Shown here: piece after piece, positions 1 through 64,000 of the stretch
How positions within the stretch are numbered: the first letter of the stretch is position 1
Layout: each line of letters begins with the position of its first letter
IMG/VR virus record: IMGVR_UViG_3300025030_000041
Location: 62,001-126,000 of that record
Reading direction: 5' to 3' (one strand)
Length of the DNA stretch: 64,000 nt
Translations under genes and position numbers: made by a program
Notes under the pieces: model-generated
What the model was told of the DNA's origin: nothing
What the model saw: only the letters and a program-made list of their open reading frames with translations
The model's database searches: none

Positions 1-190
1 TAATAATATCAAGTCTTTTCCTTTTAAATACACAGACCCTGATGGATTTTATATGGCAATTGAATATAACGAACATGAAATGACTAAATTTAAATTAAAA
101 ACCTTAATTAAATATAAAAAATAATTAATTTAATATCAATTAGTTATATTTTTATTTAAAAATAGGTGAAACAAATTAAAGATAAATTAA

Positions 191-198
191 TATATTTG
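191..198 (+). promoter_or_regulatory. Bacteroidota-type -7 promoter box (TAnnTTTG)
   Basis: TATATTTG about 40 bp upstream of the ATG at 237. Confidence 0.5.
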
Positions 199-236
199 CA
201 GTATAACAATCATTATTAACTTAAAACAATTAAAAA

Positions 237-458
237 ATGAAAACAAACAAACTGAAAACTGCTGTTAAAGCCGTTGCAAAAGTAACAAAAGGAAGTAGTG
301 ACGTAGTTCGTAAGATTAAAGTAGGTGATTATACTAAGATTGCTAGAGCGACTGGGTATGACTACAGCCATGTATGGAGAGTTATTAATGGAGAGTCTAG
401 TAATCCATCAGGAGAAATTATGAAATACACCGCTACGGTTATTAAAAACAGAAAATAG
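237..458 (+). CDS. small basic HTH DNA-binding protein
   Basis: YTKIARATGYDYSHVWRVING resembles an HTH; has its own promoter box and terminator. Confidence 0.6.
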   Translation: MKTNKLKTAVKAVAKVTKGSSDVVRKIKVGDYTKIARATGYDYSHVWRVINGESSNPSGEIMKYTATVIKNRK

Positions 459-480
459 TGAGTATTTTTTAAATTTATAA

Positions 481-510
481 AAATAGCCTAATTTTTAATT
501 AGGCTATTTT
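481..510 (+). terminator. intrinsic terminator
   Basis: aaatagcctaatt/aattaggctattt inverted repeat followed by T run. Confidence 0.75.
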
Positions 511-873
511 TATTTTAATGCTTATACGTATACCAATAGTTAAATTCAAATGATTATAGAACTAATAATTTTCTTTTTAAAAGTTTGGTCTATTTTATGG
601 ACTATACTTTTAGTTTTAATAATATATTCTAGTGCTGTGTTAAACTTAAAAAGACTAGAATTTAACCTTAATTTGAAAACCTGTGCGGAATTATCGCTGT
701 ATATTACTTCAATATACACATGGTTTTTATAAAAAAGATAAAAATACCAACTATTGATTATAAATAGCAAGTTGCAACGGAAACTTAATGGTGTCAAAAA
801 TGTCATTTCAGAGTATTATCATAGATATTTTCTTTACTACGTTATATATAGGGGTGATTTAAAACTATAAAAA

Positions 874-1116
874 ATGATAACAGAAAAAGAATACTTAAAA
901 GCAAAAATGATTGTTGAAGCATATGAATGTGAGCAATTGAATAAACCTGCTAGTATAAGCCATATGAAGTGCTGCGACAACCAAGATATAGAAATATTTT
1001 ATAAAAACACCAGTAATAAGGATGGGAGTGGAAGAATGGGTGTTACTCATAAGATATTTAAATGCAAGAATTGTGTTATGCAATCGGCTTTTATTTGTCA
1101 AATGTTTAATAATTAA
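874..1116 (+). CDS. hypothetical cassette-type protein (Cys pairs)
   Basis: ORF; N-terminus MITEKEYLKAK nearly identical to the 13345 ORF. Confidence 0.6.
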   Translation: MITEKEYLKAKMIVEAYECEQLNKPASISHMKCCDNQDIEIFYKNTSNKDGSGRMGVTHKIFKCKNCVMQSAFICQMFNN

Positions 1117-1141
1117 ATACTTAAAAAATAAAAACAGAATT

Positions 1142-1429
1142 ATGTTAGAAAACGAAAACTTGAATGAACCACAAAAAACGCAATTGAATATAAGTGAGGT
1201 TAGCCACAATTGTATTTGTTGCGGAAAAGAAATAAAGAAACTTGATGGACTGCCAAAAGATAAGGATTGGGAAGGTATGTGGAATGGTGGAATAGTTGAA
1301 AAGATAAGTGCTGGGTATGGCAGTTTACTTGATGGAGATATGTATGTTTTGGCTATATGCGATGACTGTGTAAAGTTGAAACAGCTAAAATACGTTGGTA
1401 ACTATATGTTCCCAGACAATTGTGACTAA
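1142..1429 (+). CDS. hypothetical cassette protein (CxxC pairs)
   Basis: Likely start ATG 1142 inside ORF 1022..1429; stop TAA is part of a TAAC site. Confidence 0.65.
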   Translation: MLENENLNEPQKTQLNISEVSHNCICCGKEIKKLDGLPKDKDWEGMWNGGIVEKISAGYGSLLDGDMYVLAICDDCVKLKQLKYVGNYMFPDNCD

Positions 1430-1571
1430 CTGATGACACTAACAGTCAGGTGGGGATTAAATGCACCGTACTTTCACTTGACGATAAGCTTCATTAGACA
1501 CAAGATAGCTTCAATGTGACACAAGCCCCCACTTGCTGTTATTGTATGTTATGGAGCGTTTATTGCCATCA
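1199..1571 (+). mobile_element. solo integron-like cassette array A (degraded)
   Basis: GTTAGCCACAATTGT 1199 / ACAATTGTGACTAAC ending 1430; hairpin TAAC1427-N5-arm...arm-N2-GTTA1548. Confidence 0.7.
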
Positions 1572-1675
1572 CAAATAATTATAAAAGATAATATGATTTA
1601 ACATTTAAGAATCCTAAAAAGTTAAGCAAAATAAAAATAGTAATCTAAATAAATAAAAAGAAAGGGATTAATTTA

Positions 1676-1996
1676 ATGAAAAAATATGTTAAAATCTTTG
1701 AAGATTTTATAAAAGACTCCGCCAATAATATTTATAATGAAGATTTAACTGAAATTATAGGCTGGCTATTAAAATACGGAAAATCTAAATCTGGAGAATC
1801 TGTAGAAGATGAATTAATTAAATTTAAAAAAGAGTTAAATACTAAAGGCATTGGCCAAGAGACTACTGATTTTTATGAATTAGAACAATACATTAGCAAA
1901 GATGAAAAAATAGTAATTATAGACAGCCTATTTAATATATTTTTAAATTTAAATGATTATTATAGAATTAATATGATAGGTAAAAACATCAGTTAG
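1676..1996 (+). CDS. hypothetical protein with MKKYVKIFEDF leader
   Basis: ORF; shared N-terminal motif. Confidence 0.7.
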   Translation: MKKYVKIFEDFIKDSANNIYNEDLTEIIGWLLKYGKSKSGESVEDELIKFKKELNTKGIGQETTDFYELEQYISKDEKIVIIDSLFNIFLNLNDYYRINMIGKNIS

Positions 1997-2037
1997 CATT
2001 TATACAGTAGAAGGAGATTGATTAAATTGGACAGGGT

Positions 2038-2412
2038 ATGAAAGATTTTATAAATTATATTAAAGAAAATAAAAAATATCCGTCTGGATTAAATATTTTT
2101 ATTGATATTGATAAAACAATTGCAATTTTAGATATTGATAAATATGGATTAGATTATTCTAAGAGCGAGCCTATTATAGAAAATATAGAAATAGTAAATG
2201 AGTTATATGATGCTGGAAATACTATAACATTTTATTCAGCTCGAGGCGCATCTTCTAAAATAGATTGGACTGTTGAAACTATAAAACAGTTTAATAGATG
2301 GGGAGTTAAATATCATAAAATAGATTTAACAAAACCTAATTATGATATTTTCATAGACGATAAAGCAATTAATAATTTTAAAGAATTAGATTCCTATTTA
2401 AAACAATTTTAA
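2038..2412 (+). CDS. HAD-superfamily phosphatase
   Basis: DIDKT motif I, SAR motif II, KP...FIDDKA motifs III/IV. Confidence 0.8.
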   Translation: MKDFINYIKENKKYPSGLNIFIDIDKTIAILDIDKYGLDYSKSEPIIENIEIVNELYDAGNTITFYSARGASSKIDWTVETIKQFNRWGVKYHKIDLTKPNYDIFIDDKAINNFKELDSYLKQF

Positions 2413-2488
2413 CAGTTTTTAATAAAATTTTTGAGTAAATGTTAAATTAACCTTTGTTATTTTAGCTTAAAAATAACTTTAATTATAA

Positions 2489-3145
2489 ATGGTAAATCAA
2501 TTCGATTATAATAGTAATAAAGAAACTGATGAATTAAATAACAGAAATGCTGAAACTGATCCATCCAACGATATTCATAATTTGCCCGAAACTGATATAG
2601 ACTATTCTAGACATACCTCTATTGAAGAGGTATCTGATTTAAATTGGGAAATACATTTAGAAAAAGCAAAGCATAATAAAATTTATAATACGTCATATAA
2701 TGACGGAAATAATTTAAAAGATCCATGTGAATATGAATACGGTAAGTCACTTCAAATTGACGCGTCTTACTCAAATTTATATATGGAAAATTATGAACCT
2801 GCTAAATTTATTATTAATAACATCTCGCAAAAACATATAGAGTCATATATAGAAAATAATGAAGATATTAGAACCTTATTAAATTTAAATAAAACATTAG
2901 AAAAAAGAAAATTTAATAAACAAGAAATCAATACTATTTTTTCAATGATTCTTGCTGAAGTTAAACCAATATGCAATGATTATACATTTATTAGTATATT
3001 TGATACAGTAAGTAAATATACTAATATCAATTATAAAAAATTATTTGATTTTTTAGATTATCAATATAAAGAACTAATAATTTTAGAATTAAACGAAGAA
3101 TATAATATTTTAAATAATTATAATAATTTTAACGATTTTTTTTAA
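2489..3145 (+). CDS. hypothetical protein
   Basis: 218 aa ORF. Confidence 0.7.
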   Translation: MVNQFDYNSNKETDELNNRNAETDPSNDIHNLPETDIDYSRHTSIEEVSDLNWEIHLEKAKHNKIYNTSYNDGNNLKDPCEYEYGKSLQIDASYSNLYMENYEPAKFIINNISQKHIESYIENNEDIRTLLNLNKTLEKRKFNKQEINTIFSMILAEVKPICNDYTFISIFDTVSKYTNINYKKLFDFLDYQYKELIILELNEEYNILNNYNNFNDFF

Positions 3146-3148
3146 ACA

Positions 3149-3505
3149 ATGTTTATAGAACATAAAAAAGAAGCAGAGCTAAAAGACAATATTTGGGTTA
3201 ATACTATCCAATTATTAAAGTCAAAACAAGAACAATCTTATCTTTTTAATAATAAATATGGTAAATTTAATATTAAAAAACTAGATGACTATAAAATCAT
3301 AATAGAATTTTTAAATACTACATTATCTAATCTAGATAATACAGGTTTTACAATTACATCACATGATTATGATAGCATTAGTATTAAATCAAATATAATA
3401 GGGTCATCTATAGAATCTATTCCTAATAGAGATACTTTAGAAATACTTTTTGAAATTATTTCCATAGAATTAAAAAAGGAAAAATTTAAAGCCTTAGAAT
3501 TTTAA
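3149..3505 (+). CDS. hypothetical protein
   Basis: 118 aa ORF, tightly packed. Confidence 0.65.
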   Translation: MFIEHKKEAELKDNIWVNTIQLLKSKQEQSYLFNNKYGKFNIKKLDDYKIIIEFLNTTLSNLDNTGFTITSHDYDSISIKSNIIGSSIESIPNRDTLEILFEIISIELKKEKFKALEF

Positions 3506-3506
3506 A

Positions 3507-4337
3507 ATGAAATCTGCAGTATTTATTGATGCTTCAAATTTAATGCACCGGGCATTACGTATCCCTTTTGCATGGAATAGTGTTAAGAATGATCCTAATA
3601 GTAATGCCGCAGTATATTTATTTGTAAATATATTCCATAAATTATATAAAGATAATGAAGGCCGAGATTTATTTTTTGTATTAGATGGATCACCTATACA
3701 AAAAAAGTCTGAATATTCTCAATATAAAGGAAATAGACAGAAATTAGATAATATATATTATCAACAGATGAATAAAATGAAGTCTATTCTTACTAATTTT
3801 CCTATTAAAACTGCATATTGTAAAGATCGAGAAGCTGACGATATTATATACTACTTATGTAAAAATCTAAATTCAAAATACCATGAAATTTTTATTATAA
3901 GTAATGATAAAGATTTTATTCAATTAAAACAACAATTTAATAATATTAAAATATATGACCCGATTAATAATTGTTTTAGAGAACTTCCTGATAAATTAAC
4001 GGGTAAATTTACAGATTATAAGGCTTTAACAGGAGATCCTAGTGACAATATAATTAAAATATTAAGTGAGTCTAAAGCGTTTAAAGCAGCAAATGGCATA
4101 GATAAATGGAAAAGCCTAGCGAGTGACGCCCAACTAAAGCAATATATCCAAAATATTACACTAATTGATTTTACCTTATTAGATTTTTCAGGATTAGAAA
4201 TTGAGAATACTGAATATACTTTTAATAAAGAAAATATAAAAACTTTATTTGAAGAATATAAATTTAATTCAATACTTAAGAAATTTAATGAATGGTCTCA
4301 CGTATTTGAACCAAGTATTTTTAATTCATTATTTTAA
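3507..4337 (+). CDS. 5'-3' exonuclease / T4 RNase H-like (FEN family)
   Basis: FIDASN, YKGNR, EADD, SNDKDF, LTGDPSDNI motifs. Confidence 0.9.
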   Translation: MKSAVFIDASNLMHRALRIPFAWNSVKNDPNSNAAVYLFVNIFHKLYKDNEGRDLFFVLDGSPIQKKSEYSQYKGNRQKLDNIYYQQMNKMKSILTNFPIKTAYCKDREADDIIYYLCKNLNSKYHEIFIISNDKDFIQLKQQFNNIKIYDPINNCFRELPDKLTGKFTDYKALTGDPSDNIIKILSESKAFKAANGIDKWKSLASDAQLKQYIQNITLIDFTLLDFSGLEIENTEYTFNKENIKTLFEEYKFNSILKKFNEWSHVFEPSIFNSLF

Positions 4338-4354
4338 AACTAGGGGTTATTCTG

Positions 4355-4570
4355 AAAATTGATACACCTAGCAAAGAATTAAGTGATGCTGACTTTGTAA
4401 AACTTAGTGAGTTTATACGTTCACATTATGGTATAAATATACTGTATCTAAAAAAGCATGTTACAGGTACGTTTGCAAACCAGATTAAGAAAAAACAACA
4501 TTCTTACTTTTAAAGAGTATTGTAATTTTGTTTTCTCCGGTAAAAATAATGATTCAGAAGTTGTACGCGT
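4355..4570 (+). pseudogene. cheR: frameshifted fragment resembling the N-terminal domain of chemotaxis methyltransferase CheR
   Basis: Hand translation ELSDADFVKLSEFIRSHYGINI.../MLQVRLQTRLRKNNILTFKEYCNFVFS...EVV. Confidence 0.6.
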
Positions 4571-4714
4571 AATTAGTTGAAGATTATGACCGTTTATCGT
4601 TTAGTATATTAATTATCAATTAATTATATTTAATTGATATATTTAGTTCAAAAATAAAGTACCTAAAAAATTTAATATATCAAAAATATTTCTTATTTTT
4701 GTATTAAATATAAC
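4571..4714 (+). repeat. promoter cassette copy 1
   Basis: ttatcaattaattatattt...tttagttcaaaaataaagtac...ttcttATTTTTGtattaaatataac; matches the other copies. Confidence 0.85.
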
Positions 4715-4776
4715 ATGGGCATAAAAGAAATGCCGAAATTAGAAGTACAAATTATCAATTTAAAACAAAAGTAAAT

Positions 4777-5043
4777 ATGAAAAACAAAACATCAATTTTA
4801 GTAGGAGCTCGGCATTTCTTTTATGCCTTATTAGTAGCTGTTATTTTTTGCGGTTGTGGAAACGGTGAAAATTCAGTGAATGGAGAAATAGAATATAGAA
4901 CAATTGTTGTAGATAGCTGTGAGTATATTGTAAAGTATAATGGCTATCAAAGAGGGTATATGTTTTCTCACAAGGGAAATTGTAAATACTGCTACAAACG
5001 TACCCCCATTTTGGTTAGTTGCGTGAAAATATTACAAAATTAA
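4777..5043 (+). CDS. putative lipoprotein (cassette)
   Basis: Hydrophobic stretch followed by FCGC lipobox-like motif; starts inside a hairpin loop. Confidence 0.6.
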   Translation: MKNKTSILVGARHFFYALLVAVIFCGCGNGENSVNGEIEYRTIVVDSCEYIVKYNGYQRGYMFSHKGNCKYCYKRTPILVSCVKILQN

Positions 5044-5192
5044 ATTGAAACATGGATGATAAATTGGATTAAAAACTTATTTAAAAGCAGGGGAAAAACA
5101 ATTAACTAAACATGTTGTTATACACAGTATTTTGTTGGTGGGATTTGACAAATTAAAAATAAATTAGCATATTTACAAAAAAAATAAAAATT

Positions 5193-5504
5193 ATGAAAGA
5201 ATTATTTGAAAAACAATTAAACGGAACACAACCATTAACAAAAGATGTTTTAGAAAAATTACAAGTTAAAACATATTTTAATGGTGAAGAAAAACAAATT
5301 GGTGAAGTTGTATTAATGGCGATGTTAATGGGTGAAGTAATTGAAAAGGAAGGTGAATATCCAAAAGTACCATTAAAATTAATAACATTAAACGAAAGCC
5401 ATTTTAATTTATTTGAATATGATGAAAGATTTAATAGAGGTAATAAATTACCAACAATTAAATTGAAACCTTTAGTTGTGGTGGGTAAAAAATATTGCGT
5501 ATAA
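5193..5504 (+). CDS. hypothetical cassette protein
   Basis: ORF ending in TAA of TAAC. Confidence 0.65.
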   Translation: MKELFEKQLNGTQPLTKDVLEKLQVKTYFNGEEKQIGEVVLMAMLMGEVIEKEGEYPKVPLKLITLNESHFNLFEYDERFNRGNKLPTIKLKPLVVVGKKYCV

Positions 5505-5564
5505 CGTCCACAGGTATATATAGTTGCGTAAATAACATATAAAATTAATTAAAAGCGATAAAGT

Positions 5565-5798
5565 ATGAAAACAGATAAAAGTAAATTAGAAGAACAAAAG
5601 CAGCAATTGGATATACATGTTGTTAGCGGTAGTTTAACTCATATTCCTTTGTTTCAATATAATGTTGCTGTTGAATCACACGGGAATACATTAGAACTAT
5701 TGCGAATTATACAAAACGATAAAAAGGAATTAAAAGAAGAGTTAGAAGCAACATATAAAGAAATTGATAGGTTAAAGGCTAAACTAAATTACTGCTAA
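5565..5798 (+). CDS. hypothetical cassette protein, coiled coil
   Basis: QLDIHVVSGS is the translated recombination-site arm. Confidence 0.7.
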   Translation: MKTDKSKLEEQKQQLDIHVVSGSLTHIPLFQYNVAVESHGNTLELLRIIQNDKKELKEELEATYKEIDRLKAKLNYC

Positions 5799-5801
5799 TG
5801 G

Positions 5802-6065
5802 ATGAGTATAAATTTAGTAAAAATAATACAAATGAAGAATAAAGATAAACTTTGGAATTTTGTTTATGAACAAGAACCAAGACTAATGGGAGAACCATTT
5901 GGTAGATTTAACGTTAAAGTAGAAAAAGATTTTTTTATTATAGAATGTGAATTACTTACAAACTTGGAAAATCCATTTATAAATACAGAATTGAAAAAGT
6001 GTAAGGTTGATCAAAAATCTTTTACTAATTGGAAGAACAAACAAAATTCTATTATTTTTTATTGA
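5802..6065 (+). CDS. hypothetical protein encoded inside a hairpin unit
   Basis: ORF lies between and overlaps arms agtataaatttagtaaaa / ttttattgaatttatact; start may be the later Met. Confidence 0.65.
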   Translation: MSINLVKIIQMKNKDKLWNFVYEQEPRLMGEPFGRFNVKVEKDFFIIECELLTNLENPFINTELKKCKVDQKSFTNWKNKQNSIIFY

Positions 6066-6281
6066 ATTTATACTTTGTTATGTTTAACGAAGTATAGTTG
6101 TGAGAAGCGAACAATTAAACATAACGGTTGGGTGTATATGTAATGTGAGATTTGAAACACTAAACTTGAATTAACCACAAATGATGATTAGAAGTAGGAT
6201 TGTTGAATATACCACTGAACCTCACATTACATATACACCTTGTTATGTGTAGTACGGTGTTAAACTTAAATTTTAAAACTT

Positions 6282-6578
6282 ATGGATACAATAAAAATTA
6301 AATTAGAAAGTGGAAATGAATATAAATTACCAGACATTTCATCAGAAAAGTTTGATGAATATGTTTGGAAAAGTGGTAGTAATGACGTTGAATATGAGAA
6401 ATATAAACGTGAAAACGGAATGATGGAATTAACTGACTTTAATTCTCAAACGACTAGTGAAATCACATTAGTGGTAGAACAATCTTGGAGAGGTAGAGTT
6501 TTAAAATTTAAGTGTGTTTATGATTTTGATAACGATGAAAACTTTGATGAAAAGGAATATTTCGGAGAACATGAGTAG
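6282..6578 (+). CDS. hypothetical acidic cassette protein
   Basis: ORF inside GTTATGTGTAGTAC...GTATTACACATAA body. Confidence 0.7.
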   Translation: MDTIKIKLESGNEYKLPDISSEKFDEYVWKSGSNDVEYEKYKRENGMMELTDFNSQTTSEITLVVEQSWRGRVLKFKCVYDFDNDENFDEKEYFGEHE

Positions 6579-6587
6579 TATTACACA

Positions 6588-6697
6588 TAAATATTATATA
6601 TATATATATACATGTATGTTTAAACTATAATAAAATCAATAGTATGAACGAAAAAATTATAAAGATTTGTAAACAAAAACTTATATATTTAACGTAA
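6588..6697 (+). pseudogene. attI-like terminal site plus putative truncated integrase start (MNEKIIKICKQKLIYLT)
   Basis: Near-identical inverted copy at 46900-47002; same layout as the site upstream of the intact integrase. Confidence 0.55.
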
Positions 6698-6752
6698 TGT
6701 AAAAAACTATTTTGATACATTAAAAATAATTAGTTATAATAGAGTCTAGTAT

Positions 6753-7403
6753 ATGGAATTTAATAAATTTATTAATATACACACTGATAAAACTGCAATA
6801 ATCTGTGGGTGTGGTCAGTCTTTAAATCTTATTAAAGACCGAGTAGATATACTAAATAATGAGAATATAATTACAATAGGAGTAAATGATGTTGCTAAAT
6901 TATTTACTCCTACTTATACGGTGGTTGTAGATTCTCCTAATAGATTTACTAACAATAGAAACTTGCTTATTACAAAAAGTAGTAGCTATATTTTTACACA
7001 AATCGTTGATTGGAAAATTGAATCTGGAAAAAAAGTATTATTTAAACTTGGATTAAAATCTAAATTAGAAAATCTTTATGATAAAAATAATATTATAGAT
7101 TATAGTAATAACTCTCCATATATGGCATGTATTATTGCATATAAAATGGGGTGTCATACAATCGCATTAATTGGAGTAGATTTTACATTAAATCATTTTT
7201 ATGCAGAAGATGGTGAACATAATTTAATTAAAGCAAATAGACTGAATGAAATTAATAATGATTATATAAATTTATATAATGCTTTCAAAATAAAAAATGT
7301 AAATTTATATAATTTAAGTGAAAATAGTAAAGTATTAGGTATACCTAAGCTTAATATTAATGAAATATTAAAAATACATACTAATAATGAAAGTAATAAC
7401 TAA
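6753..7403 (+). CDS. DUF115/MptE-like (glycosyltransferase-related) protein
   Basis: AIICGCGQSL, TIGVN, IALIGVDF motifs. Confidence 0.6.
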   Translation: MEFNKFINIHTDKTAIICGCGQSLNLIKDRVDILNNENIITIGVNDVAKLFTPTYTVVVDSPNRFTNNRNLLITKSSSYIFTQIVDWKIESGKKVLFKLGLKSKLENLYDKNNIIDYSNNSPYMACIIAYKMGCHTIALIGVDFTLNHFYAEDGEHNLIKANRLNEINNDYINLYNAFKIKNVNLYNLSENSKVLGIPKLNINEILKIHTNNESNN

Positions 7404-7623
7404 AGAATTAAAAGAAGTAGACGTACTTAAAGATATAGTGTGTGACTCATGTGGTAAAATGTGTAATACGGAGTATGGATTTGAATATCTAAAATTAAGT
7501 GCAAATTGGGGATTTGGAAGTTCTAAAGATTTGAAAGAATGGAACGCTCACCTTTGCGAAAACTGTACAGATAAAAAACTAGATTTTATTAAATTCAAAA
7601 TTACAAACTACCATCCATTATAA
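7387..7623 (+). CDS. hypothetical zinc-binding protein
   Basis: CDSC...CENC. Confidence 0.65.
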   Translation: MKVITKELKEVDVLKDIVCDSCGKMCNTEYGFEYLKLSANWGFGSSKDLKEWNAHLCENCTDKKLDFIKFKITNYHPL

Positions 7624-7634
7624 ATAAATATATT

Positions 7635-7841
7635 ATGACTACTGAAACCTTAGAACACATAAAAAACTTATATTCTACTCAAGATGAATATAGAGCTAAA
7701 AGTAATGAATTTAAAATAAAGGGATTATTATCAGATGACCCTAATGAAAAAATAAGTCTTAAAAAACAGGAAAGCCTATATTTTGAAAAAATGTCGGATA
7801 TTAATTCTAAAATAACTAAAATACTAAATCAAGAACAATAA
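7635..7841 (+). CDS. hypothetical protein
   Basis: ORF. Confidence 0.55.
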   Translation: MTTETLEHIKNLYSTQDEYRAKSNEFKIKGLLSDDPNEKISLKKQESLYFEKMSDINSKITKILNQEQ

Positions 7842-7879
7842 TTCTAAATAAACTATTATAAATTCTAATTTTTTAAAAT

Positions 7880-8197
7880 ATGTCAGGCGGACACTTTGAT
7901 TACCAGCAATATCATGTTAGTAATATTGCAGATTCTATTGAAAATGAACTTAATAAACAGGGTACTTTAAAACCAAAGGATGAGCTATATTATACCGATG
8001 AGTATTATAGTAAATATCCTGATGAAAAATATTATGCAGCTTATCCTATTGAAATTCAAGAAAAAATGAAAGATGCTATAAAAATACTAAGAACTGCTGC
8101 AATATACGCTCACCGAATTGATTGGTTATTATCTGGAGATGATGGAGAAGAGTCTTTTCTTGAAAGATTGAAAGAAGAACTTGATAAATTAGAATAA
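7880..8197 (+). CDS. hypothetical phage protein
   Basis: ORF with MSGGHFDY start and DWLLSGDDGEESF. Confidence 0.75.
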   Translation: MSGGHFDYQQYHVSNIADSIENELNKQGTLKPKDELYYTDEYYSKYPDEKYYAAYPIEIQEKMKDAIKILRTAAIYAHRIDWLLSGDDGEESFLERLKEELDKLE

Positions 8198-8236
8198 TTA
8201 AAATTCTATTAATTTAAAAATTGAATAAATAATAAC

Positions 8237-8827
8237 ATGGAATATGTTAAATTATTTGAAGCTTACCATAATATTATAAATGTTCCACTACCTCGAGTTT
8301 ATAGTAAAGACAAAAAATTTAGTTCTGCAGTTAATGGAAATAATAACACATTATCTCCTATTGGTTTTTATGAAATTAAAAATGCAATAGAAGAAAAAAT
8401 ACCGTTTACAATTATAACAGTTTGGAATAATAAAAATAAAGAAATTGATAACAAATTATTAATAGAAGAACTTTCTATAAATTTATTAAAACTTAATTTT
8501 AAATTTGCAGTACAAGAAGGAGTAACGCGAGCTGAAGATAATATAGGAGATAGACAAAAACTTAAATTTGAACAAAATATTTTTATATTGAAACCTAAAG
8601 AAATGTCAGATATTAATTTTTTAAGAATGATTAAATCTATAGTAGAATCAAATAAACAAACTAAATTTATATATGGGTTTACTAAAAAAAGAGATGGTAT
8701 TTTTCTATGGAGAAAAAATCAAAAATCTATAAAAATTGGTAAAGAACTGATAAATAGCACCGAGTACTTACCTGAAGACTTAGAGTGTTATTTTAATATT
8801 AATGGAATAAAATATATTTTTATTTAA
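8237..8827 (+). CDS. hypothetical protein with MEYVKLFE leader
   Basis: ORF preceded by AATAAATA. Confidence 0.7.
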   Translation: MEYVKLFEAYHNIINVPLPRVYSKDKKFSSAVNGNNNTLSPIGFYEIKNAIEEKIPFTIITVWNNKNKEIDNKLLIEELSINLLKLNFKFAVQEGVTRAEDNIGDRQKLKFEQNIFILKPKEMSDINFLRMIKSIVESNKQTKFIYGFTKKRDGIFLWRKNQKSIKIGKELINSTEYLPEDLECYFNINGIKYIFI

Positions 8828-8873
8828 TTTATTTTTATACTTTTACAAAAACTATTTACTAAATCGTTTTTTA

Positions 8874-9652
8874 ATGGATACTGATATTGAGACTAACTGT
8901 CTGCAAAAAAAGATGGTAATTTAATACATAATTTAATACCTAAATTTAAATACGAAAATAATTGGATAGCAGGAGGGTGTATTAGAGATATTTTAGATAA
9001 TACTAAATATAATGATATAGATATTTTTTCAAAAAATAGAGAAGACTCTATACGCTTTATAATAAACAATAATTTGCTAGATACTTATGAGATTTCTTTA
9101 GAACATTCTAAAAATAAAAAAGAAAGAAATCTTATTAAATATATTAAAGATGAAGTCTCTACTAAAAACCATAAACCTCTACTTAATTTACGTAATGATC
9201 CAAGAGTGTATAAATTAGATTTTATCAATAACGATAATCATATTCAAGTAATGATAGGCCAAAACTATCCCACTATAGAGTCTTGTATTTATGATTTTGA
9301 TTTTACCATATGCCAGTTTGGGTTTGATGGAAATGATATATATTACTTTGATAATTCAATTAATGATTTACAACAAAAAATAATTAAATTAGCAAAAATT
9401 AAAAATAATAGATTTATATACTTTGAAAGAATAATTAAGTTTTTGAATAGAGGATATAAATTAGATAAAGAATCTTATGAGTTTATTATTAAATCACAAC
9501 CTAGTCTTGAATATTTACAAGAAACTGGAAGAGCCTTAGACTGCGACTTTTTTAAATATATTAATAGTAAAAACTTAAGTGAGACGTTATTAAAAAATAA
9601 AATATCATTATTACATTTAGATGGAATGCTAAACACTACAAATTTAATTTAA
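8874..9652 (+). CDS. tRNA nucleotidyltransferase / poly(A) polymerase-like protein (needs a -1 frameshift near 8906-8912)
   Basis: WIAGGCIRD...NDIDIF lies in frame upstream of the called TTG 9074; FDFTICQ downstream. Confidence 0.7.
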
Positions 9653-9668
9653 TCTTAAAAACCATTAT

Positions 9669-10274
9669 ATGAAACTACCTGTAAAAAAAAATGAATTAAT
9701 ACAAGAATTATCTATTGAATTTAAAAGAACAAAATCTAAATTAGTTTATAATAAACTATATAACTTAATATTACCGCAAGTTCAGTTATATATATATAAA
9801 ATAGTGAAAGACTATGACGACTCTAATGATATTTCATCAGAAGTTATGATTAAGCTTTGGCAAAAAATTGATATGTATAATGAAAATTGGAGATTTAGTA
9901 CATGGATATATAGTATAGCTAGGTATGACGCCTTACAATTTATAAATTATAAAAAAAATACAGTCACATTAACTATTTTTCATGATACCGGCTCTAAAAA
10001 AGAGTTTAATAGCTTTGAAATCTTTAATTCAGAAAAAGACTTCGAAACTTTATATAATACAGTAGTTTCAGAAATACTTAAATTAAATGGTAGAAAAAAG
10101 GAAGTTCTTATTGACAGGGAAATAAATAGAATGAAATATAAGGATATATCGGTTAAATATAATATAAATATTGATACTATTAAAACCTTAATTCGTCAAT
10201 CACGAATACAGGTTTTAGCTAAATTATCAGAGAAAAAACATATAGTAGAACTAGCAAATGAAATTTTAAAATAA
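9669..10274 (+). CDS. ECF-type sigma-70 factor
   Basis: Region 2 DISSEVMIKLWQKI...FSTWIYSIAR; region 4 MKYKDIS...TIKTLIRQSR. Confidence 0.85.
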   Translation: MKLPVKKNELIQELSIEFKRTKSKLVYNKLYNLILPQVQLYIYKIVKDYDDSNDISSEVMIKLWQKIDMYNENWRFSTWIYSIARYDALQFINYKKNTVTLTIFHDTGSKKEFNSFEIFNSEKDFETLYNTVVSEILKLNGRKKEVLIDREINRMKYKDISVKYNINIDTIKTLIRQSRIQVLAKLSEKKHIVELANEILK

Positions 10275-10282
10275 AATAAATT

Positions 10283-10750
10283 ATGAGACTTTCTATACCT
10301 AATTTTATAAATCCTAACTTTATAATTAACAAATTTTATAATATTGTTTTAGAAGTAAATATTTACTTAAAATATATATCTGCATTAAAACAGATGAAAA
10401 ATAATAAAATAATAGGGGATACCCTAGAACTTAGAAAAGACTATATTAATAGGCTATACTCTGTTATTAATTTACCTCCTGAATTTCTTATAGAAGAAGA
10501 AAATAAAGAAGAATTAAATAGATTAGAGGTAGAATACCTTAAACATGAATTTAAAAAATATAATGACGTTTTTTTAGAATACGGAATACTAGACCTAATT
10601 AAAATGAAAACGGAAAAAATATGTACTAAAGACCATTACGCATTTATAATAAAAATAAAATATAAATGGAATGAAACAAATATAATATGGGTATTATACA
10701 TAGTATTCTTAATTGGCCTATTAATAAAACTATACACTATCTTTTTGTAA
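10283..10750 (+). CDS. hypothetical protein with C-terminal TM helix
   Basis: ORF with hydrophobic C-terminus. Confidence 0.7.
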   Translation: MRLSIPNFINPNFIINKFYNIVLEVNIYLKYISALKQMKNNKIIGDTLELRKDYINRLYSVINLPPEFLIEEENKEELNRLEVEYLKHEFKKYNDVFLEYGILDLIKMKTEKICTKDHYAFIIKIKYKWNETNIIWVLYIVFLIGLLIKLYTIFL

Positions 10751-10815
10751 ATTATCTTTTATAATATAGTAAACCTATTTTATTTTAGATACCTAATACC
10801 AAAAATTTAAGTCAT

Positions 10816-12519
10816 ATGGCAATAGATTTAAACTTACTTAAAGATCATAATACTAGACAAGATTATATTAATACTTTAACTAAAGACGAACTTAAAGCAT
10901 TAATTAATAAACTCAAACTGCAAGATAGTGCATTTAAGATTATATTAAATAGCTATTATGGTTCATCAGGTCAAAATTCCTTCGCATTTTTCAATTTAGA
11001 CATAGCGGCGTCAATAACTTTGCAAGGTCAAGATATTATTAAGTATACGGATAAGGTAATAGAACATTATTTTATTAATGAGTGGCATCTTGATAAAGAG
11101 CTTCATAAAAAATTAAGTATAGATCATTTAAAAATTAATCCTATAAAAATAACAAAAGGGCCACCTATAATATATGTTGACACGGATAGCGTCAACGAAA
11201 ATTCAATAATTTATGTAAAAAATATAGGAAAAATTAAAATTAAAGATTTTTTTAAATTATGTTATAAAATTAATAGTATTATTAAATTAAAAAATGGGAA
11301 TGAGATAATTGGTATTTCTAATTTTAGAATATTAAATTTTAATAATACCTTATATTATGCAAAACCTAAAAAACTGATTAGGCATAAAGTAAAAAAGAAA
11401 AAATGGTTATTGAGGTCTAAGTCTGGAAAATCAATAATATGCACAGAAGATCATTCACTAATTGTATTTCACGATGGAATACAATTAAAAATTAAGCCAT
11501 CTGAAATTAATACAAAAATTGATAAAATTTTAACAATTAACGAATTAGACTTAAATTTTAATTATCAATTTGAAGATATATCTGAATGTAAATGTATAGG
11601 TGAATTCGAAGATGAGTGGGTATATGATATTGAAATGGATGATGCAACTCATACGTTTATTGCTAATGATATTTTAGTTCACAATTCTGGTTATATTAAT
11701 TATGATTATATTATAAAGTCGATAGAGGGGTTTGATACATTAAAAATAAGTCCTATATTATTTGCAGCTGATATAATTAAATATAGGATGAATTCTTATT
11801 TAAATAATAAATTTGAAGAATACGCTAAGTCGTATAATGCAATAAACACCCATGATTTTAAATTAGAGCATATTAGTAATAGTGGTATTTTTATTGCAAA
11901 AAAAAATTATATATTAGATGTTGCATTTGAGGATAGACTATTACCTGAGTCGTATTTATTACCTAAGGGGTTTGATTTAGTAAAAGCGTCTTTACCAAAA
12001 TGGGCACGGGCTAAAGGTACAGAATTAATTAAGATTATTTTAAAGAATGGCGACTCTTTAAATATGGATGAGATATTAAATAAATTATTAGAATATAAAG
12101 AAGAATTTAAAGGGCTACACCCTGATGAGTTTAGTATGAATTTTAATCTACGAACATTTAAAAAATATGTCATTAAAGATGACGATCAATTAGTATTTGC
12201 AAAAGGCGCATCTATCTATCCAAGGTCCGCTGGTTATTATAACCATTTATTATATAAGCAAACTGATAATATACGCAAAAAATATAAAAAGGTAAGAACC
12301 GGAGATAAGGTTAGATTTTATAATTGTATGCCTGATGATACGTATAAGATAGATGCATTTAGTTATTTACCTGGAAAATTTCCAATTGAGTTTGCGCCTC
12401 ACGTAGATTATGATGAGCAATTTAATGTTATTATTTTAAATCCATTGAATAGGGCTCTAGAAGCTATGGATATGCCATTAATAGAAAAAAATGTAATGTA
12501 TTTTAATGATTTGTTTTAA
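10816..12519 (+). CDS. family B DNA polymerase, C-terminal subunit (split gp43-like), intein-containing
   Basis: KIILNSYYG (motif B), YVDTD/S (motif C), KKNY, KG; no exonuclease or motif A. Confidence 0.9.
   Translation: MAIDLNLLKDHNTRQDYINTLTKDELKALINKLKLQDSAFKIILNSYYGSSGQNSFAFFNLDIAASITLQGQDIIKYTDKVIEHYFINEWHLDKELHKKLSIDHLKINPIKITKGPPIIYVDTDSVNENSIIYVKNIGKIKIKDFFKLCYKINSIIKLKNGNEIIGISNFRILNFNNTLYYAKPKKLIRHKVKKKKWLLRSKSGKSIICTEDHSLIVFHDGIQLKIKPSEINTKIDKILTINELDLNFNYQFEDISECKCIGEFEDEWVYDIEMDDATHTFIANDILVHNSGYINYDYIIKSIEGFDTLKISPILFAADIIKYRMNSYLNNKFEEYAKSYNAINTHDFKLEHISNSGIFIAKKNYILDVAFEDRLLPESYLLPKGFDLVKASLPKWARAKGTELIKIILKNGDSLNMDEILNKLLEYKEEFKGLHPDEFSMNFNLRTFKKYVIKDDDQLVFAKGASIYPRSAGYYNHLLYKQTDNIRKKYKKVRTGDKVRFYNCMPDDTYKIDAFSYLPGKFPIEFAPHVDYDEQFNVIILNPLNRALEAMDMPLIEKNVMYFNDLF
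11188..11685 (+). mobile_element. mini-intein (166 aa) in DNA polymerase motif C
   Basis: Starts at S after YVDTD, block B CTEDH, block F VYDIE, ends LVHN followed by S; no endonuclease domain. Confidence 0.9.
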
Positions 12520-12907
12520 ATATGAAGATATTAAAGATAAAGCCTTACTATCTAAATTAATAAAAGAAGAGGCTGATAGGATATTTAATTCTAGTATTGC
12601 AAGAAGGCATAGAAGTTATGACATAATATCCAATAATGTCAAATTAGGTAAAACGGCTGAAGTATGGTTATATGAAAATTTCAATTATAAATTTACAAAT
12701 GACATTTATACAGATTTACTAACAGATAGGGGCAATATAATAGAAGTAAAAGTAAAAAGAATTAAAAATCTTAATTGTTTAAATGACCAAATACAAAATG
12801 ACCTTGAAAAAATTAAAAGTTCAAATGTAAATAATTCAACAGTTTATATATGCTTCTCATATAATGACAATATATATAAATTAGAAAAAATAATAAAACT
12901 AACATGA
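12506..12907 (+). CDS. putative PD-(D/E)XK nuclease
   Basis: GKTAE...TDLL...IIEVK. Confidence 0.5.
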   Translation: MICFKYEDIKDKALLSKLIKEEADRIFNSSIARRHRSYDIISNNVKLGKTAEVWLYENFNYKFTNDIYTDLLTDRGNIIEVKVKRIKNLNCLNDQIQNDLEKIKSSNVNNSTVYICFSYNDNIYKLEKIIKLT

Positions 12908-13131
12908 TACAAGTTATTAAATATGCATGTTGTGATAAAATATTTGCAGCATGCCATGAACCTCACTGCTACACTGATACTGACTGGCTTAAAAACCTAA
13001 AACAATATGTTAGGCGAGGCGATAAAGTGGAAATGATACATGGTGGAAATGGACTCCAAATGGGTCAATGCGAGTGTAATGAATTAGTGAAAAGTAAAGA
13101 CCTAAACTTATTTAGTAAAGCAACACAATAA
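12904..13131 (+). CDS. hypothetical Cys-rich protein
   Basis: ORF overlapping the previous stop (ATGA). Confidence 0.6.
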   Translation: MIQVIKYACCDKIFAACHEPHCYTDTDWLKNLKQYVRRGDKVEMIHGGNGLQMGQCECNELVKSKDLNLFSKATQ

Positions 13132-13169
13132 AACTATTCAGTTTAGCCTCACCCATATATAATACACAA

Positions 13170-13301
13170 AGAGTATTATATTTATCATTTAGTAGATTGA
13201 TTATCAATTAATTATATTTACTTGTTATATTTAGTTCAAAAATAAAGTACTAAAAATGTTAATATATCAAAAACATTTCTTATTTTTGTATTAAATATAA
13301 C
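13170..13301 (+). repeat. promoter cassette copy 2
   Basis: agtagattgattatcaattaattatatttacttGTTAtatttagttcaaaaataa...ttatttttgtattaaataTAAC. Confidence 0.9.
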
Positions 13302-13344
13302 AGTTTGCAGGTTTATTTAGTTGCGACTTTAAAAACGAAAAATT

Positions 13345-13515
13345 ATGATAACAGAAAAACAATACTTAAAAGCGAAAAAGTTAATTGCAGACTACGAAAG
13401 CCAGCAATTGAATAAACATGTTGTTATAAGCAGTAAGCCGACCTCAAAAAAGAAGAAGGTGATTATAGATGCAGATAAATTTTCAAAGATGTGTGATGTT
13501 ATTAAACGGATATAG
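13345..13515 (+). CDS. hypothetical cassette peptide, 56 aa (not in ORF track)
   Basis: MITEKQYLKAKKLIADYESQQLNKHVVISS... Confidence 0.65.
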   Translation: MITEKQYLKAKKLIADYESQQLNKHVVISSKPTSKKKKVIIDADKFSKMCDVIKRI

Positions 13516-13587
13516 GCTTATTGCTGCTAACGTTCATCAGATATATTCAGTTCTGATTTTAATATATAACTAAAATAAATTAATAAG

Positions 13588-13845
13588 ATGAAAGATAGAA
13601 AACATATAAAAACATTTGAAGATAAGACATCAGAATTGAATATATCTGATGTTATAAGTAGTAAAACTAAGGAAGAAATTCTAAAATTGATAAAAAGTTT
13701 AGATGATAGAGGGTATTTTTATATTTTCAATAATAGAGAGGATTTTGTAGAGGGTAGAACAGATTGGGATGATTTAAAAGATACTTGTGAAAACTTTTAT
13801 TATGTTATTGAAAATATAAAAGAATTAATAGAAAGAAATGAGTAG
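13588..13845 (+). CDS. hypothetical cassette protein with KHIKTFED leader
   Basis: ELNISDVISS is the translated site. Confidence 0.7.
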   Translation: MKDRKHIKTFEDKTSELNISDVISSKTKEEILKLIKSLDDRGYFYIFNNREDFVEGRTDWDDLKDTCENFYYVIENIKELIERNE

Positions 13846-13925
13846 TTTTATTACTTATAACGTGCCGCAGCTTGACGCTGTTGGCGATTTGAAACACGAA
13901 TTTTAATTAAACAACAAAAGTAAAT

Positions 13926-14270
13926 ATGGAAACGAAAACTTCAATTAACAACGAAACCGCCAATAGCGTTCAAGGTACTGTTAGGCGTAGGGCGGACATC
14001 AATCAGGAGATTGCCGAAAAATGGGAATTAATCGCTCAAATCAAAACAGAAATAGTTGCCTTGAAAAAAGAGGAACTTCTATTGTGTGATGACCACCAAA
14101 GATTTGAGGAAACGGAAGAAGAAATAACAATTTCAAGGCGACCAAAGAAAACCGAAAAGCGATTAATTGGGCGTATTCATTGGAAGGAAGAATTTAAGGA
14201 TGAAGATACAGAGCAATCTATTTGGATTGAGCGTTCACAGGTTGTTCGCGTCAATGGTGTGTGGCAGTAG
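13926..14270 (+). CDS. hypothetical cassette protein
   Basis: ORF; more GC-rich than the backbone. Confidence 0.75.
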   Translation: METKTSINNETANSVQGTVRRRADINQEIAEKWELIAQIKTEIVALKKEELLLCDDHQRFEETEEEITISRRPKKTEKRLIGRIHWKEEFKDEDTEQSIWIERSQVVRVNGVWQ

Positions 14271-14382
14271 CCTTACGCCTAACGTTTTGCGTATATGTGA
14301 AGTACGCATAGCAGAAACTTGAAATTAAATACAAACCTTAATGGCGTATTTCACATATACGCTGTTAGCAAATCGTAAAATT

Positions 14383-14559
14383 ATGACTAAGAAAGATATT
14401 TTAAAATTAGTAGAAGAAACATTCAGCGAAGAAATTTCAACTTCTTGTGCTGAAACTGTATTAGGACTTGAAAGTTGGATTGATGGTAAAGAAGAATTTA
14501 TGGAAAAGTTAGCAGAGAAGTTGAAATTGTTATTTGATGATAACGACTTATCTAAATAA
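14383..14559 (+). CDS. hypothetical cassette protein
   Basis: Start at 14383 or 14341. Confidence 0.6.
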   Translation: MTKKDILKLVEETFSEEISTSCAETVLGLESWIDGKEEFMEKLAEKLKLLFDDNDLSK

Positions 14560-14571
14560 TTTTATGTTTGC

Positions 14572-14731
14572 TAACGTTCTGTAAATATGATTAGTTGAAG
14601 AGTACTGTCATTTATAATTTAGTAGATTGATTATCAATTAATTATATTTACTTATTATATTTAGTTCAAAAATAAAGTACTAAACGTGTTAATATATCAA
14701 AAATATTTCTTATTTTTGTATTAAATATAAC
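14572..14731 (+). repeat. complete promoter-only cassette (copy 3)
   Basis: TAAC-gttct-GTAAATATGATTAGTTGA...TCAATTAATTATATTTAC-tt-ATTA-body-TAAC; no ORF. Confidence 0.9.
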
Positions 14732-14757
14732 GGCTACAGATAAACTCAGTTTTTATT

Positions 14758-14979
14758 ATGGAAAAGAAAATATATTACGAAAACAATTGGTTAAATCAGC
14801 ACTTAAATAAAGTTGGATTGCTCGATAAAAAATTGAGTTTATCTGATGTTATGTGTTGTGTTTGTGGGTCGGAACTCACAATTCAAGAGAATGAAGAAAA
14901 TCTAACTTATGATGTTAGAGAACGAATATGTGATAAATGTAATAGTGAGTTGAGCGAGGAAAGAAAACATTGCATATAA
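14758..14979 (+). CDS. hypothetical zinc-ribbon cassette protein
   Basis: CCVC...CDKC; stop is part of TAAC. Confidence 0.7.
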   Translation: MEKKIYYENNWLNQHLNKVGLLDKKLSLSDVMCCVCGSELTIQENEENLTYDVRERICDKCNSELSEERKHCI

Positions 14980-14997
14980 CGGCATCCGCTATGAGTA

Positions 14998-15291
14998 GTG
15001 GCGGATTTAGAACTACTCACTTTAAATTTAGCACAAATGACAATAGAAAGCACAGAACATCAAGAAAGCACTAACCCGCCATTACTTATATCGAGTGTTA
15101 GCGGTAGTGTTTTTCGTCCGAAGAATGGACACGAATTACTGCAAGCATTGAAAGAAAATAAACAATGTGAGATAGTAGATACACACGCATTTTTAGCAAC
15201 AAAAGCACTTGAAGACAACCATTGCGGATTTTCATTTTCTTTCAAGCTGTCAAAGTGGAATAAAGGATGGTCAGGTTTCGAGTGGTCTTAA
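14998..15291 (+). CDS. hypothetical cassette protein (integrase-proximal)
   Basis: LLISSVSGS translated site; start may be ATG 15037. Confidence 0.65.
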   Translation: MADLELLTLNLAQMTIESTEHQESTNPPLLISSVSGSVFRPKNGHELLQALKENKQCEIVDTHAFLATKALEDNHCGFSFSFKLSKWNKGWSGFEWS

Positions 15292-15300
15292 CATTACCGC

Positions 15301-15320
15301 TAACTATTATATATATACAA
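15301..15320 (+). other. attI-like terminal recombination site (TAAC-TAT-(TA)5)
   Basis: Last TAAC has no partner hairpin and lies 37 bp before the integrase ATG. Confidence 0.6.
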
Positions 15321-15340
15321 GTACGCTTAATATATTGAAT

Positions 15341-16156
15341 ATGAATACTAAATTTGATTGTATTATCAGAAAATTTGAAAAAACTCTGATAATAAAAAAT
15401 TATTCAACATGTACTATTAATAATTATAAAAGTTGTCTTTATAACTTTTTAATAGAAATAAACAATGATCCATACCATTTAAATTTAGAACAGTTAAACA
15501 ACTATTTATTTAATTTTAATTATTCGTCAGTATCACAGCAAAATCAAATACTTAATTCTTTAAAAATATTCTATTTATTAATTTTAAAAAAATCAATAAA
15601 ACATTTAATTAAAATTAAAAGACCACGAAGAGAAAAGAAATTACCACAAGTAATTTCGCATGATGAAATTGTGCAATCAATTTCCAAAATACAAAACTTA
15701 AAACATAAAGCTATCATATCGCTAGCATATAGTAGTGGATTAAGAGTTTCAGAAATATGTAATCTTAAATTAGAAGACATAGATTCAAAAAGAATGCTAA
15801 TTTTAGTTAAATCAGGAAAAGGAAGAAAAGATAGAGTTGTACCTCTTTCAAATCATATTTTAGGGCTTTTAAGAAAATACTATCTTAAATACAAACCTGA
15901 GTTTTATCTTTTTGAAAGCTATGCTCATGGAGTTAAATATTCTACTTCAAGTTGTAGGCAAATTTGGAATAATTTTAAAATTAATAAAAATTCAACTTTT
16001 CATACATTGAGGCATTCATGCTTTACAAATCTTTTAGAAAATGGAACGGACATACGAATAATTCAAAAAATAGCAGGGCATTCATCAATAAAAACTACAG
16101 AAATTTATACTCACATATCAACTAATATCTTAAATAAGATTAAATTACCAATTTAA
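15341..16156 (+). CDS. tyrosine recombinase / integrase (271 aa)
   Basis: SGLRVSE (R), GKGRKDR (K), HTLRH, GHSSIKTTEIY; N-terminal SAM-like domain; the track start 15209 overlaps a cassette, so 15341 is preferred. Confidence 0.95.
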   Translation: MNTKFDCIIRKFEKTLIIKNYSTCTINNYKSCLYNFLIEINNDPYHLNLEQLNNYLFNFNYSSVSQQNQILNSLKIFYLLILKKSIKHLIKIKRPRREKKLPQVISHDEIVQSISKIQNLKHKAIISLAYSSGLRVSEICNLKLEDIDSKRMLILVKSGKGRKDRVVPLSNHILGLLRKYYLKYKPEFYLFESYAHGVKYSTSSCRQIWNNFKINKNSTFHTLRHSCFTNLLENGTDIRIIQKIAGHSSIKTTEIYTHISTNILNKIKLPI

Positions 16157-16224
16157 AAAAAAAATATTAGTTTTAATACTAATTAAACTCCAATAATAGA
16201 AAAAACTTAAAAACAATTAAAAAT

Positions 16225-16965
16225 ATGCTTACACAAGATAATATTAAATCAGTATTACTTTTTGATTTAGAAACATGTGGTCAATCTAAGGAGTTATTTG
16301 GATTACCTCCTCTTTTACAAGATATATTTATACGTAGAACTTGGCAAAAAATTAAAGAAGAGTATAAAGATGAAAACGAAGGGTATTTAAAAAATGCCGG
16401 CTTATATGCTGAATATGGTAAAATAATATGTGCGTCGTTTGCCATGATTAAGTTTGATGAAAATATTAGTAGTATTAGTCTAATTAATATAGCAGATGAA
16501 AATGAAAAGATTCTTTTAGAAAAAGTGAGTAAATTATTAAATGACTTTTCATCTATTTTTAAAAATGGTAAATTATGTGGGTATAATATTAAAAATTTTG
16601 ATATACCATTTTTATCAAAACGATTTTTAATTAATAGATTAGATTTACCAAATTTATTAGATAACTATAACAAAAAGCCATGGGAAATATCATGTTATGA
16701 TTTATTTGAAATGTGGTCATTTGGCCAAAAAAAATTAATACCATTTGAATTAGTATTAGCGTCACTAAATATTGATACCCCTAAAGATGATATTCATGGC
16801 CATGAAGTCCATGAAACATATTATTCATCAGACAATAAAATAAATTCTCTTAATAAAATATCAAAGTATTGTGGAAAAGATGTTATAGCATCTTGCCAAT
16901 TATTATTACGTTTAAATAATATCGATGTAGTTAATAAAGATAATATTATTAGTAAAACAATTTAG
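16225..16965 (+). CDS. PolB-type 3'-5' exonuclease (DnaQ-like)
   Basis: FDLET, GYNIKNFDIPF, YCGKDV. Confidence 0.85.
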   Translation: MLTQDNIKSVLLFDLETCGQSKELFGLPPLLQDIFIRRTWQKIKEEYKDENEGYLKNAGLYAEYGKIICASFAMIKFDENISSISLINIADENEKILLEKVSKLLNDFSSIFKNGKLCGYNIKNFDIPFLSKRFLINRLDLPNLLDNYNKKPWEISCYDLFEMWSFGQKKLIPFELVLASLNIDTPKDDIHGHEVHETYYSSDNKINSLNKISKYCGKDVIASCQLLLRLNNIDVVNKDNIISKTI

Positions 16966-17002
16966 TAGTGTATATGTTATTTAATTTAAATACTTTTTAA
17001 TC

Positions 17003-17596
17003 ATGGAAACAATTATAAGAAAATGCAAAAAGCATGGAGAAACTGAATTTTATTTTTATAGCTCTAAAGTTTTTATATGTAAAGAATGTGCAAAAGCTAG
17101 AAGAAGAGAAAAATATAAAAAATCTCCTAAATATGATAAAGACTATTTTAAAAAATGGAAAGAAAAAAATAAAGATAAATTATATAGTTTACATAAAAAA
17201 TGGGTAGCTAAAAAAAGATTAAAAAAGAATTTAGTGTTTGAACAATTTTATCTTAATCATAACGACTATTTTAAATCTATTAAACACATTTTCGATTTAT
17301 CTTTATCTAAAGCCCAAATAAAAACAATATTTAAATGTAAAGATTTATTGCTAAAGCTAACTAATGACGACATTTTTAACATGATAGCTGAACATAAACT
17401 AAAAAAATTAAAGCCATATATATTATGGAGTCAATCTCGTATGGCAAAATTTAGATTTAGAAAAGAGATTTCTAAATTTGGCGAATATAAAAACTGTAAT
17501 AAAACATTAAAATCGGCAATTAAAAAAATGGCAGTTGATGATACTATAAAAAAACTTAAAGATAAGGCCATTGAATTTAATACTAAAAAAATATAA
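17003..17596 (+). CDS. basic hypothetical protein with N-terminal Zn-finger-like motif
   Basis: CKKH...CKEC. Confidence 0.6.
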   Translation: METIIRKCKKHGETEFYFYSSKVFICKECAKARRREKYKKSPKYDKDYFKKWKEKNKDKLYSLHKKWVAKKRLKKNLVFEQFYLNHNDYFKSIKHIFDLSLSKAQIKTIFKCKDLLLKLTNDDIFNMIAEHKLKKLKPYILWSQSRMAKFRFRKEISKFGEYKNCNKTLKSAIKKMAVDDTIKKLKDKAIEFNTKKI

Positions 17597-17701
17597 TTTT
17601 AAATTAATAAAAGATAAAAATAAAGTATTGTGGAATTTATGATATATGATTGTCTGCAATATTGTTAATACTAAATTAATAAGTTATAAAAATAAAATAA
17701 C

Positions 17702-17908
17702 GTGAGGCTTGAATTAAATTTAAGTAATGAGGAAAAAGAAAAAATATTAGAATGGAAAAAGTCTCTTCCAAATAATAACCGTGTGTTTATTTATGCATTT
17801 ATTGAAAATGGTAAATACTCAGATCGCCATTATAAACTTCACAAATTTGTAATAAAAAGTGATGACGCTTTTATATTAGAAGTTGCAGATAATGTTGAAA
17901 TGTTATAG
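17702..17908 (+). CDS. hypothetical protein
   Basis: ORF. Confidence 0.5.
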   Translation: MRLELNLSNEEKEKILEWKKSLPNNNRVFIYAFIENGKYSDRHYKLHKFVIKSDDAFILEVADNVEML

Positions 17909-17921
17909 CTAAATTAAAAAA

Positions 17922-18296
17922 ATGAGAACAATAAAGTACAGAGCAAAAGATATGTCAAATGAGTGGGTTTATGGTAATTTTATCCATTCTAAAAGATTTA
18001 AAGGATGCTCAAACGAATTTAGAATACACAATCCAGAAACTGGATTAGAAAGCGATATTTTAATTGATACACTTTGCCAATTAGTTGCAATTAGAAATGG
18101 TATTGAGTTTTACGAGCATGACATTGTAGAAGACTTTTTATCTATTCGTTGGAATGACGATATCGCTTCATTTGAATTTTATTGTACTCATTCAGGAGAA
18201 AGCTGCAATGGAGACACTAACTGGTATGAGAACGATGACATATTAAATAGAGTTATTGGCAATATTTTTGATAATCCTGAAATAGTAGAAGGCTAA
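17922..18296 (+). CDS. YopX-family protein
   Basis: MRTIKYRA...WVYG...YEHDIV...VIGNIFDNPE. Confidence 0.85.
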   Translation: MRTIKYRAKDMSNEWVYGNFIHSKRFKGCSNEFRIHNPETGLESDILIDTLCQLVAIRNGIEFYEHDIVEDFLSIRWNDDIASFEFYCTHSGESCNGDTNWYENDDILNRVIGNIFDNPEIVEG

Positions 18297-18380
18297 CTTA
18301 AATAGAATTAGGATAATTGCACATTAATAAAAATATTTTTATTTTTGAATAAATAATAAAATAAAACATTTTTAAAAACA

Positions 18381-18716
18381 ATGGAACAAAAATTATTATA
18401 TACATTAGTTGGAGTAAGTATATTTTTTTGTATGATGAGTGGGTGTTTTTCGTGTAGAACTTATACTAAAATTAATAATAATAACGAAACTACTATTAAA
18501 ATTCAAGATAGTTTAATAAATATTATTATAGATTTAAAAAAGTCGACTTATACTAAAAAACAATTAGACTTATTGTTTGAAAAACAGTCATATTATATGG
18601 AAAAAACTACACTATTTAATATGAATCAAATAGTTCTTACTAAAAATAGGCCAGACCAAAAGATTAACGAAATTGATCAAAGGATTAACGAAATTAATAA
18701 AAAAATTAATGAATAA
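18381..18716 (+). CDS. membrane-anchored hypothetical protein
   Basis: N-terminal hydrophobic helix. Confidence 0.65.
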   Translation: MEQKLLYTLVGVSIFFCMMSGCFSCRTYTKINNNNETTIKIQDSLINIIIDLKKSTYTKKQLDLLFEKQSYYMEKTTLFNMNQIVLTKNRPDQKINEIDQRINEINKKINE

Positions 18717-19340
18717 ATGATAAAACATTTTTCTAGTAAAAATATTCTTTTTATTTTCTTTGCTGTACCCTTCATCTCTAGTATTCTTTCAACTATACAT
18801 TTAATATCATTCGCTGGGTTAGCTAATCCTTTCTTTCTATCTGTATTACTCGCTACTACGTTTGAACTAGGGTCTCTTGTGTCATTTATAGTTGGTAGCG
18901 GCAAAACTCTATTGAAAAAAATTAAAAAGAGTTATGTTATCTTAATGTTCTTAATTCTTTTTATTTTACAAGCCTTTGGTAATGTTTATGCGTCATATGA
19001 TTATATACGCCATAAATTAATGGAAGACCCAACTTGGCTAGATACATTCATGGATATGATGCTAGGTGCATTAGATTTACAAATGAGTAAGTTTATTGTA
19101 TCAATATTAATAGGATTGCCTATACCATTAATATCATTAATTTTATTGAAATCTGGAGTAGACTATATATCCGAAGAAGAGGATGACATATTACCTAAAC
19201 AGGAAAAAATAATAGAACCAGTTATAGTAGTAAAAACTGAAGATACTATACTACCTAATTTTGAAATAAATAAACCAGAAGAAACTATACAAACAATAGA
19301 TGGAAAAAATAATACTATAGGCGAACCCTATATGCAATAA
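18717..19340 (+). CDS. multi-pass membrane protein
   Basis: About 4 hydrophobic helices. Confidence 0.75.
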   Translation: MIKHFSSKNILFIFFAVPFISSILSTIHLISFAGLANPFFLSVLLATTFELGSLVSFIVGSGKTLLKKIKKSYVILMFLILFILQAFGNVYASYDYIRHKLMEDPTWLDTFMDMMLGALDLQMSKFIVSILIGLPIPLISLILLKSGVDYISEEEDDILPKQEKIIEPVIVVKTEDTILPNFEINKPEETIQTIDGKNNTIGEPYMQ

Positions 19341-19341
19341 T

Positions 19342-19845
19342 ATGGCTCAGATAACTAGAATTTGTGCAGATAGTCAAGATACAATTAAAAAACTAATTAT
19401 TCAAAATAATAATTTTGATATTATTTTAAAAGATAAGGTGCTTTTTAGTTTTTTAATGGCTGGATTTGTATATCCAGTTGATTCTTATGAATATATTTCA
19501 GATACCCTTACATATAACCAATCTATAAATCTTTTTGATAATACCAATTTAACTAAACAAGTCAAAGGCATAATTATTAAAGTAAATTATCCTTTACAAG
19601 ATAATAAGCAATATATACCACTTGAAAAACAATACTTGCAAATGGATATATATGATGATAATTTACCCAGTAGTCCGTCTATGTATGTAAGACAAAAAAT
19701 ACATAATTTATATGTTAACTTAATGCCACCAACTACTGATACAATACTATTAAATATAGGCCTAATTAATAGTATCACATTAACTAATATACACCAAGAA
19801 AATTATAATATAGAAGTATCTATATTATTGATAAAACAAAAATAG
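19342..19845 (+). CDS. hypothetical protein
   Basis: ORF. Confidence 0.65.
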   Translation: MAQITRICADSQDTIKKLIIQNNNFDIILKDKVLFSFLMAGFVYPVDSYEYISDTLTYNQSINLFDNTNLTKQVKGIIIKVNYPLQDNKQYIPLEKQYLQMDIYDDNLPSSPSMYVRQKIHNLYVNLMPPTTDTILLNIGLINSITLTNIHQENYNIEVSILLIKQK

Positions 19846-19861
19846 GTGTTATATTTAAATG

Positions 19862-21613
19862 CTATCTTTTCCAAACAAAAATATAGTTACCACTATTATA
19901 ACATTCTTTATAATCCAATCCATGCATTATCTCAAACTCCGTTTTATCAATACTATAATTACTTAATTTATGCTTAACGTAAACTTGTCTATTATACCTC
20001 TTATAATTTTTAGTATAAAAATACCCAGGTCTAGACTCTCCTAAATAATCAAACCCCATATTAATATAAACATTTTCGTCAAATCTAAACGCCCAATCTC
20101 TATTAGAATACGTTAAAACCAAATTAATTTCACTATACTTATTAATAAAATAAGAAAATAACCTATTAGCTGCCCCAATAACATTAGTATTCAACTTATT
20201 ACAAAACCTATACAACTCTAAATCATATTTTTCCTTGTTTTTATTCCCATACCTAATCTTTCCAAATGTCATCAAACTAACTAACTCCTCTCCATAATAC
20301 AAACCTATATTATATTTACTCATACACTTGCCCTGCAAATGATTATCTTCTAAAAATTTATTAGACTCTTTAAACGATACTTCTCGTATCACACACTTCC
20401 TAGAATATATCCTATTAGGAGTTTTATTTAAAAGGTTAAGTATACGTGATTTAATAATATTTTTTCTATATAACCAATCATCTTCCCATATATGAACTAG
20501 ATGGACCTTTTGTTTTATACAATTAACGGTTTTATTTAAATGATAATTTTTATTTTTTAGTATTACATTATTATGTGCATAAAAACTATTATATTCAAAT
20601 GCTAAGTTTAATTCAGGTATATAAATATCTAATTCCTTTGGTGAAATAACAGTTCTATTATTTTGAATAACATTAAAGTCAGTATTATTTTTAATAAATT
20701 CATAAATTTCAGTTTGACAAATACTTGAGCTTAATGGATTACAATTTAAGCATGGAGTTTCTATTTTATATTTTTCTACTCTTTGCTGTAAAAGATTATT
20801 ATTAATAATATATTCAGTATTACATTTATCACATAGTATAGTTATATCTCTATCATAATCTACATTAATAATATTTAAGTTTGGATATTGCGCTAGTATT
20901 CGTTTTCTAGTTTTTTCTAGTTTTTTCTTTTTAATTTCTTCTCTATTTATCTTAAGAGATTCTATTCCAGCTAATCTAACTTCAGGAACTTGAAATGGAT
21001 GAAAATATTTTCCATTAGTTTTTTCTATAAATGTCTTTCTCTTTTTTTCTTTTAGTTTAATACTACTATCAGTTCCTTTTCCATAATTTTTTGAAAAAGT
21101 ATTTGATGCTTTTTCTTTAACCCAACTAATTTGTTTAATATTGTCTACACCATACTTATCTCTAATTGTATCTTTTCTTTTTAAATACGCAGTATTTCCT
21201 TTCGCTAATGGGTTATCCTCTCCTTTTAAATGCTTATGATTTCCAGAAATATGATTCTTAATATACTTTTCTTTCTTTTTAAGTTTAACGTCTAAATCAT
21301 TATTAATACATTTCATACTACAATATACTGAATATCCTAATGACAACCCTCTAAATTTAGGGAAATTAATCTTACAACACTTACATATAGGTACACAGTT
21401 CAATTCATAAATATAATGATAAATCTGTTGTGTAAATGATAGATCTATCAAATCATTTAATTTACTATTCTCTTCTATTAAATTAAATAAATCAGGATTA
21501 TTATTATTTAACTTTTTTCTGACACACTTCCACCCTGATTTATTATCAGTCATAAAATATTCTAATACTTCAGTTTTCATTTTTCCATTCAAATTTATAA
21601 TTTCCACAATCAT
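19862..21613 (-). CDS. putative homing endonuclease (Hef/Vsr-like PD-(D/E)XK) paralog 1
   Basis: KYGVDN repeats, ELDIYIPELNLAFEYN, HIWEDDW, C-terminal NHLQG...ELYRFC domain. Confidence 0.7.
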   Translation of the reverse strand: MIVEIINLNGKMKTEVLEYFMTDNKSGWKCVRKKLNNNNPDLFNLIEENSKLNDLIDLSFTQQIYHYIYELNCVPICKCCKINFPKFRGLSLGYSVYCSMKCINNDLDVKLKKKEKYIKNHISGNHKHLKGEDNPLAKGNTAYLKRKDTIRDKYGVDNIKQISWVKEKASNTFSKNYGKGTDSSIKLKEKKRKTFIEKTNGKYFHPFQVPEVRLAGIESLKINREEIKKKKLEKTRKRILAQYPNLNIINVDYDRDITILCDKCNTEYIINNNLLQQRVEKYKIETPCLNCNPLSSSICQTEIYEFIKNNTDFNVIQNNRTVISPKELDIYIPELNLAFEYNSFYAHNNVILKNKNYHLNKTVNCIKQKVHLVHIWEDDWLYRKNIIKSRILNLLNKTPNRIYSRKCVIREVSFKESNKFLEDNHLQGKCMSKYNIGLYYGEELVSLMTFGKIRYGNKNKEKYDLELYRFCNKLNTNVIGAANRLFSYFINKYSEINLVLTYSNRDWAFRFDENVYINMGFDYLGESRPGYFYTKNYKRYNRQVYVKHKLSNYSIDKTEFEIMHGLDYKECYNSGNYIFVWKR

Positions 21614-23324
21614 ACACTCTATAAATATTCCGGCTTAGCATTATCTCATGCCCTGTCATATTCTTATCGTATCCTTCTCTTACTAATACATCCTTCCTAA
21701 AATTAAACCTATGCCTCCTTACTCCATCTATAACATACCAATAATTAGGTCCACTTGTACTAGCATACCTAAATCCTAACTTAATATATAAATTATCATC
21801 CTTATAATTTGTCCAACCCTGGTCGGCATAACTTATAATTTTATATGGATTATATGTTTCTATAAAATATTTAAATAGTTTAGAGGCCGCTCCTACTACA
21901 CTAGTATTTAACTTATTGCAAAACCTCAATAACTCATACTCGTCAATCTTATTTTTACTGCCTAATGACTTCCTCAATTTACCAAATGTCATCAAACTTA
22001 CTAACTCCTCCCTGTTATACAAACCTATATTGTATTTACTTACGCACTTTCCCTGCAAATGATTATCTTCTAAAAACTGATTAGACTCTTTAAACGACAC
22101 TTCTCTAACCCCGCACTTCCTAGAATATATCCGATTAGGAGTCTTATTTAAAAGGTTAAGAATTCGTGATTTAATAATATCTTGCTTAAATACCCAGTTA
22201 TCCTCAAATATGTGAATTAAGGTTATACCAGTTTTATTACACTCAAACGTTTTATTTAAATGATAATTATTGCCTTTAAATAACTCATTATGCCAATATA
22301 CTCCATTAAATTCAAATGCTAATTTATAATCAGGTAAATATGCATCTAATTCATTATATTTAAAATTTTTTAAAACTTTTTTATTCTCATATACATATTC
22401 ATTAGACTTAACATTATCTTTTATAAAATTTAATAACTCTTTTTCAGCAATAGAACATTTTTTAAAAATAGGAGGATTACCCTTGCGACATGGGGAAGTT
22501 TTAAATTTAATACATCTATTAAATGGTCCAACTAAAATATCAAAAATTGAATTACAACTATTACAACTTACAGTATAGGATTTCATATTATACTCTATGA
22601 TGATATTAATATTTAAAAAATCGTTAGATATTTTCTTTTTTATATTTAAAGCGTTTAAACTTTTAGTTTTACCACTCCTTTTACCTATATCTTTAAATTG
22701 TGATACATTTTTTACATTATATTTTTTTAAATTAGTTTGTTTAGTTTTTTCTTTAATAATACTACTAGCTAATCCTACTCCATTATATAATCTCATGTGC
22801 GTATCAAGAGCTTTCTGTTTTATTTCATTAGACTGTAAAGGAGATTCTACACCATATAAATTGAGCGTCGTATTCTTATATGTTTCTCTTACTTTAGGAT
22901 TAGACCAATTATGATAATACCCAGTTTTTTCAAAACACTTCTGCTTAAATTTATTTTTAGCATCATTATTTTTTAAAAAATGGTCTTCACCATATTTTTT
23001 TTTACACGTATTTTTAAAAGAATCATTCTTAGATTTTATCTTACATTCTTTATTTCCACATGTTTTATGATAATACCCTGTAAATAATAATGGATTATTA
23101 CAATAATTGCACCTTTTAATTTCTTTTATATCATATATTAAACTATGTATTCTTTGAGTTATTGAAGCGCTTATTAAATCTAAATAGGAAGTCTCAATAA
23201 CTATAATTTTATTAAAACTCTCACGATTCTTTGCTAAAAGAACTAATGAACTATACCTTATATTAGATGACTCCTTTATATGTTTAATTTCATTAAACAA
23301 AAATTCTCTATTGTATACTTTCAT
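21570..23324 (-). CDS. putative homing endonuclease (Hef/Vsr-like PD-(D/E)XK) paralog 2
   Basis: KKYG repeats, ELDAYLPDYKLAFEFNGVYWH, same C-terminal domain. Confidence 0.7.
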   Translation of the reverse strand: MKVYNREFLFNEIKHIKESSNIRYSSLVLLAKNRESFNKIIVIETSYLDLISASITQRIHSLIYDIKEIKRCNYCNNPLLFTGYYHKTCGNKECKIKSKNDSFKNTCKKKYGEDHFLKNNDAKNKFKQKCFEKTGYYHNWSNPKVRETYKNTTLNLYGVESPLQSNEIKQKALDTHMRLYNGVGLASSIIKEKTKQTNLKKYNVKNVSQFKDIGKRSGKTKSLNALNIKKKISNDFLNINIIIEYNMKSYTVSCNSCNSIFDILVGPFNRCIKFKTSPCRKGNPPIFKKCSIAEKELLNFIKDNVKSNEYVYENKKVLKNFKYNELDAYLPDYKLAFEFNGVYWHNELFKGNNYHLNKTFECNKTGITLIHIFEDNWVFKQDIIKSRILNLLNKTPNRIYSRKCGVREVSFKESNQFLEDNHLQGKCVSKYNIGLYNREELVSLMTFGKLRKSLGSKNKIDEYELLRFCNKLNTSVVGAASKLFKYFIETYNPYKIISYADQGWTNYKDDNLYIKLGFRYASTSGPNYWYVIDGVRRHRFNFRKDVLVREGYDKNMTGHEIMLSRNIYRVYDCGNYKFEWKNEN

Positions 23325-23397
23325 ATTAATCTTTATTTTATAGTATTCCTATTACTTATATTATTTATTTAGCAAAATGTTTTAGTCTATATAAAAT

Positions 23398-23428
23398 AAA
23401 AATGGCCCCTATTTCTAGGAGCCATTTT
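23398..23428 (-). terminator. terminator after major capsid gene
   Basis: aaaatggc-cct / agg-gccatttt hairpin. Confidence 0.65.
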
Positions 23429-23448
23429 AGAACTAATCTAATTTAGAA

Positions 23449-25068
23449 TTAGATAAGATTTCCGCCATCTACTACTTTAAATACAAAGTACTGATTTTGA
23501 GGATGGAATCCTGCATCAGTGATTGCATATCTACTCTTTATAGCAAGTTTTGGCCCAAATGTAGATTCGCTAATGGTCTGAAGAGATTCTGCCATAATGT
23601 ATGGAAGGAATTTCAATCCAGGTTCATCATCTTTTCCTTTTCTACCAACTAGAACTCTTTGGTCATTCCAGTTGAGGTTAGGGTCAACGTAGATAGAGAG
23701 GCCATAAACTTTTCCCATTGGGTAGAGTTGTCCAGCTCCTTTTGGCATGTCCATAGGAGCAGAGTTGAATGAATAACCTTGGTTATCCATCATAGCAGCT
23801 GCTATACGGCCATTTGTTACTACGTATTCACCGGCTCCGAAGCGACCTCTGTGGTAGATCAATTGAGATACTTGCATAACTCTTGAGATTAATCTTCTTT
23901 GGAAAGTTGATTGATTTTCAAAAGTTGAAGTAATTGCAGTAAGATCTAGAATTTTAAGGTCTGAACCTTCTGCTTTAACTAATTGATTTGCATGAGTTGT
24001 TCCAAGTTTGAAAAGTTCAGCAACAATTTTCTTAGAAATTGATTGAGAAATTTCGTTAACCCCAACATTTTCAAGCATAGAGATTACATCATAATTCCAT
24101 ACTCGGTTAAGGTCTTGGATTTGTTCAACTGTAGCAGAGATAGATACTTGGTCTCCTTTAGCTTCTATCCATTTAGTGAACATTTTAAGGTTCATTTGAC
24201 GGAAAGTTGAGTTTTCTGCAGTTTCACGGGTCATTCCACCAACTGTGTATGTAGACATATCAGAAGGTAAGAAGTTTCCATTCCAGTCTTGGTCATCATT
24301 ATCACCAGCTCCAGAGAAACCAGAAATATGATTTTCAAGAGCAGAAACTAAAGATGCAGCGTGGGTAGAACCCAAGTTGAAACTATAGGTATTAATTCCT
24401 ACAGTAAGATTCATCTCATTAGCAGATGTAACAACATCTGCAATTGAAAGAGCATCATCAACAGAAACTACTCTGAAGATAATAGCGCCATCAATACGAG
24501 ATTTACCAACAACTTTAAAAGTTGCTAGAACTGTAGCAGGAGATCCATCAGCTGTAACTGTAATAGTTTGACCAGCAGAAAGATCACCGAAAGTAGCAGC
24601 AGGTGAACCTGTTAATGTAGTATCAACGTCGATGTTAGATACTTTAATTAGGAAAGGTTCATTTACACTGTCTAATTTACCACCAGCATAAACATAGTCT
24701 AAGTAAGGAAGGAATCCTACTGGAGAATCCATTGGAATTACCGGAACTAGGTCGAATGCGATAGTTTTAGCTGCAACTTGCATAGCAACAGGAAGAAGTG
24801 TTGGAAATTTATCACCTGATCCTAAAGCTGTACGTGTTGGTGCTAAGGGTGCTCCCATACCATTAATTGAATTAGGGGTTTGGAAGTTTAAGCCTGGAGT
24901 TGATTCAAATAGAGCGCCAGAATTGTCAAACATAGCATGATAATGACAATATTCAGCAATCCATTGCTTTTTATATGTGTCAGTAATACCCTGTTTGTCA
25001 ATCATATGACTCCATGTCTCATTAATCTCTTGGCTGTTTAATTTGCGAAATACTCTTGAATTTGACAT
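23449..25068 (-). CDS. major capsid protein (T4 gp23-like)
   Basis: DLVPVIPMDSPVG, EQIQDL, VYVDP-like IYVDP, FLPYI, PKLAIKSRYA; directly downstream of the protease. Confidence 0.92.
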   Translation of the reverse strand: MSNSRVFRKLNSQEINETWSHMIDKQGITDTYKKQWIAEYCHYHAMFDNSGALFESTPGLNFQTPNSINGMGAPLAPTRTALGSGDKFPTLLPVAMQVAAKTIAFDLVPVIPMDSPVGFLPYLDYVYAGGKLDSVNEPFLIKVSNIDVDTTLTGSPAATFGDLSAGQTITVTADGSPATVLATFKVVGKSRIDGAIIFRVVSVDDALSIADVVTSANEMNLTVGINTYSFNLGSTHAASLVSALENHISGFSGAGDNDDQDWNGNFLPSDMSTYTVGGMTRETAENSTFRQMNLKMFTKWIEAKGDQVSISATVEQIQDLNRVWNYDVISMLENVGVNEISQSISKKIVAELFKLGTTHANQLVKAEGSDLKILDLTAITSTFENQSTFQRRLISRVMQVSQLIYHRGRFGAGEYVVTNGRIAAAMMDNQGYSFNSAPMDMPKGAGQLYPMGKVYGLSIYVDPNLNWNDQRVLVGRKGKDDEPGLKFLPYIMAESLQTISESTFGPKLAIKSRYAITDAGFHPQNQYFVFKVVDGGNLI

Positions 25069-25099
25069 TGTTTAATTAATTTGTTTTTTTTGGAGTTTT

Positions 25100-27145
25100 T
25101 TATAAATTTTTGTTAATCATTCCTTGGATTTTTTCCAAGTATTCTTTACTATAATTTCTAGTCGTAAATTTCGGCTCATTGGTCTTCTCTTCTTTACTTT
25201 GAGAAGTTTTATTTGATTCGTTTACTTTTTTAGTAGACGATTCTTCTTTAAATTTAGAAACTAAACCTTTAAGGTCTAATCGTGTATCCCAGAAGTTTTT
25301 AACTTGGTATGGGGTTTTTACTTCTCTAACTGAGGCTTGATTATAAATAACAGTTTTTTGTGCTTCATTTAAATTTTCCCATACTTGTTTATATTCTTCT
25401 GGCATATATTTAATAAAAGTAGGAGTATTATTTTCTATAGTCGTTACGGTTCCTTCTATAATTGACATTACATCTTTTTCATTGAAGTATACTCCTTTAT
25501 TTAAAGCTTCAACTATTTTTTCTTTTGTTTTATAATCATAAGAATAGAATTTATCTTTCTTGCTTTCTGATAATAGAGCTAAGAACGGATATTTTTTACT
25601 TTCGATAATTGCTTTAGGTTCATTTGAATTAATTTCAGCTAGAGTTTTTTCTATTTTCTCATTTAGTTTAGTATAGTAATCTAAGTTATTGTTTATATTT
25701 TTTACAGTTGAATTTGATTCTTGAACTTTTTCAACTAAAGTTTCCATTTTAGGAGTTACTTTAGGAGCTATTGCAAACATATTTGTATTTAAATTTTCTG
25801 CAATATGTTCAGTATATTTAATACCACAGTTTAATTGTTCAGCAAGATAATCGCTAAATTCTAAAGAATCATTAATAGAAGTCGACAAATAATTACTAAA
25901 GTTAATATTATTTTCAAGTAGTTTAGCAATATGTTCTGAATATGATATACCATTATTAATGGATTCCGCTAAATAATTTCCGTATTTAATTGCTTCATTA
26001 GTTTTTTGAGCAACATGTTCAGAGTATCCAATTGTATTATTAATATTTTCCGCTAAATAATTACTATGCTCAATTGATTTATTAAGATTTTCTGCAATAT
26101 AATTAGAGAAGTTAATATTATTATTAGTATTTTCTGCTACGTGCTGTGTATAATTGATATTATTATTAATGTGTTCAGCTAAATATTCATTATATTTAAT
26201 AATACCATTCATATTATCAGCTAAATGATCTATATATTCAACTATTTTATTAATTTCTGTTTTATCAGAATTAGCTGGTATATTAGACTCTTTATTTTCA
26301 GTAACAGGAACTAACTTAGATTTAACATCAGATAGCTGTGTTTTAAGAGTTTCAAATTCTTTTTTTACTATTTCAGAATAACCTTGCATTTGATTGCGCG
26401 TTACGTATTCATTTTCTTTAACTTCTGTCATATTAGTTGAAGTATTTTTTTCTTTATTTATTTGTTTATTTATATTAGAATTTTCGGTTGGAATCTCGAA
26501 TACCTCTACATCATCACCGAAGTTTAAACTTTCAGAAATATTTTTAAGTTTTGAAGTAATAGAATTTTTCTTAATAGTTTGTAAACTTTCAAAAATAAAA
26601 TTATAATTACTATTTAAGCTTTCATTAAGAGTTGGTTTTAATATAGCCTCACTAAATCCAGGTTCGCATACTAAATCATAAGTAAAAATTTTATGTAAAT
26701 TTACTTTACCTTCATTTGTCACTTGTCCAGCTGCTCTAGATGATACAGCAATTGGAATACCTGAATCAACTAAAGTTTTAGCGATTTTACCCATTGGAGT
26801 ATCTAATATTCTCAATTTAATAGATATTGTTCTACTATCTTGATTATAATTTAAATTTTCTATAATATGAGAAGCATTCTTATATGATACTTCAAATGCC
26901 TCAGGATGGTCAAGCTCTCCTAATAACATTCGCTTACTAATCTTTTCATTTAACGCATCCAAATGAGGTAAATAGTCTTTCTCTTCATATATTCTATTAT
27001 TATTATTTCTTTTACCAAATACTGCGCAAATACCTTCTAAAACATACGAATCATTTTCTTTCTTTAAAGAAAGAGGAGCCGACTTTTCTAAAATCAAAAC
27101 TTCATTAAATGAAGGAGTTTCAGACATGATTTTACCTACTGCCAT
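25100..27145 (-). CDS. prohead protease (gp21-like) fused to scaffold/core domain
   Basis: NNNRIY, GELDHP, VSSRAAG, YDLVCEPGF, followed by 14-aa repeats. Confidence 0.9.
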   Translation of the reverse strand: MAVGKIMSETPSFNEVLILEKSAPLSLKKENDSYVLEGICAVFGKRNNNNRIYEEKDYLPHLDALNEKISKRMLLGELDHPEAFEVSYKNASHIIENLNYNQDSRTISIKLRILDTPMGKIAKTLVDSGIPIAVSSRAAGQVTNEGKVNLHKIFTYDLVCEPGFSEAILKPTLNESLNSNYNFIFESLQTIKKNSITSKLKNISESLNFGDDVEVFEIPTENSNINKQINKEKNTSTNMTEVKENEYVTRNQMQGYSEIVKKEFETLKTQLSDVKSKLVPVTENKESNIPANSDKTEINKIVEYIDHLADNMNGIIKYNEYLAEHINNNINYTQHVAENTNNNINFSNYIAENLNKSIEHSNYLAENINNTIGYSEHVAQKTNEAIKYGNYLAESINNGISYSEHIAKLLENNINFSNYLSTSINDSLEFSDYLAEQLNCGIKYTEHIAENLNTNMFAIAPKVTPKMETLVEKVQESNSTVKNINNNLDYYTKLNEKIEKTLAEINSNEPKAIIESKKYPFLALLSESKKDKFYSYDYKTKEKIVEALNKGVYFNEKDVMSIIEGTVTTIENNTPTFIKYMPEEYKQVWENLNEAQKTVIYNQASVREVKTPYQVKNFWDTRLDLKGLVSKFKEESSTKKVNESNKTSQSKEEKTNEPKFTTRNYSKEYLEKIQGMINKNL

Positions 27146-27199
27146 ATTAAATCTTTATTTTTATTATTTATATAAATTTTTTTATTATAAAACCTTTTT

Positions 27200-27721
27200 T
27201 TAAACATAAACTTTTCCTTTTACATCAATTACTTTTCTTACTTCTCTTACTGTAAATTTTTTAGTATTATTCTCAATATTAAAGTATTCTCCTACCGCTG
27301 TAGGAGCTCCTTCAAGACTAGTTAAATAATTATCAGAACAATCAAAATCACCACCTACTATTTTTGGACTTCCTTCTAAACTAGTTAAATTATTATTATA
27401 ATAACAACAACCAAAAAAACCAGTTACTTCTTCTAGGTTTAGCTCTTTCAAATTATTTATTTCTTTTAGTCTAACATTACCAATTATAACTTTAATATTC
27501 TTAAAGTCTTGTATATTATTTTTAGTTATAATAATCGTTTTATCGAAGGGTTTAGCTACGAATATTTGTTCTTTGGTATAACCTTTATTGAGGTAAGGAA
27601 GTAATAAATCATCCCACCGTTCTTTAAGTCGTCTAGGTATAAATATATCTTTAGCACTAAGCTTAGACTTATTAGATTCTTCTTCAGATATAAATTGTTC
27701 AAATAGCTTTATATGCTTCAT
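27200..27721 (-). CDS. LRR-like (LTSLEG) paralog with MKHIKLFEQF leader
   Basis: 22-aa repeats; paralog family. Confidence 0.85.
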   Translation of the reverse strand: MKHIKLFEQFISEEESNKSKLSAKDIFIPRRLKERWDDLLLPYLNKGYTKEQIFVAKPFDKTIIITKNNIQDFKNIKVIIGNVRLKEINNLKELNLEEVTGFFGCCYYNNNLTSLEGSPKIVGGDFDCSDNYLTSLEGAPTAVGEYFNIENNTKKFTVREVRKVIDVKGKVYV

Positions 27722-27724
27722 TAT

Positions 27725-28348
27725 TTAAAATAGCATTTTATAAGTTTCTACAAAATTTATAGTAGAGCTAAATGATGGTTTGATTTTTTGAATTATATTA
27801 GAGTCTGGTTCTAAATCTTTGCCATTAATTCTAAAAGAAGTAGTAGTAGGTTTAGCGTTACTGATTATAGTAATATCTTCTTTTAGATCAGCTTCAAATA
27901 TAAAATCGTCATAATTATACTCAGTAACTATTTTAAGACGTAATTCTAAAGTTGGTAATACTCTTAATATATCACCAATTAATTCCATTTTTGAATATTT
28001 TTCCTTTGGTATGCCTAAGTCATCAAAAAATTCAGTTTCTTCAGTTTTTATTATAAAGTCAAGAGGAATTAACATTAAGTCATTATAATTAATAGTAGGT
28101 TCATTAATTGATAATAAACCTATTTTTGCTCCTTTTATTTCTTTATTAACTCCAGATTTTATATCAAATGTAGAATAATAATATTTCTCTTCAATATGAT
28201 TAATTTTACCTCCTAAAACCTTAAGCTTTTTAATACACGCCGTAGTAGTTGAAAAATTTATTTTAATATCTTCTTCAGAATGCTGCTTAATTTCATTAAT
28301 CTTATAATTATTCTTTATTTTATATTCACAGAAATTATCAAATATCAT
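27725..28348 (-). CDS. hypothetical protein
   Basis: ORF. Confidence 0.7.
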   Translation of the reverse strand: MIFDNFCEYKIKNNYKINEIKQHSEEDIKINFSTTTACIKKLKVLGGKINHIEEKYYYSTFDIKSGVNKEIKGAKIGLLSINEPTINYNDLMLIPLDFIIKTEETEFFDDLGIPKEKYSKMELIGDILRVLPTLELRLKIVTEYNYDDFIFEADLKEDITIISNAKPTTTSFRINGKDLEPDSNIIQKIKPSFSSTINFVETYKMLF

Positions 28349-28365
28349 TTTCGTGTATTTTATTT

Positions 28366-29001
28366 TTAAACATAAACTTTTCCCTTTACATCAACTACTT
28401 TTCTTACTTCTTCTTCTATAAATTTTTTAGTATTATTCTCAATATTAAAATATTCTCCTACCGTGGTAGGAGCTCCTTCAAGACTAGTTAAATTATTATT
28501 AGAACAACTAAAATAGCCGTTTACCGTGGTAGGAGCTCCTTCAAGACTAGTTAACTTATTATTATAACAATAAAAATTTCCACTTACTATAGTAGGAGCC
28601 CCTTTAAGACTAGTTAACTTATTATAAGAACAATCAAAAAATCCACTTACTATAGTAGGAGCCCCTTTAAGACTAGTTAACTTATTATAAGAACAATCAA
28701 AATATCCAACTACTTCTTCTATACCTAATACTCTCAAATCATTTATTCCACTTATTCCAACATTACCTATTATTACTTTAATATTCTTAAAATCTTCTAT
28801 ATTATCTATAGTTATAATAATCGTTTTATCAATTGGTTTAGCAATAAATATTTGTTCTTTGGTATAGCCTTTATTTAGGTAAGGAAGTAACAGGTCATCC
28901 CAACGTTCTTTAAGTCTTCTAGGTATAAATATATCTTTAGTGCTAAGCTTAGGAGTTTCTTCTTCAGATATAAATTGTTCAAACAGTTTTATATGTTTCA
29001 T
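28366..29001 (-). CDS. LRR-like paralog with 4 repeats
   Basis: 66-nt near-identical tandem repeats at about 28450-28710. Confidence 0.85.
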   Translation of the reverse strand: MKHIKLFEQFISEEETPKLSTKDIFIPRRLKERWDDLLLPYLNKGYTKEQIFIAKPIDKTIIITIDNIEDFKNIKVIIGNVGISGINDLRVLGIEEVVGYFDCSYNKLTSLKGAPTIVSGFFDCSYNKLTSLKGAPTIVSGNFYCYNNKLTSLEGAPTTVNGYFSCSNNNLTSLEGAPTTVGEYFNIENNTKKFIEEEVRKVVDVKGKVYV

Positions 29002-29363
29002 TATTCTTCAGTTTTAGGTTCAATTTCAGTAGAAGTTTCTTCTGGTTTAATGTCTTCGCTAGGGGTTTCTAATAATTTTTTTTCTAGGTATTCTTTTTGA
29101 GTTTCATAGAATTGTTTAATAGTCGGCCAAGTTAGTGTTACTTCTTTATATAATTCTTCCATTTTTGGTCTAATACTTTTAATATCTGAATTATCATTTA
29201 ATAATACATCTAGTAGAACTGTACGAAATTTAGTTAAACCATTATATGCAGTATCAAAATCTTTTTCATCTAATGTTAGAGATTCTGGATCTTTTTTAAT
29301 ATCAGTAGCCTCATTAAGAATTCCATTTTTAAATTCTTCGTAAAGTTTAAATTTTTTATTCAT
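29001..29363 (-). CDS. hypothetical protein (KLYEEF leader)
   Basis: ORF. Confidence 0.7.
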   Translation of the reverse strand: MNKKFKLYEEFKNGILNEATDIKKDPESLTLDEKDFDTAYNGLTKFRTVLLDVLLNDNSDIKSIRPKMEELYKEVTLTWPTIKQFYETQKEYLEKKLLETPSEDIKPEETSTEIEPKTEE

Positions 29364-29392
29364 GATAAAGTATTTTATTTTTATTTATTTAT

Positions 29393-29944
29393 TTAATCTA
29401 TTGCAACTTTTAAATTAAAATCAAAATAATTAAATGTTGCATCAAATGTATTAAAAGTTGGAGTATTACTGCTATATGATAATTTTAGGCTTGACATTCC
29501 TTTTAATATAACTTTATTATATTCAATTTGGCTAATCGCTTTACCTTCACTATTTAACATTAATACTATAAATGGTGGAAAAACATCAAGCTCAGTATTA
29601 TTAAAATCTAAATAATTTAATGCATTTTCAAGCATAATGAAATAATTTAAAAAAGCGTCCGTTAATTTAAAAGTTAATGTAAATTCTCTAGTAAATAAGT
29701 CTTGAATAGGTTTACTATTTTTCATTTCACGAGTCTTTCCTAATAGTAAAGTTTGAGAAGATGTTGTCATTGACCATCCTGGAAAATCAATTTGTTGTAC
29801 TGTACTTGACATAAAATCAGATATTGTATCATAAGGTAATATTAAACTCTTATAATAATCTTTATATTTATTTTCAATTTCAGAATTAAAAAATTCTTTT
29901 GGAAATTGAAATACAAAACTACTTTGTCTATTATTTAATATCAT
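29393..29944 (-). CDS. putative tail tube-like / virion protein
   Basis: QQIDFPGWS...FTLTFKL...LSYSS...FDATFNY pattern; structural context. Confidence 0.5.
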   Translation of the reverse strand: MILNNRQSSFVFQFPKEFFNSEIENKYKDYYKSLILPYDTISDFMSSTVQQIDFPGWSMTTSSQTLLLGKTREMKNSKPIQDLFTREFTLTFKLTDAFLNYFIMLENALNYLDFNNTELDVFPPFIVLMLNSEGKAISQIEYNKVILKGMSSLKLSYSSNTPTFNTFDATFNYFDFNLKVAID

Positions 29945-29947
29945 TTA

Positions 29948-30484
29948 TTAAAATGTTAAAATTGAAACTATATTATTTTTAATAGTTTGTGTTAAATACG
30001 ATTTATCAATAGACGAAATTGAATCTAATAATGGCTGTTTATATCCGTCTTTATATAATTCAATATACGATTTTACAGTATTTAATAAGTCGAATGCATT
30101 AGATTGTCCAACTGTATTTAATACATATATTTTTGCCTCATCAATAACATTCTCTCTACGAATAATACCTTCATTTATAGATTCTTGAGGAGAATAATAT
30201 TTTATATTAGTTTTAGTATATCCAATATTTCCATTTTCTAAATACCAATCTGAAACTAAAGTTCTATATAAAACTAATCCTAATGAATTTCTAGTATAAA
30301 TTCTAGTTTCTCTAACTATTAAATCTGAATAATCAATCCCATTATAATATTTATAATATTCAATGATAGATAATTCCCCTTTTATAATAGTCCGTTTTTT
30401 ATGAAACCCCATAATATCATAATCGAATAACTCCGGCGAATCATACTTACTATGTATTTTAAATTTAGAACTAATTACAGTCAT
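29948..30484 (-). CDS. hypothetical protein
   Basis: ORF. Confidence 0.7.
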   Translation of the reverse strand: MTVISSKFKIHSKYDSPELFDYDIMGFHKKRTIIKGELSIIEYYKYYNGIDYSDLIVRETRIYTRNSLGLVLYRTLVSDWYLENGNIGYTKTNIKYYSPQESINEGIIRRENVIDEAKIYVLNTVGQSNAFDLLNTVKSYIELYKDGYKQPLLDSISSIDKSYLTQTIKNNIVSILTF

Positions 30485-30500
30485 TTACTTATATATTTTT

Positions 30501-31010
30501 TTAAATAATAACTTCATCTTTTACATCAACTATTTCTCTAACTTCTTCTTCTGTAAATTCTTTGTCATTACCACTAATCCAAAAATCATTTTTAACTATC
30601 ATAGGTGCTCCATTTAAATTAGTTAAATAATTATCAGAACAATCAAAATCACCACCTACTATTTTTGGGCTTCCTTCTAAACTAGTTAGCTTATTTAAAT
30701 AACATTTGAAATTTCCGAATACTTCTTCTATATTTAGCTCTCTTAAATCACTTATTCCTTTTATTCTAACATTACCTATTATAACTTTAATACTTTTAAA
30801 GTCTCCTATATTATCTTTAGTTATAAGCATATCTTTATTAAAAGGTTTAGCAATGAATATTTGTTCTTTAGTATAGCCTTTATTGAGGTAAGGAAGTAAT
30901 AAGTCATCCCACCTTTCTTTTAGTCTTCTAGGTATAAATATATCTTTAGCTCTAATTTTAGGTTTATCTTCCTCAGATATAAACTGTTCAAATAGTTTAA
31001 TAGGTTGCAT
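30501..31010 (-). CDS. LRR-like paralog
   Basis: MQPIKLFEQF...DIFIPRRLKERWDD; LTSLEG repeats. Confidence 0.85.
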   Translation of the reverse strand: MQPIKLFEQFISEEDKPKIRAKDIFIPRRLKERWDDLLLPYLNKGYTKEQIFIAKPFNKDMLITKDNIGDFKSIKVIIGNVRIKGISDLRELNIEEVFGNFKCYLNKLTSLEGSPKIVGGDFDCSDNYLTNLNGAPMIVKNDFWISGNDKEFTEEEVREIVDVKDEVII

Positions 31011-31011
31011 T

Positions 31012-32691
31012 TTATAAGTTTTTAGGTCTTGATATTATTTGTTTTATTTGTATATTTACAGAAGATAGATTATTGTCCGAAATTCCAGTATCAAATTCTA
31101 TATTATTTCTTGTAGAGAATCCTCCTCTAATTAGAGGTAATTCATTTTCTTCTATAATAATATCATTAAATTCGTCTAAACCTATATCAGTTATTGTACT
31201 TAATGTTAGATCTTTATTAATATATTGTAATTCATTCTTTTCACTTATAATATTTATATTAACACTATCTACATCATTAATATTTTCTATTAATTTAATT
31301 AGGTCAGACCGTGGAATCCGGTCTCTTCTCTTGCTATTAATAAAGTATTCTGCAATTTCCTTTAATATTTCATTTTTAATTTGCGGAGGCCCTCCTAATG
31401 CGTCATCATAAATAATAACTGATACATTTATTACATATCTGCTAACTATAGGATCAAGTATTTTAATATCACTTCCAATTAGTTTTGTACCAGATTTTTC
31501 TATATACTCTAATAATTTAGATTTTTGAAATTTGTTTAATGAAAAGCGTTCAACTGGGGTAGAGTAATAATCTTCACTTTTAGAAAATGTTTTTGTAATA
31601 TTGGGTATTACAAAAAGATTAATTAATCTATCATTTTCAGGATCTAAAAATACTCTTATAATAGAAAAGAAATTCATTTTTCTAAGTAATATTTCATAGT
31701 TATCTGCATTTACTAGAGCGAAATTTTTGCTAGCTTTAGGAGCAATTAACCTAGTTAATGCTATAGGTTCAGGGTTAGCCCCAAACGTAGGAGGAGTTTT
31801 AACATTAATTGAAAAAACTTCATTTAAGTCTATTTCATTTCCAAATTGGTCAAATCCAGTATCTATAAATGTAAAAAATAGTCCCTTTGGATTTTGGGTT
31901 ATATCAATATTTCCAGATCCACCCTCATTAACTAAATACTCAACCCTAATATCACTTCCTAGTGTAGGGATAGCCCCAAAATTTCCATTACCAAAAAATA
32001 GGTCTATTCCACTAGTCATACCTGTTTTAATTATATAAGTATTTGCATTTCTAGGCATATCATAAAAACTGTCATACTTATCCCATTTTTCGCCATTTAT
32101 ATAAACGTCTACATTAAATTGATCTACAAAAAAGTTCTTTGAATATTGGACAGCATAACTCTGTAATTGCTGTCCAGTTCCAGTAAATATTTGGGTTTCT
32201 ATAAATCCCTGCTTTATAGTCATACTTTTACCATTATCTAGACCTGTTGTAGATACTTTTATTTCGTCAGTTGGAAATTCAAGTATATATGTTAAATTAT
32301 TGTTTTGGCATTGCAATTTAGTATATTTAGGTATAATAACTATATTATTAGCAACTTGAGTTATAAAATCAGATTTAATATATAATGATATTTCGCCGCT
32401 CGCTGAAATAGACCTAGTAGGTGAATGCCCCGCTAAACTAGCTAATGAATAGATACTAGTTTCTCTAGACGCCTGAAAAATGTTTAATTCAGTAATACTA
32501 TCAGATATATAATATAAAGCCAGCTGCATTAAATTTTCTGATACAAATATAATTTGACCAAATGGAGAAGCCACTGTGAAAATATTGCGTGACTGATTAA
32601 ATTTATCTACTAAATAATCAACTGTGTCACGTAATAATTCAAATGTCTTTAACCGATGTAATCTAAATATCTTAAGTTCTGTAGTAGCCAT
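31012..32691 (-). CDS. baseplate wedge subunit (T4 gp6-like)
   Basis: SIYSLASLAGH, LFFGNGNFGAIP, VEYLVNEG, GANPE, LVNADNYE. Confidence 0.8.
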   Translation of the reverse strand: MATTELKIFRLHRLKTFELLRDTVDYLVDKFNQSRNIFTVASPFGQIIFVSENLMQLALYYISDSITELNIFQASRETSIYSLASLAGHSPTRSISASGEISLYIKSDFITQVANNIVIIPKYTKLQCQNNNLTYILEFPTDEIKVSTTGLDNGKSMTIKQGFIETQIFTGTGQQLQSYAVQYSKNFFVDQFNVDVYINGEKWDKYDSFYDMPRNANTYIIKTGMTSGIDLFFGNGNFGAIPTLGSDIRVEYLVNEGGSGNIDITQNPKGLFFTFIDTGFDQFGNEIDLNEVFSINVKTPPTFGANPEPIALTRLIAPKASKNFALVNADNYEILLRKMNFFSIIRVFLDPENDRLINLFVIPNITKTFSKSEDYYSTPVERFSLNKFQKSKLLEYIEKSGTKLIGSDIKILDPIVSRYVINVSVIIYDDALGGPPQIKNEILKEIAEYFINSKRRDRIPRSDLIKLIENINDVDSVNINIISEKNELQYINKDLTLSTITDIGLDEFNDIIIEENELPLIRGGFSTRNNIEFDTGISDNNLSSVNIQIKQIISRPKNL

Positions 32692-32706
32692 TAATATTAT
32701 TTATTT

Positions 32707-33285
32707 TCAAACTGTAACTTCACCTTTTACATCAATCACTTCTCTTACTTTTTCTGTAAATTTCCTTGTATTATTATTAATATAAAAATTTCCATTAACT
32801 ATTTTAGGAGCTCCTTTAAGATTAGTTAGTTTATTATTATAACAATGAAAACTACCATTCACTATAGTAGGGCCTTCTTCTAGACTAGTTAGTTCATTAT
32901 TAGAACAAAAGAAATTACCATTCACTATAGCAGGACCTCCTTTAAGACTAGTTAGTCTATTATAAGAACACTTAAAATATCCATTTACTTCTTCTATACC
33001 TAACTCCCTCAAATCAGTTATTCCAATTATTCTAATTATTCTAACATTACCAATTATAACTTTAATATTCTTAAAATCTTCCATATTATCTTTAGTTATA
33101 AGTAGCTCACTATCAATTGGTTTAACTATAAATATTTGGTCTTTGGTATACCCTTTATTAAGGTAATGGATAAGTAAGTCATCCCATCTTTCTTTAAGCC
33201 TCCTAGGTATAAATATATCTTTAGCACTAAGTTTAGGAGTTTCTTCCTCAAATATAAATTCTTCAAATAATTTAATATGCTTCAT
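32707..33285 (-). CDS. LRR-like paralog
   Basis: MKHIKLFEEF; 3 repeats. Confidence 0.85.
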   Translation of the reverse strand: MKHIKLFEEFIFEEETPKLSAKDIFIPRRLKERWDDLLIHYLNKGYTKDQIFIVKPIDSELLITKDNMEDFKNIKVIIGNVRIIRIIGITDLRELGIEEVNGYFKCSYNRLTSLKGGPAIVNGNFFCSNNELTSLEEGPTIVNGSFHCYNNKLTNLKGAPKIVNGNFYINNNTRKFTEKVREVIDVKGEVTV

Positions 33286-33311
33286 TATTTTTATTTATTT
33301 TTATTTAAAAT

Positions 33312-33338
33312 AAAAAAGGCTGATGTAAATCAGCCTTT
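33312..33338 (-). terminator. intrinsic terminator
   Basis: aaaggctgat/atcagccttt hairpin with A run on + strand. Confidence 0.7.
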
Positions 33339-33361
33339 ATATAAACAAAAATAGTTTTTTG

Positions 33362-33961
33362 TTAAACGTAAACTTCTCCTTTTACATCAATCACTTCTCT
33401 TACTTCTTCTTCTGTAAATTGCTTTGCATTATTATCAATATAAAAGTTTCCTTTAACTATTTTAGGAGCTCCTTCGAGGCTAGTTAATTCATTATAAGAA
33501 CAATTAAAATATCCATTTATTTTAGTAGGACACCCCTTTAGACTAGTTAAATTATTTGAAAAACAATAGTAACCTCCAGTAACAACTGGACCATTTTCTA
33601 AACTAGTTAATCTATTATTAGAACAATCAAACTCTCCATTAACACGTTTTATATGACCATCAAAACTACTTATATTATTAGTATTACAAGAATAACCTCC
33701 TGTTATTTTTGGACTACCCTTTAAACTTGTTAAGTTATTATCAAAACAACTAAAAGTACCAATTATGCGTTCAATACCTAATTCTTCTAAATTAGATATA
33801 CCCTGTACTGCAACATGGGCAGTTATAACATCTGTATTTTTATACTTATTAATATTTTTTTTAGTAATAACGATATGTTCTTTTGTATCTGGTCTATACG
33901 AACTTGGATAACTTATAGAGTCATTAACAAAGTCTTCAAATAATTTTACATATTTTTCCAT
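33362..33961 (-). CDS. divergent LRR-like paralog
   Basis: MEKYVKLFEDF; about 5 repeats; same C-cap. Confidence 0.85.
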   Translation of the reverse strand: MEKYVKLFEDFVNDSISYPSSYRPDTKEHIVITKKNINKYKNTDVITAHVAVQGISNLEELGIERIIGTFSCFDNNLTSLKGSPKITGGYSCNTNNISSFDGHIKRVNGEFDCSNNRLTSLENGPVVTGGYYCFSNNLTSLKGCPTKINGYFNCSYNELTSLEGAPKIVKGNFYIDNNAKQFTEEEVREVIDVKGEVYV

Positions 33962-34016
33962 TTTCTTATTATATTTTTTAATTATTTATATTGAAAAATT
34001 TCTAAAAATTTATAAA

Positions 34017-34060
<44 letters not shown>

Positions 34061-34095
34061 GATACTCAATTAAATAAAATTTAAAAATAATTTAA

Positions 34096-37000
34096 TTAAA
34101 TGAGTTTAATTTTAATAGATGGAGATATTTTAAATCCGTTATTAGATTCTTTTCTTAAAGTAAATTGAATAACTAAATTATCTAATTTTTGTATAGATAT
34201 GTCTTTTAATAATGAATATCCTTCACTATTTCTAGTCTCGTCATCTATGAAATTAAAGGTAATTTCGTTTGATTCTTTTGTTCTTTGAATATAGAATTCA
34301 GTTTTATCAATTGTATATAGCCTAAGTATATTAGTTTCTAAATATGATTGTATATATTGGTCTAAATTTAATTTATTTAAATATTGAGAGTCGTCTATTA
34401 AAAATTCTTTAAATTTAGTATCTGCTCCATCATCAATTAAATATTTAAGTAATACATTTTTAATATTTATTAAACCGCTTATATTATCGGCGGTTTCTTT
34501 TATAACTATTTGATAGTTGTCTATATTTATATCTTTTAATTCAGAATTTCCAATATTAAATAATTCATAGTTATTAAGTTCTATAGCAAATGGTACATTT
34601 AATACTTTATTCATAAATGAATTATCTTCAGATACTCTAAAACTTCCCGCAACTGGAGTAGATTCAATTTTAGATATATTTTTTTGATGAAATCCCCAGT
34701 CCCAGTTAGATGAAAATATTTGTAAATCTTTTTGAGATATAGATACTTCATCTATTAATGGATAAACCAAATTTCCTTGGTCTAATAGCATTATATTATT
34801 TTCAATAACTTTTAAATAATTAAAATTCTTTATTATTCCAAAATCAGAATGACTATTATTTAAAACCAAATTTGCAAAATTAATTTTAATATTAGGGTCA
34901 TCTTGCCATTTGAAGTCTAAATTATCTTTAAATTTCAAAATATCATTAAAAATAGGTTCATACCCACCATTATATCTAAATACTTCAACATTATTTTTAA
35001 TTGGAAATTGATGATACTCGAATCCAATTAAATCACTAGTTTTTACAGCATCAGGCTTATTATCATCAGCTGAATATCCTAATAAAGTTTCTTTTTTAAT
35101 TATACTTGAATTTAAAATTTCAATATAAAAATTATTTTTAGAACTATTTTTAGTAGGGTTACTCTCATCTATATTACTAGTGGAATTTACAGTATGATAT
35201 TCGATAATTGGTTGATACCTATTAATATAGTCTTTTATTTTTGCAAATGATAATTTTTTAAATAATGACTCATAATATTGTAATCCTCCATTTTTTTGTT
35301 TAAATATTACATTATCTTGAACATAATATAGTGGTAATAGTGACGGTAATATATGACTAATTTGTTCTAGTATTAATCGCTCATTACGACCTGATTCAAT
35401 GATAGTTTGCATTATAATTCCACTTGGAGAAACTCCAGATATTGGACTTATACTATATGTAGTTCCAGCCGGAAATCCTGTAGGGTTAGGATAAGAACTA
35501 GGAGCCCCCTCTATTGAATTAAATCTAATAATATCAAACTCAGTTGATGTAGTATTATTTCTAAATATTAAAGTACCATATGGCTCATACACGCTTGGGT
35601 ATGGACTACCATCATAGTTATCAGAATCAACTTGAAAAGTTTTTAAAAATGAATGTATTTCATCAACTGGATTAGAGTCGTATGTACTAATATTAGGATT
35701 AGCTATTTTAGTGTATTGTCTTAATGTTGTATTATTAATGGCACTTATATCAATAGTATTATTACTATCTAGCCCTACATAAAAAGATAATTTAATATTA
35801 GAATATCTATGATTAGAAACAGGAGAAGATATAGACGGGTATATACCATATCCATTAGATAAATCAGGCAAAATACTTTTCTTATGTTTTAAACTATATA
35901 ATAAGTTATATGAAAAATCACTTATATTATTAGTAAAATTAATTCTATAGTCACCGTCCGTATTATTATCGAAATACCCTACACTAACTTCAATTAAGAA
36001 TAGAATAAATTTATAGTCTTCGTGTTCAATAAATCTAAATCGTATAGGAGGTTGTTTGTTATCATTAATATCTTCTTTTATAGGTTTTAATAAAACTGAA
36101 AACTTATATCCATCATACTTTTTAGAACCAGTTTTATATATAGGTTTTTTATCTTCACCTACTATATCTTTATTTAAAACTTCTTTAAATATAAGTTTAG
36201 TTCCTTTGAAAAATGTTTCACATAGATTTTTATCGTTATTGTATTTTATAAATGAGTATCTAGATTGCAGATTATCTAATTCTTCCCCATCTAATTCATT
36301 TTTAAAATTAAAATAGTCAATGAAATAATCTGAATTAGTAAGGCATTCGTTTAAATCAAATTCAGTATTAAAATATGAATAATTCTTTTTTAGAATATCT
36401 TTGTCTTTTATAAAATCATAAGACGCTTCTAGATATGGCCATTCGTGTGTAAAATTTTCAGGATTTTGTGTAGTGTCATTATGATTTGAGCTAAAATTAT
36501 TAATACCAAATTGAACATTGGTGTTTAATCTATACTCATTATCTCTAATATCTTTGCCACCCTTATATCCCCATTTAGCTATATATGGTAATAATTTGCT
36601 AGTTAACGCAAAATCCTTTACGTAATTCTCTTTATAATAATCGTATTCAGTATTTATTGCTCCATTAATAAATCGATCACGCCTTTCCCATAACTCAGTT
36701 TCCTCACTAGGCTTAGCTAAAACTGGATCTTTTAATATAGAAAATCCAATGAATGCTTTTAATTCGTTATCCTCATCATCTGTCAAATCATCGTTATATA
36801 TGACAATAGGACTTCCAGTATTAATAGTATAACTATTAATACTAGATATTCCAGTAAATATATCATCTATTGCATAAATAACGCTATTATACGAGATTGT
36901 TCCAGTTCCTTTAACTTTATAAACTATTCCAGCTTCAATTAAATCTTTTTTCTCAGGAATAAAATAATATTTGTAATACTCCCATAAAGGCGACTTATTA

Positions 37001-39096
37001 TAATTGCTTGAATAAAAATCATAATTAAAATCCTTTATTGGAAATATTGATAATAATCCAAATTTTGAATTAAACCTATTTTTTATGATAAATTGATTTG
37101 TTTTAACACTTGGTTTTTCTTTATCTTTTAATGTTAAAACTATATTACTAAAATATTTAGAAAAATTTTCTACTCTTAATTCTTCAGTATCAGTATTAAC
37201 CTCATTTATTGTATCAATATAATATGATACCCCTTCAATATATGAATAACCATTCTGGGTTCTTACACAAATATCATTTATATTTTGTAATATTTTATCT
37301 TTATATTTAGAATCTAGTACTAATCTATTTTCGCTAAGTGTATTTCCGCCTTGTAATAAAATATCAGTATTTTGCAATTGCGTTCCAGAATATCCATTAA
37401 TTTCTATAGATGAATAATTAGTATTATAAGGAACATATTTAAATTGTATAGTATCATTAAAATTTCCTGCAGTTCTTAACTTTAAAATAATAGTATCGTT
37501 TTGAGAAAATACTTCAAAATTTCTATGGTTAACCCCTTTAAATAATTCATATATCGCTGCTGTAATAACAGAGAAATTATTTTGTGTAGTTTTAGCACTG
37601 AAATAATACACATCTTCTGTATCAGAATAATTAATATAGAAATCACCTGGTGAATTTATTGGAATAAAATTAGGAACAACTTCATTATTAATCGTATGGT
37701 CTAATGCAACAAACTCATCATATTTATTACCATCAATATCTAGTTTAGAACCAAATGCAGAGTATATAATTATTTTGTCTAAATGTTCAAATTCTCCTTT
37801 AATTTTAATATATGCATTAGAATATCCCTTTTCAGTTGGAACAGAACCAGAGTCTTTAATAAAATCATCCTTAGTACCAAAAAGATTTCCAAGATTAATT
37901 TTAGTATTGCTTAATGTAATTCTATTTTTAGTTTCATCAATCGCGTCAGTCGTATGAGGTAAATATAAATTTCCAAGTTTATCTTCTATATAATTAAAAT
38001 ATAATTTGTCTTTATCAAGTTCTTTATTAAAAAGTAAATTAGATTCGTTTTTATAAAAAATATTAACACCATTAGTGTTTCCTATATTTTCAACAACATC
38101 ATCTATTTCAGTCCATTTCTTTTTTAAATAAAAAGGAGTATTATTATACTCTCCATTTAATCTATATTGTGAGTCTATATCTAATGTAAATTTACCTAAA
38201 TCTATTTTATTAATATATAAACCAATATACCTATTCATATCGTATTTTTCAACTTCATCAGTTTCATCAAATAAAAATTCAAGGTTTAATATATTTGGAA
38301 ATATAATATTATTACGATGATACCCTGTTGTAATATAGTCTTCAACTTTTTTTAGGGGGTATTCTGTCTTGAAAAAGCTATTTAAAAATTCTCCTTTACT
38401 TGTAAACATGCCAGACTGAACGGATATACCATTCCATGTGGATAATAAATCTTCTTCGAAATTAATTGTTAATGGGCTAGACGGAAATAATGGGTCTGAT
38501 ATGTATTTTTTTATATATTTCCCAATTTTTGTATTTTCAGTTAAATCAAACGTTTTTATAATTGACGCATTTTTAAATAAGTCATAAATATAATCTTTTT
38601 GAATAAATGGAAATTTTTGTTTTGATTCATCTATTTTATAATTCATAGGGTCTTTAATCCTAAAAATAACAAAATATTCAGGTAATATATCTTTTAAATA
38701 TAATGGCGCGAAATATGAAAGTTTTTCGTCTCTAGTTTTAGAAGTTAAATAGTTAACTCCAGCATAATATAAAGAAAAATCATATTGGTCTTCATATTTT
38801 AAAGAAGGTTTTGTTGGATCGACTTCAGTTTTTAAATCAAAAACTATATTAGATGGAGTTTTTCCATTCTTAAAAAATTTTTTAATATTTATAGTATGCG
38901 CATAATTTATATCAATAGGAATACTTTTATATTCTTCCTTTGATAGTTCTTCGTTTGCATCAATAGAATTTAAAAATAAATTATTATCAGATGAGACTGT
39001 TAGCTTAACATTTCCGGTTAATAGAGGAGAGGTTCTTACAAGACTAAAACTAGTGTGCTCATCTAATAATTTTTTATAAGTTGGGTTAGATGCCAC
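34096..39096 (-). CDS. large putative virion structural protein (1666 aa)
   Basis: Long ORF in the structural module. Confidence 0.7.
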   Translation of the reverse strand: MASNPTYKKLLDEHTSFSLVRTSPLLTGNVKLTVSSDNNLFLNSIDANEELSKEEYKSIPIDINYAHTINIKKFFKNGKTPSNIVFDLKTEVDPTKPSLKYEDQYDFSLYYAGVNYLTSKTRDEKLSYFAPLYLKDILPEYFVIFRIKDPMNYKIDESKQKFPFIQKDYIYDLFKNASIIKTFDLTENTKIGKYIKKYISDPLFPSSPLTINFEEDLLSTWNGISVQSGMFTSKGEFLNSFFKTEYPLKKVEDYITTGYHRNNIIFPNILNLEFLFDETDEVEKYDMNRYIGLYINKIDLGKFTLDIDSQYRLNGEYNNTPFYLKKKWTEIDDVVENIGNTNGVNIFYKNESNLLFNKELDKDKLYFNYIEDKLGNLYLPHTTDAIDETKNRITLSNTKINLGNLFGTKDDFIKDSGSVPTEKGYSNAYIKIKGEFEHLDKIIIYSAFGSKLDIDGNKYDEFVALDHTINNEVVPNFIPINSPGDFYINYSDTEDVYYFSAKTTQNNFSVITAAIYELFKGVNHRNFEVFSQNDTIILKLRTAGNFNDTIQFKYVPYNTNYSSIEINGYSGTQLQNTDILLQGGNTLSENRLVLDSKYKDKILQNINDICVRTQNGYSYIEGVSYYIDTINEVNTDTEELRVENFSKYFSNIVLTLKDKEKPSVKTNQFIIKNRFNSKFGLLSIFPIKDFNYDFYSSNYNKSPLWEYYKYYFIPEKKDLIEAGIVYKVKGTGTISYNSVIYAIDDIFTGISSINSYTINTGSPIVIYNDDLTDDEDNELKAFIGFSILKDPVLAKPSEETELWERRDRFINGAINTEYDYYKENYVKDFALTSKLLPYIAKWGYKGGKDIRDNEYRLNTNVQFGINNFSSNHNDTTQNPENFTHEWPYLEASYDFIKDKDILKKNYSYFNTEFDLNECLTNSDYFIDYFNFKNELDGEELDNLQSRYSFIKYNNDKNLCETFFKGTKLIFKEVLNKDIVGEDKKPIYKTGSKKYDGYKFSVLLKPIKEDINDNKQPPIRFRFIEHEDYKFILFLIEVSVGYFDNNTDGDYRINFTNNISDFSYNLLYSLKHKKSILPDLSNGYGIYPSISSPVSNHRYSNIKLSFYVGLDSNNTIDISAINNTTLRQYTKIANPNISTYDSNPVDEIHSFLKTFQVDSDNYDGSPYPSVYEPYGTLIFRNNTTSTEFDIIRFNSIEGAPSSYPNPTGFPAGTTYSISPISGVSPSGIIMQTIIESGRNERLILEQISHILPSLLPLYYVQDNVIFKQKNGGLQYYESLFKKLSFAKIKDYINRYQPIIEYHTVNSTSNIDESNPTKNSSKNNFYIEILNSSIIKKETLLGYSADDNKPDAVKTSDLIGFEYHQFPIKNNVEVFRYNGGYEPIFNDILKFKDNLDFKWQDDPNIKINFANLVLNNSHSDFGIIKNFNYLKVIENNIMLLDQGNLVYPLIDEVSISQKDLQIFSSNWDWGFHQKNISKIESTPVAGSFRVSEDNSFMNKVLNVPFAIELNNYELFNIGNSELKDINIDNYQIVIKETADNISGLINIKNVLLKYLIDDGADTKFKEFLIDDSQYLNKLNLDQYIQSYLETNILRLYTIDKTEFYIQRTKESNEITFNFIDDETRNSEGYSLLKDISIQKLDNLVIQFTLRKESNNGFKISPSIKIKLI

Positions 39097-42000
39097 TAGT
39101 AAATGTTATTTTTCTAAGTAAAGTTCCTGTTGCTGGAATATCAATTGGAGTTAATATTGAAATATCTTTATTATATTTACATTTAATATCAATATCAAAA
39201 CTAAAAGTATTTTGGTCTTTTAAATAAATATCAAGGCCTATAGTTTTTCTATATTCAATATTTGTAATATTTCCAGATAGTCTATATCCTCCAACATATT
39301 CTAATTTATCAGAACACCTGAATTGATAAACAATTGGTATATTAATAGCATTATCTGTTCCAGATTCAACTACTCTTCTTGCAATAGACAAGTTATTTCC
39401 CTCTATTGATATATCTTCATACTTAGATGGCGCCATAAATAAATAAGAACCGCATGTGAATTTACCAACTAAATACTCGTCATTAGGAGAAAATCCTAAT
39501 TTAGCAGGATACATTGCAAAAGTAGTATTATTTGCCTCACTTGCATTATCTGGGCCAAGTGTGTCATAATACTCTAATTGTTGTTCAGAGCTACCCCCAA
39601 AATATCCAGACGAATCACTTATTGATGTATCAAAATTATACGCATGAGAAATCGGAATATATTTTTGAGTAGCATTTCCAGTAGTTGTATTATAATCAGT
39701 AAATACTGGTCTCATAAAATCATTCTTATCATCTGACCAATAAAAATTAGTATCTAAATTAGGCAAATCTGGATGGTCTTTATGTATAGAAAACTCTGTT
39801 AAATACCCTTGTCCAAGTGGGGTATTAACATTATTAATACCATTCCATATATTTGCATTAGTCATACTTCCAGTAAGAGGAAGGGCCGGGTTAAATGGTA
39901 AATAATGTACGCCGTCTAACGGTATTTTATGATTAGCATTAGCTGGATCAGACACCCCCTCATAGTTATATAGTGTATTGAATGGAGTTGAGGGTACAGT
40001 GTATAGATTATTATTTAATCCATAGCTTTTATATCTAGTATAAATAAATTGGCTCTTAGCGTGGTTAGACTGGTATGGCGCTTTAAACTTAAATCCATCC
40101 TTTGTAGTTCCATCAGATAGAGTTAGGACCGATAATGTAGTTAAATGATATTTACGTATACCAGTGTAATCTGGAGTAAGGTCATCACTAACTTGTTCGT
40201 CTATACCTCCAGTAACTCGGCTTATTAATTCTAATGGAGTACTTGAACTATTAGATATACTTATAATATATGTTTTAGTAATAATTTTACCGTGTTTATA
40301 GGTAGTAGTATTATCTATAGTTTGAGCAATTAAGTCCTTATAGAATCCTGCAAATAGACTAATAGTTTGTCCATTTTTAACTTCTATTATATTTCCAACT
40401 TCATCGGTTATTGTTACTTTAATAACTCCTTTATCTTTTTTAAGAGAAGTTTCTAATGCACTAATTCGGTCTTGCATTTCTTTAAGCTTATCATACAGAT
40501 TAATTACTATATTTTGATTAGTAGTAAATCCACTTGCTATATCTTCAGTCCTATGTGAATAATATTTATCTCCAGTTGTAAACGCGTTTAATACGTGAAT
40601 ATCTAAACTTCTCGCATTTAGTTCTTCTTGAAATTTAATTTGTATATCTTCAGCTTGAATATCTTTGCTAAGAACTGACGATTCTATTGTATTTTCTAAA
40701 TCATCAGGAAAAGGTATATTAACAGTATTAGACCAGTCAGATTCAATTGGATTAATTGGATAACCTGCTTCTGAAATAGACTTTATTCTTATTTCAACTG
40801 ATTCGCCTTTCGTAATTGGAATATCTAATTGGTTTATATTAACTGCCTGAGGGTCATCTACTTTTTCAGAAGACCATTCGTATTTACCAGTATTTTGATT
40901 AAATTCTTTTGCTCTTATTTTGGTAGTATATTCGTTCCAATTAGAAAAAAAACCAGTTCGTTCAGCCCCATCAGTATCAATAAACTTAAGTTGGTCAACG
41001 TTATTAGCTGTACCTTTTTTACTTATATATCTATATGATATTTTAAATTGTATAATTTCCTGTTTACCAACTTCAGTTTCTTTAGATCCTGGAATATTCC
41101 AAAACCCTCTAACTCTATATTTAGGGTCAGTCTGAAAGGTTGGAGCATTTTTAAGGTCTAATGTAATTTCTTTAACTAGAGTTGATACTTGTGTAAATAA
41201 ATTAGTTTTTTTAGTATTTAAATTAGTAATTGTATTTCTAATGTTTTGACGTTCCGACTCATTAGTTATTTCAGCAGTATTTAATTTAGCTTTATTAGTT
41301 TCAATTGTTTTATTTAATTCATTAATTTCGTTTTGTAATCTTTCTTTATTTGCGATTTTAGTTTTAAGTTGGTCATTATCTTTATTTTCTTTTAAATGGT
41401 TATTAATTTGTACAACTTTAAAATTATTCAAGTCTAATGCTGTAGAATCCGGAATTACCCCTAATATAGACGGAATATTTCTGTCTTTTGCAAAATTTAT
41501 AAACAATAATCCAAAGTCATCCACGAAATTATTATAATATGTATCTAACTTAGTAATACTGCCGTCGCTTAATGTAATAGATAAATCGTTAGAGTGAAAT
41601 GCTATACCTTTTGAATATTTATCAATTGTTAATTTTTGAGTTCTAGAAATTGGTTTAATAAAAATTATTTGTCTTTCGTTATACCCAATATTAATTTGTA
41701 ATTCTGGTATTCTTAAAATTACAGATTTAATAGTAAATACGTCTACTCCAATACTTGGAGTTTCTTTACCAAATACTCTAGTTAAAATAACAGTATTATC
41801 ATCCTTATTAATTGAATTAACTTTATATTCGGTCCCATTTGACGTAATTAATATATCGTCTACTTTTAAAGTTTTAGTATTTTCTTTCCCGTCTAATATA
41901 TCCGTGTAAGTTAACTTATCTAACTTATATTTAATACGAGTAACTGTACTAGTAGTTCCGTCAGCATTTGTTGTTATAATTTCTTCCTGAAATTTCTTTA

Positions 42001-42670
42001 ATACACTAAAATTACCACGTATTCTATTTATAGCAATTGATAAATCTACAGTCTCATCATCTGTAAAGAACTTTATATTTTGGCCATTTAAGTCATTTAA
42101 TAATTGGTTCAACTCAATATCAGTTTTACCTTTTAATTGAGTATCAAAATATTCTGAATCTGTTGTAGTATCTATTTTTACAATTATCCGTTTAACTGCA
42201 AAAGAATCAATTTCATTTATACTAGAACTTATATATTGGCTTATATCTAACGTAATAAATAATAGAGGATTTAAAAAAGATTCAAAAAACCAATTATTCT
42301 TAATTCTAAAATCAGTTGGTATACTGAAAGTTGAATCTTGTAATTTTTCTAAGTCTTTAATAACTTGATTTACTGAGTCGACTTTAAATTTTCTTACAGT
42401 TCCATCTTGAAACTGCAGTCCTATTGAGTTATCATTAATATTAATTAACTCTTCAATTTTATTATTTAAATTAGACACTTGATCTTTTAAATAACCAAAT
42501 GACGGTATATCTAAGGTTGCTGTAGTTCCATCATCTTTAGTATAATCAACTGACACAGTTTCATTGCTAGATATTAATGACGAATTTAATTTTTGAAAAA
42601 AACTAATAATATTTTTTTGTAATATTGCTAATTGTTTTAATGATTCTGATATTGAATTTTTTCCATCCAT
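39086..42670 (-). CDS. large putative virion protein with coiled coil (1194 aa)
   Basis: Long ORF overlapping the next gene. Confidence 0.7.
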   Translation of the reverse strand: MDGKNSISESLKQLAILQKNIISFFQKLNSSLISSNETVSVDYTKDDGTTATLDIPSFGYLKDQVSNLNNKIEELININDNSIGLQFQDGTVRKFKVDSVNQVIKDLEKLQDSTFSIPTDFRIKNNWFFESFLNPLLFITLDISQYISSSINEIDSFAVKRIIVKIDTTTDSEYFDTQLKGKTDIELNQLLNDLNGQNIKFFTDDETVDLSIAINRIRGNFSVLKKFQEEIITTNADGTTSTVTRIKYKLDKLTYTDILDGKENTKTLKVDDILITSNGTEYKVNSINKDDNTVILTRVFGKETPSIGVDVFTIKSVILRIPELQINIGYNERQIIFIKPISRTQKLTIDKYSKGIAFHSNDLSITLSDGSITKLDTYYNNFVDDFGLLFINFAKDRNIPSILGVIPDSTALDLNNFKVVQINNHLKENKDNDQLKTKIANKERLQNEINELNKTIETNKAKLNTAEITNESERQNIRNTITNLNTKKTNLFTQVSTLVKEITLDLKNAPTFQTDPKYRVRGFWNIPGSKETEVGKQEIIQFKISYRYISKKGTANNVDQLKFIDTDGAERTGFFSNWNEYTTKIRAKEFNQNTGKYEWSSEKVDDPQAVNINQLDIPITKGESVEIRIKSISEAGYPINPIESDWSNTVNIPFPDDLENTIESSVLSKDIQAEDIQIKFQEELNARSLDIHVLNAFTTGDKYYSHRTEDIASGFTTNQNIVINLYDKLKEMQDRISALETSLKKDKGVIKVTITDEVGNIIEVKNGQTISLFAGFYKDLIAQTIDNTTTYKHGKIITKTYIISISNSSSTPLELISRVTGGIDEQVSDDLTPDYTGIRKYHLTTLSVLTLSDGTTKDGFKFKAPYQSNHAKSQFIYTRYKSYGLNNNLYTVPSTPFNTLYNYEGVSDPANANHKIPLDGVHYLPFNPALPLTGSMTNANIWNGINNVNTPLGQGYLTEFSIHKDHPDLPNLDTNFYWSDDKNDFMRPVFTDYNTTTGNATQKYIPISHAYNFDTSISDSSGYFGGSSEQQLEYYDTLGPDNASEANNTTFAMYPAKLGFSPNDEYLVGKFTCGSYLFMAPSKYEDISIEGNNLSIARRVVESGTDNAINIPIVYQFRCSDKLEYVGGYRLSGNITNIEYRKTIGLDIYLKDQNTFSFDIDIKCKYNKDISILTPIDIPATGTLLRKITFTSGI

Positions 42671-42691
42671 TAAAAATTTTTAATTATTTTT

Positions 42692-42795
42692 TTAAACATA
42701 AACTTCTCATTTAACTATCTAAGTGTTCCTTCTAAACTTAGGAGTAAATGTTTCTTCTTCAGATATAAATTGTTCAAATAATTTATAAGTTGCAT
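42692..42795 (-). pseudogene. collapsed remnant of an LRR paralog
   Basis: Reverse strand reads MQL..LFEQFISEEE..PK, a LEG-like piece and terminal EVYV*. Confidence 0.75.
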
Positions 42796-42829
42796 ATTTA
42801 TTATTTATTATCGTCCTCTTAAATACTGA

Positions 42830-44788
42830 TTATCTAATATACCCAGGTATATCAATTAATAAGTTATTATTAGTAGTATTAGTCGGCGCAGTGTTTATAT
42901 TTGTTATATTATTGGTATTAGTTAATGATGTTATTTGGTCTTCTAATTCTATTATTTTAGTTTCTATAGTACTTTGTTTTTGAGTAAATTCATTTGAATT
43001 TTTAATATGGTCTTCAACTATACTAACGTTTGATACAGAATACCATCGTCCATGATAAATTATTGTTTCAGAATTGTCTTTTGAAATTGAAGTAATATAA
43101 AATGTATTATTAGAAGAATTTAAAATTTTTGTTGAATTATCACTTGTTATTTTAAATATAATTTCTCCTTGACTTAAATTTTCTTTAGTTGAATCATTAA
43201 TATTGGTAAATCTAAGTTTATTTTCAGTTGAATCAATAAATACTAAGTTTATAGTATTACCTAATGCTAAATTAGAAGGTATTTGTTTATTATTCTTTTT
43301 CTTATATATTTTAAATTTTATAACATTATCAAATGGATTTATAATCATCCATAGATTACCTTGTCCAAATGCAATTGTATTATTTTCATCTTTCTCCATT
43401 ATTAATAAATTCTCAGTAGCAACTGTAATATTATTATAATTAAAAAATAATGGCACAAATACATTTTGAGTTATAATTTCTGGAGCTGTTGAAGACCCTG
43501 TATTTTGTGTAGTTCTAATACTAGATTGTCCGTTAGTATTAAATGCAGTTTCAGTTTTACTAGGTTCTATAAATAATAAAGTTGACTCAAATTCTTTTTG
43601 AATAATTTTATTATATATTTTGTGACTTCTAGGAGCATCAGTTAATTCTATTTTTAGAATATTTCTACCCCATTTTTTAACGTCAAATGAACTATATGAC
43701 GCGCTTCGTATAATCTGTTCGCCATTCTTTTGGTTAACTAATCTTAATAAATAATCAATAGAGAAGCTTAGTGCGGTATTTCCGTATTTTAATATAGGCC
43801 TAAAAACTTGAGGTTCATCAAATTTATTTTCCTGAATAAACATCTGTTTAGCAGTATTAATAAATGCACTGCCAACTTGTTCAAATATTGATAGCTGATG
43901 TAGTACTATCCAGTTATTGCCAGAGGTTTCTTGATTTAATTTAGAAATAAAATCTTCTACGAATTGATCATTATATTCAGCAAAAAACTCTATATAATCA
44001 CCACCAGAAGAATCTTGTATAACAGCATTTAAATTATCAAATTGATCACTCTGTGTTATTTTAGTTTCTATATGGTCGTCTATTTTGAATATTTCATATA
44101 CAGTTTGGTCAGTTGTCTGTTCAATAATTTCTCCTATTATATCTAGAGTAATTATAATATTTGAATCTTTAATAAATCCTTTAAACCCAGATGTATTATT
44201 AGGAGTAATTTTAGCAGCAAAGGTTAAAGATTTAGTTAATGAGCTATAATAGTCATCATTAATTAGTTTAATAGCTGGTATTTTAATTTCTATATATTTG
44301 TCGAATATAACATCAGTTAAAAATATAGGTTTAGAATTAAAAATAATTAAATCATTAAATGTTTGTGGATATACTATAATGTTTGAAAATATATTAGGAG
44401 TTCCATCATTTTCAGTATTTCTTACGCCTAAAACTATTCCTTTATATGTATCTAAATTAAACCCACTCGCAAAATGATACCGTATTTTATCAACTGGAAC
44501 AGTATATCCATTGATTTCTGAATACTCTAAATTCGTATCATAGTCTAAATAATTTGGTACCTTTTCTAAATCTAAATAAGCTTGCTGATTATTTCCAAGA
44601 TGGACTGACGTAATATCTTGTATATTATTACTTGTAACAGAAGAGTCATTAAATATCTGATTAATTCCTAAATACTTATTCTTTAATACTATAAAACTAT
44701 CAGATATTTCATCTGGATTTAAATTTGATGTATATATATATTCTACTAACAAAAAGGGGGATAGCCTAACTAATCTAGATTTTGCCAT
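42830..44788 (-). CDS. putative virion structural protein (652 aa)
   Basis: Long ORF; context. Confidence 0.7.
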   Translation of the reverse strand: MAKSRLVRLSPFLLVEYIYTSNLNPDEISDSFIVLKNKYLGINQIFNDSSVTSNNIQDITSVHLGNNQQAYLDLEKVPNYLDYDTNLEYSEINGYTVPVDKIRYHFASGFNLDTYKGIVLGVRNTENDGTPNIFSNIIVYPQTFNDLIIFNSKPIFLTDVIFDKYIEIKIPAIKLINDDYYSSLTKSLTFAAKITPNNTSGFKGFIKDSNIIITLDIIGEIIEQTTDQTVYEIFKIDDHIETKITQSDQFDNLNAVIQDSSGGDYIEFFAEYNDQFVEDFISKLNQETSGNNWIVLHQLSIFEQVGSAFINTAKQMFIQENKFDEPQVFRPILKYGNTALSFSIDYLLRLVNQKNGEQIIRSASYSSFDVKKWGRNILKIELTDAPRSHKIYNKIIQKEFESTLLFIEPSKTETAFNTNGQSSIRTTQNTGSSTAPEIITQNVFVPLFFNYNNITVATENLLIMEKDENNTIAFGQGNLWMIINPFDNVIKFKIYKKKNNKQIPSNLALGNTINLVFIDSTENKLRFTNINDSTKENLSQGEIIFKITSDNSTKILNSSNNTFYITSISKDNSETIIYHGRWYSVSNVSIVEDHIKNSNEFTQKQSTIETKIIELEDQITSLTNTNNITNINTAPTNTTNNNLLIDIPGYIR

Positions 44789-44813
44789 TAAATATTACTA
44801 TACTTTTTGTTAT

Positions 44814-45623
44814 TTATTTTATTTTTCTTAAAAATGTAAATCCTACCATTTGATTTGTTGAACCTTCGATTAATATTATATTTTTTTGGTTAAACCAAAG
44901 TCCTCCTGCTATACTAATTATATTGGATTTATCTAAATTAAGTACTTTCTTGTACCCCACCCCTAATAATATAGAAAATTTCTTATTATCCTCTTGGCTA
45001 AACCGTTTTTTAGGAATTGAATTAATTTTAATATCATCTACTTTTAAATATTCAGGCCCTTTTAAATAATATTTCCATATACCGTCATCTTGCTCTGTTA
45101 ATACAATATCTAAATTAAACTTATTAAATACCCATTTACCTATTACACTATCAATCTTTATATTTTTATCAGCCCCAATAAAAATATAAGTTTTTCCATG
45201 ATATTCTATAAACCAGTCATTATTAAATTCATTTGATGGATATTTTGACACAAAATCAATTACTGAGCTACTCGAATCACTCTTTATATTTACCTTAATA
45301 TTTTTATCAATTTCATTTTTAAATGTTACTGCCGCATTAGAAATCATTAATAGTTTTTCATCATTCTTTTTTATTATTTTATAGAGGTCTTCGTTTTGAT
45401 TTTTAAGTTTATTCTTTAAATCTTTTTCAGTATTATATGAATCAACTAATTTTCTATATGACCCATCTTGTTCTTTAACTAAAGTGTCAAGCGATAATAT
45501 TTTTTTTATTAAAATATCATTTTCATCTTTCATATTAGTATTGTCACATCCTTTTACTAAAAGAAAAAATGCTAATCCTAATATTATTATGATATAAAAA
45601 GTCTCTCTGTTAAATATTTTCAT
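44814..45623 (-). CDS. membrane-anchored or lipoprotein-like protein
   Basis: N-terminal TM helix plus KGC, coiled coil. Confidence 0.65.
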   Translation of the reverse strand: MKIFNRETFYIIIILGLAFFLLVKGCDNTNMKDENDILIKKILSLDTLVKEQDGSYRKLVDSYNTEKDLKNKLKNQNEDLYKIIKKNDEKLLMISNAAVTFKNEIDKNIKVNIKSDSSSSVIDFVSKYPSNEFNNDWFIEYHGKTYIFIGADKNIKIDSVIGKWVFNKFNLDIVLTEQDDGIWKYYLKGPEYLKVDDIKINSIPKKRFSQEDNKKFSILLGVGYKKVLNLDKSNIISIAGGLWFNQKNIILIEGSTNQMVGFTFLRKIK

Positions 45624-45882
45624 TTTTATTAATTTTTAGTTCAACTATTTTTTTGTATAACTCGTAAATATTTTCAACTGGAAATTTAGAATTTAAAGTA
45701 TTATCATTTTTAATAACCTCTAATAATTCTTTTTCTTTTGTTCTATTATAGTCTAAATCTTTTAGAATACTCTCTCGTTCATTTGATAAAAGTTGTAATC
45801 TGTTTTCAACATCGTTAATGTCGTCATATATTTTATTATATTCATTTATAATTTCAAGAATTTGCTCAACTATTTTTTCCAT
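45610..45882 (-). CDS. hypothetical coiled-coil protein
   Basis: ORF. Confidence 0.65.
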   Translation of the reverse strand: MEKIVEQILEIINEYNKIYDDINDVENRLQLLSNERESILKDLDYNRTKEKELLEVIKNDNTLNSKFPVENIYELYKKIVELKINKNENI

Positions 45883-45897
45883 TTAAATATTTTATTT

Positions 45898-46866
45898 TTA
45901 TTTATTTTCACCAAATAAATTACATAGTTCAAACACTAATGCAACTAAATTTACAGCTTTATCCATTACAAAACTTCTTTTATATTGGTATTCTGCAACT
46001 TTAATAAGTACTTTATTTATAAGAATACCTTTACTTGGATATTCTTTTATTATAAAATCTATAAATTGATTACCTAATTTTTCTAAGCATGCGTCACTAT
46101 TTTTTGAATATTTACTAATTATAAATTGATAATTTTTTATAGTATCATTATTACTAAAAAGTATTAACTTATATAATTCGACATATTGTTCGTCTATTTC
46201 ATTACTTGTTATTAATGATAATAAATCAGTGGAGCCACTATTTTTAAGTTCTTGTATTTTATTTAAAGTTCGTCTAAAGTCTGGAAAATTAGTTTCAATT
46301 AAATGATTTAGGGTAATACTATCATACTTTATATTAAATTTAGATAAAATTATTTTCAAAGTTGATACCCATTTATCTTTTAATTCATTTTTTTCATTAT
46401 TATCAATTGAATCAAAATTAATTGGGGTTAACCTACTTTTTATTTCAGCGGGTATTTTATTAATATTATTACATGTTGCGATGAACCGAGTATATTTACT
46501 ATATGTTTCAATAGTCGCTCTTAAACTTGCAAAAAAATTAGCACTTCCATACTCAGCTTCATCTAAAATAACAACTTTTATATCTGACTTTTGATCAATG
46601 CTTCTATTTTTACAAAAATCTATTATTTTTGTTCTTACTGTTTCAACAGACGACTCGTCTGAAATATTTAAATATAAATTATCATAATTAGACGCTAATA
46701 TTTTAGACACGCTAGATTTGCCTGTACCAGGACCGCCATATAATAATATATTTTGATTTAATTCTTGGTCTAAACTTGATATTATATTTTTAACCCTAGT
46801 TGGAAGTATTAATTGAGATATTTGTTTAGGCCTAAGTTTTTCTGTTAATAGTTCTTTTATTATCAT
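45898..46866 (-). CDS. sliding-clamp loader ATPase (gp44 / RFC small subunit)
   Basis: EKLRP, GGPGTGKS, VILDEAE, FIATCN, KSRL. Confidence 0.92.
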   Translation of the reverse strand: MIIKELLTEKLRPKQISQLILPTRVKNIISSLDQELNQNILLYGGPGTGKSSVSKILASNYDNLYLNISDESSVETVRTKIIDFCKNRSIDQKSDIKVVILDEAEYGSANFFASLRATIETYSKYTRFIATCNNINKIPAEIKSRLTPINFDSIDNNEKNELKDKWVSTLKIILSKFNIKYDSITLNHLIETNFPDFRRTLNKIQELKNSGSTDLLSLITSNEIDEQYVELYKLILFSNNDTIKNYQFIISKYSKNSDACLEKLGNQFIDFIIKEYPSKGILINKVLIKVAEYQYKRSFVMDKAVNLVALVFELCNLFGENK

Positions 46867-47258
46867 GTTTTTTTTAATTTGTGGGATTTCTCTAAGACAC
46901 TATATAAGTTTTTGTTTACAAATCTTTATAATTTTTTCATTCATAGTATTGATTTTATTATAGTTTAAACATATATATATATATATATATATATAATAGT
47001 TATAAAACATTAAAACGATTTTATAACAACAAATATATGTTATTTAAGTATTTCATCTGTTGAATATCCTGTTAATAATAAGCTTTTTATTTCCAACCCA
47101 ATCATTCGTAAAAAAATTAAAAATGCTCTCATATTAGGCTTTCCTTGTTTTACAGTCTTCCAGTAATTGTTAAAAATGTATTTCAATGTAATAAACATAT
47201 TTTTAATTTTTTAGTTAAACACAAAGTTTATACCAAACTGTTAGGTGCATTTTTGTTT

Positions 47259-47741
47259 TCAATTTTTTTTGCCAACGCTCTTAAAAAGTTCGTTATACTT
47301 TGAAACCGTTACTTCTTCACAATCCTTTGGTATTTTAACATTCCATTTTTCATCAACGATAAAGCCGAAATATTCCTTATTGTTTTGAGCAAATCCAATC
47401 GTTTTAAATGGCGCACCATCAAATCCTATACATTGGTTTAATTCATCAATAGTAACTCTCATCGTAGCATCTAATTTGGCTTGTATTTCCTTCCCTGCTT
47501 TTGTATTCATTCTTGGTAGCCACTCGTTACCATTTACTTTTTTGAATACTTTCTCATCGGGTTTATCCTTAAATATTAAGGATGAAAAACCCCCCCACAC
47601 AAGCCAATAGCCACCTCGCCATTGATCAAAACCGATTTCTTTTGCAATGGCTTTATCTGCTTTTAATACTGCATCCGCTTTTTCGGATATTACTTGGAAT
47701 TTATTCCCTGTTTCTGATGTTTTTTTTGTTATAAAGTGCAT
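47259..47741 (-). CDS. hypothetical cassette protein
   Basis: ORF, higher GC, ends near site 47240. Confidence 0.75.
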   Translation of the reverse strand: MHFITKKTSETGNKFQVISEKADAVLKADKAIAKEIGFDQWRGGYWLVWGGFSSLIFKDKPDEKVFKKVNGNEWLPRMNTKAGKEIQAKLDATMRVTIDELNQCIGFDGAPFKTIGFAQNNKEYFGFIVDEKWNVKIPKDCEEVTVSKYNELFKSVGKKN

Positions 47742-47845
47742 ATCATTTATTTTAAATTGTTATATAGTCGTGTTCCAATCAAACATTCGTGGTAAATTGA
47801 ACGAGAGAAAAGAAAACAGTTTTGACACCCCGCTTAATGATTTAA

Positions 47846-48364
47846 TTATCCAAATCTAATTCTTCCATTAGGGTATTTAATCCAAAACTTTTTTATTTCT
47901 TCAATGACGGCATCTTTTCCTATTTCAGACAGTGAGTATACCAAAAATATGTCATTATTTCTTTTCTCAAAGAAATCCAATGTTTCTTCTAAAGATAACA
48001 ACTCATCATCTGGATATTTTCCTATTCTAAATATATCATGTATTCCATCAATGCCTTTGTAAAAACTATTATTTTTTTCACAATATTCTAACCTTAAAAC
48101 ATCTTGTGAATGATGTAGAGTAGCCAATTTACAAAGCCGTTTTTCAACTCTGCTATAAATTCTTTTTAATACAGATAAACAATATTTAGAATTTTCTATT
48201 GTTTTGTCATCAAATAAGAATTTCTCATCTTCTAATAATTTATTGTCAATGTGTCTTTCGTAATAACCCATTTTTTTACTTAAATGTATTAAATACTTTT
48301 CTCTTACTTCTTCATAAGAGGGTTGAATTTCTAATTTATTTGAAAACCAAGTATGACATCCCAT
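47846..48364 (-). CDS. hypothetical cassette-region protein
   Basis: ORF MGCHTWF. Confidence 0.75.
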   Translation of the reverse strand: MGCHTWFSNKLEIQPSYEEVREKYLIHLSKKMGYYERHIDNKLLEDEKFLFDDKTIENSKYCLSVLKRIYSRVEKRLCKLATLHHSQDVLRLEYCEKNNSFYKGIDGIHDIFRIGKYPDDELLSLEETLDFFEKRNNDIFLVYSLSEIGKDAVIEEIKKFWIKYPNGRIRFG

Positions 48365-48526
48365 ATTTTTAATCGTTTAATTATTTCCTTTCCTAAAAAT
48401 GTTTTATTTTTTCTTCTGCTCCGAATGAATTGTAGTGGAAGCTCCTGCTGCTAACAAAGGATATAAGAAAGTAATTTTTTCTTGTCTATTTTTAATGGTA
48501 AAAAATTCCATTCTCATATCCTCATC

Positions 48527-48643
48527 GTTATATTTAATACAAAAATAATAAAAAGTTTTGATATATTATAGAGCTTAGTACTTTATTTTTGTATTAAATA
48601 TAACGAGTAAATATAATTAATTGATAATCAATCTACTAAATTA
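48527..48643 (-). repeat. promoter cassette copy 4 (perfect 22-bp terminal IR)
   Basis: gttatatttaatacaaaaataa / ttatttttgtattaaatataac. Confidence 0.9.
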
Positions 48644-48688
48644 TTAAATTTATTGAGTATATAGTTTTAAATAAATAAATAACATAAT

Positions 48689-49384
48689 ATGAAATATTTT
48701 TATTCTTATATTGAATTTATTAATGAAAGTTTAAGCAGTGATACTTTAAAATTTGAAAAAAAATATAGTATTAAACTTGATAAAACTATTGCATTAGAAT
48801 ATTTAGACGTTTTAAATAAAATATTTAATTTATTTGATTTAGCATATATTAATTCTATATTTTCTAAAATTACATTTTTAAATTTAGGAGCCATCCACGG
48901 CGAATACGACCCATATAGTAAAGCCTTAATTATTAATCCAAAAATTTTTAAATATAAAAAGCATTATGGTACTAAAGATAATAAATATCCGTCGTATATT
49001 CACACTATAATACATGAGATCGGCCACGCGATTGATAATTATAAATTGTCGTTATCACCAGATTGGCTAGCTATTTCAGATTGGAAAAAGCATTCAATAG
49101 AAAATCAAGTTCCAAATGAGTATTTAAGATACACTGAAAAACGAATTGGTAGAACAACTGATAACTTAAAATTAGATACGTCAGACTGGATTTATAAAAA
49201 AAATTCTAGCTTTGCTAGAGAATATAGCAAAAAAAGTCCAATGGAAGATTTTGCTGATTCGTTTAGTTTTGTAATACTCGGGTTTGATGATAAATTCAAA
49301 GGTGATACTGGCCAACTAAAATTAAAATATATAAAAAATATTTTAAAAGATAAAGTTAAAAAAGAAAATTTAAAGGAGCTTTAA
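48689..49384 (+). CDS. zinc metallopeptidase-like protein
   Basis: HEIGH and EDFADS. Confidence 0.75.
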   Translation: MKYFYSYIEFINESLSSDTLKFEKKYSIKLDKTIALEYLDVLNKIFNLFDLAYINSIFSKITFLNLGAIHGEYDPYSKALIINPKIFKYKKHYGTKDNKYPSYIHTIIHEIGHAIDNYKLSLSPDWLAISDWKKHSIENQVPNEYLRYTEKRIGRTTDNLKLDTSDWIYKKNSSFAREYSKKSPMEDFADSFSFVILGFDDKFKGDTGQLKLKYIKNILKDKVKKENLKEL

Positions 49385-50072
49385 TTCAAATAAATTAATA
49401 TTGAAATGTTTTTAGTATGATAAAGCTCGCAATTTTCTAATTTAATTAGTAAAGTTTCCATTATTTTTATTTTTAGTTAAATTTATAAATTTAATTAAAA
49501 AAGAATGTAGGATTACTCCATTAATGCAGACGGCATACTGCGATTTTTATTTTATAACTCAACCAATATAGTTATTCGCGCCGTGTTTATTTTTATAATT
49601 AATTTCTTGTTAATTCAAAAATACATTCTTTTTATTTAAAAATTACGCCAGATACCCATATTAATATAAACTCTAACCACTATAATCTACTACGGTAGAG
49701 ATGTTTGCAAGTTGTCTCATATAGAACTGAACCTATCAGTTTTGATAAAGCTATTATTTAAGATAATAAACTTATTGCAATCATTATTAATGGGGTTTCA
49801 AATAACTACATGTTTAATAGTGTAAAAATAATAAATTCTAGCGATATAAAAAATAGTTTTTATAACTATTTGACAATTAGTAAATTAAAATTTAGAGGAT
49901 TGGCTTTCTTGGTATATTGTTATTAATAGTGTTATAACTTGGCATTTTTGAACATCGTCTAAATTAGAATTAATAATGAACAATTCAATATCATTTAGTT
50001 TATTTTCAGAAAAATTTGTATTTTTCTTGAAATTATTAAATAGTTTTTTCCATTCCATTGTATTACATAGTT

Positions 50073-51179
50073 TTATTGATTTCTAAGGTCTACTTCTATT
50101 TCTTTTCCTATTTTCTTTAATTTTTCAATTCCATTTTTATTATCAGTTGCTAAAATATCTTTCATTATAGAATTAAAGTCTTGCGCTTTTAGATGAGACA
50201 AATATGCTATTATATTATTTCTATATTTTTCATATCCTGAATCATAAATTGCAGTATTTAGTTTTTCCCAATAGGCTGGACCAATTCGTAATGCCATATT
50301 TTCTTGGCTTAACGAATCAGTTTTATCTATTACATATTTATTCTCTTCTGGAGATAGCTGGGTGTGCTGAGTTAACACTTCAACTACGCCTTTAACTAAT
50401 TCATGTACCAAAAAAGGAAATGATGTTGCCATTGATTCCACTTTAGGAGTATCTCCGGATAAATCTATTTTAACTTTACCTACTCCAGCTTTCTGGCCAG
50501 CTTGCTTTATAATTTCATCAGGAGTTATCCAATACCCATATTCAGTTAATATATTTAAAATAGTATACATATCAGTTAACCCAGGGTGTATCTTTTCGAG
50601 GTCATCTTGTATTAAATAATATGCATATTGTGTTTTTACGGCTGCTCCTTGAATTAACCCATTAATAAATTTACGTTTTTCAACTTCTAAATTTAATTCC
50701 TCTAAATTTTTTAATTTTTTAGGGTCTACTGGAATATCAGATATATCTATATTGCCACCGCCTTCGCTTAAATTTGCATTTAATATTAAGTCATCGTCAG
50801 ACAAATTAAATTCTTTTTTAACAAGGTCAACTGCCAATTTTTCTAATTTTTTAGAATTATTAGCTTCTATTTTTAATATAGTATTATATACATTAACTAA
50901 TATTGGATGTACGTCTCTAATATTAATAACTTCAGTTTTAATATTTAAATATTTTTTTAGTCTATCAATTACATCTTTAAATCTTTTAGATGCTATTAAT
51001 TGGTCAAATGTATCATTATTTTCAGGGTTAGGATATGCTGGATTTTTAGCAAGAGGGTGTTCGCCTTTATTAAAAGACTTCTCTATTCCAGATTCCATAC
51101 GATTTTGGTCATCGTATGATATTGGAGCTTCTGTAATAAATTCTTCAAATAATTTTGTATATTTATTTACACATTTCAT
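50073..51179 (-). CDS. hypothetical protein (KLFEEFITE leader)
   Basis: 368 aa ORF. Confidence 0.75.
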   Translation of the reverse strand: MKCVNKYTKLFEEFITEAPISYDDQNRMESGIEKSFNKGEHPLAKNPAYPNPENNDTFDQLIASKRFKDVIDRLKKYLNIKTEVINIRDVHPILVNVYNTILKIEANNSKKLEKLAVDLVKKEFNLSDDDLILNANLSEGGGNIDISDIPVDPKKLKNLEELNLEVEKRKFINGLIQGAAVKTQYAYYLIQDDLEKIHPGLTDMYTILNILTEYGYWITPDEIIKQAGQKAGVGKVKIDLSGDTPKVESMATSFPFLVHELVKGVVEVLTQHTQLSPEENKYVIDKTDSLSQENMALRIGPAYWEKLNTAIYDSGYEKYRNNIIAYLSHLKAQDFNSIMKDILATDNKNGIEKLKKIGKEIEVDLRNQ

Positions 51180-51188
51180 AGTGTAGTA

Positions 51189-51737
51189 TTATTTTATTTT
51201 TTTAGATTTAGTATTAGTTCCTTGACTATAAGATCCGCCTATAAGTTTTTGCTTAATTTGATCAATTAATACTGTATATTTTTTATTAGTAATAACTCCT
51301 AAATTTTCTATCACTGAAATTAAATATTCCATATTTATATATCCTAATATAAATGTATGAAGCCCACTATATATGCTATATATTATACTATTATTTTTTT
51401 CATACTGTAATTTTAAGCTCTGTACTACAAAGACCACACATATCCATACGAATACCTTTAATCCAAATCTAGAAAATTTCCTTGATTCAATTTTGTGTCC
51501 TTTAATCTTCGATGCTACAATTCCAGTTATTAATTCTAATATTAATAGGATAAAAAATGCAGCGAACGTTATTATATATAAACCTAAAAATTTTTCTGAA
51601 AAATATTGTAAACTCGTAACAATTATACTAAATGGTATAGTAAACCATAAAAACTTAGTATGAATTAAAGACTGGCTAAAGTCTATATAATCATTAAACC
51701 CAAAATTTATGACTAATGAATCAAATAACTTTCTCAT
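51189..51737 (-). CDS. putative holin
   Basis: TM helices, ELITGIVAS...IESRK...EYLISVIENLG. Confidence 0.7.
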   Translation of the reverse strand: MRKLFDSLVINFGFNDYIDFSQSLIHTKFLWFTIPFSIIVTSLQYFSEKFLGLYIITFAAFFILLILELITGIVASKIKGHKIESRKFSRFGLKVFVWICVVFVVQSLKLQYEKNNSIIYSIYSGLHTFILGYINMEYLISVIENLGVITNKKYTVLIDQIKQKLIGGSYSQGTNTKSKKIK

Positions 51738-51785
51738 AAAAAACTCACATTTTTATTTATTTATATAAGTTTCTTGTGTATTAAT

Positions 51786-52841
51786 TCATAAGGACTCTAT
51801 GTAATTCTTAACTTCTTCAATTTGTTCCAGTTGTATATCAGGAAAAATAATATTTAAATTTAAAATATACGAGGTCAATACTCCTGAGATATTAATTCCT
51901 TTATATGGAATAGTAATAGATTTCTTTTCTAGCTTTGGTTTTATATTTAAATTATAAGTTGATCCTTCGATAGTTTCAATTTGTTTAATACATCCAAACC
52001 ATGCATCAGTTAATGTTAAATTAATAAGTTGGGTAATATTAAAATTATTATCAAATTCTATAGTATTTGGTATTTCACTTATTACATTAATAAATAAATT
52101 TCCGATATAATATTTATTATTTTCTAGGTATTCATTTCCTTGATTTTGTATTTTAATTTTAAAAGTTAAATATTTTTTGTCTTTATTTTTAAATATAGAA
52201 TAATTAAAAGGTTTATGACGTATATTTAAATTTATTTTAATTCGTTCTTTTATTGTATTATGACCATCATTACATGTATTACATTTACTTTTTATTTTTC
52301 CAGCTCCGTTGCAGTTAGAACATGGTTCAACATTTGCACCATATAAATAATACTCTGGATTTTTATCCATTTTATATCCTTTCCCACTACATTCCGTACA
52401 TATATTGTATGATTTAGTTTTACAATTTACACAAAGTTGTATTTGGTCATAATTTAAATAATAGTCTATACCATTTAATAAATCCTTAAAAATAACGGTA
52501 ATTTCCTTATTAATATCTAAATTTAATTTAGACTTAAATGACGATGTATAAAAACTAGTATTAAAACTGCCAAAATCTGAAAAATCAAATTTTTGATGGT
52601 GGTTCCAATTAAATCTATTATTGCTAGTATTAATATTTAATTTATAATCGTAATTACGTCTTTTTTGTATATCTGATAAAGTAGAGTACGCTTCATTTAT
52701 AGTTTTCATTTTTTCTTCAGACTCTTTATTATTTGGGTTTCTGTCTGGATGCAACTCCATTGCTAATTTTTTATACGCTCTTTTTATATCTTCTATTGAT
52801 GCATTTGTAGAAATACCAAGGGTATTATAAAAATTTTTCAT
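51786..52841 (-). CDS. dnaJ: DnaJ-like co-chaperone
   Basis: J domain with HPD, CxxCxGxG zinc finger, C-terminal domain. Confidence 0.85.
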
Positions 52842-52862
52842 TTTATTTTTTATTTTTAAAAT

Positions 52863-52895
52863 AAAAAGGCCTATTGATGAATCGATAGGCCTTTT
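52863..52895. terminator. intrinsic terminator (possibly bidirectional)
   Basis: aaaaggcctat/ataggcctttt. Confidence 0.75.
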
Positions 52896-52914
52896 TCAAA
52901 TTATTTAATGTGAT

Positions 52915-54075
52915 TTATAAAACATTGAATAATTTAGTAAAGTGATCTTTAAATGAATTTTTAAGTTTAGTATAATTATTAGAAGACTTAATAGTATTGC
53001 AGTCGGCCTTTTCAATAATCTTAAGTAAAACTGATGCAAATTCGTCATCACTTAATATTTTAAAAAACTTTATTAAGTTGTCAATCTGTGTATCAGTTAA
53101 GTTTTCAATTTTAATATCTTCTTTTATTTTAAATAAAAGTTCACTTATTTTATCCCTAGACGACCCCTTAATTTGTTTTTCTATAATATTATATTTATTT
53201 AAAATGTCATCTACTGTAAAATACTTAGAATTTTCGCAAAATTTAATAAATTTAGCAATAGAAGCACCAATATATGAACTCCCAATACTTTTTAAATCTA
53301 AAAGCCAGTTATCTGTATTATCTAAATTAATTCCATAATTTTTTATAATATAGTCTGACAGAAATGTCCAACTTCTAGGAGTGGCGTATGCTGCTTGATT
53401 TTCATTAGGTAATTTAAATAATTCTTCAGGATATGTCTTTATATAATCAATAATAATTGGATGAATGTTAGTATCGATAGTAGCAAAATCATCTAGCCAT
53501 TCTTGTGTTGTTAAATTATGCTTTTTATGTATTAATCTATTGTTTAAAGCAGAATCAAAAATTTCTACTTCTGTTCCGTCTTCTTCTCCTAAATTCCCGG
53601 AAGCAATCATTAAGACATTATCATTAAATTTAAAATTGGTTCCTATTCCCCTCTCTAATAAAATCTGTAATGCTGCATTACGAACAGATAACGACGCCCT
53701 ATTTAATTCTTCAAAATGAACTATTGTAGGATTAATATTAGACTCGACTGACCATTTTGGGATAGCATAATCTAAAACTGGTATTTCATTATTATTATAA
53801 TTAATCTTTGAAAGAACTGGGTATAATCCAATGTCAGTTTCATCAATTAGACTAAGACGAATATCCATATATTGGAATCCTAATTTTTTAGCAATTGCTC
53901 GAGGAGTTGCTGACTTAGCTACTCCAGGTGGTCCGGATATAAATAATACTCCACTTTTTGCGTTCATAATCTTAAAGTACTGTAATTGTACTTTAGTTAA
54001 AGTTGAAAGTTTTTTTTGAATATCTTTCATATCCTTTCCATTTTTCAAAATTGAAATTCCATTTTTTAAATTCAT
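52915..54075 (-). CDS. MoxR-like AAA+ ATPase
   Basis: GPPGVAKS, HFEELNRA, ASGN, ALNNRL, TPRSW. Confidence 0.85.
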   Translation of the reverse strand: MNLKNGISILKNGKDMKDIQKKLSTLTKVQLQYFKIMNAKSGVLFISGPPGVAKSATPRAIAKKLGFQYMDIRLSLIDETDIGLYPVLSKINYNNNEIPVLDYAIPKWSVESNINPTIVHFEELNRASLSVRNAALQILLERGIGTNFKFNDNVLMIASGNLGEEDGTEVEIFDSALNNRLIHKKHNLTTQEWLDDFATIDTNIHPIIIDYIKTYPEELFKLPNENQAAYATPRSWTFLSDYIIKNYGINLDNTDNWLLDLKSIGSSYIGASIAKFIKFCENSKYFTVDDILNKYNIIEKQIKGSSRDKISELLFKIKEDIKIENLTDTQIDNLIKFFKILSDDEFASVLLKIIEKADCNTIKSSNNYTKLKNSFKDHFTKLFNVL

Positions 54076-54143
54076 TTTTTTTTCGTTTTATTTAATTTAA
54101 AAAGCCAGTATTTAAACTGGCCTTCTAAATTAGAATTTAATTT

Positions 54144-54326
54144 TTATGATTTTTTAGTTTTCTTATTTTCTTGAACATCAAGCCGAAGTTCTTGAAATAA
54201 TTTTTTTCCATCTTGCGCGGATTTTCTAAGTCTAGAACCTGCACTAGAGTTACCTTTTTCATAAAATTTATTAGCATCGTCTTCCATAGAAGCTACTAAT
54301 TCTTTAAGTTTGTTAAAAATTTCCAT
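54144..54326 (-). CDS. histone H1-like (Hc1-type) small protein
   Basis: DANKFYEKGNSSAGSRLRK. Confidence 0.75.
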   Translation of the reverse strand: MEIFNKLKELVASMEDDANKFYEKGNSSAGSRLRKSAQDGKKLFQELRLDVQENKKTKKS

Positions 54327-54377
54327 GTTTTGTTTTTATTATTTTATTGTTTTATATATTAAGATATTGATTTTGTT

Positions 54378-55658
54378 TTAAAAATTTTCAGTTATTATTA
54401 TTTTTCTTACTTTCTTTTTTCCACATATAGGGGGCTCTCCTTTATATGCTGATATATATAATACTTTACCTTTTAATTTATCAAAATTTAAACTCTCATG
54501 CATAGTATCACTAAGAACTACTGTATTAAATTTATTTAGTTTAGTATCTTTTACAATATAATCAATTCCTGGCTGTAAGACTGTACCGCCTAATCCAGTT
54601 ATTTTTAAATTTTTAAAATCATTTAAGGTTTTAATTTTATCTATTTTATTAATTTGGGTATCACACTGTATTAAGTTTATAGTAATATCGCTTCTAAAAA
54701 TATATGATAAAACTTTTTCAAAATACCCATTCATTGATCCTGATGTATCTAATAAACAATTTATTTCAAATCCAGGTATTTTAAATTTTCCTTTTAAACC
54801 TAGTATTTTACGATTTGGTTTATGATACGACTTATCTTTAAGACTATTATTTTTAATTGTGCCTATTGCTTTTTTAATTTCTTTTAAATAATCCTTTTTT
54901 TGTCTTCTTAAATTTCCTAAAAGAATTTCAGTATTTCCATGAACTAATCCTCTGTTTTTTAATCCTTGAATCATATCTTTTACTAACTCTTTCTTCATTT
55001 CATCAGATATTTCATCTTCTAAATGCTGATCAAAAAATTGACCATCATTTTCTTCTCCATTTTTAAAAATAGTATCTAAATCATACATATCTTGATTATT
55101 TTTACCAAAATTTCCATAATTAGGGCTAGTTGGACCTGAATTATTAGATTTTTGTTTGTTTTTATACTCTTGATATTTATCATATAACCAATCATATAAA
55201 ATCTCAAAACTTTCATATCCAGTATAGTCGTTTGGTATAAATAATATAGCATTATTTCCATGTTCATCTTTAATAGGATTTGCCCAGCCTGTAAAATATC
55301 GTATAATATTTTGATTAATAATCATATCCTGGGCTTCATTTGCAAGTTTTTTAATATGAAATTTAGTAGTTCGGCTAGGATGGTCCCATAACAAATGACT
55401 TATTTCATGAACAACCAAAAAATTAATTTCTGTTGTATTTAATGAATCTATAAATTCAGAATTATAATAAAAATTCATTCCTTTACTTGTAACATTAACT
55501 CCTGCTGTTTGTATAGACTTAGTTTCAATAAAATTAGTTCTTAATGCAATTTCCGCATAAAATAAATAATCCTGCCTAGTTAACATTCCTATAATACAAT
55601 CTGAAATTTTTTGATGAACTTTATGCCTATCAAAAATATTTACTTCTATATTTTTCAT
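54378..55658 (-). CDS. metallopeptidase-VWA protein (DUF2201-like)
   Basis: HEISH, DTSGSM, GLGGT. Confidence 0.85.
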   Translation of the reverse strand: MKNIEVNIFDRHKVHQKISDCIIGMLTRQDYLFYAEIALRTNFIETKSIQTAGVNVTSKGMNFYYNSEFIDSLNTTEINFLVVHEISHLLWDHPSRTTKFHIKKLANEAQDMIINQNIIRYFTGWANPIKDEHGNNAILFIPNDYTGYESFEILYDWLYDKYQEYKNKQKSNNSGPTSPNYGNFGKNNQDMYDLDTIFKNGEENDGQFFDQHLEDEISDEMKKELVKDMIQGLKNRGLVHGNTEILLGNLRRQKKDYLKEIKKAIGTIKNNSLKDKSYHKPNRKILGLKGKFKIPGFEINCLLDTSGSMNGYFEKVLSYIFRSDITINLIQCDTQINKIDKIKTLNDFKNLKITGLGGTVLQPGIDYIVKDTKLNKFNTVVLSDTMHESLNFDKLKGKVLYISAYKGEPPICGKKKVRKIIITENF

Positions 55659-55672
55659 AAATTTTATTTTTG

Positions 55673-55882
55673 TTATTCATACTTAACATCAGATTTCTTA
55701 AGTTCTTCTACTTCATAGATAGCGTTTTGTTCAGCGTCTATTGCTGCTTTAAATATTTCAATCAACTCTTGTTTTGCCTCACTGAAGGTTTCATAAACAT
55801 TTCCTTCTCTTTTAGTAGTTGCAACAATTTCCCAACTATCACACCTATTATCTGTTATTCTATAGTAAATTTTGTCTTTCAT
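55673..55882 (-). CDS. hypothetical protein
   Basis: ORF. Confidence 0.6.
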   Translation of the reverse strand: MKDKIYYRITDNRCDSWEIVATTKREGNVYETFSEAKQELIEIFKAAIDAEQNAIYEVEELKKSDVKYE

Positions 55883-55916
55883 TATAAAGTTTTAAGTAGA
55901 GTAAACCCCTGTTAAA

Positions 55917-56357
55917 TTAAGACACTGTAATTACCATAGTTTCAAAATCAATTTCTACATCTTGTGGAATGCACATTCCATCTTCTCCTATTTTAAATTC
56001 GCTTGCAATAGCCCATTTTTTACCATTCCATTCTTTATAACTATCAACTTCAAACCATCTACTTATGGTTCCATTTTGATATTCCTTTCCGCCTGCTATA
56101 ATTAGCGTATCTTTTTCTTCTTTGGTTAAATCCTCAGTATAAACTTCCCACTCAATAGTTGTAACAACTCGAGTTGCATAAACTGAAATTGATCTTATTC
56201 CCCAGCGTCTTGCCTCAGGCTCTAATACCCAATTTACGTAACACTTGGGTTTTCCTGTATCAATATCTACAGTAGGAACTCCAAAAAAATTATTCAGCCC
56301 ATAGACTGTACAGTCATTAACTAATGTTTGGTAATCACACTCTAATAAAGTTGACAT
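55917..56357 (-). CDS. hypothetical protein
   Basis: ORF. Confidence 0.7.
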   Translation of the reverse strand: MSTLLECDYQTLVNDCTVYGLNNFFGVPTVDIDTGKPKCYVNWVLEPEARRWGIRSISVYATRVVTTIEWEVYTEDLTKEEKDTLIIAGGKEYQNGTISRWFEVDSYKEWNGKKWAIASEFKIGEDGMCIPQDVEIDFETMVITVS

Positions 56358-56431
56358 ATTTTTTGTTTTAATTATTTTTTATTTTATTTAATATAACGCC
56401 ATACATTTTCCGTAAATGCTATACGTAAAAA

Positions 56432-56614
56432 TTATGAGATGATGATAAAATTATAGCCACACTCACTGGTATTTGTTATAAATTCAACCGTCATACCAAT
56501 ATAAGGTTGGATAGATTGTCTCCTCCACTCTGATTTACCGCCAACTCTAGTAGCATCTATTAAAACTTCTGGAAATTCTTTATCATCCATTCCTCTAATT
56601 GGTAATAAAAACAA
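56432..56614 (-). CDS. hypothetical protein (5' end uncertain)
   Basis: ORF. Confidence 0.45.
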   Translation of the reverse strand: MFLLPIRGMDDKEFPEVLIDATRVGGKSEWRRQSIQPYIGMTVEFITNTSECGYNFIIIS

Positions 56615-56726
56615 TTTTCCATCAGCGGTTTCTACAAATCCATCTTTTTTAATAAAACCTGTTTTTTTTTTCCATTTGTATAATTTTTAGAAATAAAATC
56701 CATCATGATACTAATATCGATAAAAA

Positions 56727-56966
56727 CTAAGGGTGTTCACGTTCTAACTTTTCATTAATAGCGTCAACAATAAACTGTCCTACTTTATCTTGAAATTCAG
56801 CAGCCATATCTACGTCTAATTTGAAAATATTTTGCAACTCACCCCATCCTCTTACATCTGCTACATGGTGTAAGTAATCCGCCTCCTTAGCCTTTTCTAC
56901 TGCCCATATTTGAGCGCCACTATTATCATATTGCACTCCATTTTTAAACCACTCTTTTATTGTCAT
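56727..56966 (-). CDS. hypothetical protein
   Basis: ORF just downstream of a half promoter cassette. Confidence 0.7.
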   Translation of the reverse strand: MTIKEWFKNGVQYDNSGAQIWAVEKAKEADYLHHVADVRGWGELQNIFKLDVDMAAEFQDKVGQFIVDAINEKLEREHP

Positions 56967-56981
56967 ACTTGTAATTTTTAA

Positions 56982-57022
56982 ATTTAATACAAAAATAAGA
57001 AAAAGTTTTGATATATTAAAAC
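56982..57022 (-). promoter_or_regulatory. half copy of the promoter cassette
   Basis: atttaatacaaaaataagaaaaagttttgatatattaa. Confidence 0.7.
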
Positions 57023-57036
57023 TTTAAAATCCTATC

Positions 57037-57336
57037 TTAATAGCTTATACCAGGTAAAAGACCTGGAGTCTTTGATGGCGAAGCCATCATATTATATAGT
57101 ATAGCATCATCAGTAGAGTTATTACTCCTTTTTTTATAATTTTTATTAGGTTTATGCTCATAATTAATATCTCCATGATGCATATCGTAATATTCATCGC
57201 ACTCGCAATGAGAACTATATTCGTATTTTATTTTATTGTAGTCATTGCGGTGTTTTGTAGTAATGCCACTAAATATTCCAAGGGCAAGGCCTATACCAAT
57301 TGCACATATTAAAATAATTCTATTAAAAATTTTCAT
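57037..57336 (-). CDS. membrane-anchored hypothetical protein
   Basis: N-terminal TM helix. Confidence 0.6.
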   Translation of the reverse strand: MKIFNRIILICAIGIGLALGIFSGITTKHRNDYNKIKYEYSSHCECDEYYDMHHGDINYEHKPNKNYKKRSNNSTDDAILYNMMASPSKTPGLLPGISY

Positions 57337-57443
57337 TATTTATAGTTTTTTAAGATATATGATTATTAAATATTTTTTTATTAAAATTAAATAGAGATTT
57401 AATCTAAACTCTTTAAAAATGTGTATTTTTACTAAAAACATTT

Positions 57444-58265
57444 TTAACTCGAGTCATCTATTTTAACTAGTATACTATTTAAAATTTCGTTTGAGTTTGA
57501 TACTATTATTTCTTCGAAAATATCATTTTTATTCTTTTGAGCTTTCATTTTACCAGTTTTAAGTATTTTAAATTTCCAATTATTTTCAATTATAGAACTA
57601 AATAATATGTTATTAAAAATATTAGATTTCTTTAAAAAATTTGTTAAAATGAAATTTTTATTAATTAAATAATTATAAAGAGTTTTTTCTTTATTTTCTG
57701 ACCAACTTGTATTATATCCAGCTGCAGATATTAGATATGGCGGATCTACAAAATATAAATACTCTGGATGATTTATAGTTTCATAAGATTCATTATAAAA
57801 AATGATATTTTTATGTTTTATTCTACTATGAAAATTTCGTAATTTATTTTCCATAGAGCTATTAAACTTTCGTTTACCCCATGTCTGATTAAATTTAAAG
57901 TTTGAGTTAAATCTAATCATATTATTTGTACAAGTTGAAAGTAAACACATAAATACTATTGGGCAATTTGTAGTATTAAAGGTTTCTCTTAAACTATTAT
58001 ATTGTTCTTTAGATTCTATCTTAGATGTTATTTTAAATAAATCATTTATTATTGAATTTAGTTCAGTATATGACGACTTGTATATTAATTCTTGAAATTG
58101 AATTAGTGGAGTAATTATGTCATTAACTATTATATCATTAGATTTAACATTAGACCGTATTCCGCCGCCACCTCCAAATAAGTCAACGAAAGGCACATTT
58201 ATTTCATGTAAATTAAAATAATTTGATTTACTTCCAGAAAAATTAAAAGGACATGTTTTTATCAT
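57444..58265 (-). CDS. dam: DNA adenine methyltransferase (Dam / D12 class)
   Basis: FSGSK, DLFGGGG, VND, DPPY. Confidence 0.85.
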   Translation of the reverse strand: MIKTCPFNFSGSKSNYFNLHEINVPFVDLFGGGGGIRSNVKSNDIIVNDIITPLIQFQELIYKSSYTELNSIINDLFKITSKIESKEQYNSLRETFNTTNCPIVFMCLLSTCTNNMIRFNSNFKFNQTWGKRKFNSSMENKLRNFHSRIKHKNIIFYNESYETINHPEYLYFVDPPYLISAAGYNTSWSENKEKTLYNYLINKNFILTNFLKKSNIFNNILFSSIIENNWKFKILKTGKMKAQKNKNDIFEEIIVSNSNEILNSILVKIDDSS

Positions 58266-58290
58266 TTAAAATACCATTAGTATTAATCTT

Positions 58291-58494
58291 TTATTGTTTA
58301 TCATTTTTAAATAAAGATAATTGGTCTTCTTTTTTGTATTTGCTAGGATAAACAGTAGACTGTATTAGTAAATGCTTAGTTTTTTGTTTAGGAGTCCAAT
58401 ATAACTTTGCCTCTATTACTTTTAAATGTAGGTTTCTATTAATTCTAAAACCATTAATGTTTTCTACACATTTAATAATTTGCGAGTTTATCAT
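58291..58494 (-). CDS. hypothetical protein
   Basis: ORF. Confidence 0.5.
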   Translation of the reverse strand: MINSQIIKCVENINGFRINRNLHLKVIEAKLYWTPKQKTKHLLIQSTVYPSKYKKEDQLSLFKNDKQ

Positions 58495-58500
58495 GTTTTT

Positions 58501-59061
58501 TTATTTTATAAATTTTTCTTTATATTTATCAGCTATTTTTTTTATTTTTAACGAGTACAGAGAATCTCCAGCATACGATTTTTGTAAGTACTCATAATAC
58601 TCCTTTTCATTTTTTATATTTGATAAATATCTAGCTTGATATAATGCATAGTCTAAAATACTTTCTTTCCATGAACAATAAAAAGAATACCCGCTGTATT
58701 CCATTGTAGAAGTTGTTACTCTAGACTTTGGATGTTTCATTCCAAATAAATTATTGTTTTCTATAAATAATTTACTTTTAAAATTATTACTTTCAAGTTT
58801 AGATTGAGCAAACACAATCCATGGAAATTTAATATTTAATTCTTTTAAATAATCTTTTAAATTATCTTCAGAAAAATACTCAGTTGAATCAACCTGAACA
58901 ACATTTTCATTTTTTGTAATATGGCTTCTATTCTTAACCTTTGTTAATGAATATGTAAATATACAAAAAATAAGTAATATTAAAAATAAAAATACGTATA
59001 TAAGTTTATGATTTATTTTTTTAAACTCTAAACTTTGCTTATCATAGTAAAATAAATTCAT
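58501..59061 (-). CDS. GH73 glucosaminidase-like peptidoglycan hydrolase with N-terminal TM helix
   Basis: AQSKLES, NNLFGMK, YAGD. Confidence 0.8.
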   Translation of the reverse strand: MNLFYYDKQSLEFKKINHKLIYVFLFLILLIFCIFTYSLTKVKNRSHITKNENVVQVDSTEYFSEDNLKDYLKELNIKFPWIVFAQSKLESNNFKSKLFIENNNLFGMKHPKSRVTTSTMEYSGYSFYCSWKESILDYALYQARYLSNIKNEKEYYEYLQKSYAGDSLYSLKIKKIADKYKEKFIK

Positions 59062-59121
59062 AGTTTAAATTATTTAATGGTTAGACTACACTTTAAATTT
59101 CAATATAGTTGGTACACAGCA

Positions 59122-59325
59122 TCATGTAAGCCATTTATCATGTAAAAAATAAAAGCGTTCCTGTAGTTTAGACACCTTTATTTTTATTCTATTGCATTTA
59201 TCAGTATTAAAATTACGTTTATCATTCATGTCACTGTGATGTAATAACATTTGATTAAACTTAGAAATTTCACCAGATAGTTTAATCATTTCAAGAATTT
59301 CGTATTTTAAATTGGATAAACCCAT
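59122..59325 (-). CDS. hypothetical protein
   Basis: ORF. Confidence 0.55.
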   Translation of the reverse strand: MGLSNLKYEILEMIKLSGEISKFNQMLLHHSDMNDKRNFNTDKCNRIKIKVSKLQERFYFLHDKWLT

Positions 59326-59329
59326 ATTT

Positions 59330-59566
59330 TTAATTGTATTTTCTAATTAATTGAAAAATTTTACCAATATTACTACATGCTATGTTTTGACATTCTCTTA
59401 TAGGAAGAATACATACGACGAAACCATGTTCACTATTAAATTTTTCCTTTATAACTTTCCCATTAATTTTAATAATATAAACCCAAGGAAAATTACCCAT
59501 TAATTCTATATTAATGTTTATTTTTTTCATTCTATTTACAAAAATATCTAATCTGTTATTCGTCAT
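59330..59566 (-). CDS. hypothetical phage protein
   Basis: ORF. Confidence 0.65.
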   Translation of the reverse strand: MTNNRLDIFVNRMKKININIELMGNFPWVYIIKINGKVIKEKFNSEHGFVVCILPIRECQNIACSNIGKIFQLIRKYN

Positions 59567-59607
59567 ATTACTTTATAATAGGGTAACACTAAATACCCTT
59601 AATAAAA

Positions 59608-59952
59608 TTATTTACATTGGGCTTCTAATAATTCAAAAGCTTTCTCATAACATGCAAGTTCAGCCTTTTCTCGGGTTCTATATTTTAAATTTGATGAATA
59701 CATTAATCTACTTTTTGTTAGTATCCCGTAGTGCCAGTCTTTTCCATTTACTGTATAACAATAAGTATTAATATTTCTGCTATCAAAAAAGTCAAATAAA
59801 TGTCTTAATACCCACTTTGGTTCATTAATAAATATTCCCCAAATGTCTGGGTTGTCGATTTCTCCCCAAACATCAACTGTAGAGTGGTCTTTACATAATT
59901 CAGCAAACGCTTTTTGATACGTTGCACTAATTCGTTTCCAATATTTTTTCAT
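59608..59952 (-). CDS. hypothetical protein
   Basis: ORF. Confidence 0.7.
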   Translation of the reverse strand: MKKYWKRISATYQKAFAELCKDHSTVDVWGEIDNPDIWGIFINEPKWVLRHLFDFFDSRNINTYCYTVNGKDWHYGILTKSRLMYSSNLKYRTREKAELACYEKAFELLEAQCK

Positions 59953-60010
59953 AGCTATTTTAAATTATCTTATTTAATTTGATTCACGTCAAGAAAAATT
60001 AAAAGGACAA

Positions 60011-60196
60011 CTAATTACAAAACTCACGGCATTTAGCACACTTCTGGCCGTCTGCTGTTTTTATAGCAGGAAGTCGTGATAAGGCTAATTCAAAACCTGC
60101 TATAAAAGCATCCCAGCTGGGCTTATTTCCCATTGGCGTGCCATACTTGTCTATACAGTATTTTTCCGCTAATTTTTCTATTTCCAATTTTGTCAT
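60011..60196 (-). CDS. hypothetical protein
   Basis: ORF. Confidence 0.55.
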   Translation of the reverse strand: MTKLEIEKLAEKYCIDKYGTPMGNKPSWDAFIAGFELALSRLPAIKTADGQKCAKCREFCN

Positions 60197-60267
60197 ATCA
60201 ATTCAAATTTATTGTTAATGTGTTATTGAAATTATTAAATTTAAGTTATGAAGCTAAACCTTTACGA

Positions 60268-60390
60268 AATATTTAATATAAAAATAAGAAATAGTTTTGA
60301 TATATTAAAATATTTAGTACTTTATTTTTAAACTAAATATAACGAGTTAATATAATTAATTGATAATCAATCTATTAAATGATAAATACT
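60268..60390 (-). repeat. promoter cassette copy 5 (diverged)
   Basis: tagtactttatttttaaactaaatataacgagttaatataattaattgataatcaatcta. Confidence 0.85.
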
Positions 60391-60456
60391 TACTCATTTA
60401 AATAGTTCTTAAATTAGACTACTATAAACTTTATCATTTTTGTTTGTGCTTTATAA

Positions 60457-60726
60457 TTAATTAATTCGGTTTTCATTTTTATCAATCGCGTAATTTGCAA
60501 ATACTTTTATAGATTTAACACTATCAAATATAAAATACCAAATATCTTCTAATTTAATAAGTAATGCAGTCAAATACTTATTTTTATTAAACATTTGGCT
60601 AGACAACATTTTAGGTAAAATTTTACCCTTATAATCATACCCAGTATTCTTTATATTATCTTTACGATGCCTTAATATATAATATGGACTTTCAGTAGGA
60701 TTTATACTTATTTTTACCATTGACAC
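60457..60726 (-). CDS. hypothetical protein
   Basis: ORF. Confidence 0.65.
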   Translation of the reverse strand: MSMVKISINPTESPYYILRHRKDNIKNTGYDYKGKILPKMLSSQMFNKNKYLTALLIKLEDIWYFIFDSVKSIKVFANYAIDKNENRIN

Positions 60727-60865
60727 TAATTTAAGATATTTATTTTATTTATTAAATAGTAAAGTAAATGTATTTTTGTCATAACATTTTTAAATAGGTG
60801 ACATATTGTCATTTTTAGTAAATTGGCATAGTATTTATGAGATAGATTAAAAAACTTTTAAAATT

Positions 60866-61198
60866 ATGTTAAGTAAATTTAATTTATTCGATTTATTTGG
60901 AGGATTAGAGTTATTTGAAACTCCAGGGTTTTCCTCTCCTGATGAATTATTTAAAGATGTTAAATACCAAAAAGTAGAAGAGTCAGGTGAAGACTCTAAT
61001 TTTTCATGGAGAAGCGAGTCATGGAAAAGTGATACTGGCGAAATCCAGTATTATAAAAAAGTTTATACTACTAAAGGGTTTAAAGAAAAAACACCAGATT
61101 TAAAAGATTTACAAAAAAAATTACAGAGTGCAATAGATACACAGAGATTTGAGGATGCTGCTAAAATAAGAGACCAAATTAAAAGTATAAAGCTTTAA
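60866..61198 (+). CDS. UVR (UvrB/UvrC) motif protein
   Basis: LQSAIDTQRFEDAAKIRDQI. Confidence 0.8.
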   Translation: MLSKFNLFDLFGGLELFETPGFSSPDELFKDVKYQKVEESGEDSNFSWRSESWKSDTGEIQYYKKVYTTKGFKEKTPDLKDLQKKLQSAIDTQRFEDAAKIRDQIKSIKL

Positions 61199-61205
61199 TT
61201 AATTT

Positions 61206-61231
61206 AAATAGGAGGTAAACCCTCCTATTTT
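61206..61231 (+). terminator. intrinsic terminator
   Basis: aaataggagg/cctcctattt plus T run. Confidence 0.8.
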
Positions 61232-61613
61232 TATTTTATATGAAATAAATGATCTATAAAAAATGATATTACTTAATCATTTTTATTCATACACAAATTA
61301 CTATGTTCATTTATGTACATTTTATAAGACTTACTAAAGTAAGTTTTAATATGGGTTGACCATTCACCCTTAGCTATTTTCTTAGCAATATATGTTGCTC
61401 AATTTAAATTCTTAATAATTAATTTTAATTAACTTTTAAAAATTCTATTACTACACTTTTAAACTTTAACTTCTAAAAATGCTATAAATCTACTTATCAT
61501 AAGTTGATTTAATTATAAAGTTATTTATTTAAAATAAATAAATAAAAAAGATAAAGCATTAGCAATATTATCTTTTATAATCTTATAGTAAAAAATATCA
61601 TAGTTAAGATTAA

Positions 61614-62345
61614 ATGACATTAGAAGCTTTAATTCAGGATGTACAGAATGAATTAACATATAGTTGTTCTTTACCTAGTAGTCTTCCACCTACTGAAATA
61701 AAAAGAATAATTGATAGAACTGCAAATTGGTTCTATGATAATTATTCTAGGGCAGTTGAGAGACGTTATTTATATTTGCCATTAAGTATATTTAAAAATC
61801 CTGCATTTAAAGAATTTAGAGAAATTAAATTGCCTGATTGTATAAGATACCTCGGAGAATTAAGAGAAATTAGAGGTGGCAGTATTTTTGGAACTTATGA
61901 TAAGGATTTTAGTACTACAAAATTTATAGGGTCTGAGGTTTTTCTTAATATAGGAGCAGGAGAAGGACTAGTTAATCGTACTATAATGTTTAGTTTTTTA
62001 GATTTAGCAAAAAGCTATATTCTTGAAACAATTTCTTTTAATTATAATAAAAATACTCATAAATTATTTATAATGGGGCATACCCCAAAATTAGACGTAG
62101 TAGCCTTAGTATTTAAAGAAATAGAAAGAGAAGCACTATACTCAGACGACTATTTTCAAAGATGGGTAAGAGCTGACGCTAAAATTAGATTAGGCAATAT
62201 GCTTGGTACATACGAGTATTCTCTCGCGGGCGGGATAAAACTTAACGTGGATAGATTTATTGCAATAGGAGAAAAAGAATTACAAGAAGTAAAAGAAGCT
62301 ATAAAAACTGAAAATAGTCCATCTTTTATGTTTTTTAGTTATTAA
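61614..62345 (+). CDS. neck protein (T4 gp13-like)
   Basis: C-terminal WVRADAK...LAGGIKLNVDRFI...E pattern. Confidence 0.7.
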   Translation: MTLEALIQDVQNELTYSCSLPSSLPPTEIKRIIDRTANWFYDNYSRAVERRYLYLPLSIFKNPAFKEFREIKLPDCIRYLGELREIRGGSIFGTYDKDFSTTKFIGSEVFLNIGAGEGLVNRTIMFSFLDLAKSYILETISFNYNKNTHKLFIMGHTPKLDVVALVFKEIEREALYSDDYFQRWVRADAKIRLGNMLGTYEYSLAGGIKLNVDRFIAIGEKELQEVKEAIKTENSPSFMFFSY

Positions 62346-62346
62346 A

Positions 62347-62796
62347 ATGAAAATGAAATATTTTTTAGTCATACTTGTTTTTTTATTTTTAAATTTAGTA
62401 TCGTATTCTCAAATTAAACAATATAGTAATACATACCGAGCTTTATTTCCAAATAATTCGAGTGGGTATAACTGGCAGTTAATTGGAAATGTATGTCAAG
62501 GGTGTGGAGCAGGTTATATTGGTATTGAAAGGAGTCAATTTACAAATAGCTTTGGAAATTATCAATATATAGTATATTTGTACACTTCGTCGTTTAATAA
62601 TAATAACCAATTATCATATACTTATTTTAATAAAGTTAAAGTTTATGCATTATTTAATAATCAATGGATAGCCTTAGATAATAATTTACCGTTTGATATG
62701 ATAGTTGGAAGTCAACCAACTATAGCATATACATTATTTAGTCCGTCGTCTTTACAATATATTTTGGTTACAATTGAAACAATAACACCTTATTAA
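62347..62796 (+). CDS. secreted hypothetical protein
   Basis: Signal peptide ending SYSQ. Confidence 0.65.
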   Translation: MKMKYFLVILVFLFLNLVSYSQIKQYSNTYRALFPNNSSGYNWQLIGNVCQGCGAGYIGIERSQFTNSFGNYQYIVYLYTSSFNNNNQLSYTYFNKVKVYALFNNQWIALDNNLPFDMIVGSQPTIAYTLFSPSSLQYILVTIETITPY

Positions 62797-63048
62797 ATGG
62801 CAAAGAAATTATCTGAAAATAGTACAATAGTAATTCATTTAAACATAAAGACTATGCTATATATATTAGGTGTATTAATTTCAGTATATAGTGTTGGATT
62901 TTATTTTTTAAATAATAAATTAATTGATGTAAATAAGTCAGTTGACCAACTTAAAAAGGAAGACATAGAAATTTTAAAAACTTCTATGAATAGAACAGAA
63001 GGCCAATTACAAATTTTAATTAAGTACGTAGATAAAAAAACAAAATAA
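62797..63048 (+). CDS. small membrane protein
   Basis: TM helix plus coiled coil. Confidence 0.6.
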   Translation: MAKKLSENSTIVIHLNIKTMLYILGVLISVYSVGFYFLNNKLIDVNKSVDQLKKEDIEILKTSMNRTEGQLQILIKYVDKKTK

Positions 63049-63060
63049 TATTTTATAAAA

Positions 63061-63783
63061 ATGGATAAAATAAAAGGCGGAAAATCTGATAATATGAATC
63101 AAGATGATATTGCAAAAATGCATAAAGTTGAGGTAAACCATATTTTAAATCAGCTTGAACTAGGTATTCAAGTTGAGTTTGAGCATACTAATGATTATTA
63201 TCTTGCAAAAGAAATAGCATTAGACCATCTTTATGAAAATCCAAACTATTATACTGAAAGTAGGCCAAACAAGTGGGCAGAACAAGAATTAAAAAAAGAA
63301 AAAGTTTATGAATATGTAAAAACTTTCTCCCAATTTGTTAAAGAAAATGAAAATTCTTATATAAATATTCCAAATAATTTTAAATCAAGATTAGATATTG
63401 AGAAGAAAAAGTCAGAAGGCTATTTAAAAAGTCCTATTGAATATAAATTAAAAATAAAAATACTATCTGATTTTAATTATGCTTATAATAGATTTTTAGA
63501 AACTTTAGAATATAAACAAATATATGATGAAAATTCTAATGAAGCTGAAACTATTTTTAATAGTGACTTTAAAAATATTATATTAGATAGTTTAAAATCT
63601 ACATATTATTATTTTAGTCAAGGTAAATTTACAGATTTAAATAAAATCACGTTTGACGAATTTATAAGCATTTTTAATAGCGAATTAGATAAATTTAAGT
63701 ATACGGATTTTATAGAAAATACTAAAAACAGAATTAAATTAGCTGAAGATGTATCTAATTTAGTAAGTAATAAATTAAAATAA
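63061..63783 (+). CDS. DUF5661-like phage protein
   Basis: GIQVEFEHT...AKEIALDHLYENPNYY. Confidence 0.7.
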   Translation: MDKIKGGKSDNMNQDDIAKMHKVEVNHILNQLELGIQVEFEHTNDYYLAKEIALDHLYENPNYYTESRPNKWAEQELKKEKVYEYVKTFSQFVKENENSYINIPNNFKSRLDIEKKKSEGYLKSPIEYKLKIKILSDFNYAYNRFLETLEYKQIYDENSNEAETIFNSDFKNIILDSLKSTYYYFSQGKFTDLNKITFDEFISIFNSELDKFKYTDFIENTKNRIKLAEDVSNLVSNKLK

Positions 63784-63791
63784 ATAATTAC

Positions 63792-64000
63792 ATGTTAAGA
63801 GAACTCCCATTTAGAGATGAATTAGACCCCAATTATTTAGTAGATCATGTTGAAATAAATGACGACGTTGAAGCTCTTATATATCAACTGCAAAGCATTA
63901 TGCTAACTAGCAAAGGAGAAGTCTTAGGAGCGTCAGACTTTGGAGCAAACTTAGAAGACTTATTATTTACGTTTAATGCTAATGAATTTACAATTAATAC
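63792..64000 (+). CDS. gp25-like baseplate protein (partial, runs off window)
   Basis: MLTSKGEVLGASDFGANLEDLLF. Confidence 0.65.
   Translation, partial: MLRELPFRDELDPNYLVDHVEINDDVEALIYQLQSIMLTSKGEVLGASDFGANLEDLLFTFNANEFTIN

Follow-up and report, generated by a model that had tools for sequence, protein, structure and literature searches.

The DNA under study is a window of 64,000 nucleotides, positions 62,001 to 126,000 of the IMG/VR virus record IMGVR_UViG_3300025030_000041. The record comes from groundwater metagenomes and consists of a single sequence of 246,115 bp with 26% G+C, which CheckV rates as 92% complete. Its capsid is distantly T4-like, and no alternative genetic code was needed. 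Two small ORFs of the window, 874-1116 (80 aa) and 13345-13515 (56 aa), share 17 of 28 N-terminal residues (BLASTP E 2e-10) and diverge thereafter. The features that surround them, all on the + strand, are as follows; bit scores and E values are those of a covariance model described below.

874-1116 (+), ORF of 80 aa in which a MITEK leader (874-955) is fused to a Cys-rich body; a decayed cassette that has lost its left arm and its outer arm, with only a weak model hit at 831-935 (E 0.042)
858-960 (+), block of DNA similarity (78.6%) to the MITEK hairpin site at 13329-13431, ending just after the GTA/GTTA core
1089-1205 (+), decayed hairpin site (E 0.036) whose right arm (1181-1202) encodes QLNISEV of ORF 1142-1429; the outer arms of that cassette are still 10/11 complementary
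1424-1554 (+), hairpin site (69.6 bits)
4708-4836 (+), hairpin site whose right arm encodes the hydrophobic core of a lipoprotein signal peptide (ORF 4777-5043)
4993-5123 (+), decayed hairpin site (right arm 5099-5120; E 0.012)
5499-5628 (+), hairpin site with the MKTDKSKLEE leader (right arm 5604-5625; 55.6 bits; not in the training set)
6119-6248 (+), non-coding hairpin site (122.5 bits on the + strand against 29.3 on the - strand); sites of this type are 86-100% identical across phages
13180-13300 (+), promoter-like element of about 120 nt, with other copies in the window at 4593-4714 and 14608-14732
13298-13426 (+), MITEK hairpin site (84.7 bits, E 2e-14), with TAAC at 13298-13301, arms, a loop holding the ATG at 13345, and GTTA at 13423-13426; the + strand folds into the hairpin and the - strand does not
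13345-13515 (+), ORF of 56 aa, its leader encoded by the loop and the right arm
13427-13437 (+), outer arm a of the MITEK cassette, which pairs with 13517-13527 (a') with a G.T at position 7
13517-13531 (+), outer arm a' plus the TAAC that ends the MITEK cassette; the 99% intragenomic repeat unit runs from 13296 to 13532
13525-13657 (+), hairpin site with the leader MKDRKHIK...ELNISDV
13855-13986 (+), hairpin site with the METKTS leader (100.2 bits)
14277-14370 (+), hairpin site of the short class (about 88 nt; 55.2 bits)
14569-14660 (+), short hairpin that heads the promoter cassette (27.8 bits, E 0.0025); the unit 14572-14733 is repeated at 99.4% at genome 159791-159952
14725-14854 (+), hairpin site with the MEKKIYYEN leader
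14974-15103 (+), last hairpin site of the array, with the MTIESTEHQ leader (107.2 bits)
15301-15340 (+), terminal TAAC followed by TATTATATATA, an attI-like junction 37 nt before the recombinase ATG
15341-16156 (+), tyrosine recombinase of 271 aa, XerA-like, without the IntI insertion

The preliminary description reported that the two ORFs are alike up to a GTTA position and unrelated after it, and that observation is confirmed. The DNA similarity covers window 858-960 against 13329-13431 at 78.6% and ends 5 nt after GTTA, which is GTA in the 874 copy; these 5 nt match the family consensus for that position. The right-arm motif, noted before at about 5100-5120 and 5603-5625, recurs on the + strand at 934, 1181, 5099, 5604, 13405 and 13633. 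That is 9 matches in all against 2.75 expected, and 0 of 100 shuffles reach 9. Two points can be added. The 56-aa ORF occurs three times, identical, in the 246-kb genome (genome 75345, 158452 and 234761, the last on the minus strand), and the 874 copy no longer folds. The body of ORF 874 and that of the MITEK-leader ORF at L025:5752-5946 (L numbers denote the loci fetched for comparison) both start with C(x)CDN and end with a CxxC pair, and they may be the same small zinc-ribbon cassette, although BLAST did not detect the similarity.

The shared motif is the 3' arm of a roughly 125-nt imperfect hairpin. Its 5' arm begins with TAAC right after the previous gene, and its loop carries the A-rich leader and the ATG of the next gene. 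In an alignment of 13 long sites TAAC is invariant and GTTA is kept in 12, the remaining site having ATTA. A spacer of 4-5 nt follows TAAC, while only 1-2 nt precede GTTA; the spacer is longer on the left in 314 of 319 sites. A hairpin scan anchored directly on the cores failed because of this unpaired spacer. The 16-bp stem is 90% paired, 14 of its 16 pairs show compensatory changes, and one position is G.T in 11 of the 13 sites. Of the cells 85% are paired against 68% in shuffles, with 0 of 500 shuffles as good, and slid registers give only 35-46% pairing. A covariance model built from these sites finds 23 sites in the genome at E<=0.01, 10 of them not used in training, and it is strongly strand-specific. 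The focal MITEK hairpin, however, is only modestly stable as DNA (-12.5 kcal/mol, z -1.3). An Rfam scan of window 1-17000 found nothing relevant, and a Pfam scan of nine cassette proteins gave no family above its cut-off.

The three nucleotides flanking the cores of a single site do not pair with each other, as only 41% of cells pair. Pairing instead links neighbouring sites. Across 76 distinct IMG/VR phage loci, the 3 nt after GTTA of one site are the reverse complement of the 3 nt before TAAC of the next in 145 of 187 adjacent pairs, where permutation gives a mean of 16.7 and a maximum of 32 in 5000; the same test within one site gives only 22 of 262. The complementarity runs for 11 nt with a conserved G.T at position 7, the T being present in 182 of 182 cases. 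Each gene body is therefore bracketed by arms that continue the TAAC/GTTA core. In a circle made of one hairpin and one body, the outer arms, the core and the inner stem would form one duplex interrupted by the spacer. No function in a linear array requires this arrangement; it is the pattern expected of cassettes that circularise, and the signature that integron cassettes show on a smaller scale. The neighbour rule by itself does not distinguish between two cassette models, and the distinction came from duplicated units and from pairs of related phages. A third class of site, a mini-hairpin of about 48 nt (TAAC, a short stem, a small loop, GTTA), is almost identical in many viral loci (L055:1553-1600, L048, L049, L053, L087), and L076:2332-2357 holds an "empty" cassette made only of the two outer arms.

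The array at 13.3-15.1 kb ends at TAAC 15301-15304, which pairs correctly with the arm after GTTA 15097-15100. It is followed by TATTATATATA and, 37 nt further on, by the recombinase, a member of the Phage_integrase (tyrosine recombinase) family (PF00589, 131.6 bits). The best profile is that of archaeal XerA (XerA_Arch, 194.6 against a cut-off of 220), while the integron-integrase profile TIGR02249 scores 170.7 against a cut-off of 265, in two stretches. Against VchIntIA (2a3v), query residues 180-205 correspond to IntIA residues 179-250, so that about 45 residues, the IntI-specific I2 helix insertion in the catalytic fold, are missing. The genome holds a second copy of the gene, 51% identical, and a fragment of a third, each at the end of another array, so that three arrays each abut an integrase gene or a remnant of one. 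IS200/IS605 and REP/RAYT hairpin elements, which have an HUH (Y1) transposase, a hairpin and a conserved tetranucleotide cleavage site, do not match, the linked enzyme being a tyrosine recombinase; no HUH gene was seen among the ORFs beside the arrays in the window.

A search of viral contigs found 217 relatives. A first scan of the 80 fetched loci found 262 sites against 12 in a reversed-sequence control. In the 76 distinct loci kept, 251 of 264 sites lie upstream of and co-oriented with the recombinase; since these loci were chosen through the integrase, the frequency of sites away from integrases was measured only in the present genome. The TAAC-TATTATATATA junction is found 37-50 nt before the ATG in about 28 loci. 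A nucleotide search of INPHARED phages with the array gave a single 103-nt hit, at L008:10007-10130 in the 642-kb uncultured phage LR756502. This is a leader hairpin homologous to the site at window 14974-15103, with degenerate cores (no TAAC, and ATTA in place of GTTA), fused to a different body; a TAAC..GTTA scan found no sites in its 20-kb surroundings.

Evidence that cassettes move comes first from within the genome. The MITEK unit (window 13296-13532) recurs twice more at 99% identity, with different neighbours on both sides, and runs from TAAC to the next TAAC. The promoter-bearing unit (14572-14733) behaves in the same way. Phage contigs with nearly identical recombinase genes give the clearest evidence. 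L020 and L021 are 100% identical from the terminal TAAC onwards and unrelated before it, and L083 and L086 show the same pattern with integrase and junction regions about 96-99% identical (about 96% for the junction sequence); in both pairs unrelated last cassettes are joined to the same junction sequence, and identity starts exactly at TAAC. L055 and L072 carry the same two cassette blocks in opposite order. Every junction falls exactly at a TAAC, and one block lies next to the terminal junction in one phage but is internal in the other. When public runs were compared with window 12300-17300 (5001 letters), only assembled Logan contigs from groundwater metagenomes were returned; their joints have single-copy depth and match the paralogous copies elsewhere in the genome, and no conclusion about excision was drawn from them. 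Contigs from two other groundwater studies join 12897 to 16052, skipping the whole array and most of the recombinase, but only 20 letters lie on one side, and this may be a relative that lacks the array or an artefact.

Ordinary homologous recombination between repeated promoter and stem-loop modules, as with the PeSLs of T4-type phages and with no part played by the nearby recombinase gene, is an alternative that we consider very unlikely. In its favor are the distantly T4-like capsid, the promoter-like element present in at least 14 copies in the genome, and hairpin families that are 90-100% identical between loci and could provide homology. The promoter-like element always ends at TATAAC and contains TATTTTTG, which fits the Bacteroidota -7 box TAnnTTTG and would fit a Bacteroidota host. 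However, the exchange junctions lie at a 4-nt core between sequences that are otherwise unrelated on one side, which homologous exchange does not produce, and the covarying outer arms and the strict linkage to a recombinase gene across 76 loci are not expected for PeSLs.

The sequences on the two sides of GTTA are combined freely. Of 264 sites, 122 have an ATG in the loop whose frame runs through the right arm and GTTA into the body, including 99 of 151 long sites, and GTT is read as a codon in 77 of the 122. Leaders form families but bodies do not follow them: of 200 leader-similar pairs, 197 have unrelated bodies and only 3 have similar ones. The MITEK family has 7 members with 7 different bodies (two in this genome, plus L025, L038, L039, L052 and L078), and the MKDxKHIK..NLNISDV family, to which the leader at 13525-13657 belongs, has 36 members with 36 different bodies. 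Homologous bodies amount to 8 pairs, too few to test linkage from that side. Whether breakpoints are clustered or scattered, a point set as a test beforehand, was examined in 137 pairs of hairpins at least 90% identical. Identity stops 0-4 nt left of TAAC in 109 pairs and within 12 nt right of GTTA in 110, and the breakpoints are therefore sharply clustered. Where identity passes only one core, it continues to the right in 22 pairs and to the left in 4. Such hairpin pairs are 93% identical on average, while the adjacent recombinase genes are 72% identical.

The preliminary description inferred that hairpin or leader modules and bodies can be exchanged at the second core, GTTA, giving chimeric proteins and possibly new cassettes. 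This interpretation is supported only in part. The leader is a hairpin module, modules and bodies are combined combinatorially, and breakpoints are clustered. Yet every recent, unambiguous exchange, namely the intragenomic 99% duplicates and the cassette replacement and reordering between near-identical phages, maps to the first core, TAAC, and the unit that moves is the hairpin plus its downstream body. Exchange at the second core, for instance when the less favoured strand folds and is cut, remains a plausible minor route or a route of cassette genesis, but as the main account it is doubtful. Besides the pervasive discontinuity at GTTA, it is favored by a 130-nt hairpin (L038:1333-1462 and L050:2880-3009) that is 100% identical between phages whose integrase genes are 76% identical, with unrelated flanks on both sides, and by the finding that integron attC sites recombine on the non-preferred strand at lower frequency (Qi 2023, PMC9892861). 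On the other hand, site families placed before unrelated genes are also what integron attC families show, with no exchange inside the site.

A conserved N-terminal domain shared by a paralogous family of small proteins, such as a helical leader or targeting peptide, with the DNA hairpin being incidental, is the least likely of the alternatives. Leader peptides do form recognisable families across phages, and one site family encodes a real lipoprotein signal peptide. But 142 of 264 sites have no through-reading ATG, the arms covary as base pairs and not as codons, different leader families share only the structure and the cores, and no Pfam family matches the nine cassette proteins scanned.

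It is also improbable that the hairpins are mainly RNA elements, such as 5'-UTR or intercistronic structures for translation control, RNase processing or mRNA stability, with the modular look as a by-product. In the phage the fold-prone strand is the mRNA strand, the start codon sits in the loop in an A-rich context, the conserved mismatches are G.U-compatible, and a repeated promoter-like element ends just before a site. Stem mismatches on the coding strand of the phage loci are G.T 525 times and A.C 44 times. Flavobacterium limicola, F. saccharophilum, F. palustre and other Bacteroidota chromosomes (L124:6800-9400, L168:8500-12450, L123, L128, L148), however, carry arrays of the same ~125-nt TAAC..GTTA sites downstream of a 347-aa homologue of the recombinase; the homologues are up to 48% identical and also lack the IntI insertion. 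These arrays obey the same neighbour-complementarity rule, and the phage-trained covariance model hits 5, 3 and 7 places in three of these genomes. There the sites are inverted (A.C 44 against G.T 12), yet the cassette ORFs remain on the recombinase strand; the sites are antisense to these ORFs, so the wobbles would be A.C in the mRNA. The fold-prone strand is thus the mRNA strand in phages and the template strand in bacteria, which argues against a common RNA role. The 11-nt arms also pair across bodies of up to 1.4 kb, and the rule relating neighbouring sites, the conserved junction beside a recombinase gene, and cassette swaps exactly at TAAC have no RNA explanation. An additional RNA role in the phage is not excluded.

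We consider it likely, therefore, that the shared N-terminal module is not a shuffled protein domain but the translation of a DNA recombination site. In this view the phage carries arrays of cassettes, each starting with a hairpin site made of TAAC, a 4-5-nt unpaired spacer, a 16-20-bp imperfect stem, a loop of 40-85 nt, the return arm and GTTA, followed by a gene body whose first and last 11 nt are complementary to each other. In two thirds of the long sites the loop holds the ATG, so the right arm and the GTT core would be read as codons, which gives the recurring ..QLNxxVxS.. peptide. The recombinase would act on the folded coding strand, cut in or beside TAAC, excise hairpin-plus-body circles in which the outer arms, the core and the inner stem stack into one long duplex, and reinsert them at the junction next to its own gene or at other sites. 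Leader families would be site families, the same site family sitting in front of unrelated bodies as VCR-type attC sites do in Vibrio, and ORF 874 would be an old cassette of the MITEK site family with a different body and a decayed site. The anatomy, the covariation, the linkage to the recombinase and the breakpoints at TAAC are shown by computation, whereas catalysis by this enzyme, including excision and integration, a single-stranded substrate, the exact cut within TAAC, circular intermediates, and the way in which bodies become joined to sites at GTTA are inferred. The recombinase lacks the insertion that IntI uses to read extrahelical bases, so that recognition of a folded single strand is conjecture, and a double-stranded or cruciform substrate is equally possible. 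Integron sites have extrahelical bases that give strand choice, and their folded bottom strand recombines; here no conserved bulged bases were identified, although strand asymmetry exists in the mismatches and in the model scores. The model also does not explain why most similar hairpins share nothing beyond GTTA; this could reflect rare recombination on the other strand at GTTA or some other route by which cassettes are born.

The logic is that of integrons (IntI, attI, attC cassette arrays), with a different enzyme and an inverted gene orientation. As in integrons, arrays of small, mostly unknown genes are separated by imperfect hairpin sites conserved in structure rather than sequence, with inverted AAC/GTT cores, an unpaired spacer and strand asymmetry; the two ends of a cassette complement each other across the core; and a primary junction lies beside a tyrosine recombinase gene. 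Read along the fold-prone strand, the order is array, junction, recombinase in both. The enzyme, however, lacks the roughly 45-residue IntI insertion, and end complementarity is 4+11 bp with a fixed G.T rather than a 7-bp R box. In the phage the genes lie on the fold-prone strand and run in the same direction as the recombinase (165 against 2) rather than divergently. The site lies upstream of its ORF and often contains the start (122 of 264 sites), with the first 20-30 codons inside the site, whereas integron ORFs are promoterless, are followed by their attC and are expressed from Pc. Promoters arrive as separate cassettes rather than as a Pc promoter in intI. The host is a phage of about 246 kb that carries several arrays.

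CALINs, attC clusters without integrase, have been reported in virulent phages, including a phage of a Flavobacteriaceae host (Qi et al. 2023, PMC9892861). Those clusters have 2-4 sites found with IntegronFinder or HattCI, with no associated recombinase and no embedded starts, whereas here there are 23 sites in one genome, each array has its own recombinase gene or a remnant of one, and hundreds of related loci exist. In PeSLs of T4-type phages (Arbiol 2010, PMC2839356; Comeau 2014, PMC4122927), repeated promoter and stem-loop modules flank accessory ORFs in hyperplastic regions of large myoviruses and are proposed to shuffle the ORFs and to form mini-circles. PeSLs act through homologous recombination between near-identical copies of promoter plus terminator modules, while here the junctions are at a 4-nt core, the stems vary and covary, and a dedicated tyrosine recombinase is linked. 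Xer-type enzymes also move DNA using a folded single strand, as in the attP of CTX phage, or short sites that flank gene modules, as in the pdif modules of Acinetobacter plasmids. Those systems, and Xer/dif-type modules such as IMEX, use host XerCD and dif-like 28-bp sites with two 11-bp arms and a 6-8-bp central region; no dif-like site was noted here, the sites being 48-130-nt hairpins, and the enzyme is encoded beside the array.

Integrons are the textbook gene-capture machine of bacteria. They are defined by the IntI insertion, are nearly absent from Bacteroidota, where IntegronFinder 2.0 found almost no complete ones (Néron 2022), and are known in phages only as small clusters of sites without an integrase. 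Full-text literature searches found no description of the present system within the library consulted, and it is apparently undescribed. It is somewhat more likely than not that Bacteroidota and their large phages possess a second kind of integron, run by a Xer-like recombinase without the IntI domain. The phage version would place genes on the folding strand, so that the recombination site doubles as the translation start and N-terminal leader; each cassette would bring its own start, and any recombination at the second core would create new N-terminal fusions. A widespread system of this kind would show that hairpin-cassette capture evolved, or persists, without the IntI domain. It would explain how huge phages collect and reshuffle dozens of small accessory genes, which are likely host-takeover or counter-defence genes. 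It would offer natural test material for the unsolved question of how cassettes are born, because site and coding sequence overlap, and would warn annotators that shared N-termini in small phage ORFs can be translated recombination sites rather than protein domains.

Other features of the genome were observed alongside the arrays. At window 10816-12519, the family-B DNA polymerase fragment appears to be interrupted after its DTDS motif by an intein-like insert that ends in VHNS. A large paralogous family of ~170-210-aa proteins, with a conserved MKHIKLFEQF N-terminus and LTSLEGAP-type repeats, occurs at window 27200-33961 (- strand) and in more than 20 other places in the genome, and dominates its self-BLAST. 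At window 19862-23324 (- strand), two adjacent paralogous ORFs of about 583 aa have Cys-rich N-terminal halves and share a nearly identical stretch around ILNLLNKTPNRIYSRKC in their C-terminal halves.

Follow-up and report, generated by a model that had tools for sequence, protein, structure and literature searches.

Integrons are regarded as bacterial gene-capture platforms defined by IntI. In classical integrons, such as class 1 mobile integrons and the sedentary chromosomal integrons of Vibrio, mostly ORFan cassettes are separated by imperfect hairpin sites (attC) with conserved AAC...GTT outer boxes, an unpaired spacer, a stem with fixed mismatches, and a variable loop, in which structure rather than sequence is conserved. 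The cassettes are circularly permuted, so that the end of each is complementary to the inner box of its own site, and an attI site lies next to the tyrosine recombinase gene. Cassettes that lack an ORF or bear a promoter exist, as do CALINs, clusters of attC sites lacking an integrase. A survey of 10,705 GenBank phages with IntegronFinder and HattCI found 3 complete integrons captured from hosts in temperate phages and 17 short CALINs, with attC-type sites and small CALINs in virulent phages, including a Flavobacteriia phage (Polaribacter phage P12002L), and showed that phage attC sites recombine with attI1 through IntI1 (Qi et al. 2023, PMC9892861). IntegronFinder 2.0 reported almost no integrons in Bacteroidetes (PMC9024848). 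A different type of mobile regulatory cassette, the PeSL of T4-type phages, combines a repeated promoter module with stem-loops that bracket small novel ORFs in plastic regions of large phages and is proposed to drive modular shuffling (PMC2839356, PMC4122927).

Here we analyzed array B, located at 4567-6697 of a 64,000-nt window (positions 62,001 to 126,000 of IMG/VR record IMGVR_UViG_3300025030_000041). The record is a lytic-looking jumbo phage genome of 246 kb and 26% GC from a groundwater metagenome, and its host is probably a Bacteroidota bacterium. The original prediction described array B as an integrase-less, CALIN-like array that is decaying or being fixed. Its sequence claims were all confirmed and its interpretation is supported, with two qualifications. 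The associated recombinase is Xer-like and fails the IntI membership tests, so that "integron" is an analogy in mechanism and not a family assignment, and the array retains an attI-like end and a recombinase stub, making it a degenerate complete element rather than a pure CALIN.

Organization of array B

To define the architecture of array B, we examined each unit and its boundaries; all array B features below are on the plus strand. The region consists of six modular units, one ORF-less promoter cassette and five ORF cassettes. Each unit begins just after a TAAC box (R'') with a folded site composed of the TAAC box, a 3-6 nt spacer, a 10-22 bp stem, a loop, the returning stem, a 1-3 nt spacer, and a GTTRRRY box (R'). 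The end of the unit is complementary to its own R' box, and joining the two ends of a unit would therefore rebuild a complete site. Five of the six units match in all three variable bases of this box, while unit 3 matches in 2 of 3.

Unit 0 (4567-4714) is the promoter cassette. Its 5' boundary box (4560-4566) is degenerate, reading GTTGTAC where other long-form copies have YTATAAC or YGCTAAC. The unit holds a degenerate folded site with a 4-nt deletion in the left arm and R' GaTATAT, a palindrome around TTATCAATTAA, and a Bacteroidota-type -7 box, TATTTTTG, at 4694-4701, and ends in R'' ATATAAC (4708-4714). About 17 copies with 85-97% identity are present in the genome, and in these the homology always ends at the TAAC box and is followed by a different hairpin. 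In intact copies the 5' part is itself a 92-nt site. Promoter function is inferred from position, orientation, and the -7 motif; a sigma-70 scan was uninformative (19 sites against 20.7 expected), the two "terminators" it found being the small palindromes inside the arms of site 1, and none of the listed runs that hold the stretch is on record as RNA.

Site 1 (4708-4836), of the 132-nt class, has R'' ATATAAC, perfect 19-nt arms at 4718-4736/4809-4827, spacer TT, and R' aTTAGTA, in which the invariant G is mutated to A at 4830. Contigs in three other metagenome runs read G at this position. A covariance model built only from other contigs (R1) scored the site at 71.3 bits (E 3e-12) against 13.9 bits on the minus strand, and the DNA fold was -21.8 kcal/mol (z -6.1). 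The cassette 1 ORF (4777-5043) encodes an 88-aa predicted lipoprotein with a signal peptide and lipobox; it starts in the loop of site 1, reads through the right arm and R', and ends inside site 2. It matched phrog_19356 (E 4e-10) and showed 76% DNA identity to a Cellulophaga phage Nekkels gene. Site 2 (4993-5123) is decayed, with R'' TACaAAC (4993-4999; invariant T mutated), an eroded stem, and R' GTTATAC (5117-5123). It corresponds to the "frameshifted leader" noted at about 5057-5120 in the original prediction. It scored 33.9 bits (E 1e-4) and folded no better than shuffles (z +2.3), although its R' still complements the unit's own end GTATAAC at 5499-5505. The cassette 2 ORF (5193-5504; 103 aa) belongs to no known family. 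Site 3 (5499-5628) has R'' GTATAAC (5499-5505), a weak stem, and R' GTTAGCG (5622-5628); it scored 68.2 bits, with 9 pairs in the strict scan and a fold z of +0.5. Homologous hairpins occur in other samples with breaks at 5511 and 5626. The cassette 3 ORF (5565-5798; 77 aa) starts in the loop of site 3 and reads through R', giving the recurring HVVSGS peptide.

Site 4 (5793-6083) has a giant loop. It comprises R'' TGCTAAt (C mutated to T at 5799), spacer GGATG, arms 5805-5823/6056-6074 with 17 of 19 positions paired, a 232-nt loop, spacer TT, and R' GTTATGT (6077-6083). We examined whether these arms could arise by chance in AT-rich sequence, the alternative raised with the original prediction. 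None of 200,000 shuffles and none of 200,000 random genomic windows reached 17 pairs (maxima 15 and 16; P below 5e-6), and the arms sit at exactly the offsets demanded by the site grammar, 5 nt after the TGCTAAt box and 2 nt before GTTATGT. The cassette 4 ORF (5802-6065) lies wholly inside the loop of site 4; it is 87 aa from 5802, while gene callers use the 77-aa form from 5832. Homologs with 59-86% identity were found in 7 other protein clusters, and in one related locus (L172) it is a free-standing gene with no such hairpin. Contigs in three other runs join 5819-5823 to 6050-6060, suggesting that they may carry the same arms without the ORF-bearing loop. The ORF-less "mini-body" of cassette 4 (6084-6118) is flanked by boxes 6077-6087 and 6115-6125, the cassette's own R' and its own distal end, which are 11 of 11 complementary; the 49-nt stretch 6077-6125 has 11-nt perfect arms (z -3.6). 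Related mini-bodies sharing GAAGCGAAC lie at genome 46.8 kb and 158.3 kb.

Site 5 (6119-6248) is fully intact, with R'' ACATAAC, spacer GGTTG, arms 6131-6152/6218-6239, spacer TT, and R' GTTATGT. The perfect 19-nt arms 6131-6149/6221-6239 extend to 22 nt at 95%. It was the best R1 hit in the window (100.5 bits, E 4e-18, against 23.7 bits on the minus strand; fold z -5.8), and paralogs at genome 159947 and 179599 have compensated stems. The cassette 5 ORF (6282-6578; 98 aa) belongs to no known family, and a 23-codon reading frame (6182-6253) starts in the loop of site 5. The distal end of cassette 5, TACACATAAa (6582-6591), is 9 of 10 complementary to its R' at 6242-6251 and has the invariant C mutated to A, whereas the paralogous copy at window 46901-47003 (minus strand) keeps TAAC. 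Contrary to the original prediction, the array is not bare of integrase traces. It ends in an attI-like junction region (6592-6643), which begins with TATTATATATA and ends with AATAAAATCAATAGT and is present in 3 copies in this genome, followed by a 17-codon stub of a recombinase gene (6644-6697; MNEKIIKICKQKLIYLT and a stop) matching the N-termini of full-length relatives (M..KICEQKLNYLN).

The mutated cores listed in the original prediction are real point changes at positions invariant in 70 related sites: aTTA at 4830, CAAAC at 4995-4999, TAAT at 5796-5799, and TAAA at 6588-6591. In total, three of six downstream TAAC boxes and two GTT boxes carry such mutations, two stems no longer fold better than shuffles, and the array's own recombinase gene is truncated. 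Only sites 5499 and 6119 keep both boxes, so at most units 3 and 4 together could still be moved in trans. The candidate trans-acting enzyme is an intact 271-aa Xer-like tyrosine recombinase at 15341-16156 (+), 8.6 kb away; five sites lie in 4708-6248. It adjoins array A (13181-15304, +), which contains two promoter cassettes and six ORF cassettes, has all TAAC boxes intact, and ends in CCGCTAAC joined to TATTATATATA. A second recombinase paralog lies at genome about 234.5 kb on the minus strand.

Rfam at a permissive threshold over 1-20000 gave only one sub-threshold chance hit and ARAGORN found no tRNA, indicating that the hairpins are not known RNAs. Pfam, NCBIfam, and PHROGs gave nothing for the cassette ORFs except the phage lipoprotein family for ORF 4777, and a CheR-like assignment of 4346-4501 was not supported. 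The flanking MptE-like gene recovered only a 99.99% identical contig, which shows no variation.

Folded sites and the Xer-like recombinase in related viral contigs

To examine whether the sites form a system, we scanned the genome for the site grammar. A first loose hairpin scan was only weakly enriched (about 26 sites against 14 expected) and was replaced by an asymmetric-spacer grammar, which detected 27 strict sites in the genome against about 3.8 per strand in 40 Markov simulations (maximum 8). These cluster in arrays and are co-oriented with genes. A 231-bp unit is present three times at 99% identity with unrelated flanks, the breaks falling exactly at TAAC, and other samples carry single related modules with breaks at unit borders. 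In 67 distinct related viral contigs, 285 of 298 sites lie upstream of a Xer-like tyrosine recombinase on its strand and 13 lie elsewhere. A perfect 3-of-3 match between the R' box of a unit and its own end was observed in 201 of 237 neighboring site pairs, against 9% for controls, namely 21 of 237 for the box on the same hairpin and 8.5% for random pairs. However, 15% of site pairs, and the 56-aa unit of array A, break this rule. Among 70 sites, TAAC and GTT are invariant, 16 of 23 pairs show compensatory changes, including an inner stem for which the scan did not select, and G.T pairs are conserved in 66 and 69 sites. The R1 model recognized four array B sites strand-specifically, with at most 24 bits on the minus strand of the same sites.

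A conserved junction, TAAC followed by TATNNTATA, lies 26-103 nt before the recombinase in 39 of 61 viral loci, with only 52 occurrences in 1.64 Mb. Two related loci, L022 and L023, have 100% identical recombinase and junction, being identical over 1229 nt from the TAAC boundary onward, but carry unrelated cassettes immediately upstream. The last cassette of L022 carries a 13-nt duplicate of its neighbor's end, which the simple model does not predict. When the ends of segments shared between loci were compared, left ends piled up at TAAC boxes, but right ends mostly fell at R' boxes or in undetected sites; this test is only half informative, and its random control had an artefact for loci with a single site.

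The 271-aa recombinase matched PF00589 (4.7e-38) but was below the cut-offs of every NCBIfam model, including TIGR02249 (169.8 against 265, in two stretches) and NF011946 (108 against 435). Its best sequence matches are archaeal XerA and bacterial XerC/D (4a8e at 1.9e-36, 5hxy at 1.7e-34; NF040815 at 193.9 bits), the closest solved structures are archaeal XerA proteins, and the catalytic motifs are conserved in the alignment. Against VchIntIA (2a3v), query residues 180-203 stand opposite residues 180-249, so that about 46 aa of the IntI-specific region are missing. Xer proteins resolve chromosome dimers at a single dif site, whereas here the gene sits at the end of arrays of up to 13 folded sites within the 6 kb upstream that was examined. 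Bacterial relatives with 40-48% identity (Flavobacterium, Algoriphagus, Chitinophaga, Nitrospirota MAGs) have a recombinase of about 268 aa that also lacks the insert, with sites of the same grammar and length classes, and the own-end rule was obeyed in the three arrays inspected. In these the array lies downstream of the recombinase with the sites on the opposite strand and the ORFs co-oriented with the recombinase, that is, the canonical ORF-then-site cassette. Relative to the sites, both the ORFs and the recombinase gene are flipped in the phage version.

Comparison with integrons and alternative explanations

These results suggest, with good confidence, that array B is a largely immobilized array of integron-type gene cassettes. 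Recombination itself is inferred by analogy with integrons: the recombinase would fold the sense strand of a site, cut between AA and C of the 5' box, excise units as circles, and insert them at the junction. No recombination event was observed directly, and no circular cassettes or junction polymorphism were seen in the source sample; all runs holding the phage are assembled contigs. Because the recombinase lacks the IntI-specific domain that binds extrahelical bases in classical integrons, the folded single-strand mechanism also remains an analogy. Strand choice appears to be encoded here by asymmetric spacers and fixed G.T pairs rather than by the extrahelical bases of classical attC sites. 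In classical integrons, promoterless cassette ORFs are expressed outward from a Pc promoter at the integrase end. In the 67 viral loci, by contrast, the ORFs run antisense to the canonical polarity, towards the recombinase, with the site at their 5' end and often containing the start codon. Promoter modules are themselves cassettes at the distal end, and transcription is inferred to run from there through the cassettes towards the recombinase.

Earlier phage reports describe captured host integrons or two- to four-site CALINs; a multi-array, self-encoded system with promoter cassettes was not part of the survey of Qi et al., and no cultured phage in the 2025 collection carries a close relative of the recombinase (best match 36% identical). 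It is more likely than not that uncultivated jumbo phages of Bacteroidota carry their own integron-like gene-capture system, in which promoters would circulate as cassettes and one genome can hold several arrays at different stages of life and decay. Array B would be a fossil of one such platform. Cassette capture by folded-site recombination would then be a phage strategy for accessory-gene turnover, served by an independent or deeply divergent lineage of integron-type machinery.

We considered whether the hairpins are RNA elements only, such as RNase III processing sites, mRNA stabilizers, or translation-initiation platforms, in units duplicated by ordinary recombination next to a recombinase that serves another purpose. 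The conserved sense-strand G.T(U) pairs, the strong strand asymmetry with sites always sense to the ORFs in phages, and the start codon in the loop in 74 of 128 sites of the 132-nt class would fit selection on RNA structure, and the long stems with internal mismatches may resemble phage RNase III sites such as those of T7 early mRNA. However, the same sites in bacterial relatives lie antisense to the cassette ORFs, so they cannot act there as sense-strand mRNA elements. RNA function also does not explain homology breaks exactly at TAAC, the link to the 5' end of a tyrosine recombinase, or identical recombinase modules joined to different cassettes. This explanation is unlikely, although a dual role remains possible.

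Still less likely is a PeSL-like origin, in which promoter and stem-loop repeats shuffle ORFs by homologous or illegitimate recombination with no dedicated recombinase. A multi-copy promoter module does head arrays of small ORFan genes separated by stem-loops in a large phage. However, the hairpin stems differ in sequence between units while conserving structure and share only 4-7-nt boxes, offering little homology for recombination, and the AAC/GTT boxes, own-end complementarity, attI-like junction, and recombinase linkage have no counterpart in PeSLs. Finally, miniature transposable elements (MITEs) or chance palindromes, suggested by the perfect 19-nt inverted repeats about 72 nt apart at two places in a 26% GC genome, are contradicted by the absence of target-site duplications, by arms that differ between copies while spacing and flanking boxes are fixed, and by shuffles and random windows that never reach the observed pairing.

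Genomic context and the plan of the sites

The IMG/VR virus record that includes the window (bases 62001-126000) is 246,115 bp in length, with an estimated completeness of 92% and a GC content of 26%. It represents a tailed phage, and the window encodes a major head protein, a head maturation protease, a baseplate wedge protein, a DNA polymerase, and a 5'-3' exonuclease. Distant DNA matches were to Tenacibaculum and Cellulophaga phages, and the sequencing runs that contain the record are groundwater metagenomes. Within the polymerase gene (10816-12519), the segment 11342-11687 showed 72% DNA similarity to the intein-containing split DNA polymerase region of Tenacibaculum phages PTm1 and PTm5 and to Lak megaphages.

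We first examined the sequence features described for array B in the original prediction, and every one of them was correct. The two perfect 19-nt inverted repeats were present. The promoter cassette at 4571-4714 was one of about 17 copies with 85-97% identity, all but one of which were followed by co-oriented ORFs; homology always stopped at ...AAATATAAC, and a different hairpin followed in each copy. The arms around the ORF at 5802 paired at 17 of 19 positions, at exactly the offsets used by the other sites, whereas none of 200,000 shuffles and none of 200,000 random genomic windows reached this value, so that these arms are not explained by chance. The 49-nt mini-body had 11-nt perfect arms.

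The intergenic elements shared a common plan, consisting of a YTAAC box (R''), a spacer of 3-6 nt, typically GGTTG or GTTTTG, a stem of 10-22 bp with a loop and the return arm of the stem, a spacer of 1-3 nt, and a GTTRRRY box (R'). A strict scan for this plan detected 20 sites on the plus strand and 7 on the minus strand of the genome, compared to 3.8 per strand in Markov simulations (maximum 8). The sites clustered in about eight arrays, always in the orientation of the genes, and fell into length classes of about 54, 94, and 132 nt.

To examine structure and strand, we aligned 70 sites of the 132-nt class, none of which came from this genome. The consensus had 23 pairs, 16 of which showed compensatory changes, including an inner 7-bp stem that was not required by our scan. 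TAAC and GTT were invariant, and two G.T pairs were conserved in 66 and 69 of 70 sites. On the opposite strand these would be A.C mismatches, and together with the unequal spacers they make the site asymmetric. Covariance-model scoring had been proposed in the original prediction, and a model built from this alignment was run without filters on the whole window. The model detected sites of array B at 6119-6248 (100.5 bits), 4708-4836 (71.3 bits), 5499-5628 (68.2 bits), and 4993-5123 (33.9 bits), and those of array A, the array that abuts the intact recombinase gene, at 25-95 bits, whereas the reverse strand of the same sites scored at most 24 bits.

Modular units bounded at TAAC boxes

To investigate whether the units are cassettes, we compared their copies within the genome. 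A 231-bp unit carrying a 56-aa ORF occurred three times with 99% identity, and identity began and ended exactly at TAAC boxes. Its flanks were unrelated, with a promoter cassette, a mini-body, or an ORF unit on the left, and another unit or a recombinase gene on the right. In metagenome contigs from three other studies, single modules of array B recurred with homology breaks at unit borders (4714/4716, 5511/5626, and 6122/6250).

We further examined the relatives of the recombinase encoded at 15341-16156, of which 217 with about 50-57% identity were found in IMG/VR contigs of up to 362 kb. In 67 distinct loci, 285 strict sites lay upstream of the recombinase on its strand, only 13 lay anywhere else, and the ORFs ran towards the recombinase. 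The three variable bases of each R' box were perfectly complementary to the R'' box of the next site, which is the far end of the same unit, in 201 of 237 pairs. Against the R'' box on the same hairpin the figure was 21 of 237, equal to random pairing at 8.5%. This is the circular-permutation signature of integron cassettes, mirrored, and joining the ends of a unit at AA/C (the slash marks the joint) would rebuild a complete site.

The arrays ended in a conserved junction, TAAC/TATNNTATA, located 26-103 nt before the recombinase start in 39 of 61 loci, and this pattern occurred only 52 times in 1.64 Mb. Two of the loci, L022 and L023, were 100% identical over 1229 nt starting exactly at that junction, yet carried unrelated cassettes immediately upstream. 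The junction-proximal cassette of L022 (5540-5944), however, was flanked on both sides by the same 13-nt end (TATTACTTCTAAC) and broke the rule of complementarity to its own end. It looks like an insertion that duplicated the end of its neighbor, which is not predicted by the simple crossover model.

By analogy with integrons, we infer that the recombinase acts on the folded sense strand, cleaves within AA/C of the 5' box, releases circles, and inserts them at the junction. The 145-bp repeat is also inferred to be a promoter; it has what appears to be a Bacteroidota-type -7 box, TAnnTTTG, at 4694-4701, and it would drive the array towards the recombinase. An added role of the hairpins at the RNA level is plausible, but it cannot explain the findings at the DNA level.

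Anatomy of array B and other array ends

Unit 0 (4567-4714) is the promoter cassette, and its own hairpin and R' box are degenerate. The preceding 230 nt or so between the exonuclease gene and this unit (4338-4566) held only a broken reading frame with no family match and no site, and may be a remnant of an older unit. Unit 1 has a stable site (4708-4836, z -6.1), but its R' box reads aTTAGTA, whereas three other samples read G at 4830, and its far end is TACaAAC. Its ORF (4777-5043) is an 88-aa predicted lipoprotein of a phage family that starts in the loop. This gene (see also locus L010, 1433-1663) shares 76% DNA identity over 134 nt with a hypothetical gene of the 53-kb Cellulophaga phage Nekkels_1, and in other metagenomes the hairpin plus signal-peptide part (4716-4858) is joined to different downstream sequence, as if the site module supplies an N-terminal leader.

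Unit 2 has an eroded stem with no stable fold (4993-5123, z +2.3), but its R' box GTTATAC still matches its far end GTATAAC. Unit 3 has intact boxes at its site (5499-5628) and a weak stem (z +0.5), and its far end is TGCTAAt. Unit 4 has 19-nt arms closing a 232-nt loop that contains the whole ORF, followed by a 35-nt body, and its R' box and far end are 11 of 11 complementary. In three other samples, contigs join the end of the left arm (5819-5823) to a point at or just before the right arm (6050-6060), skipping the loop, although what lies between could not be resolved. A 64%-identical homolog of the ORF stands alone, without such a hairpin, in locus L172, which looks like a bacterial contig. 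Unit 5 has the best site in the window (6119-6248, z -5.8) and a 98-aa ORF, and its far end TACACATAAa is 9 of 10 complementary to its R' box.

Array B ends in an attI-like junction (6592-6643) and a 17-codon stub of a recombinase gene (6644-6697) whose peptide matches the N-termini of full-length relatives. Array A (13181-15304) has all eight TAAC boxes intact, whereas in array B only sites 5499 and 6119 keep both boxes. Array B is therefore a degenerate element. These results support its interpretation in the original prediction as an integrase-less (CALIN-like) array that is decaying or being fixed, with the qualifications that an attI-like junction and a recombinase stub remain and that, as described below, the system is not classified here as an integron.

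The same stub occurred three times in the genome. The copy at 46901-47003 of the window (minus strand) follows an intact TAAC, while that at genome position 50988 matches only from within the attI-like region and lacks the junction. Minus-strand promoter cassettes lay at 48527-48640, 56978-57020, and 60269-60386, and a site lay at 48449-48533 (minus strand, 45.5 bits); together, the elements at 46901-48640 look like another stub-ended array on the other strand. Another short array of the same sites was found upstream of array B at 830-1554 (plus strand), with model hits at 1424-1554 (65.7 bits) and 830-958 (18.3 bits) and a segment at 858-960 related to the 56-aa unit. Outside the window, a 91%-identical remnant of the junction and first codons of the 15341 recombinase (genome 161145-161247) ends the 156-161 kb array, and a second intact paralog (267 aa; about 233.7-234.5 kb) ends the array at 235.6-234.5 kb on the minus strand. 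One genome thus holds at least two live and four dead array ends.

The recombinase and comparison with known systems

The recombinase has the catalytic motifs of tyrosine recombinases, and its best matches were archaeal XerA structures. It fell below the cut-offs of all NCBIfam models, including both integron-integrase models, and lacks about 46 residues where VchIntIA carries the IntI-specific region. No cultured phage in the 2025 GenBank collection has a close relative, the best being 36% identical. Bacterial relatives with 40-48% identity, mostly Bacteroidota, have arrays of the same sites downstream of the gene on the opposite strand, and their ORFs are co-oriented with the recombinase, which is the canonical ORF-then-site cassette in an inverted-integrase layout. 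Relative to the sites, the phage version has both the ORFs and the recombinase gene flipped. As a result, each site lies at the 5' end of its ORF, and in 74 of 128 sites of the 132-nt class the loop holds the start codon.

The logic of the system is that of integrons. However, two defining features are lacking, namely the IntI clade and domain, and the cassette polarity with a Pc promoter. We therefore do not classify it as an integron, although it appears to work like one. No description of this system was found in the literature searched, which did not cover all journals. Captured integrons and short CALINs have been reported in GenBank phages (Qi et al. 2023, PMC9892861), but this system was not among them, and IntegronFinder 2.0 found almost nothing in Bacteroidetes. 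The PeSLs of T4-type phages (PMC2839356, PMC4122927) share the idea of a mobile promoter and stem-loops, but have no recombinase, boxes, or own-end complementarity.

A large family of 400-650-bp paralogous segments with 70-88% identity, on both strands, was present at 27155-33870 of the window (genome 89155-95870) and at more than 15 other places (genome 25.7, 130-152, 164-168, 187, and 209 kb). In the window these segments overlap a run of ORFs of 169-211 aa next to the baseplate gene, and the 120-aa ORF and the baseplate gene itself also fall within the span; they may be a multi-copy structural or receptor-binding module. A perfect (AT)n palindrome with 22-nt arms (34017-34060) sits in the gap between the ORFs 33362-33961 and 34096-39096, both on the minus strand, and short matches to it recur at 6590-6620 and at genome 186.9 kb.

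Follow-up and report, generated by a model that had tools for sequence, protein, structure and literature searches.

Why would two gene-cassette arrays in a phage genome, lying on opposite strands and some 40 kb apart, end in the same (TA)n site followed by an open reading frame of only 14 or 17 codons? We met this arrangement in a 64,000-nt stretch of DNA (hereafter the window) covering bases 62001-126000 of the 246,115-bp, 26% G+C viral record IMGVR_UViG_3300025030_000041. The window encodes a major head protein, head protease, baseplate wedge, DNA polymerase, clamp loader and homing endonucleases, and so belongs to a tailed jumbo phage, independent assemblies of which come from groundwater metagenomes. 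A first-pass annotation, made from the sequence alone, proposed that whole units of promoter, array, attI-like site and integrase had been copied or acquired repeatedly and had then lost the integrase, that the short reading frames (stubs) derive from a second integrase allele, and that the TA tract could slip. We set out to determine whether the repeat is real, what the stub is, and what kind of system the arrays belong to.

A repeated element carrying the start of an integrase gene

A repeat search recovered the element as two inverted arms of 93 nt that are 96% complementary, and direct reading of the sequence agreed, giving TA tracts of 8 and 12 units at the stubs and 5 units at the intact integrase locus (Table 1), as the first-pass annotation had stated. 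Runs of 12 or more alternating TA bases gave 23 overlapping pattern matches, from five tracts, against 0.37 expected. A third copy of the 75-nt core lies outside the window; it has no TA tract and carries a 1-nt deletion that shifts the stub frame. Copy 1 has TAAA where every other site has TAAC, and the bases that precede it, ATTACACATAAA, match the canonical cassette end ATTACACATAAC-TAT seen in another phage locus apart from this C to A change. Both copies in the window are spanned, together with their flanks, by contigs from independent assemblies of the same phage, so they are not assembly artefacts. Two other short-read contigs of this phage break inside the element and both start at TATAAAGATTTG, which is the expected effect of a three-copy repeat and a warning that arrays in such assemblies can be fragmented or mis-joined.

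Table 1. Coordinates of the element, its arrays and other features discussed in the text. Positions are those of the window unless marked as genome positions.
Feature	Position	Strand	Description
Repeat arms	6595-6687 and 46901-46993		93 nt, inverted
Copy 1, crossover core	6588-6594	+	degenerate; TAAA 6588-6591, TAT 6592-6594
Copy 1, TA tract	6595-6610	+	(TA)8, expanded form of the TATATATA part of the attI-like site
Copy 1, leader remnant	6611-6643	+	includes the TAATAAAATCAATA motif
Copy 1, integrase stub	6644-6697	+	ATG 6644, 17 codons, stop 6695-6697; MNEKIIKICKQKLIYLT; homology to integrase genes ends at about 6692 (...TTTAAC, then G)
Promoter-like match after stub 1	6712-6740		TTGATA, 17 nt, TATAAT
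Copy 2, crossover core	47002-46996	-	intact; TAAC 47002-46999, TAT 46998-46996
Copy 2, TA tract	46995-46972	-	(TA)12
Copy 2, leader remnant	46971-46945	-	
Copy 2, integrase stub	46944-46900	-	ATG 46944, 14 codons, stop 46902-46900; MNEKIIKICKQKLI; homology to copies 1 and 3 and to integrase genes ends at 46901 (...CTTATATA)
Short hairpin	46999-47027	-	GTTATAAAAT-CGTTTTAATG-TTTTATAAC; end of the last cassette of array D
Copy 3, 75-nt core	genome 50985-51059		outside the window
Array B	4593-6594	+	promoter-type cassette (4593-4713), then small-ORF cassettes with TAAC junctions
attC-like long hairpin	6119-6248	+	inside array B; ATAAC-GG...CC-TT-GTTAT
Array C	13165-15304	+	two promoter-type cassettes (13165-13300 and 14573-14733) and six ORF cassettes, ending at the intact attI-like site
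Array D	46996-48652	-	promoter-type cassette (48652-48528), then cassettes with TAAC junctions
Intact attI-like site and Int1 leader	15301-15340	+	TAAC 15301-15304, TAT 15305-15307, (TA)5 15308-15317, leader 15318-15340 containing CAAGTACGCTTAA
Int1	15341-16156	+	271-aa Xer-like tyrosine recombinase
Int2	genome 234523-233720		intact integrase
Integrase domains	genome 77653-78120 and 233753-234181		the only ones in the genome
Int1-type stub	genome 161156-161255		window-equivalent 99156-99255, outside the window; 17-18 codons, MNTKFDCIIRQFKKTQITP, then stop
Further promoter-type repeats	57025-56978 and 60388-60269	-	
Third kind of array end	genome 13213	-	outside the window
Third kind of array end	genome 180356	+	outside the window
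56-aa cassette copies	858-960 and 13329-13431		79% identical
Other long TA tracts	34022-34055; genome 186893-186918		(TA)17 and (TA)13
Repeat-built paralogous genes	27200-33961	-	
Adjacent 583-584-aa ORFs	19862-21613 and 21570-23324	-	

We next asked whether the stub derives from an integrase gene. BLASTN of both loci against 50,697 GenBank phage records found nothing, and exact-pattern scans of IMG/VR for the stub returned only contigs of the same phage. Using the intact integrase of the window, Int1, as a query instead returned thousands of recombinases of 265-271 aa, several of which begin almost exactly like the stub, among them the proteins designated P0119 (MNDKIIKICEQKFIYLNYS), P0112 and P0113. 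Among 80 IMG/VR loci, one (L087) encodes a full-length 267-aa tyrosine recombinase whose start matches the stub at 15 of 15 residues and 44 of 48 bases (95.7% over 46 nt by blastn, E 5e-14). The leader and coding DNA of the stub together hit the starts of more than 35 full-length integrase genes, the best being 92% identical over 64 nt with an E-value of 3e-19 (locus L065), and every one of these hits ends at window position 6692; homology stops at codon 16. The leader remnant of copy 1 aligns with the leaders of the P0119 and L065 integrase genes, and that of copy 2 with copy 1 and with intact integrase leaders. Given the A+T-rich genome, with Lys/Ile/Asn-rich coding sequence, and the only loose resemblance to Int1 noted in the first-pass annotation, we considered whether the match was a chance effect and the repeat merely a recent local duplication. 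The consecutive identical residues, the E-values, the matching untranslated leader, and the position of the element behind the same core site exclude this explanation. The stub is therefore the 5′ end of an integrase gene, but of a third lineage rather than a second, because the genome also holds two intact integrases, Int1 and Int2, with other N-termini and leaders. The same phenomenon is independently visible for Int1 itself, as elsewhere in the genome an array ends in TAAC-TAT-(TA)5, the Int1 leader and 17-18 Int1 codons, with homology ending at ...GATAAC and unrelated DNA following.

The boundary between cassettes and integrase

Having identified the stub, we took a closer look at the (TA)n site that precedes it. 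Three contigs (L024, L025 and L026) carry a 100% identical integrase and the same downstream genes, yet have different upstream cassettes that diverge exactly to the left of TAAC-TATTATATAT, and two contigs with the identical P0119 integrase do the same. In 71 of 76 assessable IMG/VR loci the integrase start is preceded, 36-70 nt upstream, by TAAC, 0-5 nt (usually three) and a TA tract of 2-5 units, the one tract of 5 units being this phage's own Int1 site. This is what an attI site looks like in comparative data, although sharp divergence at TAAC could also arise if whole arrays were swapped by homologous recombination with one crossover in the constant side. The tracts of 8-9 and 12 units at the stubs thus lie outside the range seen next to live integrases and are expansions. 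Copy 1 is (TA)8 in the window and (TA)9 in three independent assemblies, and in one 3,069-bp comparison this is the only difference, directly supporting the slippage that had been suggested; the (TA)12 tract of copy 2 has the same length in two independent assemblies. Two more long TA tracts in the genome share their own flanking sequence (CATTGATAC.CAATTAAATAAAATTT), lie between minus-strand genes, and are unrelated to the stub element.

Intergenic spacers within the arrays share a junction, a cassette end of the type ATTRCnnnTAAC followed by G(G/T)Tnnn..ATA..AGT. Over 47 loci with full flanks, the motif TAACG[GT][TC] occurs 4.83 times per 4 kb upstream of the integrase on its strand, 0.51 times downstream and 0.62 times on the other strand, and 38 of 47 loci have three or more upstream. 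One cassette, of 56 aa, sits in arrays C, E and F, being first in array C, last before Int2, and present in a third array, and identity ends exactly at TAAC on both sides; a further copy near the left end of the window implies another array there. L024 and L025 share a cassette at different ranks in their arrays. The repeat of 120-135 nt that the first-pass annotation called a promoter (120-160 nt across the promoter-type elements) occurs at least 16 times in the genome, always ends in ...GTATTAAATATAAC, and is itself bounded by TAAC-GTT...TAAC, so that it behaves as a mobile non-coding cassette. It contains an internal inverted repeat (GTTATATTTAG...TAAATATAAC) and a TAnnTTTG-like box 16 nt before its end. 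Genes after the stubs are tightly packed core genes without junction motifs, so the stub marks the true end of the array. A clamp-loader search for diverged relatives, meant to show the site before array D arrived, returned only the same phage and two remote hits.

These features recall the PeSL promoter/stem-loop cassettes of T4-type phages (PMC2839356, PMC4122927), in which repeated promoter-bearing elements flank small novel ORFs in plastic regions between core genes of large myoviruses and gene content is shuffled in modules. PeSLs are thought to act through homologous recombination and have no dedicated recombinase, and here too repeats of 75-135 nt flank blocks of small novel ORFs set between core genes, raising the possibility that the promoter-type repeat and the stub are simply patches of homology through which whole arrays are exchanged. 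However, individual cassettes rather than whole arrays are shared between arrays, their boundaries fall on a 4-nt core that is too short for homologous exchange, a dedicated recombinase gene sits at the array end in hundreds of phage contigs, junction hairpins covary, and the promoter-type repeat is bounded by TAAC like any other cassette. We therefore regard a purely homology-driven mechanism as unlikely.

Some of the junctions fold. A hairpin family with the invariant loop CGTTTTAATG and TAAC and GTTA boxes around a 12-bp stem sits at cassette junctions in dozens of unrelated phage contigs; 98.3% of cells are paired, 11 of 12 stem pairs show compensatory changes, covariation is 0.689 against 0.192 in shuffles, and pairing collapses to 37-53% when one arm is slid. 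A short form of this hairpin, present in the centroid fold and with the crossover TAAC as its 3′ base, is the very end of array D, and the same hairpin abuts the attI-like site in four other phages. The long hairpin of array B has a fold of -23.1 kcal/mol (z -4.8), with 0 of 200 shuffles as stable. Most junctions, however, are short and show no obvious hairpin, and because the covarying hairpins lie on the transcribed strand and use G-T pairs, indicating that the ORF-sense strand or the RNA is what folds, they could act in RNA rather than in DNA.

Comparison with integrons and Xer systems

Int1 matches Pfam PF00589 (Phage_integrase, 4.7e-38) and PF13495 as well as a PHROG integrase family, but it is not an integron integrase. 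It scores 170.7 bits, in two stretches, against the TIGR02249 cut-off of 265, and in alignment with VchIntIA (2a3v) query residues 179-204 (about 25 aa) stand where the chain has residues 179-250 (about 70 aa), so that roughly 45 residues are missing at the position of the IntI-specific insertion. As this domain is what lets integron integrases read folded attC sites, recombination of folded single strands is not assured. The best structural and profile matches are to XerA (4a8e at 1.9e-36, 5hxy at 1.7e-34, NCBIfam XerA at 2.2e-57), the structures being archaeal, with the same two-domain size. Yet these scores also fall below the family cut-offs, at 194.6 against 220 for XerA, 150.8 against 335 for XerC and 148.3 against 330 for XerD, and whereas Xer systems resolve chromosome dimers at one dif site, here there are many sites, arrays of cassettes and several paralogous recombinases in a phage. 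Bacterial relatives are nearly all from Bacteroidota and at most 54% identical, and the ten isolate and MAG loci inspected (41-46% identical) encode proteins with a different, extended N-terminus, have no TAAC/TA site or array, and belong to another subfamily.

Integrons share with these arrays a tyrosine recombinase gene next to a fixed site where variable cassettes begin, cassettes that are mostly single small ORFs, an AAC/GTT-type core as the only invariant part of the crossover, cassettes recurring at different ranks and in different arrays, and the existence of arrays without an integrase. Some junctions are imperfect palindromes that fold, with structure conserved more than sequence, but many are only about 25-40 nt with conserved primary sequence and no evident stem, and one hairpin family has a conserved loop, which leaves open whether the junctions correspond to attC sites. 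Read on the opposite strand, the layout is that of an integron, with a divergent integrase, attI ending in GTTA, and cassettes ending in R''-L''-loop-L'-R', although this is an argument applied to the observed motifs rather than a test. In contrast to integrons, the cassette ORFs point towards the integrase rather than away from it, promoters are supplied as mobile cassettes at the far end of the arrays or inside them rather than by a Pc promoter in intI or attI, and the host is a virulent-type jumbo phage genome with several platforms. Arrays B and D, having several TAAC junctions and no nearby integrase gene, correspond to CALINs (clusters of cassette sites lacking an integrase) in an analogous sense only, because their sites are not canonical attC sites.

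Integrons and CALINs have been reported in phage genomes, including virulent ones, as 3 complete integrons, one integrase without cassettes (In0) and 17 CALINs in 10,705 genomes (Qi et al. 2023, PMC9892861). Those were found with IntegronFinder and attC models and are canonical attC sites or captured bacterial integrons, and the text does not mention Bacteroidota phages or Xer-like recombinases. In the present family the integrase appears native to the phages and is found at 324 IMG/VR loci, with thousands of related proteins in metagenomes and at least eight array ends in this one genome. Full-text searches of an incomplete literature collection found nothing describing this recombinase family with such arrays, an absence that does not prove novelty. 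Such a device would explain how jumbo phages turn over blocks of small ORFs of unknown function, which are likely candidates for host-takeover and counter-defence genes.

Loss of the integrase and neighbouring features

Taken together, these data make it likely that the element is the integrase-proximal end of a phage-borne, integron-like cassette platform that has lost its integrase, comprising the crossover core with its TA tract, the integrase 5′ leader, and the first 14-16 codons of a Xer-like tyrosine recombinase gene of which no full copy of that lineage remains in this genome. As no recombination event was observed directly, we infer, from comparisons that cannot resolve the exact cleavage position within or next to TAAC, that the recombinase inserts, excises and reshuffles cassettes at that core.

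The proposal that whole units were copied and then lost the integrase is only partly right. The three stub copies end within 5 nt of each other, and the Int1-type stub ends at the homologous codon, just before the conserved (K/L)NYS motif, suggesting one loss followed by spread, or a site-specific truncation, rather than three independent losses. Integrase loss appears to be recurrent and to fall at one position. Four deletions landing in a 12-nt window of an 800-nt gene are unlikely by chance. The gene reads AAC-TAT at the Asn-Tyr codons, a mimic of the attI core (...TTTAAAC-TAT in L087), leading us to infer that the recombinase, acting on this secondary site, cut off its own gene, or that one such event was followed by spread. 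This idea rests on four stub ends, only two of which finish in TAAC, and copy 1 needs a 1-nt difference in an A run to fit. The stubs also reveal which part of the site is under constraint, as the TA tract stays at 2-5 units next to live integrases and, we propose, grew by replication slippage once the integrase was gone. Array B, with its TAAA, and the third copy, with no core, look like fossils, while array D keeps a core identical to that of Int1, with (TA)5 or more, and could still be served in trans. A further reading is possible but more tentative: that these are relics of a distinct, phage-native class of integron built on a compact Xer-like recombinase without the IntI domain, with TAAC/GTTA-bounded cassettes and folded sites, inverted ORFs and mobile promoter cassettes, in which the recombinase recurrently amputates its own gene and leaves arrays that paralogous integrases in the same genome still service in trans.

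Alternatively, the 75-nt element could be kept by selection as a regulatory module, a promoter, leader or small peptide ORF, for the core genes that follow it, namely the clamp loader and the MptE-like gene. It lies directly upstream of core genes in all three copies, is 95-96% conserved, contains a TATAAT hexamer, and shows a synonymous third-position change in codon 2 as one of the few differences between copies. Against this, copy 3 carries a frameshift inside the stub, the peptide tail differs in all three copies, and the hexamer is not conserved in the homologous leaders of intact integrases. Copy 1 is followed by its own 11-of-12 match to a sigma-70-type promoter, outside the repeat and 12 nt before the 216-aa MptE-like/sialyltransferase-like gene. 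The promoter scan as a whole was not enriched (14 sites found against 18.7 expected), and no Bacteroidota-type -7 box was found in the stub. The element has no significant fold (z +0.21), and there is no Rfam family in the window. We consider this explanation improbable.

A third kind of array end occurs at two loci outside the window, where (TA)4-5 is followed by about 85 nt shared between them. This sequence weakly resembles the leader and start of another integrase type (E 0.005), and so may be a further, more decayed stub. At one of the two, genome 180356, the promoter-type repeat runs almost directly into (TA)5, but it differs from the expected junction by two bases and we do not claim it as an empty site. 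Elsewhere in the window, a block of paralogous 170-210-aa genes built from 63-nt (21-aa) repeats is interleaved with baseplate genes and looks like an expanded family of tail-fibre or receptor-binding modules. Finally, two adjacent ORFs that share an 84%-identical 248-nt stretch lie next to the major head protein gene, and the first of these matches PHROG homing-endonuclease and HNH families.

Follow-up and report, generated by a model that had tools for sequence, protein, structure and literature searches.

An integron-like array of hairpin-bounded gene cassettes upstream of a Xer-like recombinase gene in a large phage

Integrons are regarded as a bacterial, and recently archaeal, invention that depends on the IntI-specific domain to read folded attC DNA. 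As defined for IntegronFinder (PMC4889954), an integron carries an integrase with an IntI-specific insertion near patch III (the intI_Cterm region), an attI site next to the integrase at the end of the array, and promoterless cassettes whose genes read away from intI and are expressed from Pc. The attC sites are imperfect hairpins of 57-141 nt with conserved AAC...GTT, with R and L boxes separated by an unpaired spacer, a variable terminal loop and low sequence conservation. Extrahelical bases in the L box direct the strand choice, and G·T mispairs are in excess on the recombinogenic strand, 1.24 against 0.39 (PMC5027507). Clusters of attC-like hairpins (CALINs and attC sites) have been reported in virulent phages, including a Bacteroidota (Polaribacter) phage, with DNA methylase cargo (Qi et al. 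2023, PMC9892861). T4-type phages shuffle small ORFs through promoter-stem-loop motifs, PeSLs, and produce mini-circles (PMC2839356, PMC4122927). In Acinetobacter plasmids, pdif modules are bounded by conserved 28-bp duplex sites in alternating inverted orientation, which are used by host XerC/XerD (PMC7399989).

The locus described here belongs to a 246-kb phage (IMG/VR record IMGVR_UViG_3300025030_000041), and was analysed in a window of 64,000 nt, positions 62,001 to 126,000 of that record; all coordinates refer to this window. An earlier note, made from the sequence alone, had proposed an integron-like cassette system next to a non-IntI tyrosine recombinase, and the tiling by inverted-repeat-bounded segments it noticed was confirmed. 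Positions 13168-15304 are tiled by seven TAAC-hairpin-GTTA-body-TAAC units. The cores lie at TAAC 13298, 13528, 13858, 14280, 14572, 14728, 14977 and 15301, and at GTTA 13423, 13651, 13980, 14364, 14848 and 15097, with ATTA at 14654, and every segment between successive cores has inverted-repeat ends. The main array contains seven hairpins and not about 12, as the note had it. When folded as ssDNA, 13528-13654, 14280-14367 and 14728-14851 are strong hairpins (z -3.5 to -4.6, 0-1 of 200 shuffles as good), 13858-13983, 14977-15100 and 14572-14655 are weaker (z -1.0 to -1.5), and 13298-13426 is marginal.

The array, all on the plus strand, opens with a left boundary module, 13168-13301, consisting of a degenerate 5' part and a non-coding mini-body from GTTA (13224) to TAAC (13298), possibly regulatory. 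It holds the first copy of a 122-nt direct repeat, D1 (13180-13301 and 14610-14731, 96% identical), which the note had missed and which is itself built like a non-coding cassette. At least 5 copies of D1 occur in the window, and it was found at 5-12x depth in contigs of the source sample. Cassette 0 (13298-13531) has the weak hairpin 13298-13426, the body 13423-13531 with complementary ends and a G·T at position 7, and ORF 13345-13515 (56 aa). Cassette 1 (13528-13861) has the hairpin 13528-13654 with 23-nt arms, 96% complementary (z -3.95), the body 13651-13861, and ORF 13588-13845 (85 aa), which starts in the hairpin loop. Cassette 2 (13858-14283) comprises the hairpin 13858-13983, the body 13980-14283 and ORF 13926-14270 (114 aa), with about 40% G+C against about 22% for the genome; a 42% identical protein sits in a TAAC/GTTA cassette of another phage contig. 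Cassette 3 (14280-14575) comprises the hairpin 14280-14367 (z -4.57), the body 14364-14575 and ORF 14383-14559 (58 aa). Cassette 4 (14572-14731) is non-coding and contains the second D1 copy, with the hairpin 14572-14657, whose 3' core is ATTA, and the mini-body 14654-14731. Cassette 5 (14728-14980) comprises the hairpin 14728-14851 (z -3.46), the body 14848-14980 and ORF 14758-14979 (73 aa, CxxC pairs), again starting in the loop. Cassette 6 (14977-15304), proximal to the integrase, comprises the hairpin 14977-15100, the body 15097-15304 and ORF 15037-15291 (84 aa), with about 38% G+C. The body of cassette 6 recurs with other hairpins, and the hairpin with other bodies, in L168-L174 and L001 (L numbers are our labels for the loci and contigs compared).

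The array ends with an attI-like site, 15301-15340, which was not noticed in the note. Here the lone terminal TAAC, 36 nt before the integrase ATG at 15341, is followed by TATTATATATA and about 25 more nt. The conserved motif TAAC-TAYNATATA abuts the last cassette about 36-50 nt before the start codon. In the form [TC]AAC-TANNWTATA the motif lies within 260 nt upstream of the recombinase in 59 of 72 viral loci, against 3 of 75 cellular loci, and it abuts the last cassette in 27 distinct loci. The function of the site is inferred.

The gene at 15341-16156 (+) encodes a tyrosine recombinase of 271 aa, Xer/IntI-related, in which the catalytic R135, K160, H221, R224, H247 and Y256 are present; these residues are invariant in 16 homologues. 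The absence of the IntI insertion, claimed in the note, was confirmed. Against VchIntIA (2a3v) the match splits, with query 21-179 aligned to 18-179 and query 204-260 to 250-306, so that query residues 179-204 face chain residues 179-250 and about 46 residues are missing. The IntI models TIGR02249 and NF011946 gave 170.7 bits in 2 stretches (cut-off 265) and 108.8 (cut-off 435), respectively. The best end-to-end sequence match was to archaeal XerA (4a8e 1.9e-36, 5hxy 1.7e-34), but the enzyme stayed below the NCBIfam cut-offs for XerA (194.6 bits, cut-off 220), XerC (150.8, cut-off 335) and XerD (148.3, cut-off 330) as well.

Further units were found elsewhere in the window. A second, partly degenerate array without a recombinase lies at 4570-5799 (+), with a D1 copy at 4602-4714, the hairpin 4711-4833 (4711-4832 as folded, z -6.58) with the lipoprotein-like ORF 4777-5043, the body 5117-5505 (ORF 5193-5504) and a cassette 5502-5799 (ORF 5565-5798) ending in TAAT. 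A solitary cassette at 6122-6610 (+) has the hairpin 6122-6245 (19/19 arms, z -4.07) and the body 6242-6591 (ORF 6282-6578), ending in TAAA followed by TATTATATATATA, which resembles the attI-like site. On the minus strand, a D1 copy plus a TAAC-hairpin-GTTA unit is found at 48452-48638, upstream of the minus-strand gene 47846-48364, and a further D1 copy at 60266-60377.

The same architecture was found in dozens of uncultured phages. In 78 IMG/VR loci with 50-64% identical recombinases we found 295 TAAC..GTTA hairpins, in 57 of the loci, against 1-11 for six control core pairs and 34 for the overlapping CTAA/TTAG. When 80 loci were counted, duplicates included, 298 hairpins lay upstream and 3 downstream of the recombinase gene. 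The array plus recombinase architecture is conserved, with fixed polarity, in about 60 independent phage contigs, and the platform sits in different phage gene contexts. More is conserved than the 4-nt cores and the structure, to which the note had limited conservation. The consensus of 241 unique hairpins is ATTRCNYA-TAAC-G(G/T)TTG-arm...arm'-T-GTTA-TRNGYAGT, with a 5-nt unpaired stretch on the 5' side and 1-2 nt on the 3' side. The stems are ungapped over 19-20 bp, and their positions 1-10 and 15-18 are 93-100% Watson-Crick with all four pair types, while the control with arms swapped between hairpins gave 34%. Body ends pair in 178 cassettes, of which 172 carry a G·T mispair at position 7. 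There were 1.47 G·T mispairs per hairpin when the coding strand folds, against 0.09 for the other strand, and the loops are 59% purine on the coding strand. Cassette genes are co-directional with the recombinase in 170 of 174 cassettes and point towards it, opposite to canonical integrons, which the note did not observe. The start codon lies in the hairpin loop in 57 of 170 cassettes. The cargo includes orphan DNA methylases and an RNA ligase.

Cassette order and content differ between close relatives. A 960-bp cassette that is 99.9% identical is integrase-proximal in L049 and L050 but internal in L066, and another is proximal in L078 and internal in L049 and L066. Single cassettes 93-99% identical are shared by otherwise unrelated arrays (L018/L060, L018/L046, L012/L029, L042/L043). 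Homology starts at TAAC in 12 of 21 high-identity matches and ends at TAAC(G) in 10 of 21, and the flanks share only TAACG(GTTG). Exchange was also seen at GTTA, where bodies and hairpins re-assort, which was likewise absent from the note and which a single crossover point at TAAC does not explain. No recombination event, circle or junction read was seen in the assembled contigs, and the two samples holding this phage have identical arrays; mobility is seen on evolutionary time, and recombination itself is inferred. Contigs break within 1.2 kb upstream of the recombinase in 19 of 80 loci, against 3 of 80 downstream.

We consider an integron-like gene capture and shuffling platform, native to large phages and run by a non-IntI Xer-like recombinase, as the best reading of these data, with a probability of roughly 0.75. 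Computable predictions of the interpretation in the note held. Each mobile unit runs from one TAAC to the next and consists of a 19-20-bp hairpin with a variable 10-90-nt loop, then GTTA, a small gene, and a tail that pairs with the sequence just after GTTA. When the coding strand is single-stranded, which is inferred, the tail plus TAAC pairs with GTTA plus head to give an R-box-like duplex of about 15 bp with a fixed G·T mispair, while the hairpin arms give an L-box-like duplex, and the 5-nt unpaired spacer separates the two, as in a folded attC site. By analogy with AA|C in attC, the adjacent recombinase is inferred to cleave at or in TAAC and to exchange strands between two such sites, which would excise or reorder cassettes, possibly through circular intermediates, or with the conserved site in front of its own gene, which would insert them. 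However, the insertion by which IntI contacts extrahelical bases of folded attC is absent and no extrahelical bases exist in these stems, and recognition of single-stranded DNA is therefore unproven; asymmetry comes instead from the 5-nt against 1-2-nt spacer and from the G·T mispairs. Read on the folding strand, the order of cassettes, attI-like site and integrase is the same as in a canonical integron read on its bottom strand, with the difference that cassette genes are sense on that strand, and therefore point towards the integrase with the hairpin 5' of each gene. Expression presumably comes from signals inside the array, such as the repeated non-coding D1 cassette, rather than from a Pc promoter.

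Other explanations were found less likely. In a PeSL-like scheme the hairpins and D1 would be composite promoter/terminator stem-loops, cassettes would move by homologous recombination of the phage between short repeats, and the recombinase would be a bystander. Indeed, D1 is a multi-copy module in front of genes, and in L049, L050 and L066 the hairpins are 95-100% identical to each other, so homologous recombination could shuffle those arrays, and a 3-variant SNP in the spacer tracks the upstream body. In the window and in most arrays, however, neighbouring hairpins are unrelated in sequence, and shared cassettes such as that of L018/L060 have flanks with only 9 common bases, too little for homologous exchange. 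Neither the fixed polarity and adjacency to one recombinase clade nor the conserved terminal site is explained by this model, and no intrinsic-terminator-like sites were found in the array; we regard it as unlikely. A role of the hairpins and paired body ends in the mRNA, in stability, processing or translation control of each small gene with mobility being secondary, is slightly less probable still. The folding strand is also the sense strand and the mispairs would be G·U in RNA, hence the asymmetry could reflect an RNA function, and start codons often lie in the loops. Yet an RNA role predicts neither breakpoints at TAAC, nor the attI-like site, nor the link to a recombinase, the Rfam scan gave no match, and the same G·T bias is a known property of DNA attC sites. 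The two roles could coexist.

The Xer-like enzyme, the re-assortment of both kinds of segment and the consensus A(T/C)TRCNYA-TAAC shared by both junctions would also fit double-stranded, dif-like sites in alternating orientation, recombined by ordinary two-strand exchange. We hold this to be improbable, since there is no conserved 11-6-11 site, only about 12 nt of consensus are present, and the flanks of the core vary and covary with a distant partner, which only base pairing explains. The two junction types would have spacers of about 9 and 5-6 nt, and the strand-specific G·T pattern has no meaning in duplex DNA. An inversion switch of shufflon type or hairpin-guided HUH transposition, suggested by inverted-repeat ends next to a tyrosine recombinase, is very unlikely, as 170 of 174 cassettes keep one orientation, no inverted variants appeared among shared cassettes, and no HUH or transposase domain was found in the neighbours scanned.

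It is about as likely as not that these phages carry a separate, or ancestral, lineage of integrons in which a Xer-like recombinase without the IntI insertion recombines folded single-stranded hairpin sites, with hairpin-leader modules and gene bodies exchangeable separately because both strands of the site can be used. Such a lineage would give large virulent phages their own site-specific system for acquiring, stockpiling and reordering accessory and anti-defence genes. A widespread system of this kind would show that the hairpin-recombination strategy does not require the IntI insertion, which bears on how IntI evolved from Xer (PMC4792948). It would also give a mechanism for the fast turnover of small accessory genes in large phages, including orphan methylases and RNA-repair enzymes that look like counter-defence cargo. 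Search tools keyed on intI_Cterm would then miss a whole class of platforms. Homologous recombinases are very numerous in metagenomes, with 219 IMG/VR hits and thousands of proteins, all labelled only XerD. The system appears to be undescribed, as no description of it turned up in the literature we searched.

Compared with bacterial integrons, the locus shares arrays of single-gene cassettes next to a tyrosine recombinase gene, structure-defined sites with AAC...GTT at the hairpin base, two paired boxes with an unpaired spacer and a variable loop, a site length of 40-170 nt against 57-141 for attC, G·T mispairs favouring one strand, complementary cassette ends and a distinct terminal site abutting the integrase. 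It differs in the recombinase, in the lack of extrahelical bases, in an R-box-like pairing of 14-17 bp with a fixed G·T instead of about 7 bp, in the strand of the cassette genes, in having no Pc-type arrangement, in non-coding cassettes inside the array and in exchange at the GTTA side, and the hosts are large, apparently lytic phages. The phage CALINs of Qi et al. (PMC9892861) were sparse clusters (2 or more sites, 17 phages) found using integron models, without a cognate recombinase, and were tested with bacterial IntI1, while here a dedicated non-IntI recombinase, a terminal site and comparative evidence of turnover define a phage-borne system; no deposited phage in the collection searched has a homologue above 36% identity. 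With archaeal XerA and bacterial XerC/XerD the enzyme has in common its length, two-domain layout and catalytic residues, but the gene is not next to a dif-like site and is encoded by phages beside a cassette array. The PeSL cassettes likewise involve small novel ORFs in large myoviruses, flanked by stem-loop-containing repeats, and D1 is a repeated promoter-like module, but PeSLs are conserved-sequence motifs that act through homologous recombination and need no dedicated recombinase, whereas the sites here differ in sequence, covary, have comparative breakpoints at TAAC and are tied to a recombinase gene. As in the pdif modules, the segments look inverted-repeat-bounded and re-assort independently and the enzyme is Xer-type, but the site flanks are variable and paired with a distant partner.

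The window is part of the IMG/VR contig 3300025030_000041, 246 kb in length, which originates from a groundwater metagenome. The contig encodes a major head protein, a prohead protease, a baseplate wedge, a family B DNA polymerase with an intein and several HNH endonucleases, and is therefore assigned to a large tailed phage with a G+C content of about 22%. In window 10816-12519 and 19862-23324, the family B DNA polymerase fragment contains an intein splicing domain, and two tandem ORFs of about 583 aa match homing/HNH endonuclease families. The host is only guessed to be a member of Bacteroidota, based on the closest cellular homologues.

Between positions 13168 and 15304 the cores TAAC and GTTA alternate. 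Each segment running from TAAC to GTTA is a hairpin of 84-129 nt, while each segment from GTTA to TAAC, hereafter a body, has ends which pair over 10-15 nt beyond the core. Three hairpins fold far better than shuffled sequences (z -3.5 to -4.6), three are moderate and one is marginal, and in all of them the minimum-energy fold pairs the two ends. Six of the units carry an ORF of 56-114 aa, none of which was assigned to a Pfam or PHROG family at accepted levels. One unit is non-coding and is a copy of a 122-nt repeat, designated D1, which also forms the left border. Units 2 and 6 have a G+C content of 38-40%. The array ends at TAAC 15301-15304, followed by TATTATATATA and 25 further nt, and then by the ATG of a tyrosine recombinase of 271 aa.

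The D1 module of about 120 nt was found in at least five copies within the 64 kb, at 4602-4714, 13190-13301 and 14620-14731 on the plus strand, and at 48527-48638 and 60266-60377 on the minus strand, and it reaches 5-12x depth in the contigs of the source sample. It is built like a non-coding cassette and carries TATTTTTG on both strands of its palindromic part. A promoter or operator role is plausible but not shown. The sigma-70 promoter scan performed no better than on shuffled sequences. Scans against Rfam and for terminators gave no findings, and a search for motifs in the loops revealed only A-rich, loosely similar loops. A second, partly degenerate cassette array without a recombinase gene is located at 4570-6610 and holds a D1 copy, three cassettes and a solitary cassette. 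This array ends in TAAT (5796-5799), while the solitary cassette at 6122-6591 ends in TAAA followed by a TATTATATATATA run like the attI-like site in front of the recombinase gene. One of the cargo ORFs (4777-5043) looks like a lipoprotein.

The recombinase has the SAM-like and the catalytic domains and aligns end to end with archaeal XerA structures. Against the Vibrio integron integrase it aligns in two pieces, with about 46 residues missing where IntI has its specific insertion. Its scores are below the curated cut-offs of the XerA, IntI, XerC and XerD models. The residues R135, K160, H221, R224, H247 and Y256 are present, and they are invariant among 16 homologues.

IMG/VR contains at least 219 relatives, of which 80 loci were retrieved, all at 50-64% identity apart from two copies of this phage. 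A simple finder (TAAC, an offset of up to 8 nt, an ungapped stem, GTTA) gave 295 hairpins in 814 kb, whereas six control core pairs gave 1-11 and the overlapping CTAA/TTAG gave 34. This finder is crude and misses gapped or core-variant sites. Loci without hits still show the array end when read by eye. In the 80 loci, duplicates included, 298 hits lie upstream of the recombinase and 3 downstream. The motif [TC]AAC-TANNWTATA lies within 260 nt upstream of the gene in 59 of 72 viral loci. The flanking genes differ between loci and are typical phage replication and RNA-repair genes, and the platform therefore occurs in diverse phages.

In contrast, cellular homologues at 40-48% identity mostly lack the array (17 hairpins in 650 kb), and the motif was found in only 3 of 75 cellular loci, all of them short MAG contigs holding the closest homologues. 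However, two long contigs, L121 of 535 kb (labelled Bacteroidetes; 5090-6000) and L149 of 224 kb (labelled only as “bacterium”; 4160-6000), carry recombinase homologues at 45-47% identity. Upstream of each are TAAC-hairpin-GTTA cassettes whose ORFs lie on the opposite strand, which is the canonical integron polarity, and a different terminal sequence, suggesting a cellular sister system. In Aquimarina litoralis (7616-8805 of the retrieved locus), three TAAC..GTTA hairpin repeats of about 163 nt, spaced 512 nt apart, lie downstream of a 44% identical recombinase homologue. Ten isolates of the Polaribacter Freya phages (records MT732463-MT732472) differ by up to 4.9 kb in genome length, all of it upstream of a 35% identical integrase (position 65 to 4162; Freya_10 locus, 1-4962), but no TAAC/GTTA hairpins are present in this variable block. 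The DNA search against deposited phages gave only a 103-nt match of one hairpin to a 642-kb uncultured phage (LR756502.1). This huge phage has the same kind of hairpin/body units at 5990-7140, one hairpin being 81% identical to window 14988-15090, as well as a 70-nt direct repeat ending in TAAC (6608-6680 and 7010-7078). No recombinase homologue was found at E<=1e-20 anywhere in the record, or at E<=1e-5 in the 12 kb retrieved.

The consensus derived from 241 unique hairpins is ATTRCNYA-TAAC-G(G/T)TTG, then a stem of 19-20 bp, a loop of about 10-90 nt, and T-GTTA-TRNGYAGT, with 5 unpaired nt on the 5' side (192 of 241) and 1-2 on the 3' side. Stem positions use all four Watson-Crick pairs at 93-100% pairing, while arms taken from different hairpins pair at only 34%. 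The body ends pair in 178 cassettes, and in 172 of them position 7 is a G·T mispair. Over the arms there are 1.47 G·T mispairs per hairpin if the coding strand folds and 0.09 if the other strand folds. Integron attC sites show the same kind of bias towards the strand that is recombined (PMC5027507). In three loci, L029 (about 800-870), L077 (about 4965-5040) and L165 (about 4300-4380), a recurrent sequence containing GAAGGTGGGG, in L029 and L077 also AAGCAAATTAGAT, lies at or next to the hairpin position, directly after TAAC-G... in L077 and L165. It may be another hairpin family or a small insert.

In 170 of 174 unique cassettes the longest ORF runs in the same direction as the recombinase, and the median length is 86 aa. 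The ATG lies in the hairpin in 57 cassettes, and 47 of these read GTT as a codon. We considered whether this constant frame signals leader-swapping by design, but rejected this reading, since the conserved sequence after GTTA leaves only that frame open. Among the 40 longest cassette proteins there are four DNA methylases, an RNA ligase and a 3'-5' exoribonuclease, while most have no family.

Comparison of arrays pointed to mobility of the cassettes, although no direct evidence of recombination was obtained. In the three related contigs L049, L050 and L066, which come from different samples, a 960-bp cassette (99.9% identical) is next to the recombinase in two of them and 2.4-3.4 kb away in the third. 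An 1828-bp block is shifted by 1.15 kb, and L049 also carries the end of that cassette a second time. Cassettes 93-99% identical are shared by arrays that share nothing else. Of 21 matches of at least 150 nt and 90% identity, 12 begin at TAAC and 10 end at TAAC or TAACG(GTTG), one ends at GTTA and one ends 11 nt after GTTA. In several of the rest, homology begins at TAAC, runs through the hairpin, and stops in its loop or in the start of the gene. At short distances the hairpin therefore travels with the gene downstream of it, which fits the array end, where a body is followed by TAAC and the terminal site, and also fits the end of the solitary cassette at 6122-6591. At longer distances, bodies and hairpins re-assort. 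The body of cassette 6, the unit closest to the recombinase in the window, occurs with at least four different upstream and five different downstream hairpins, and its hairpin occurs with three other bodies, the junction being exactly at GTTA.

Contigs end within 1.2 kb upstream of the recombinase in 19 of 80 loci, against 3 of 80 downstream, as expected if arrays are repetitive or heterogeneous in populations. The two samples containing this phage have the same array, and a metagenome scan with the junction between the attI-like site and the integrase gene recovered only the source contig. Among assembled Logan contigs, those from other groundwater samples covered cassettes 0, 1 and 6 but not 2, 3 and 5, at 2-5x depth, which is suggestive only. 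Joints detected in these contigs were not considered, since they had sides under 30 nt or came from other D1 copies.

Read on the coding strand, each unit has the order C-spacer-hairpin-GTTA-gene-tail-TAA, followed by the terminal site and the recombinase gene. This is the layout of a canonical integron read on its bottom strand, where cleavage is between A and C of AAC. We therefore propose, as the most likely mode of action, that the coding strand folds and that the tail-TAAC:GTTA-head duplex and the arms act as R and L boxes. The enzyme would exchange one strand at TAAC, either between two cassette sites or with the terminal site, although the catalyst, the single-stranded substrate, the cleavage point and circular intermediates are all inferences. 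Rare use of the complementary strand, or a second kind of event, would give exchange at GTTA.

Homologous exchange between stem-loop repeats, as for the PeSLs of T4-type phages, can explain arrays with near-identical hairpins, but it can explain neither breakpoints with 9 shared bases nor the tie to one recombinase clade. A role at the RNA level fits the G·U-compatible asymmetry and the start codons in loops, and may coexist with recombination, yet it predicts neither the breakpoints nor the terminal site. A duplex dif-like mechanism is contradicted by the covariation with a distant partner, whilst inversion is contradicted by the uniform orientation of the cassettes.

Phage CALINs and a few IntI-bearing temperate phages have been reported previously (PMC9892861), but no dedicated non-IntI recombinase, terminal site or cassette turnover was described there. 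Full-text searches of the literature gave no description of the present system, although the collection searched was incomplete and prior description cannot be excluded. Among complete bacterial genomes, the authors of IntegronFinder found only 21 tyrosine recombinases without the IntI region near attC sites in genomes with no IntI elsewhere in the replicon. The differences between the phage system and integrons are real, i.e., there is no IntI insertion, there are no extrahelical bases, the R-type pairing is longer and carries a fixed G·T, the genes are inverted relative to the site, and non-coding cassettes occur inside the arrays.
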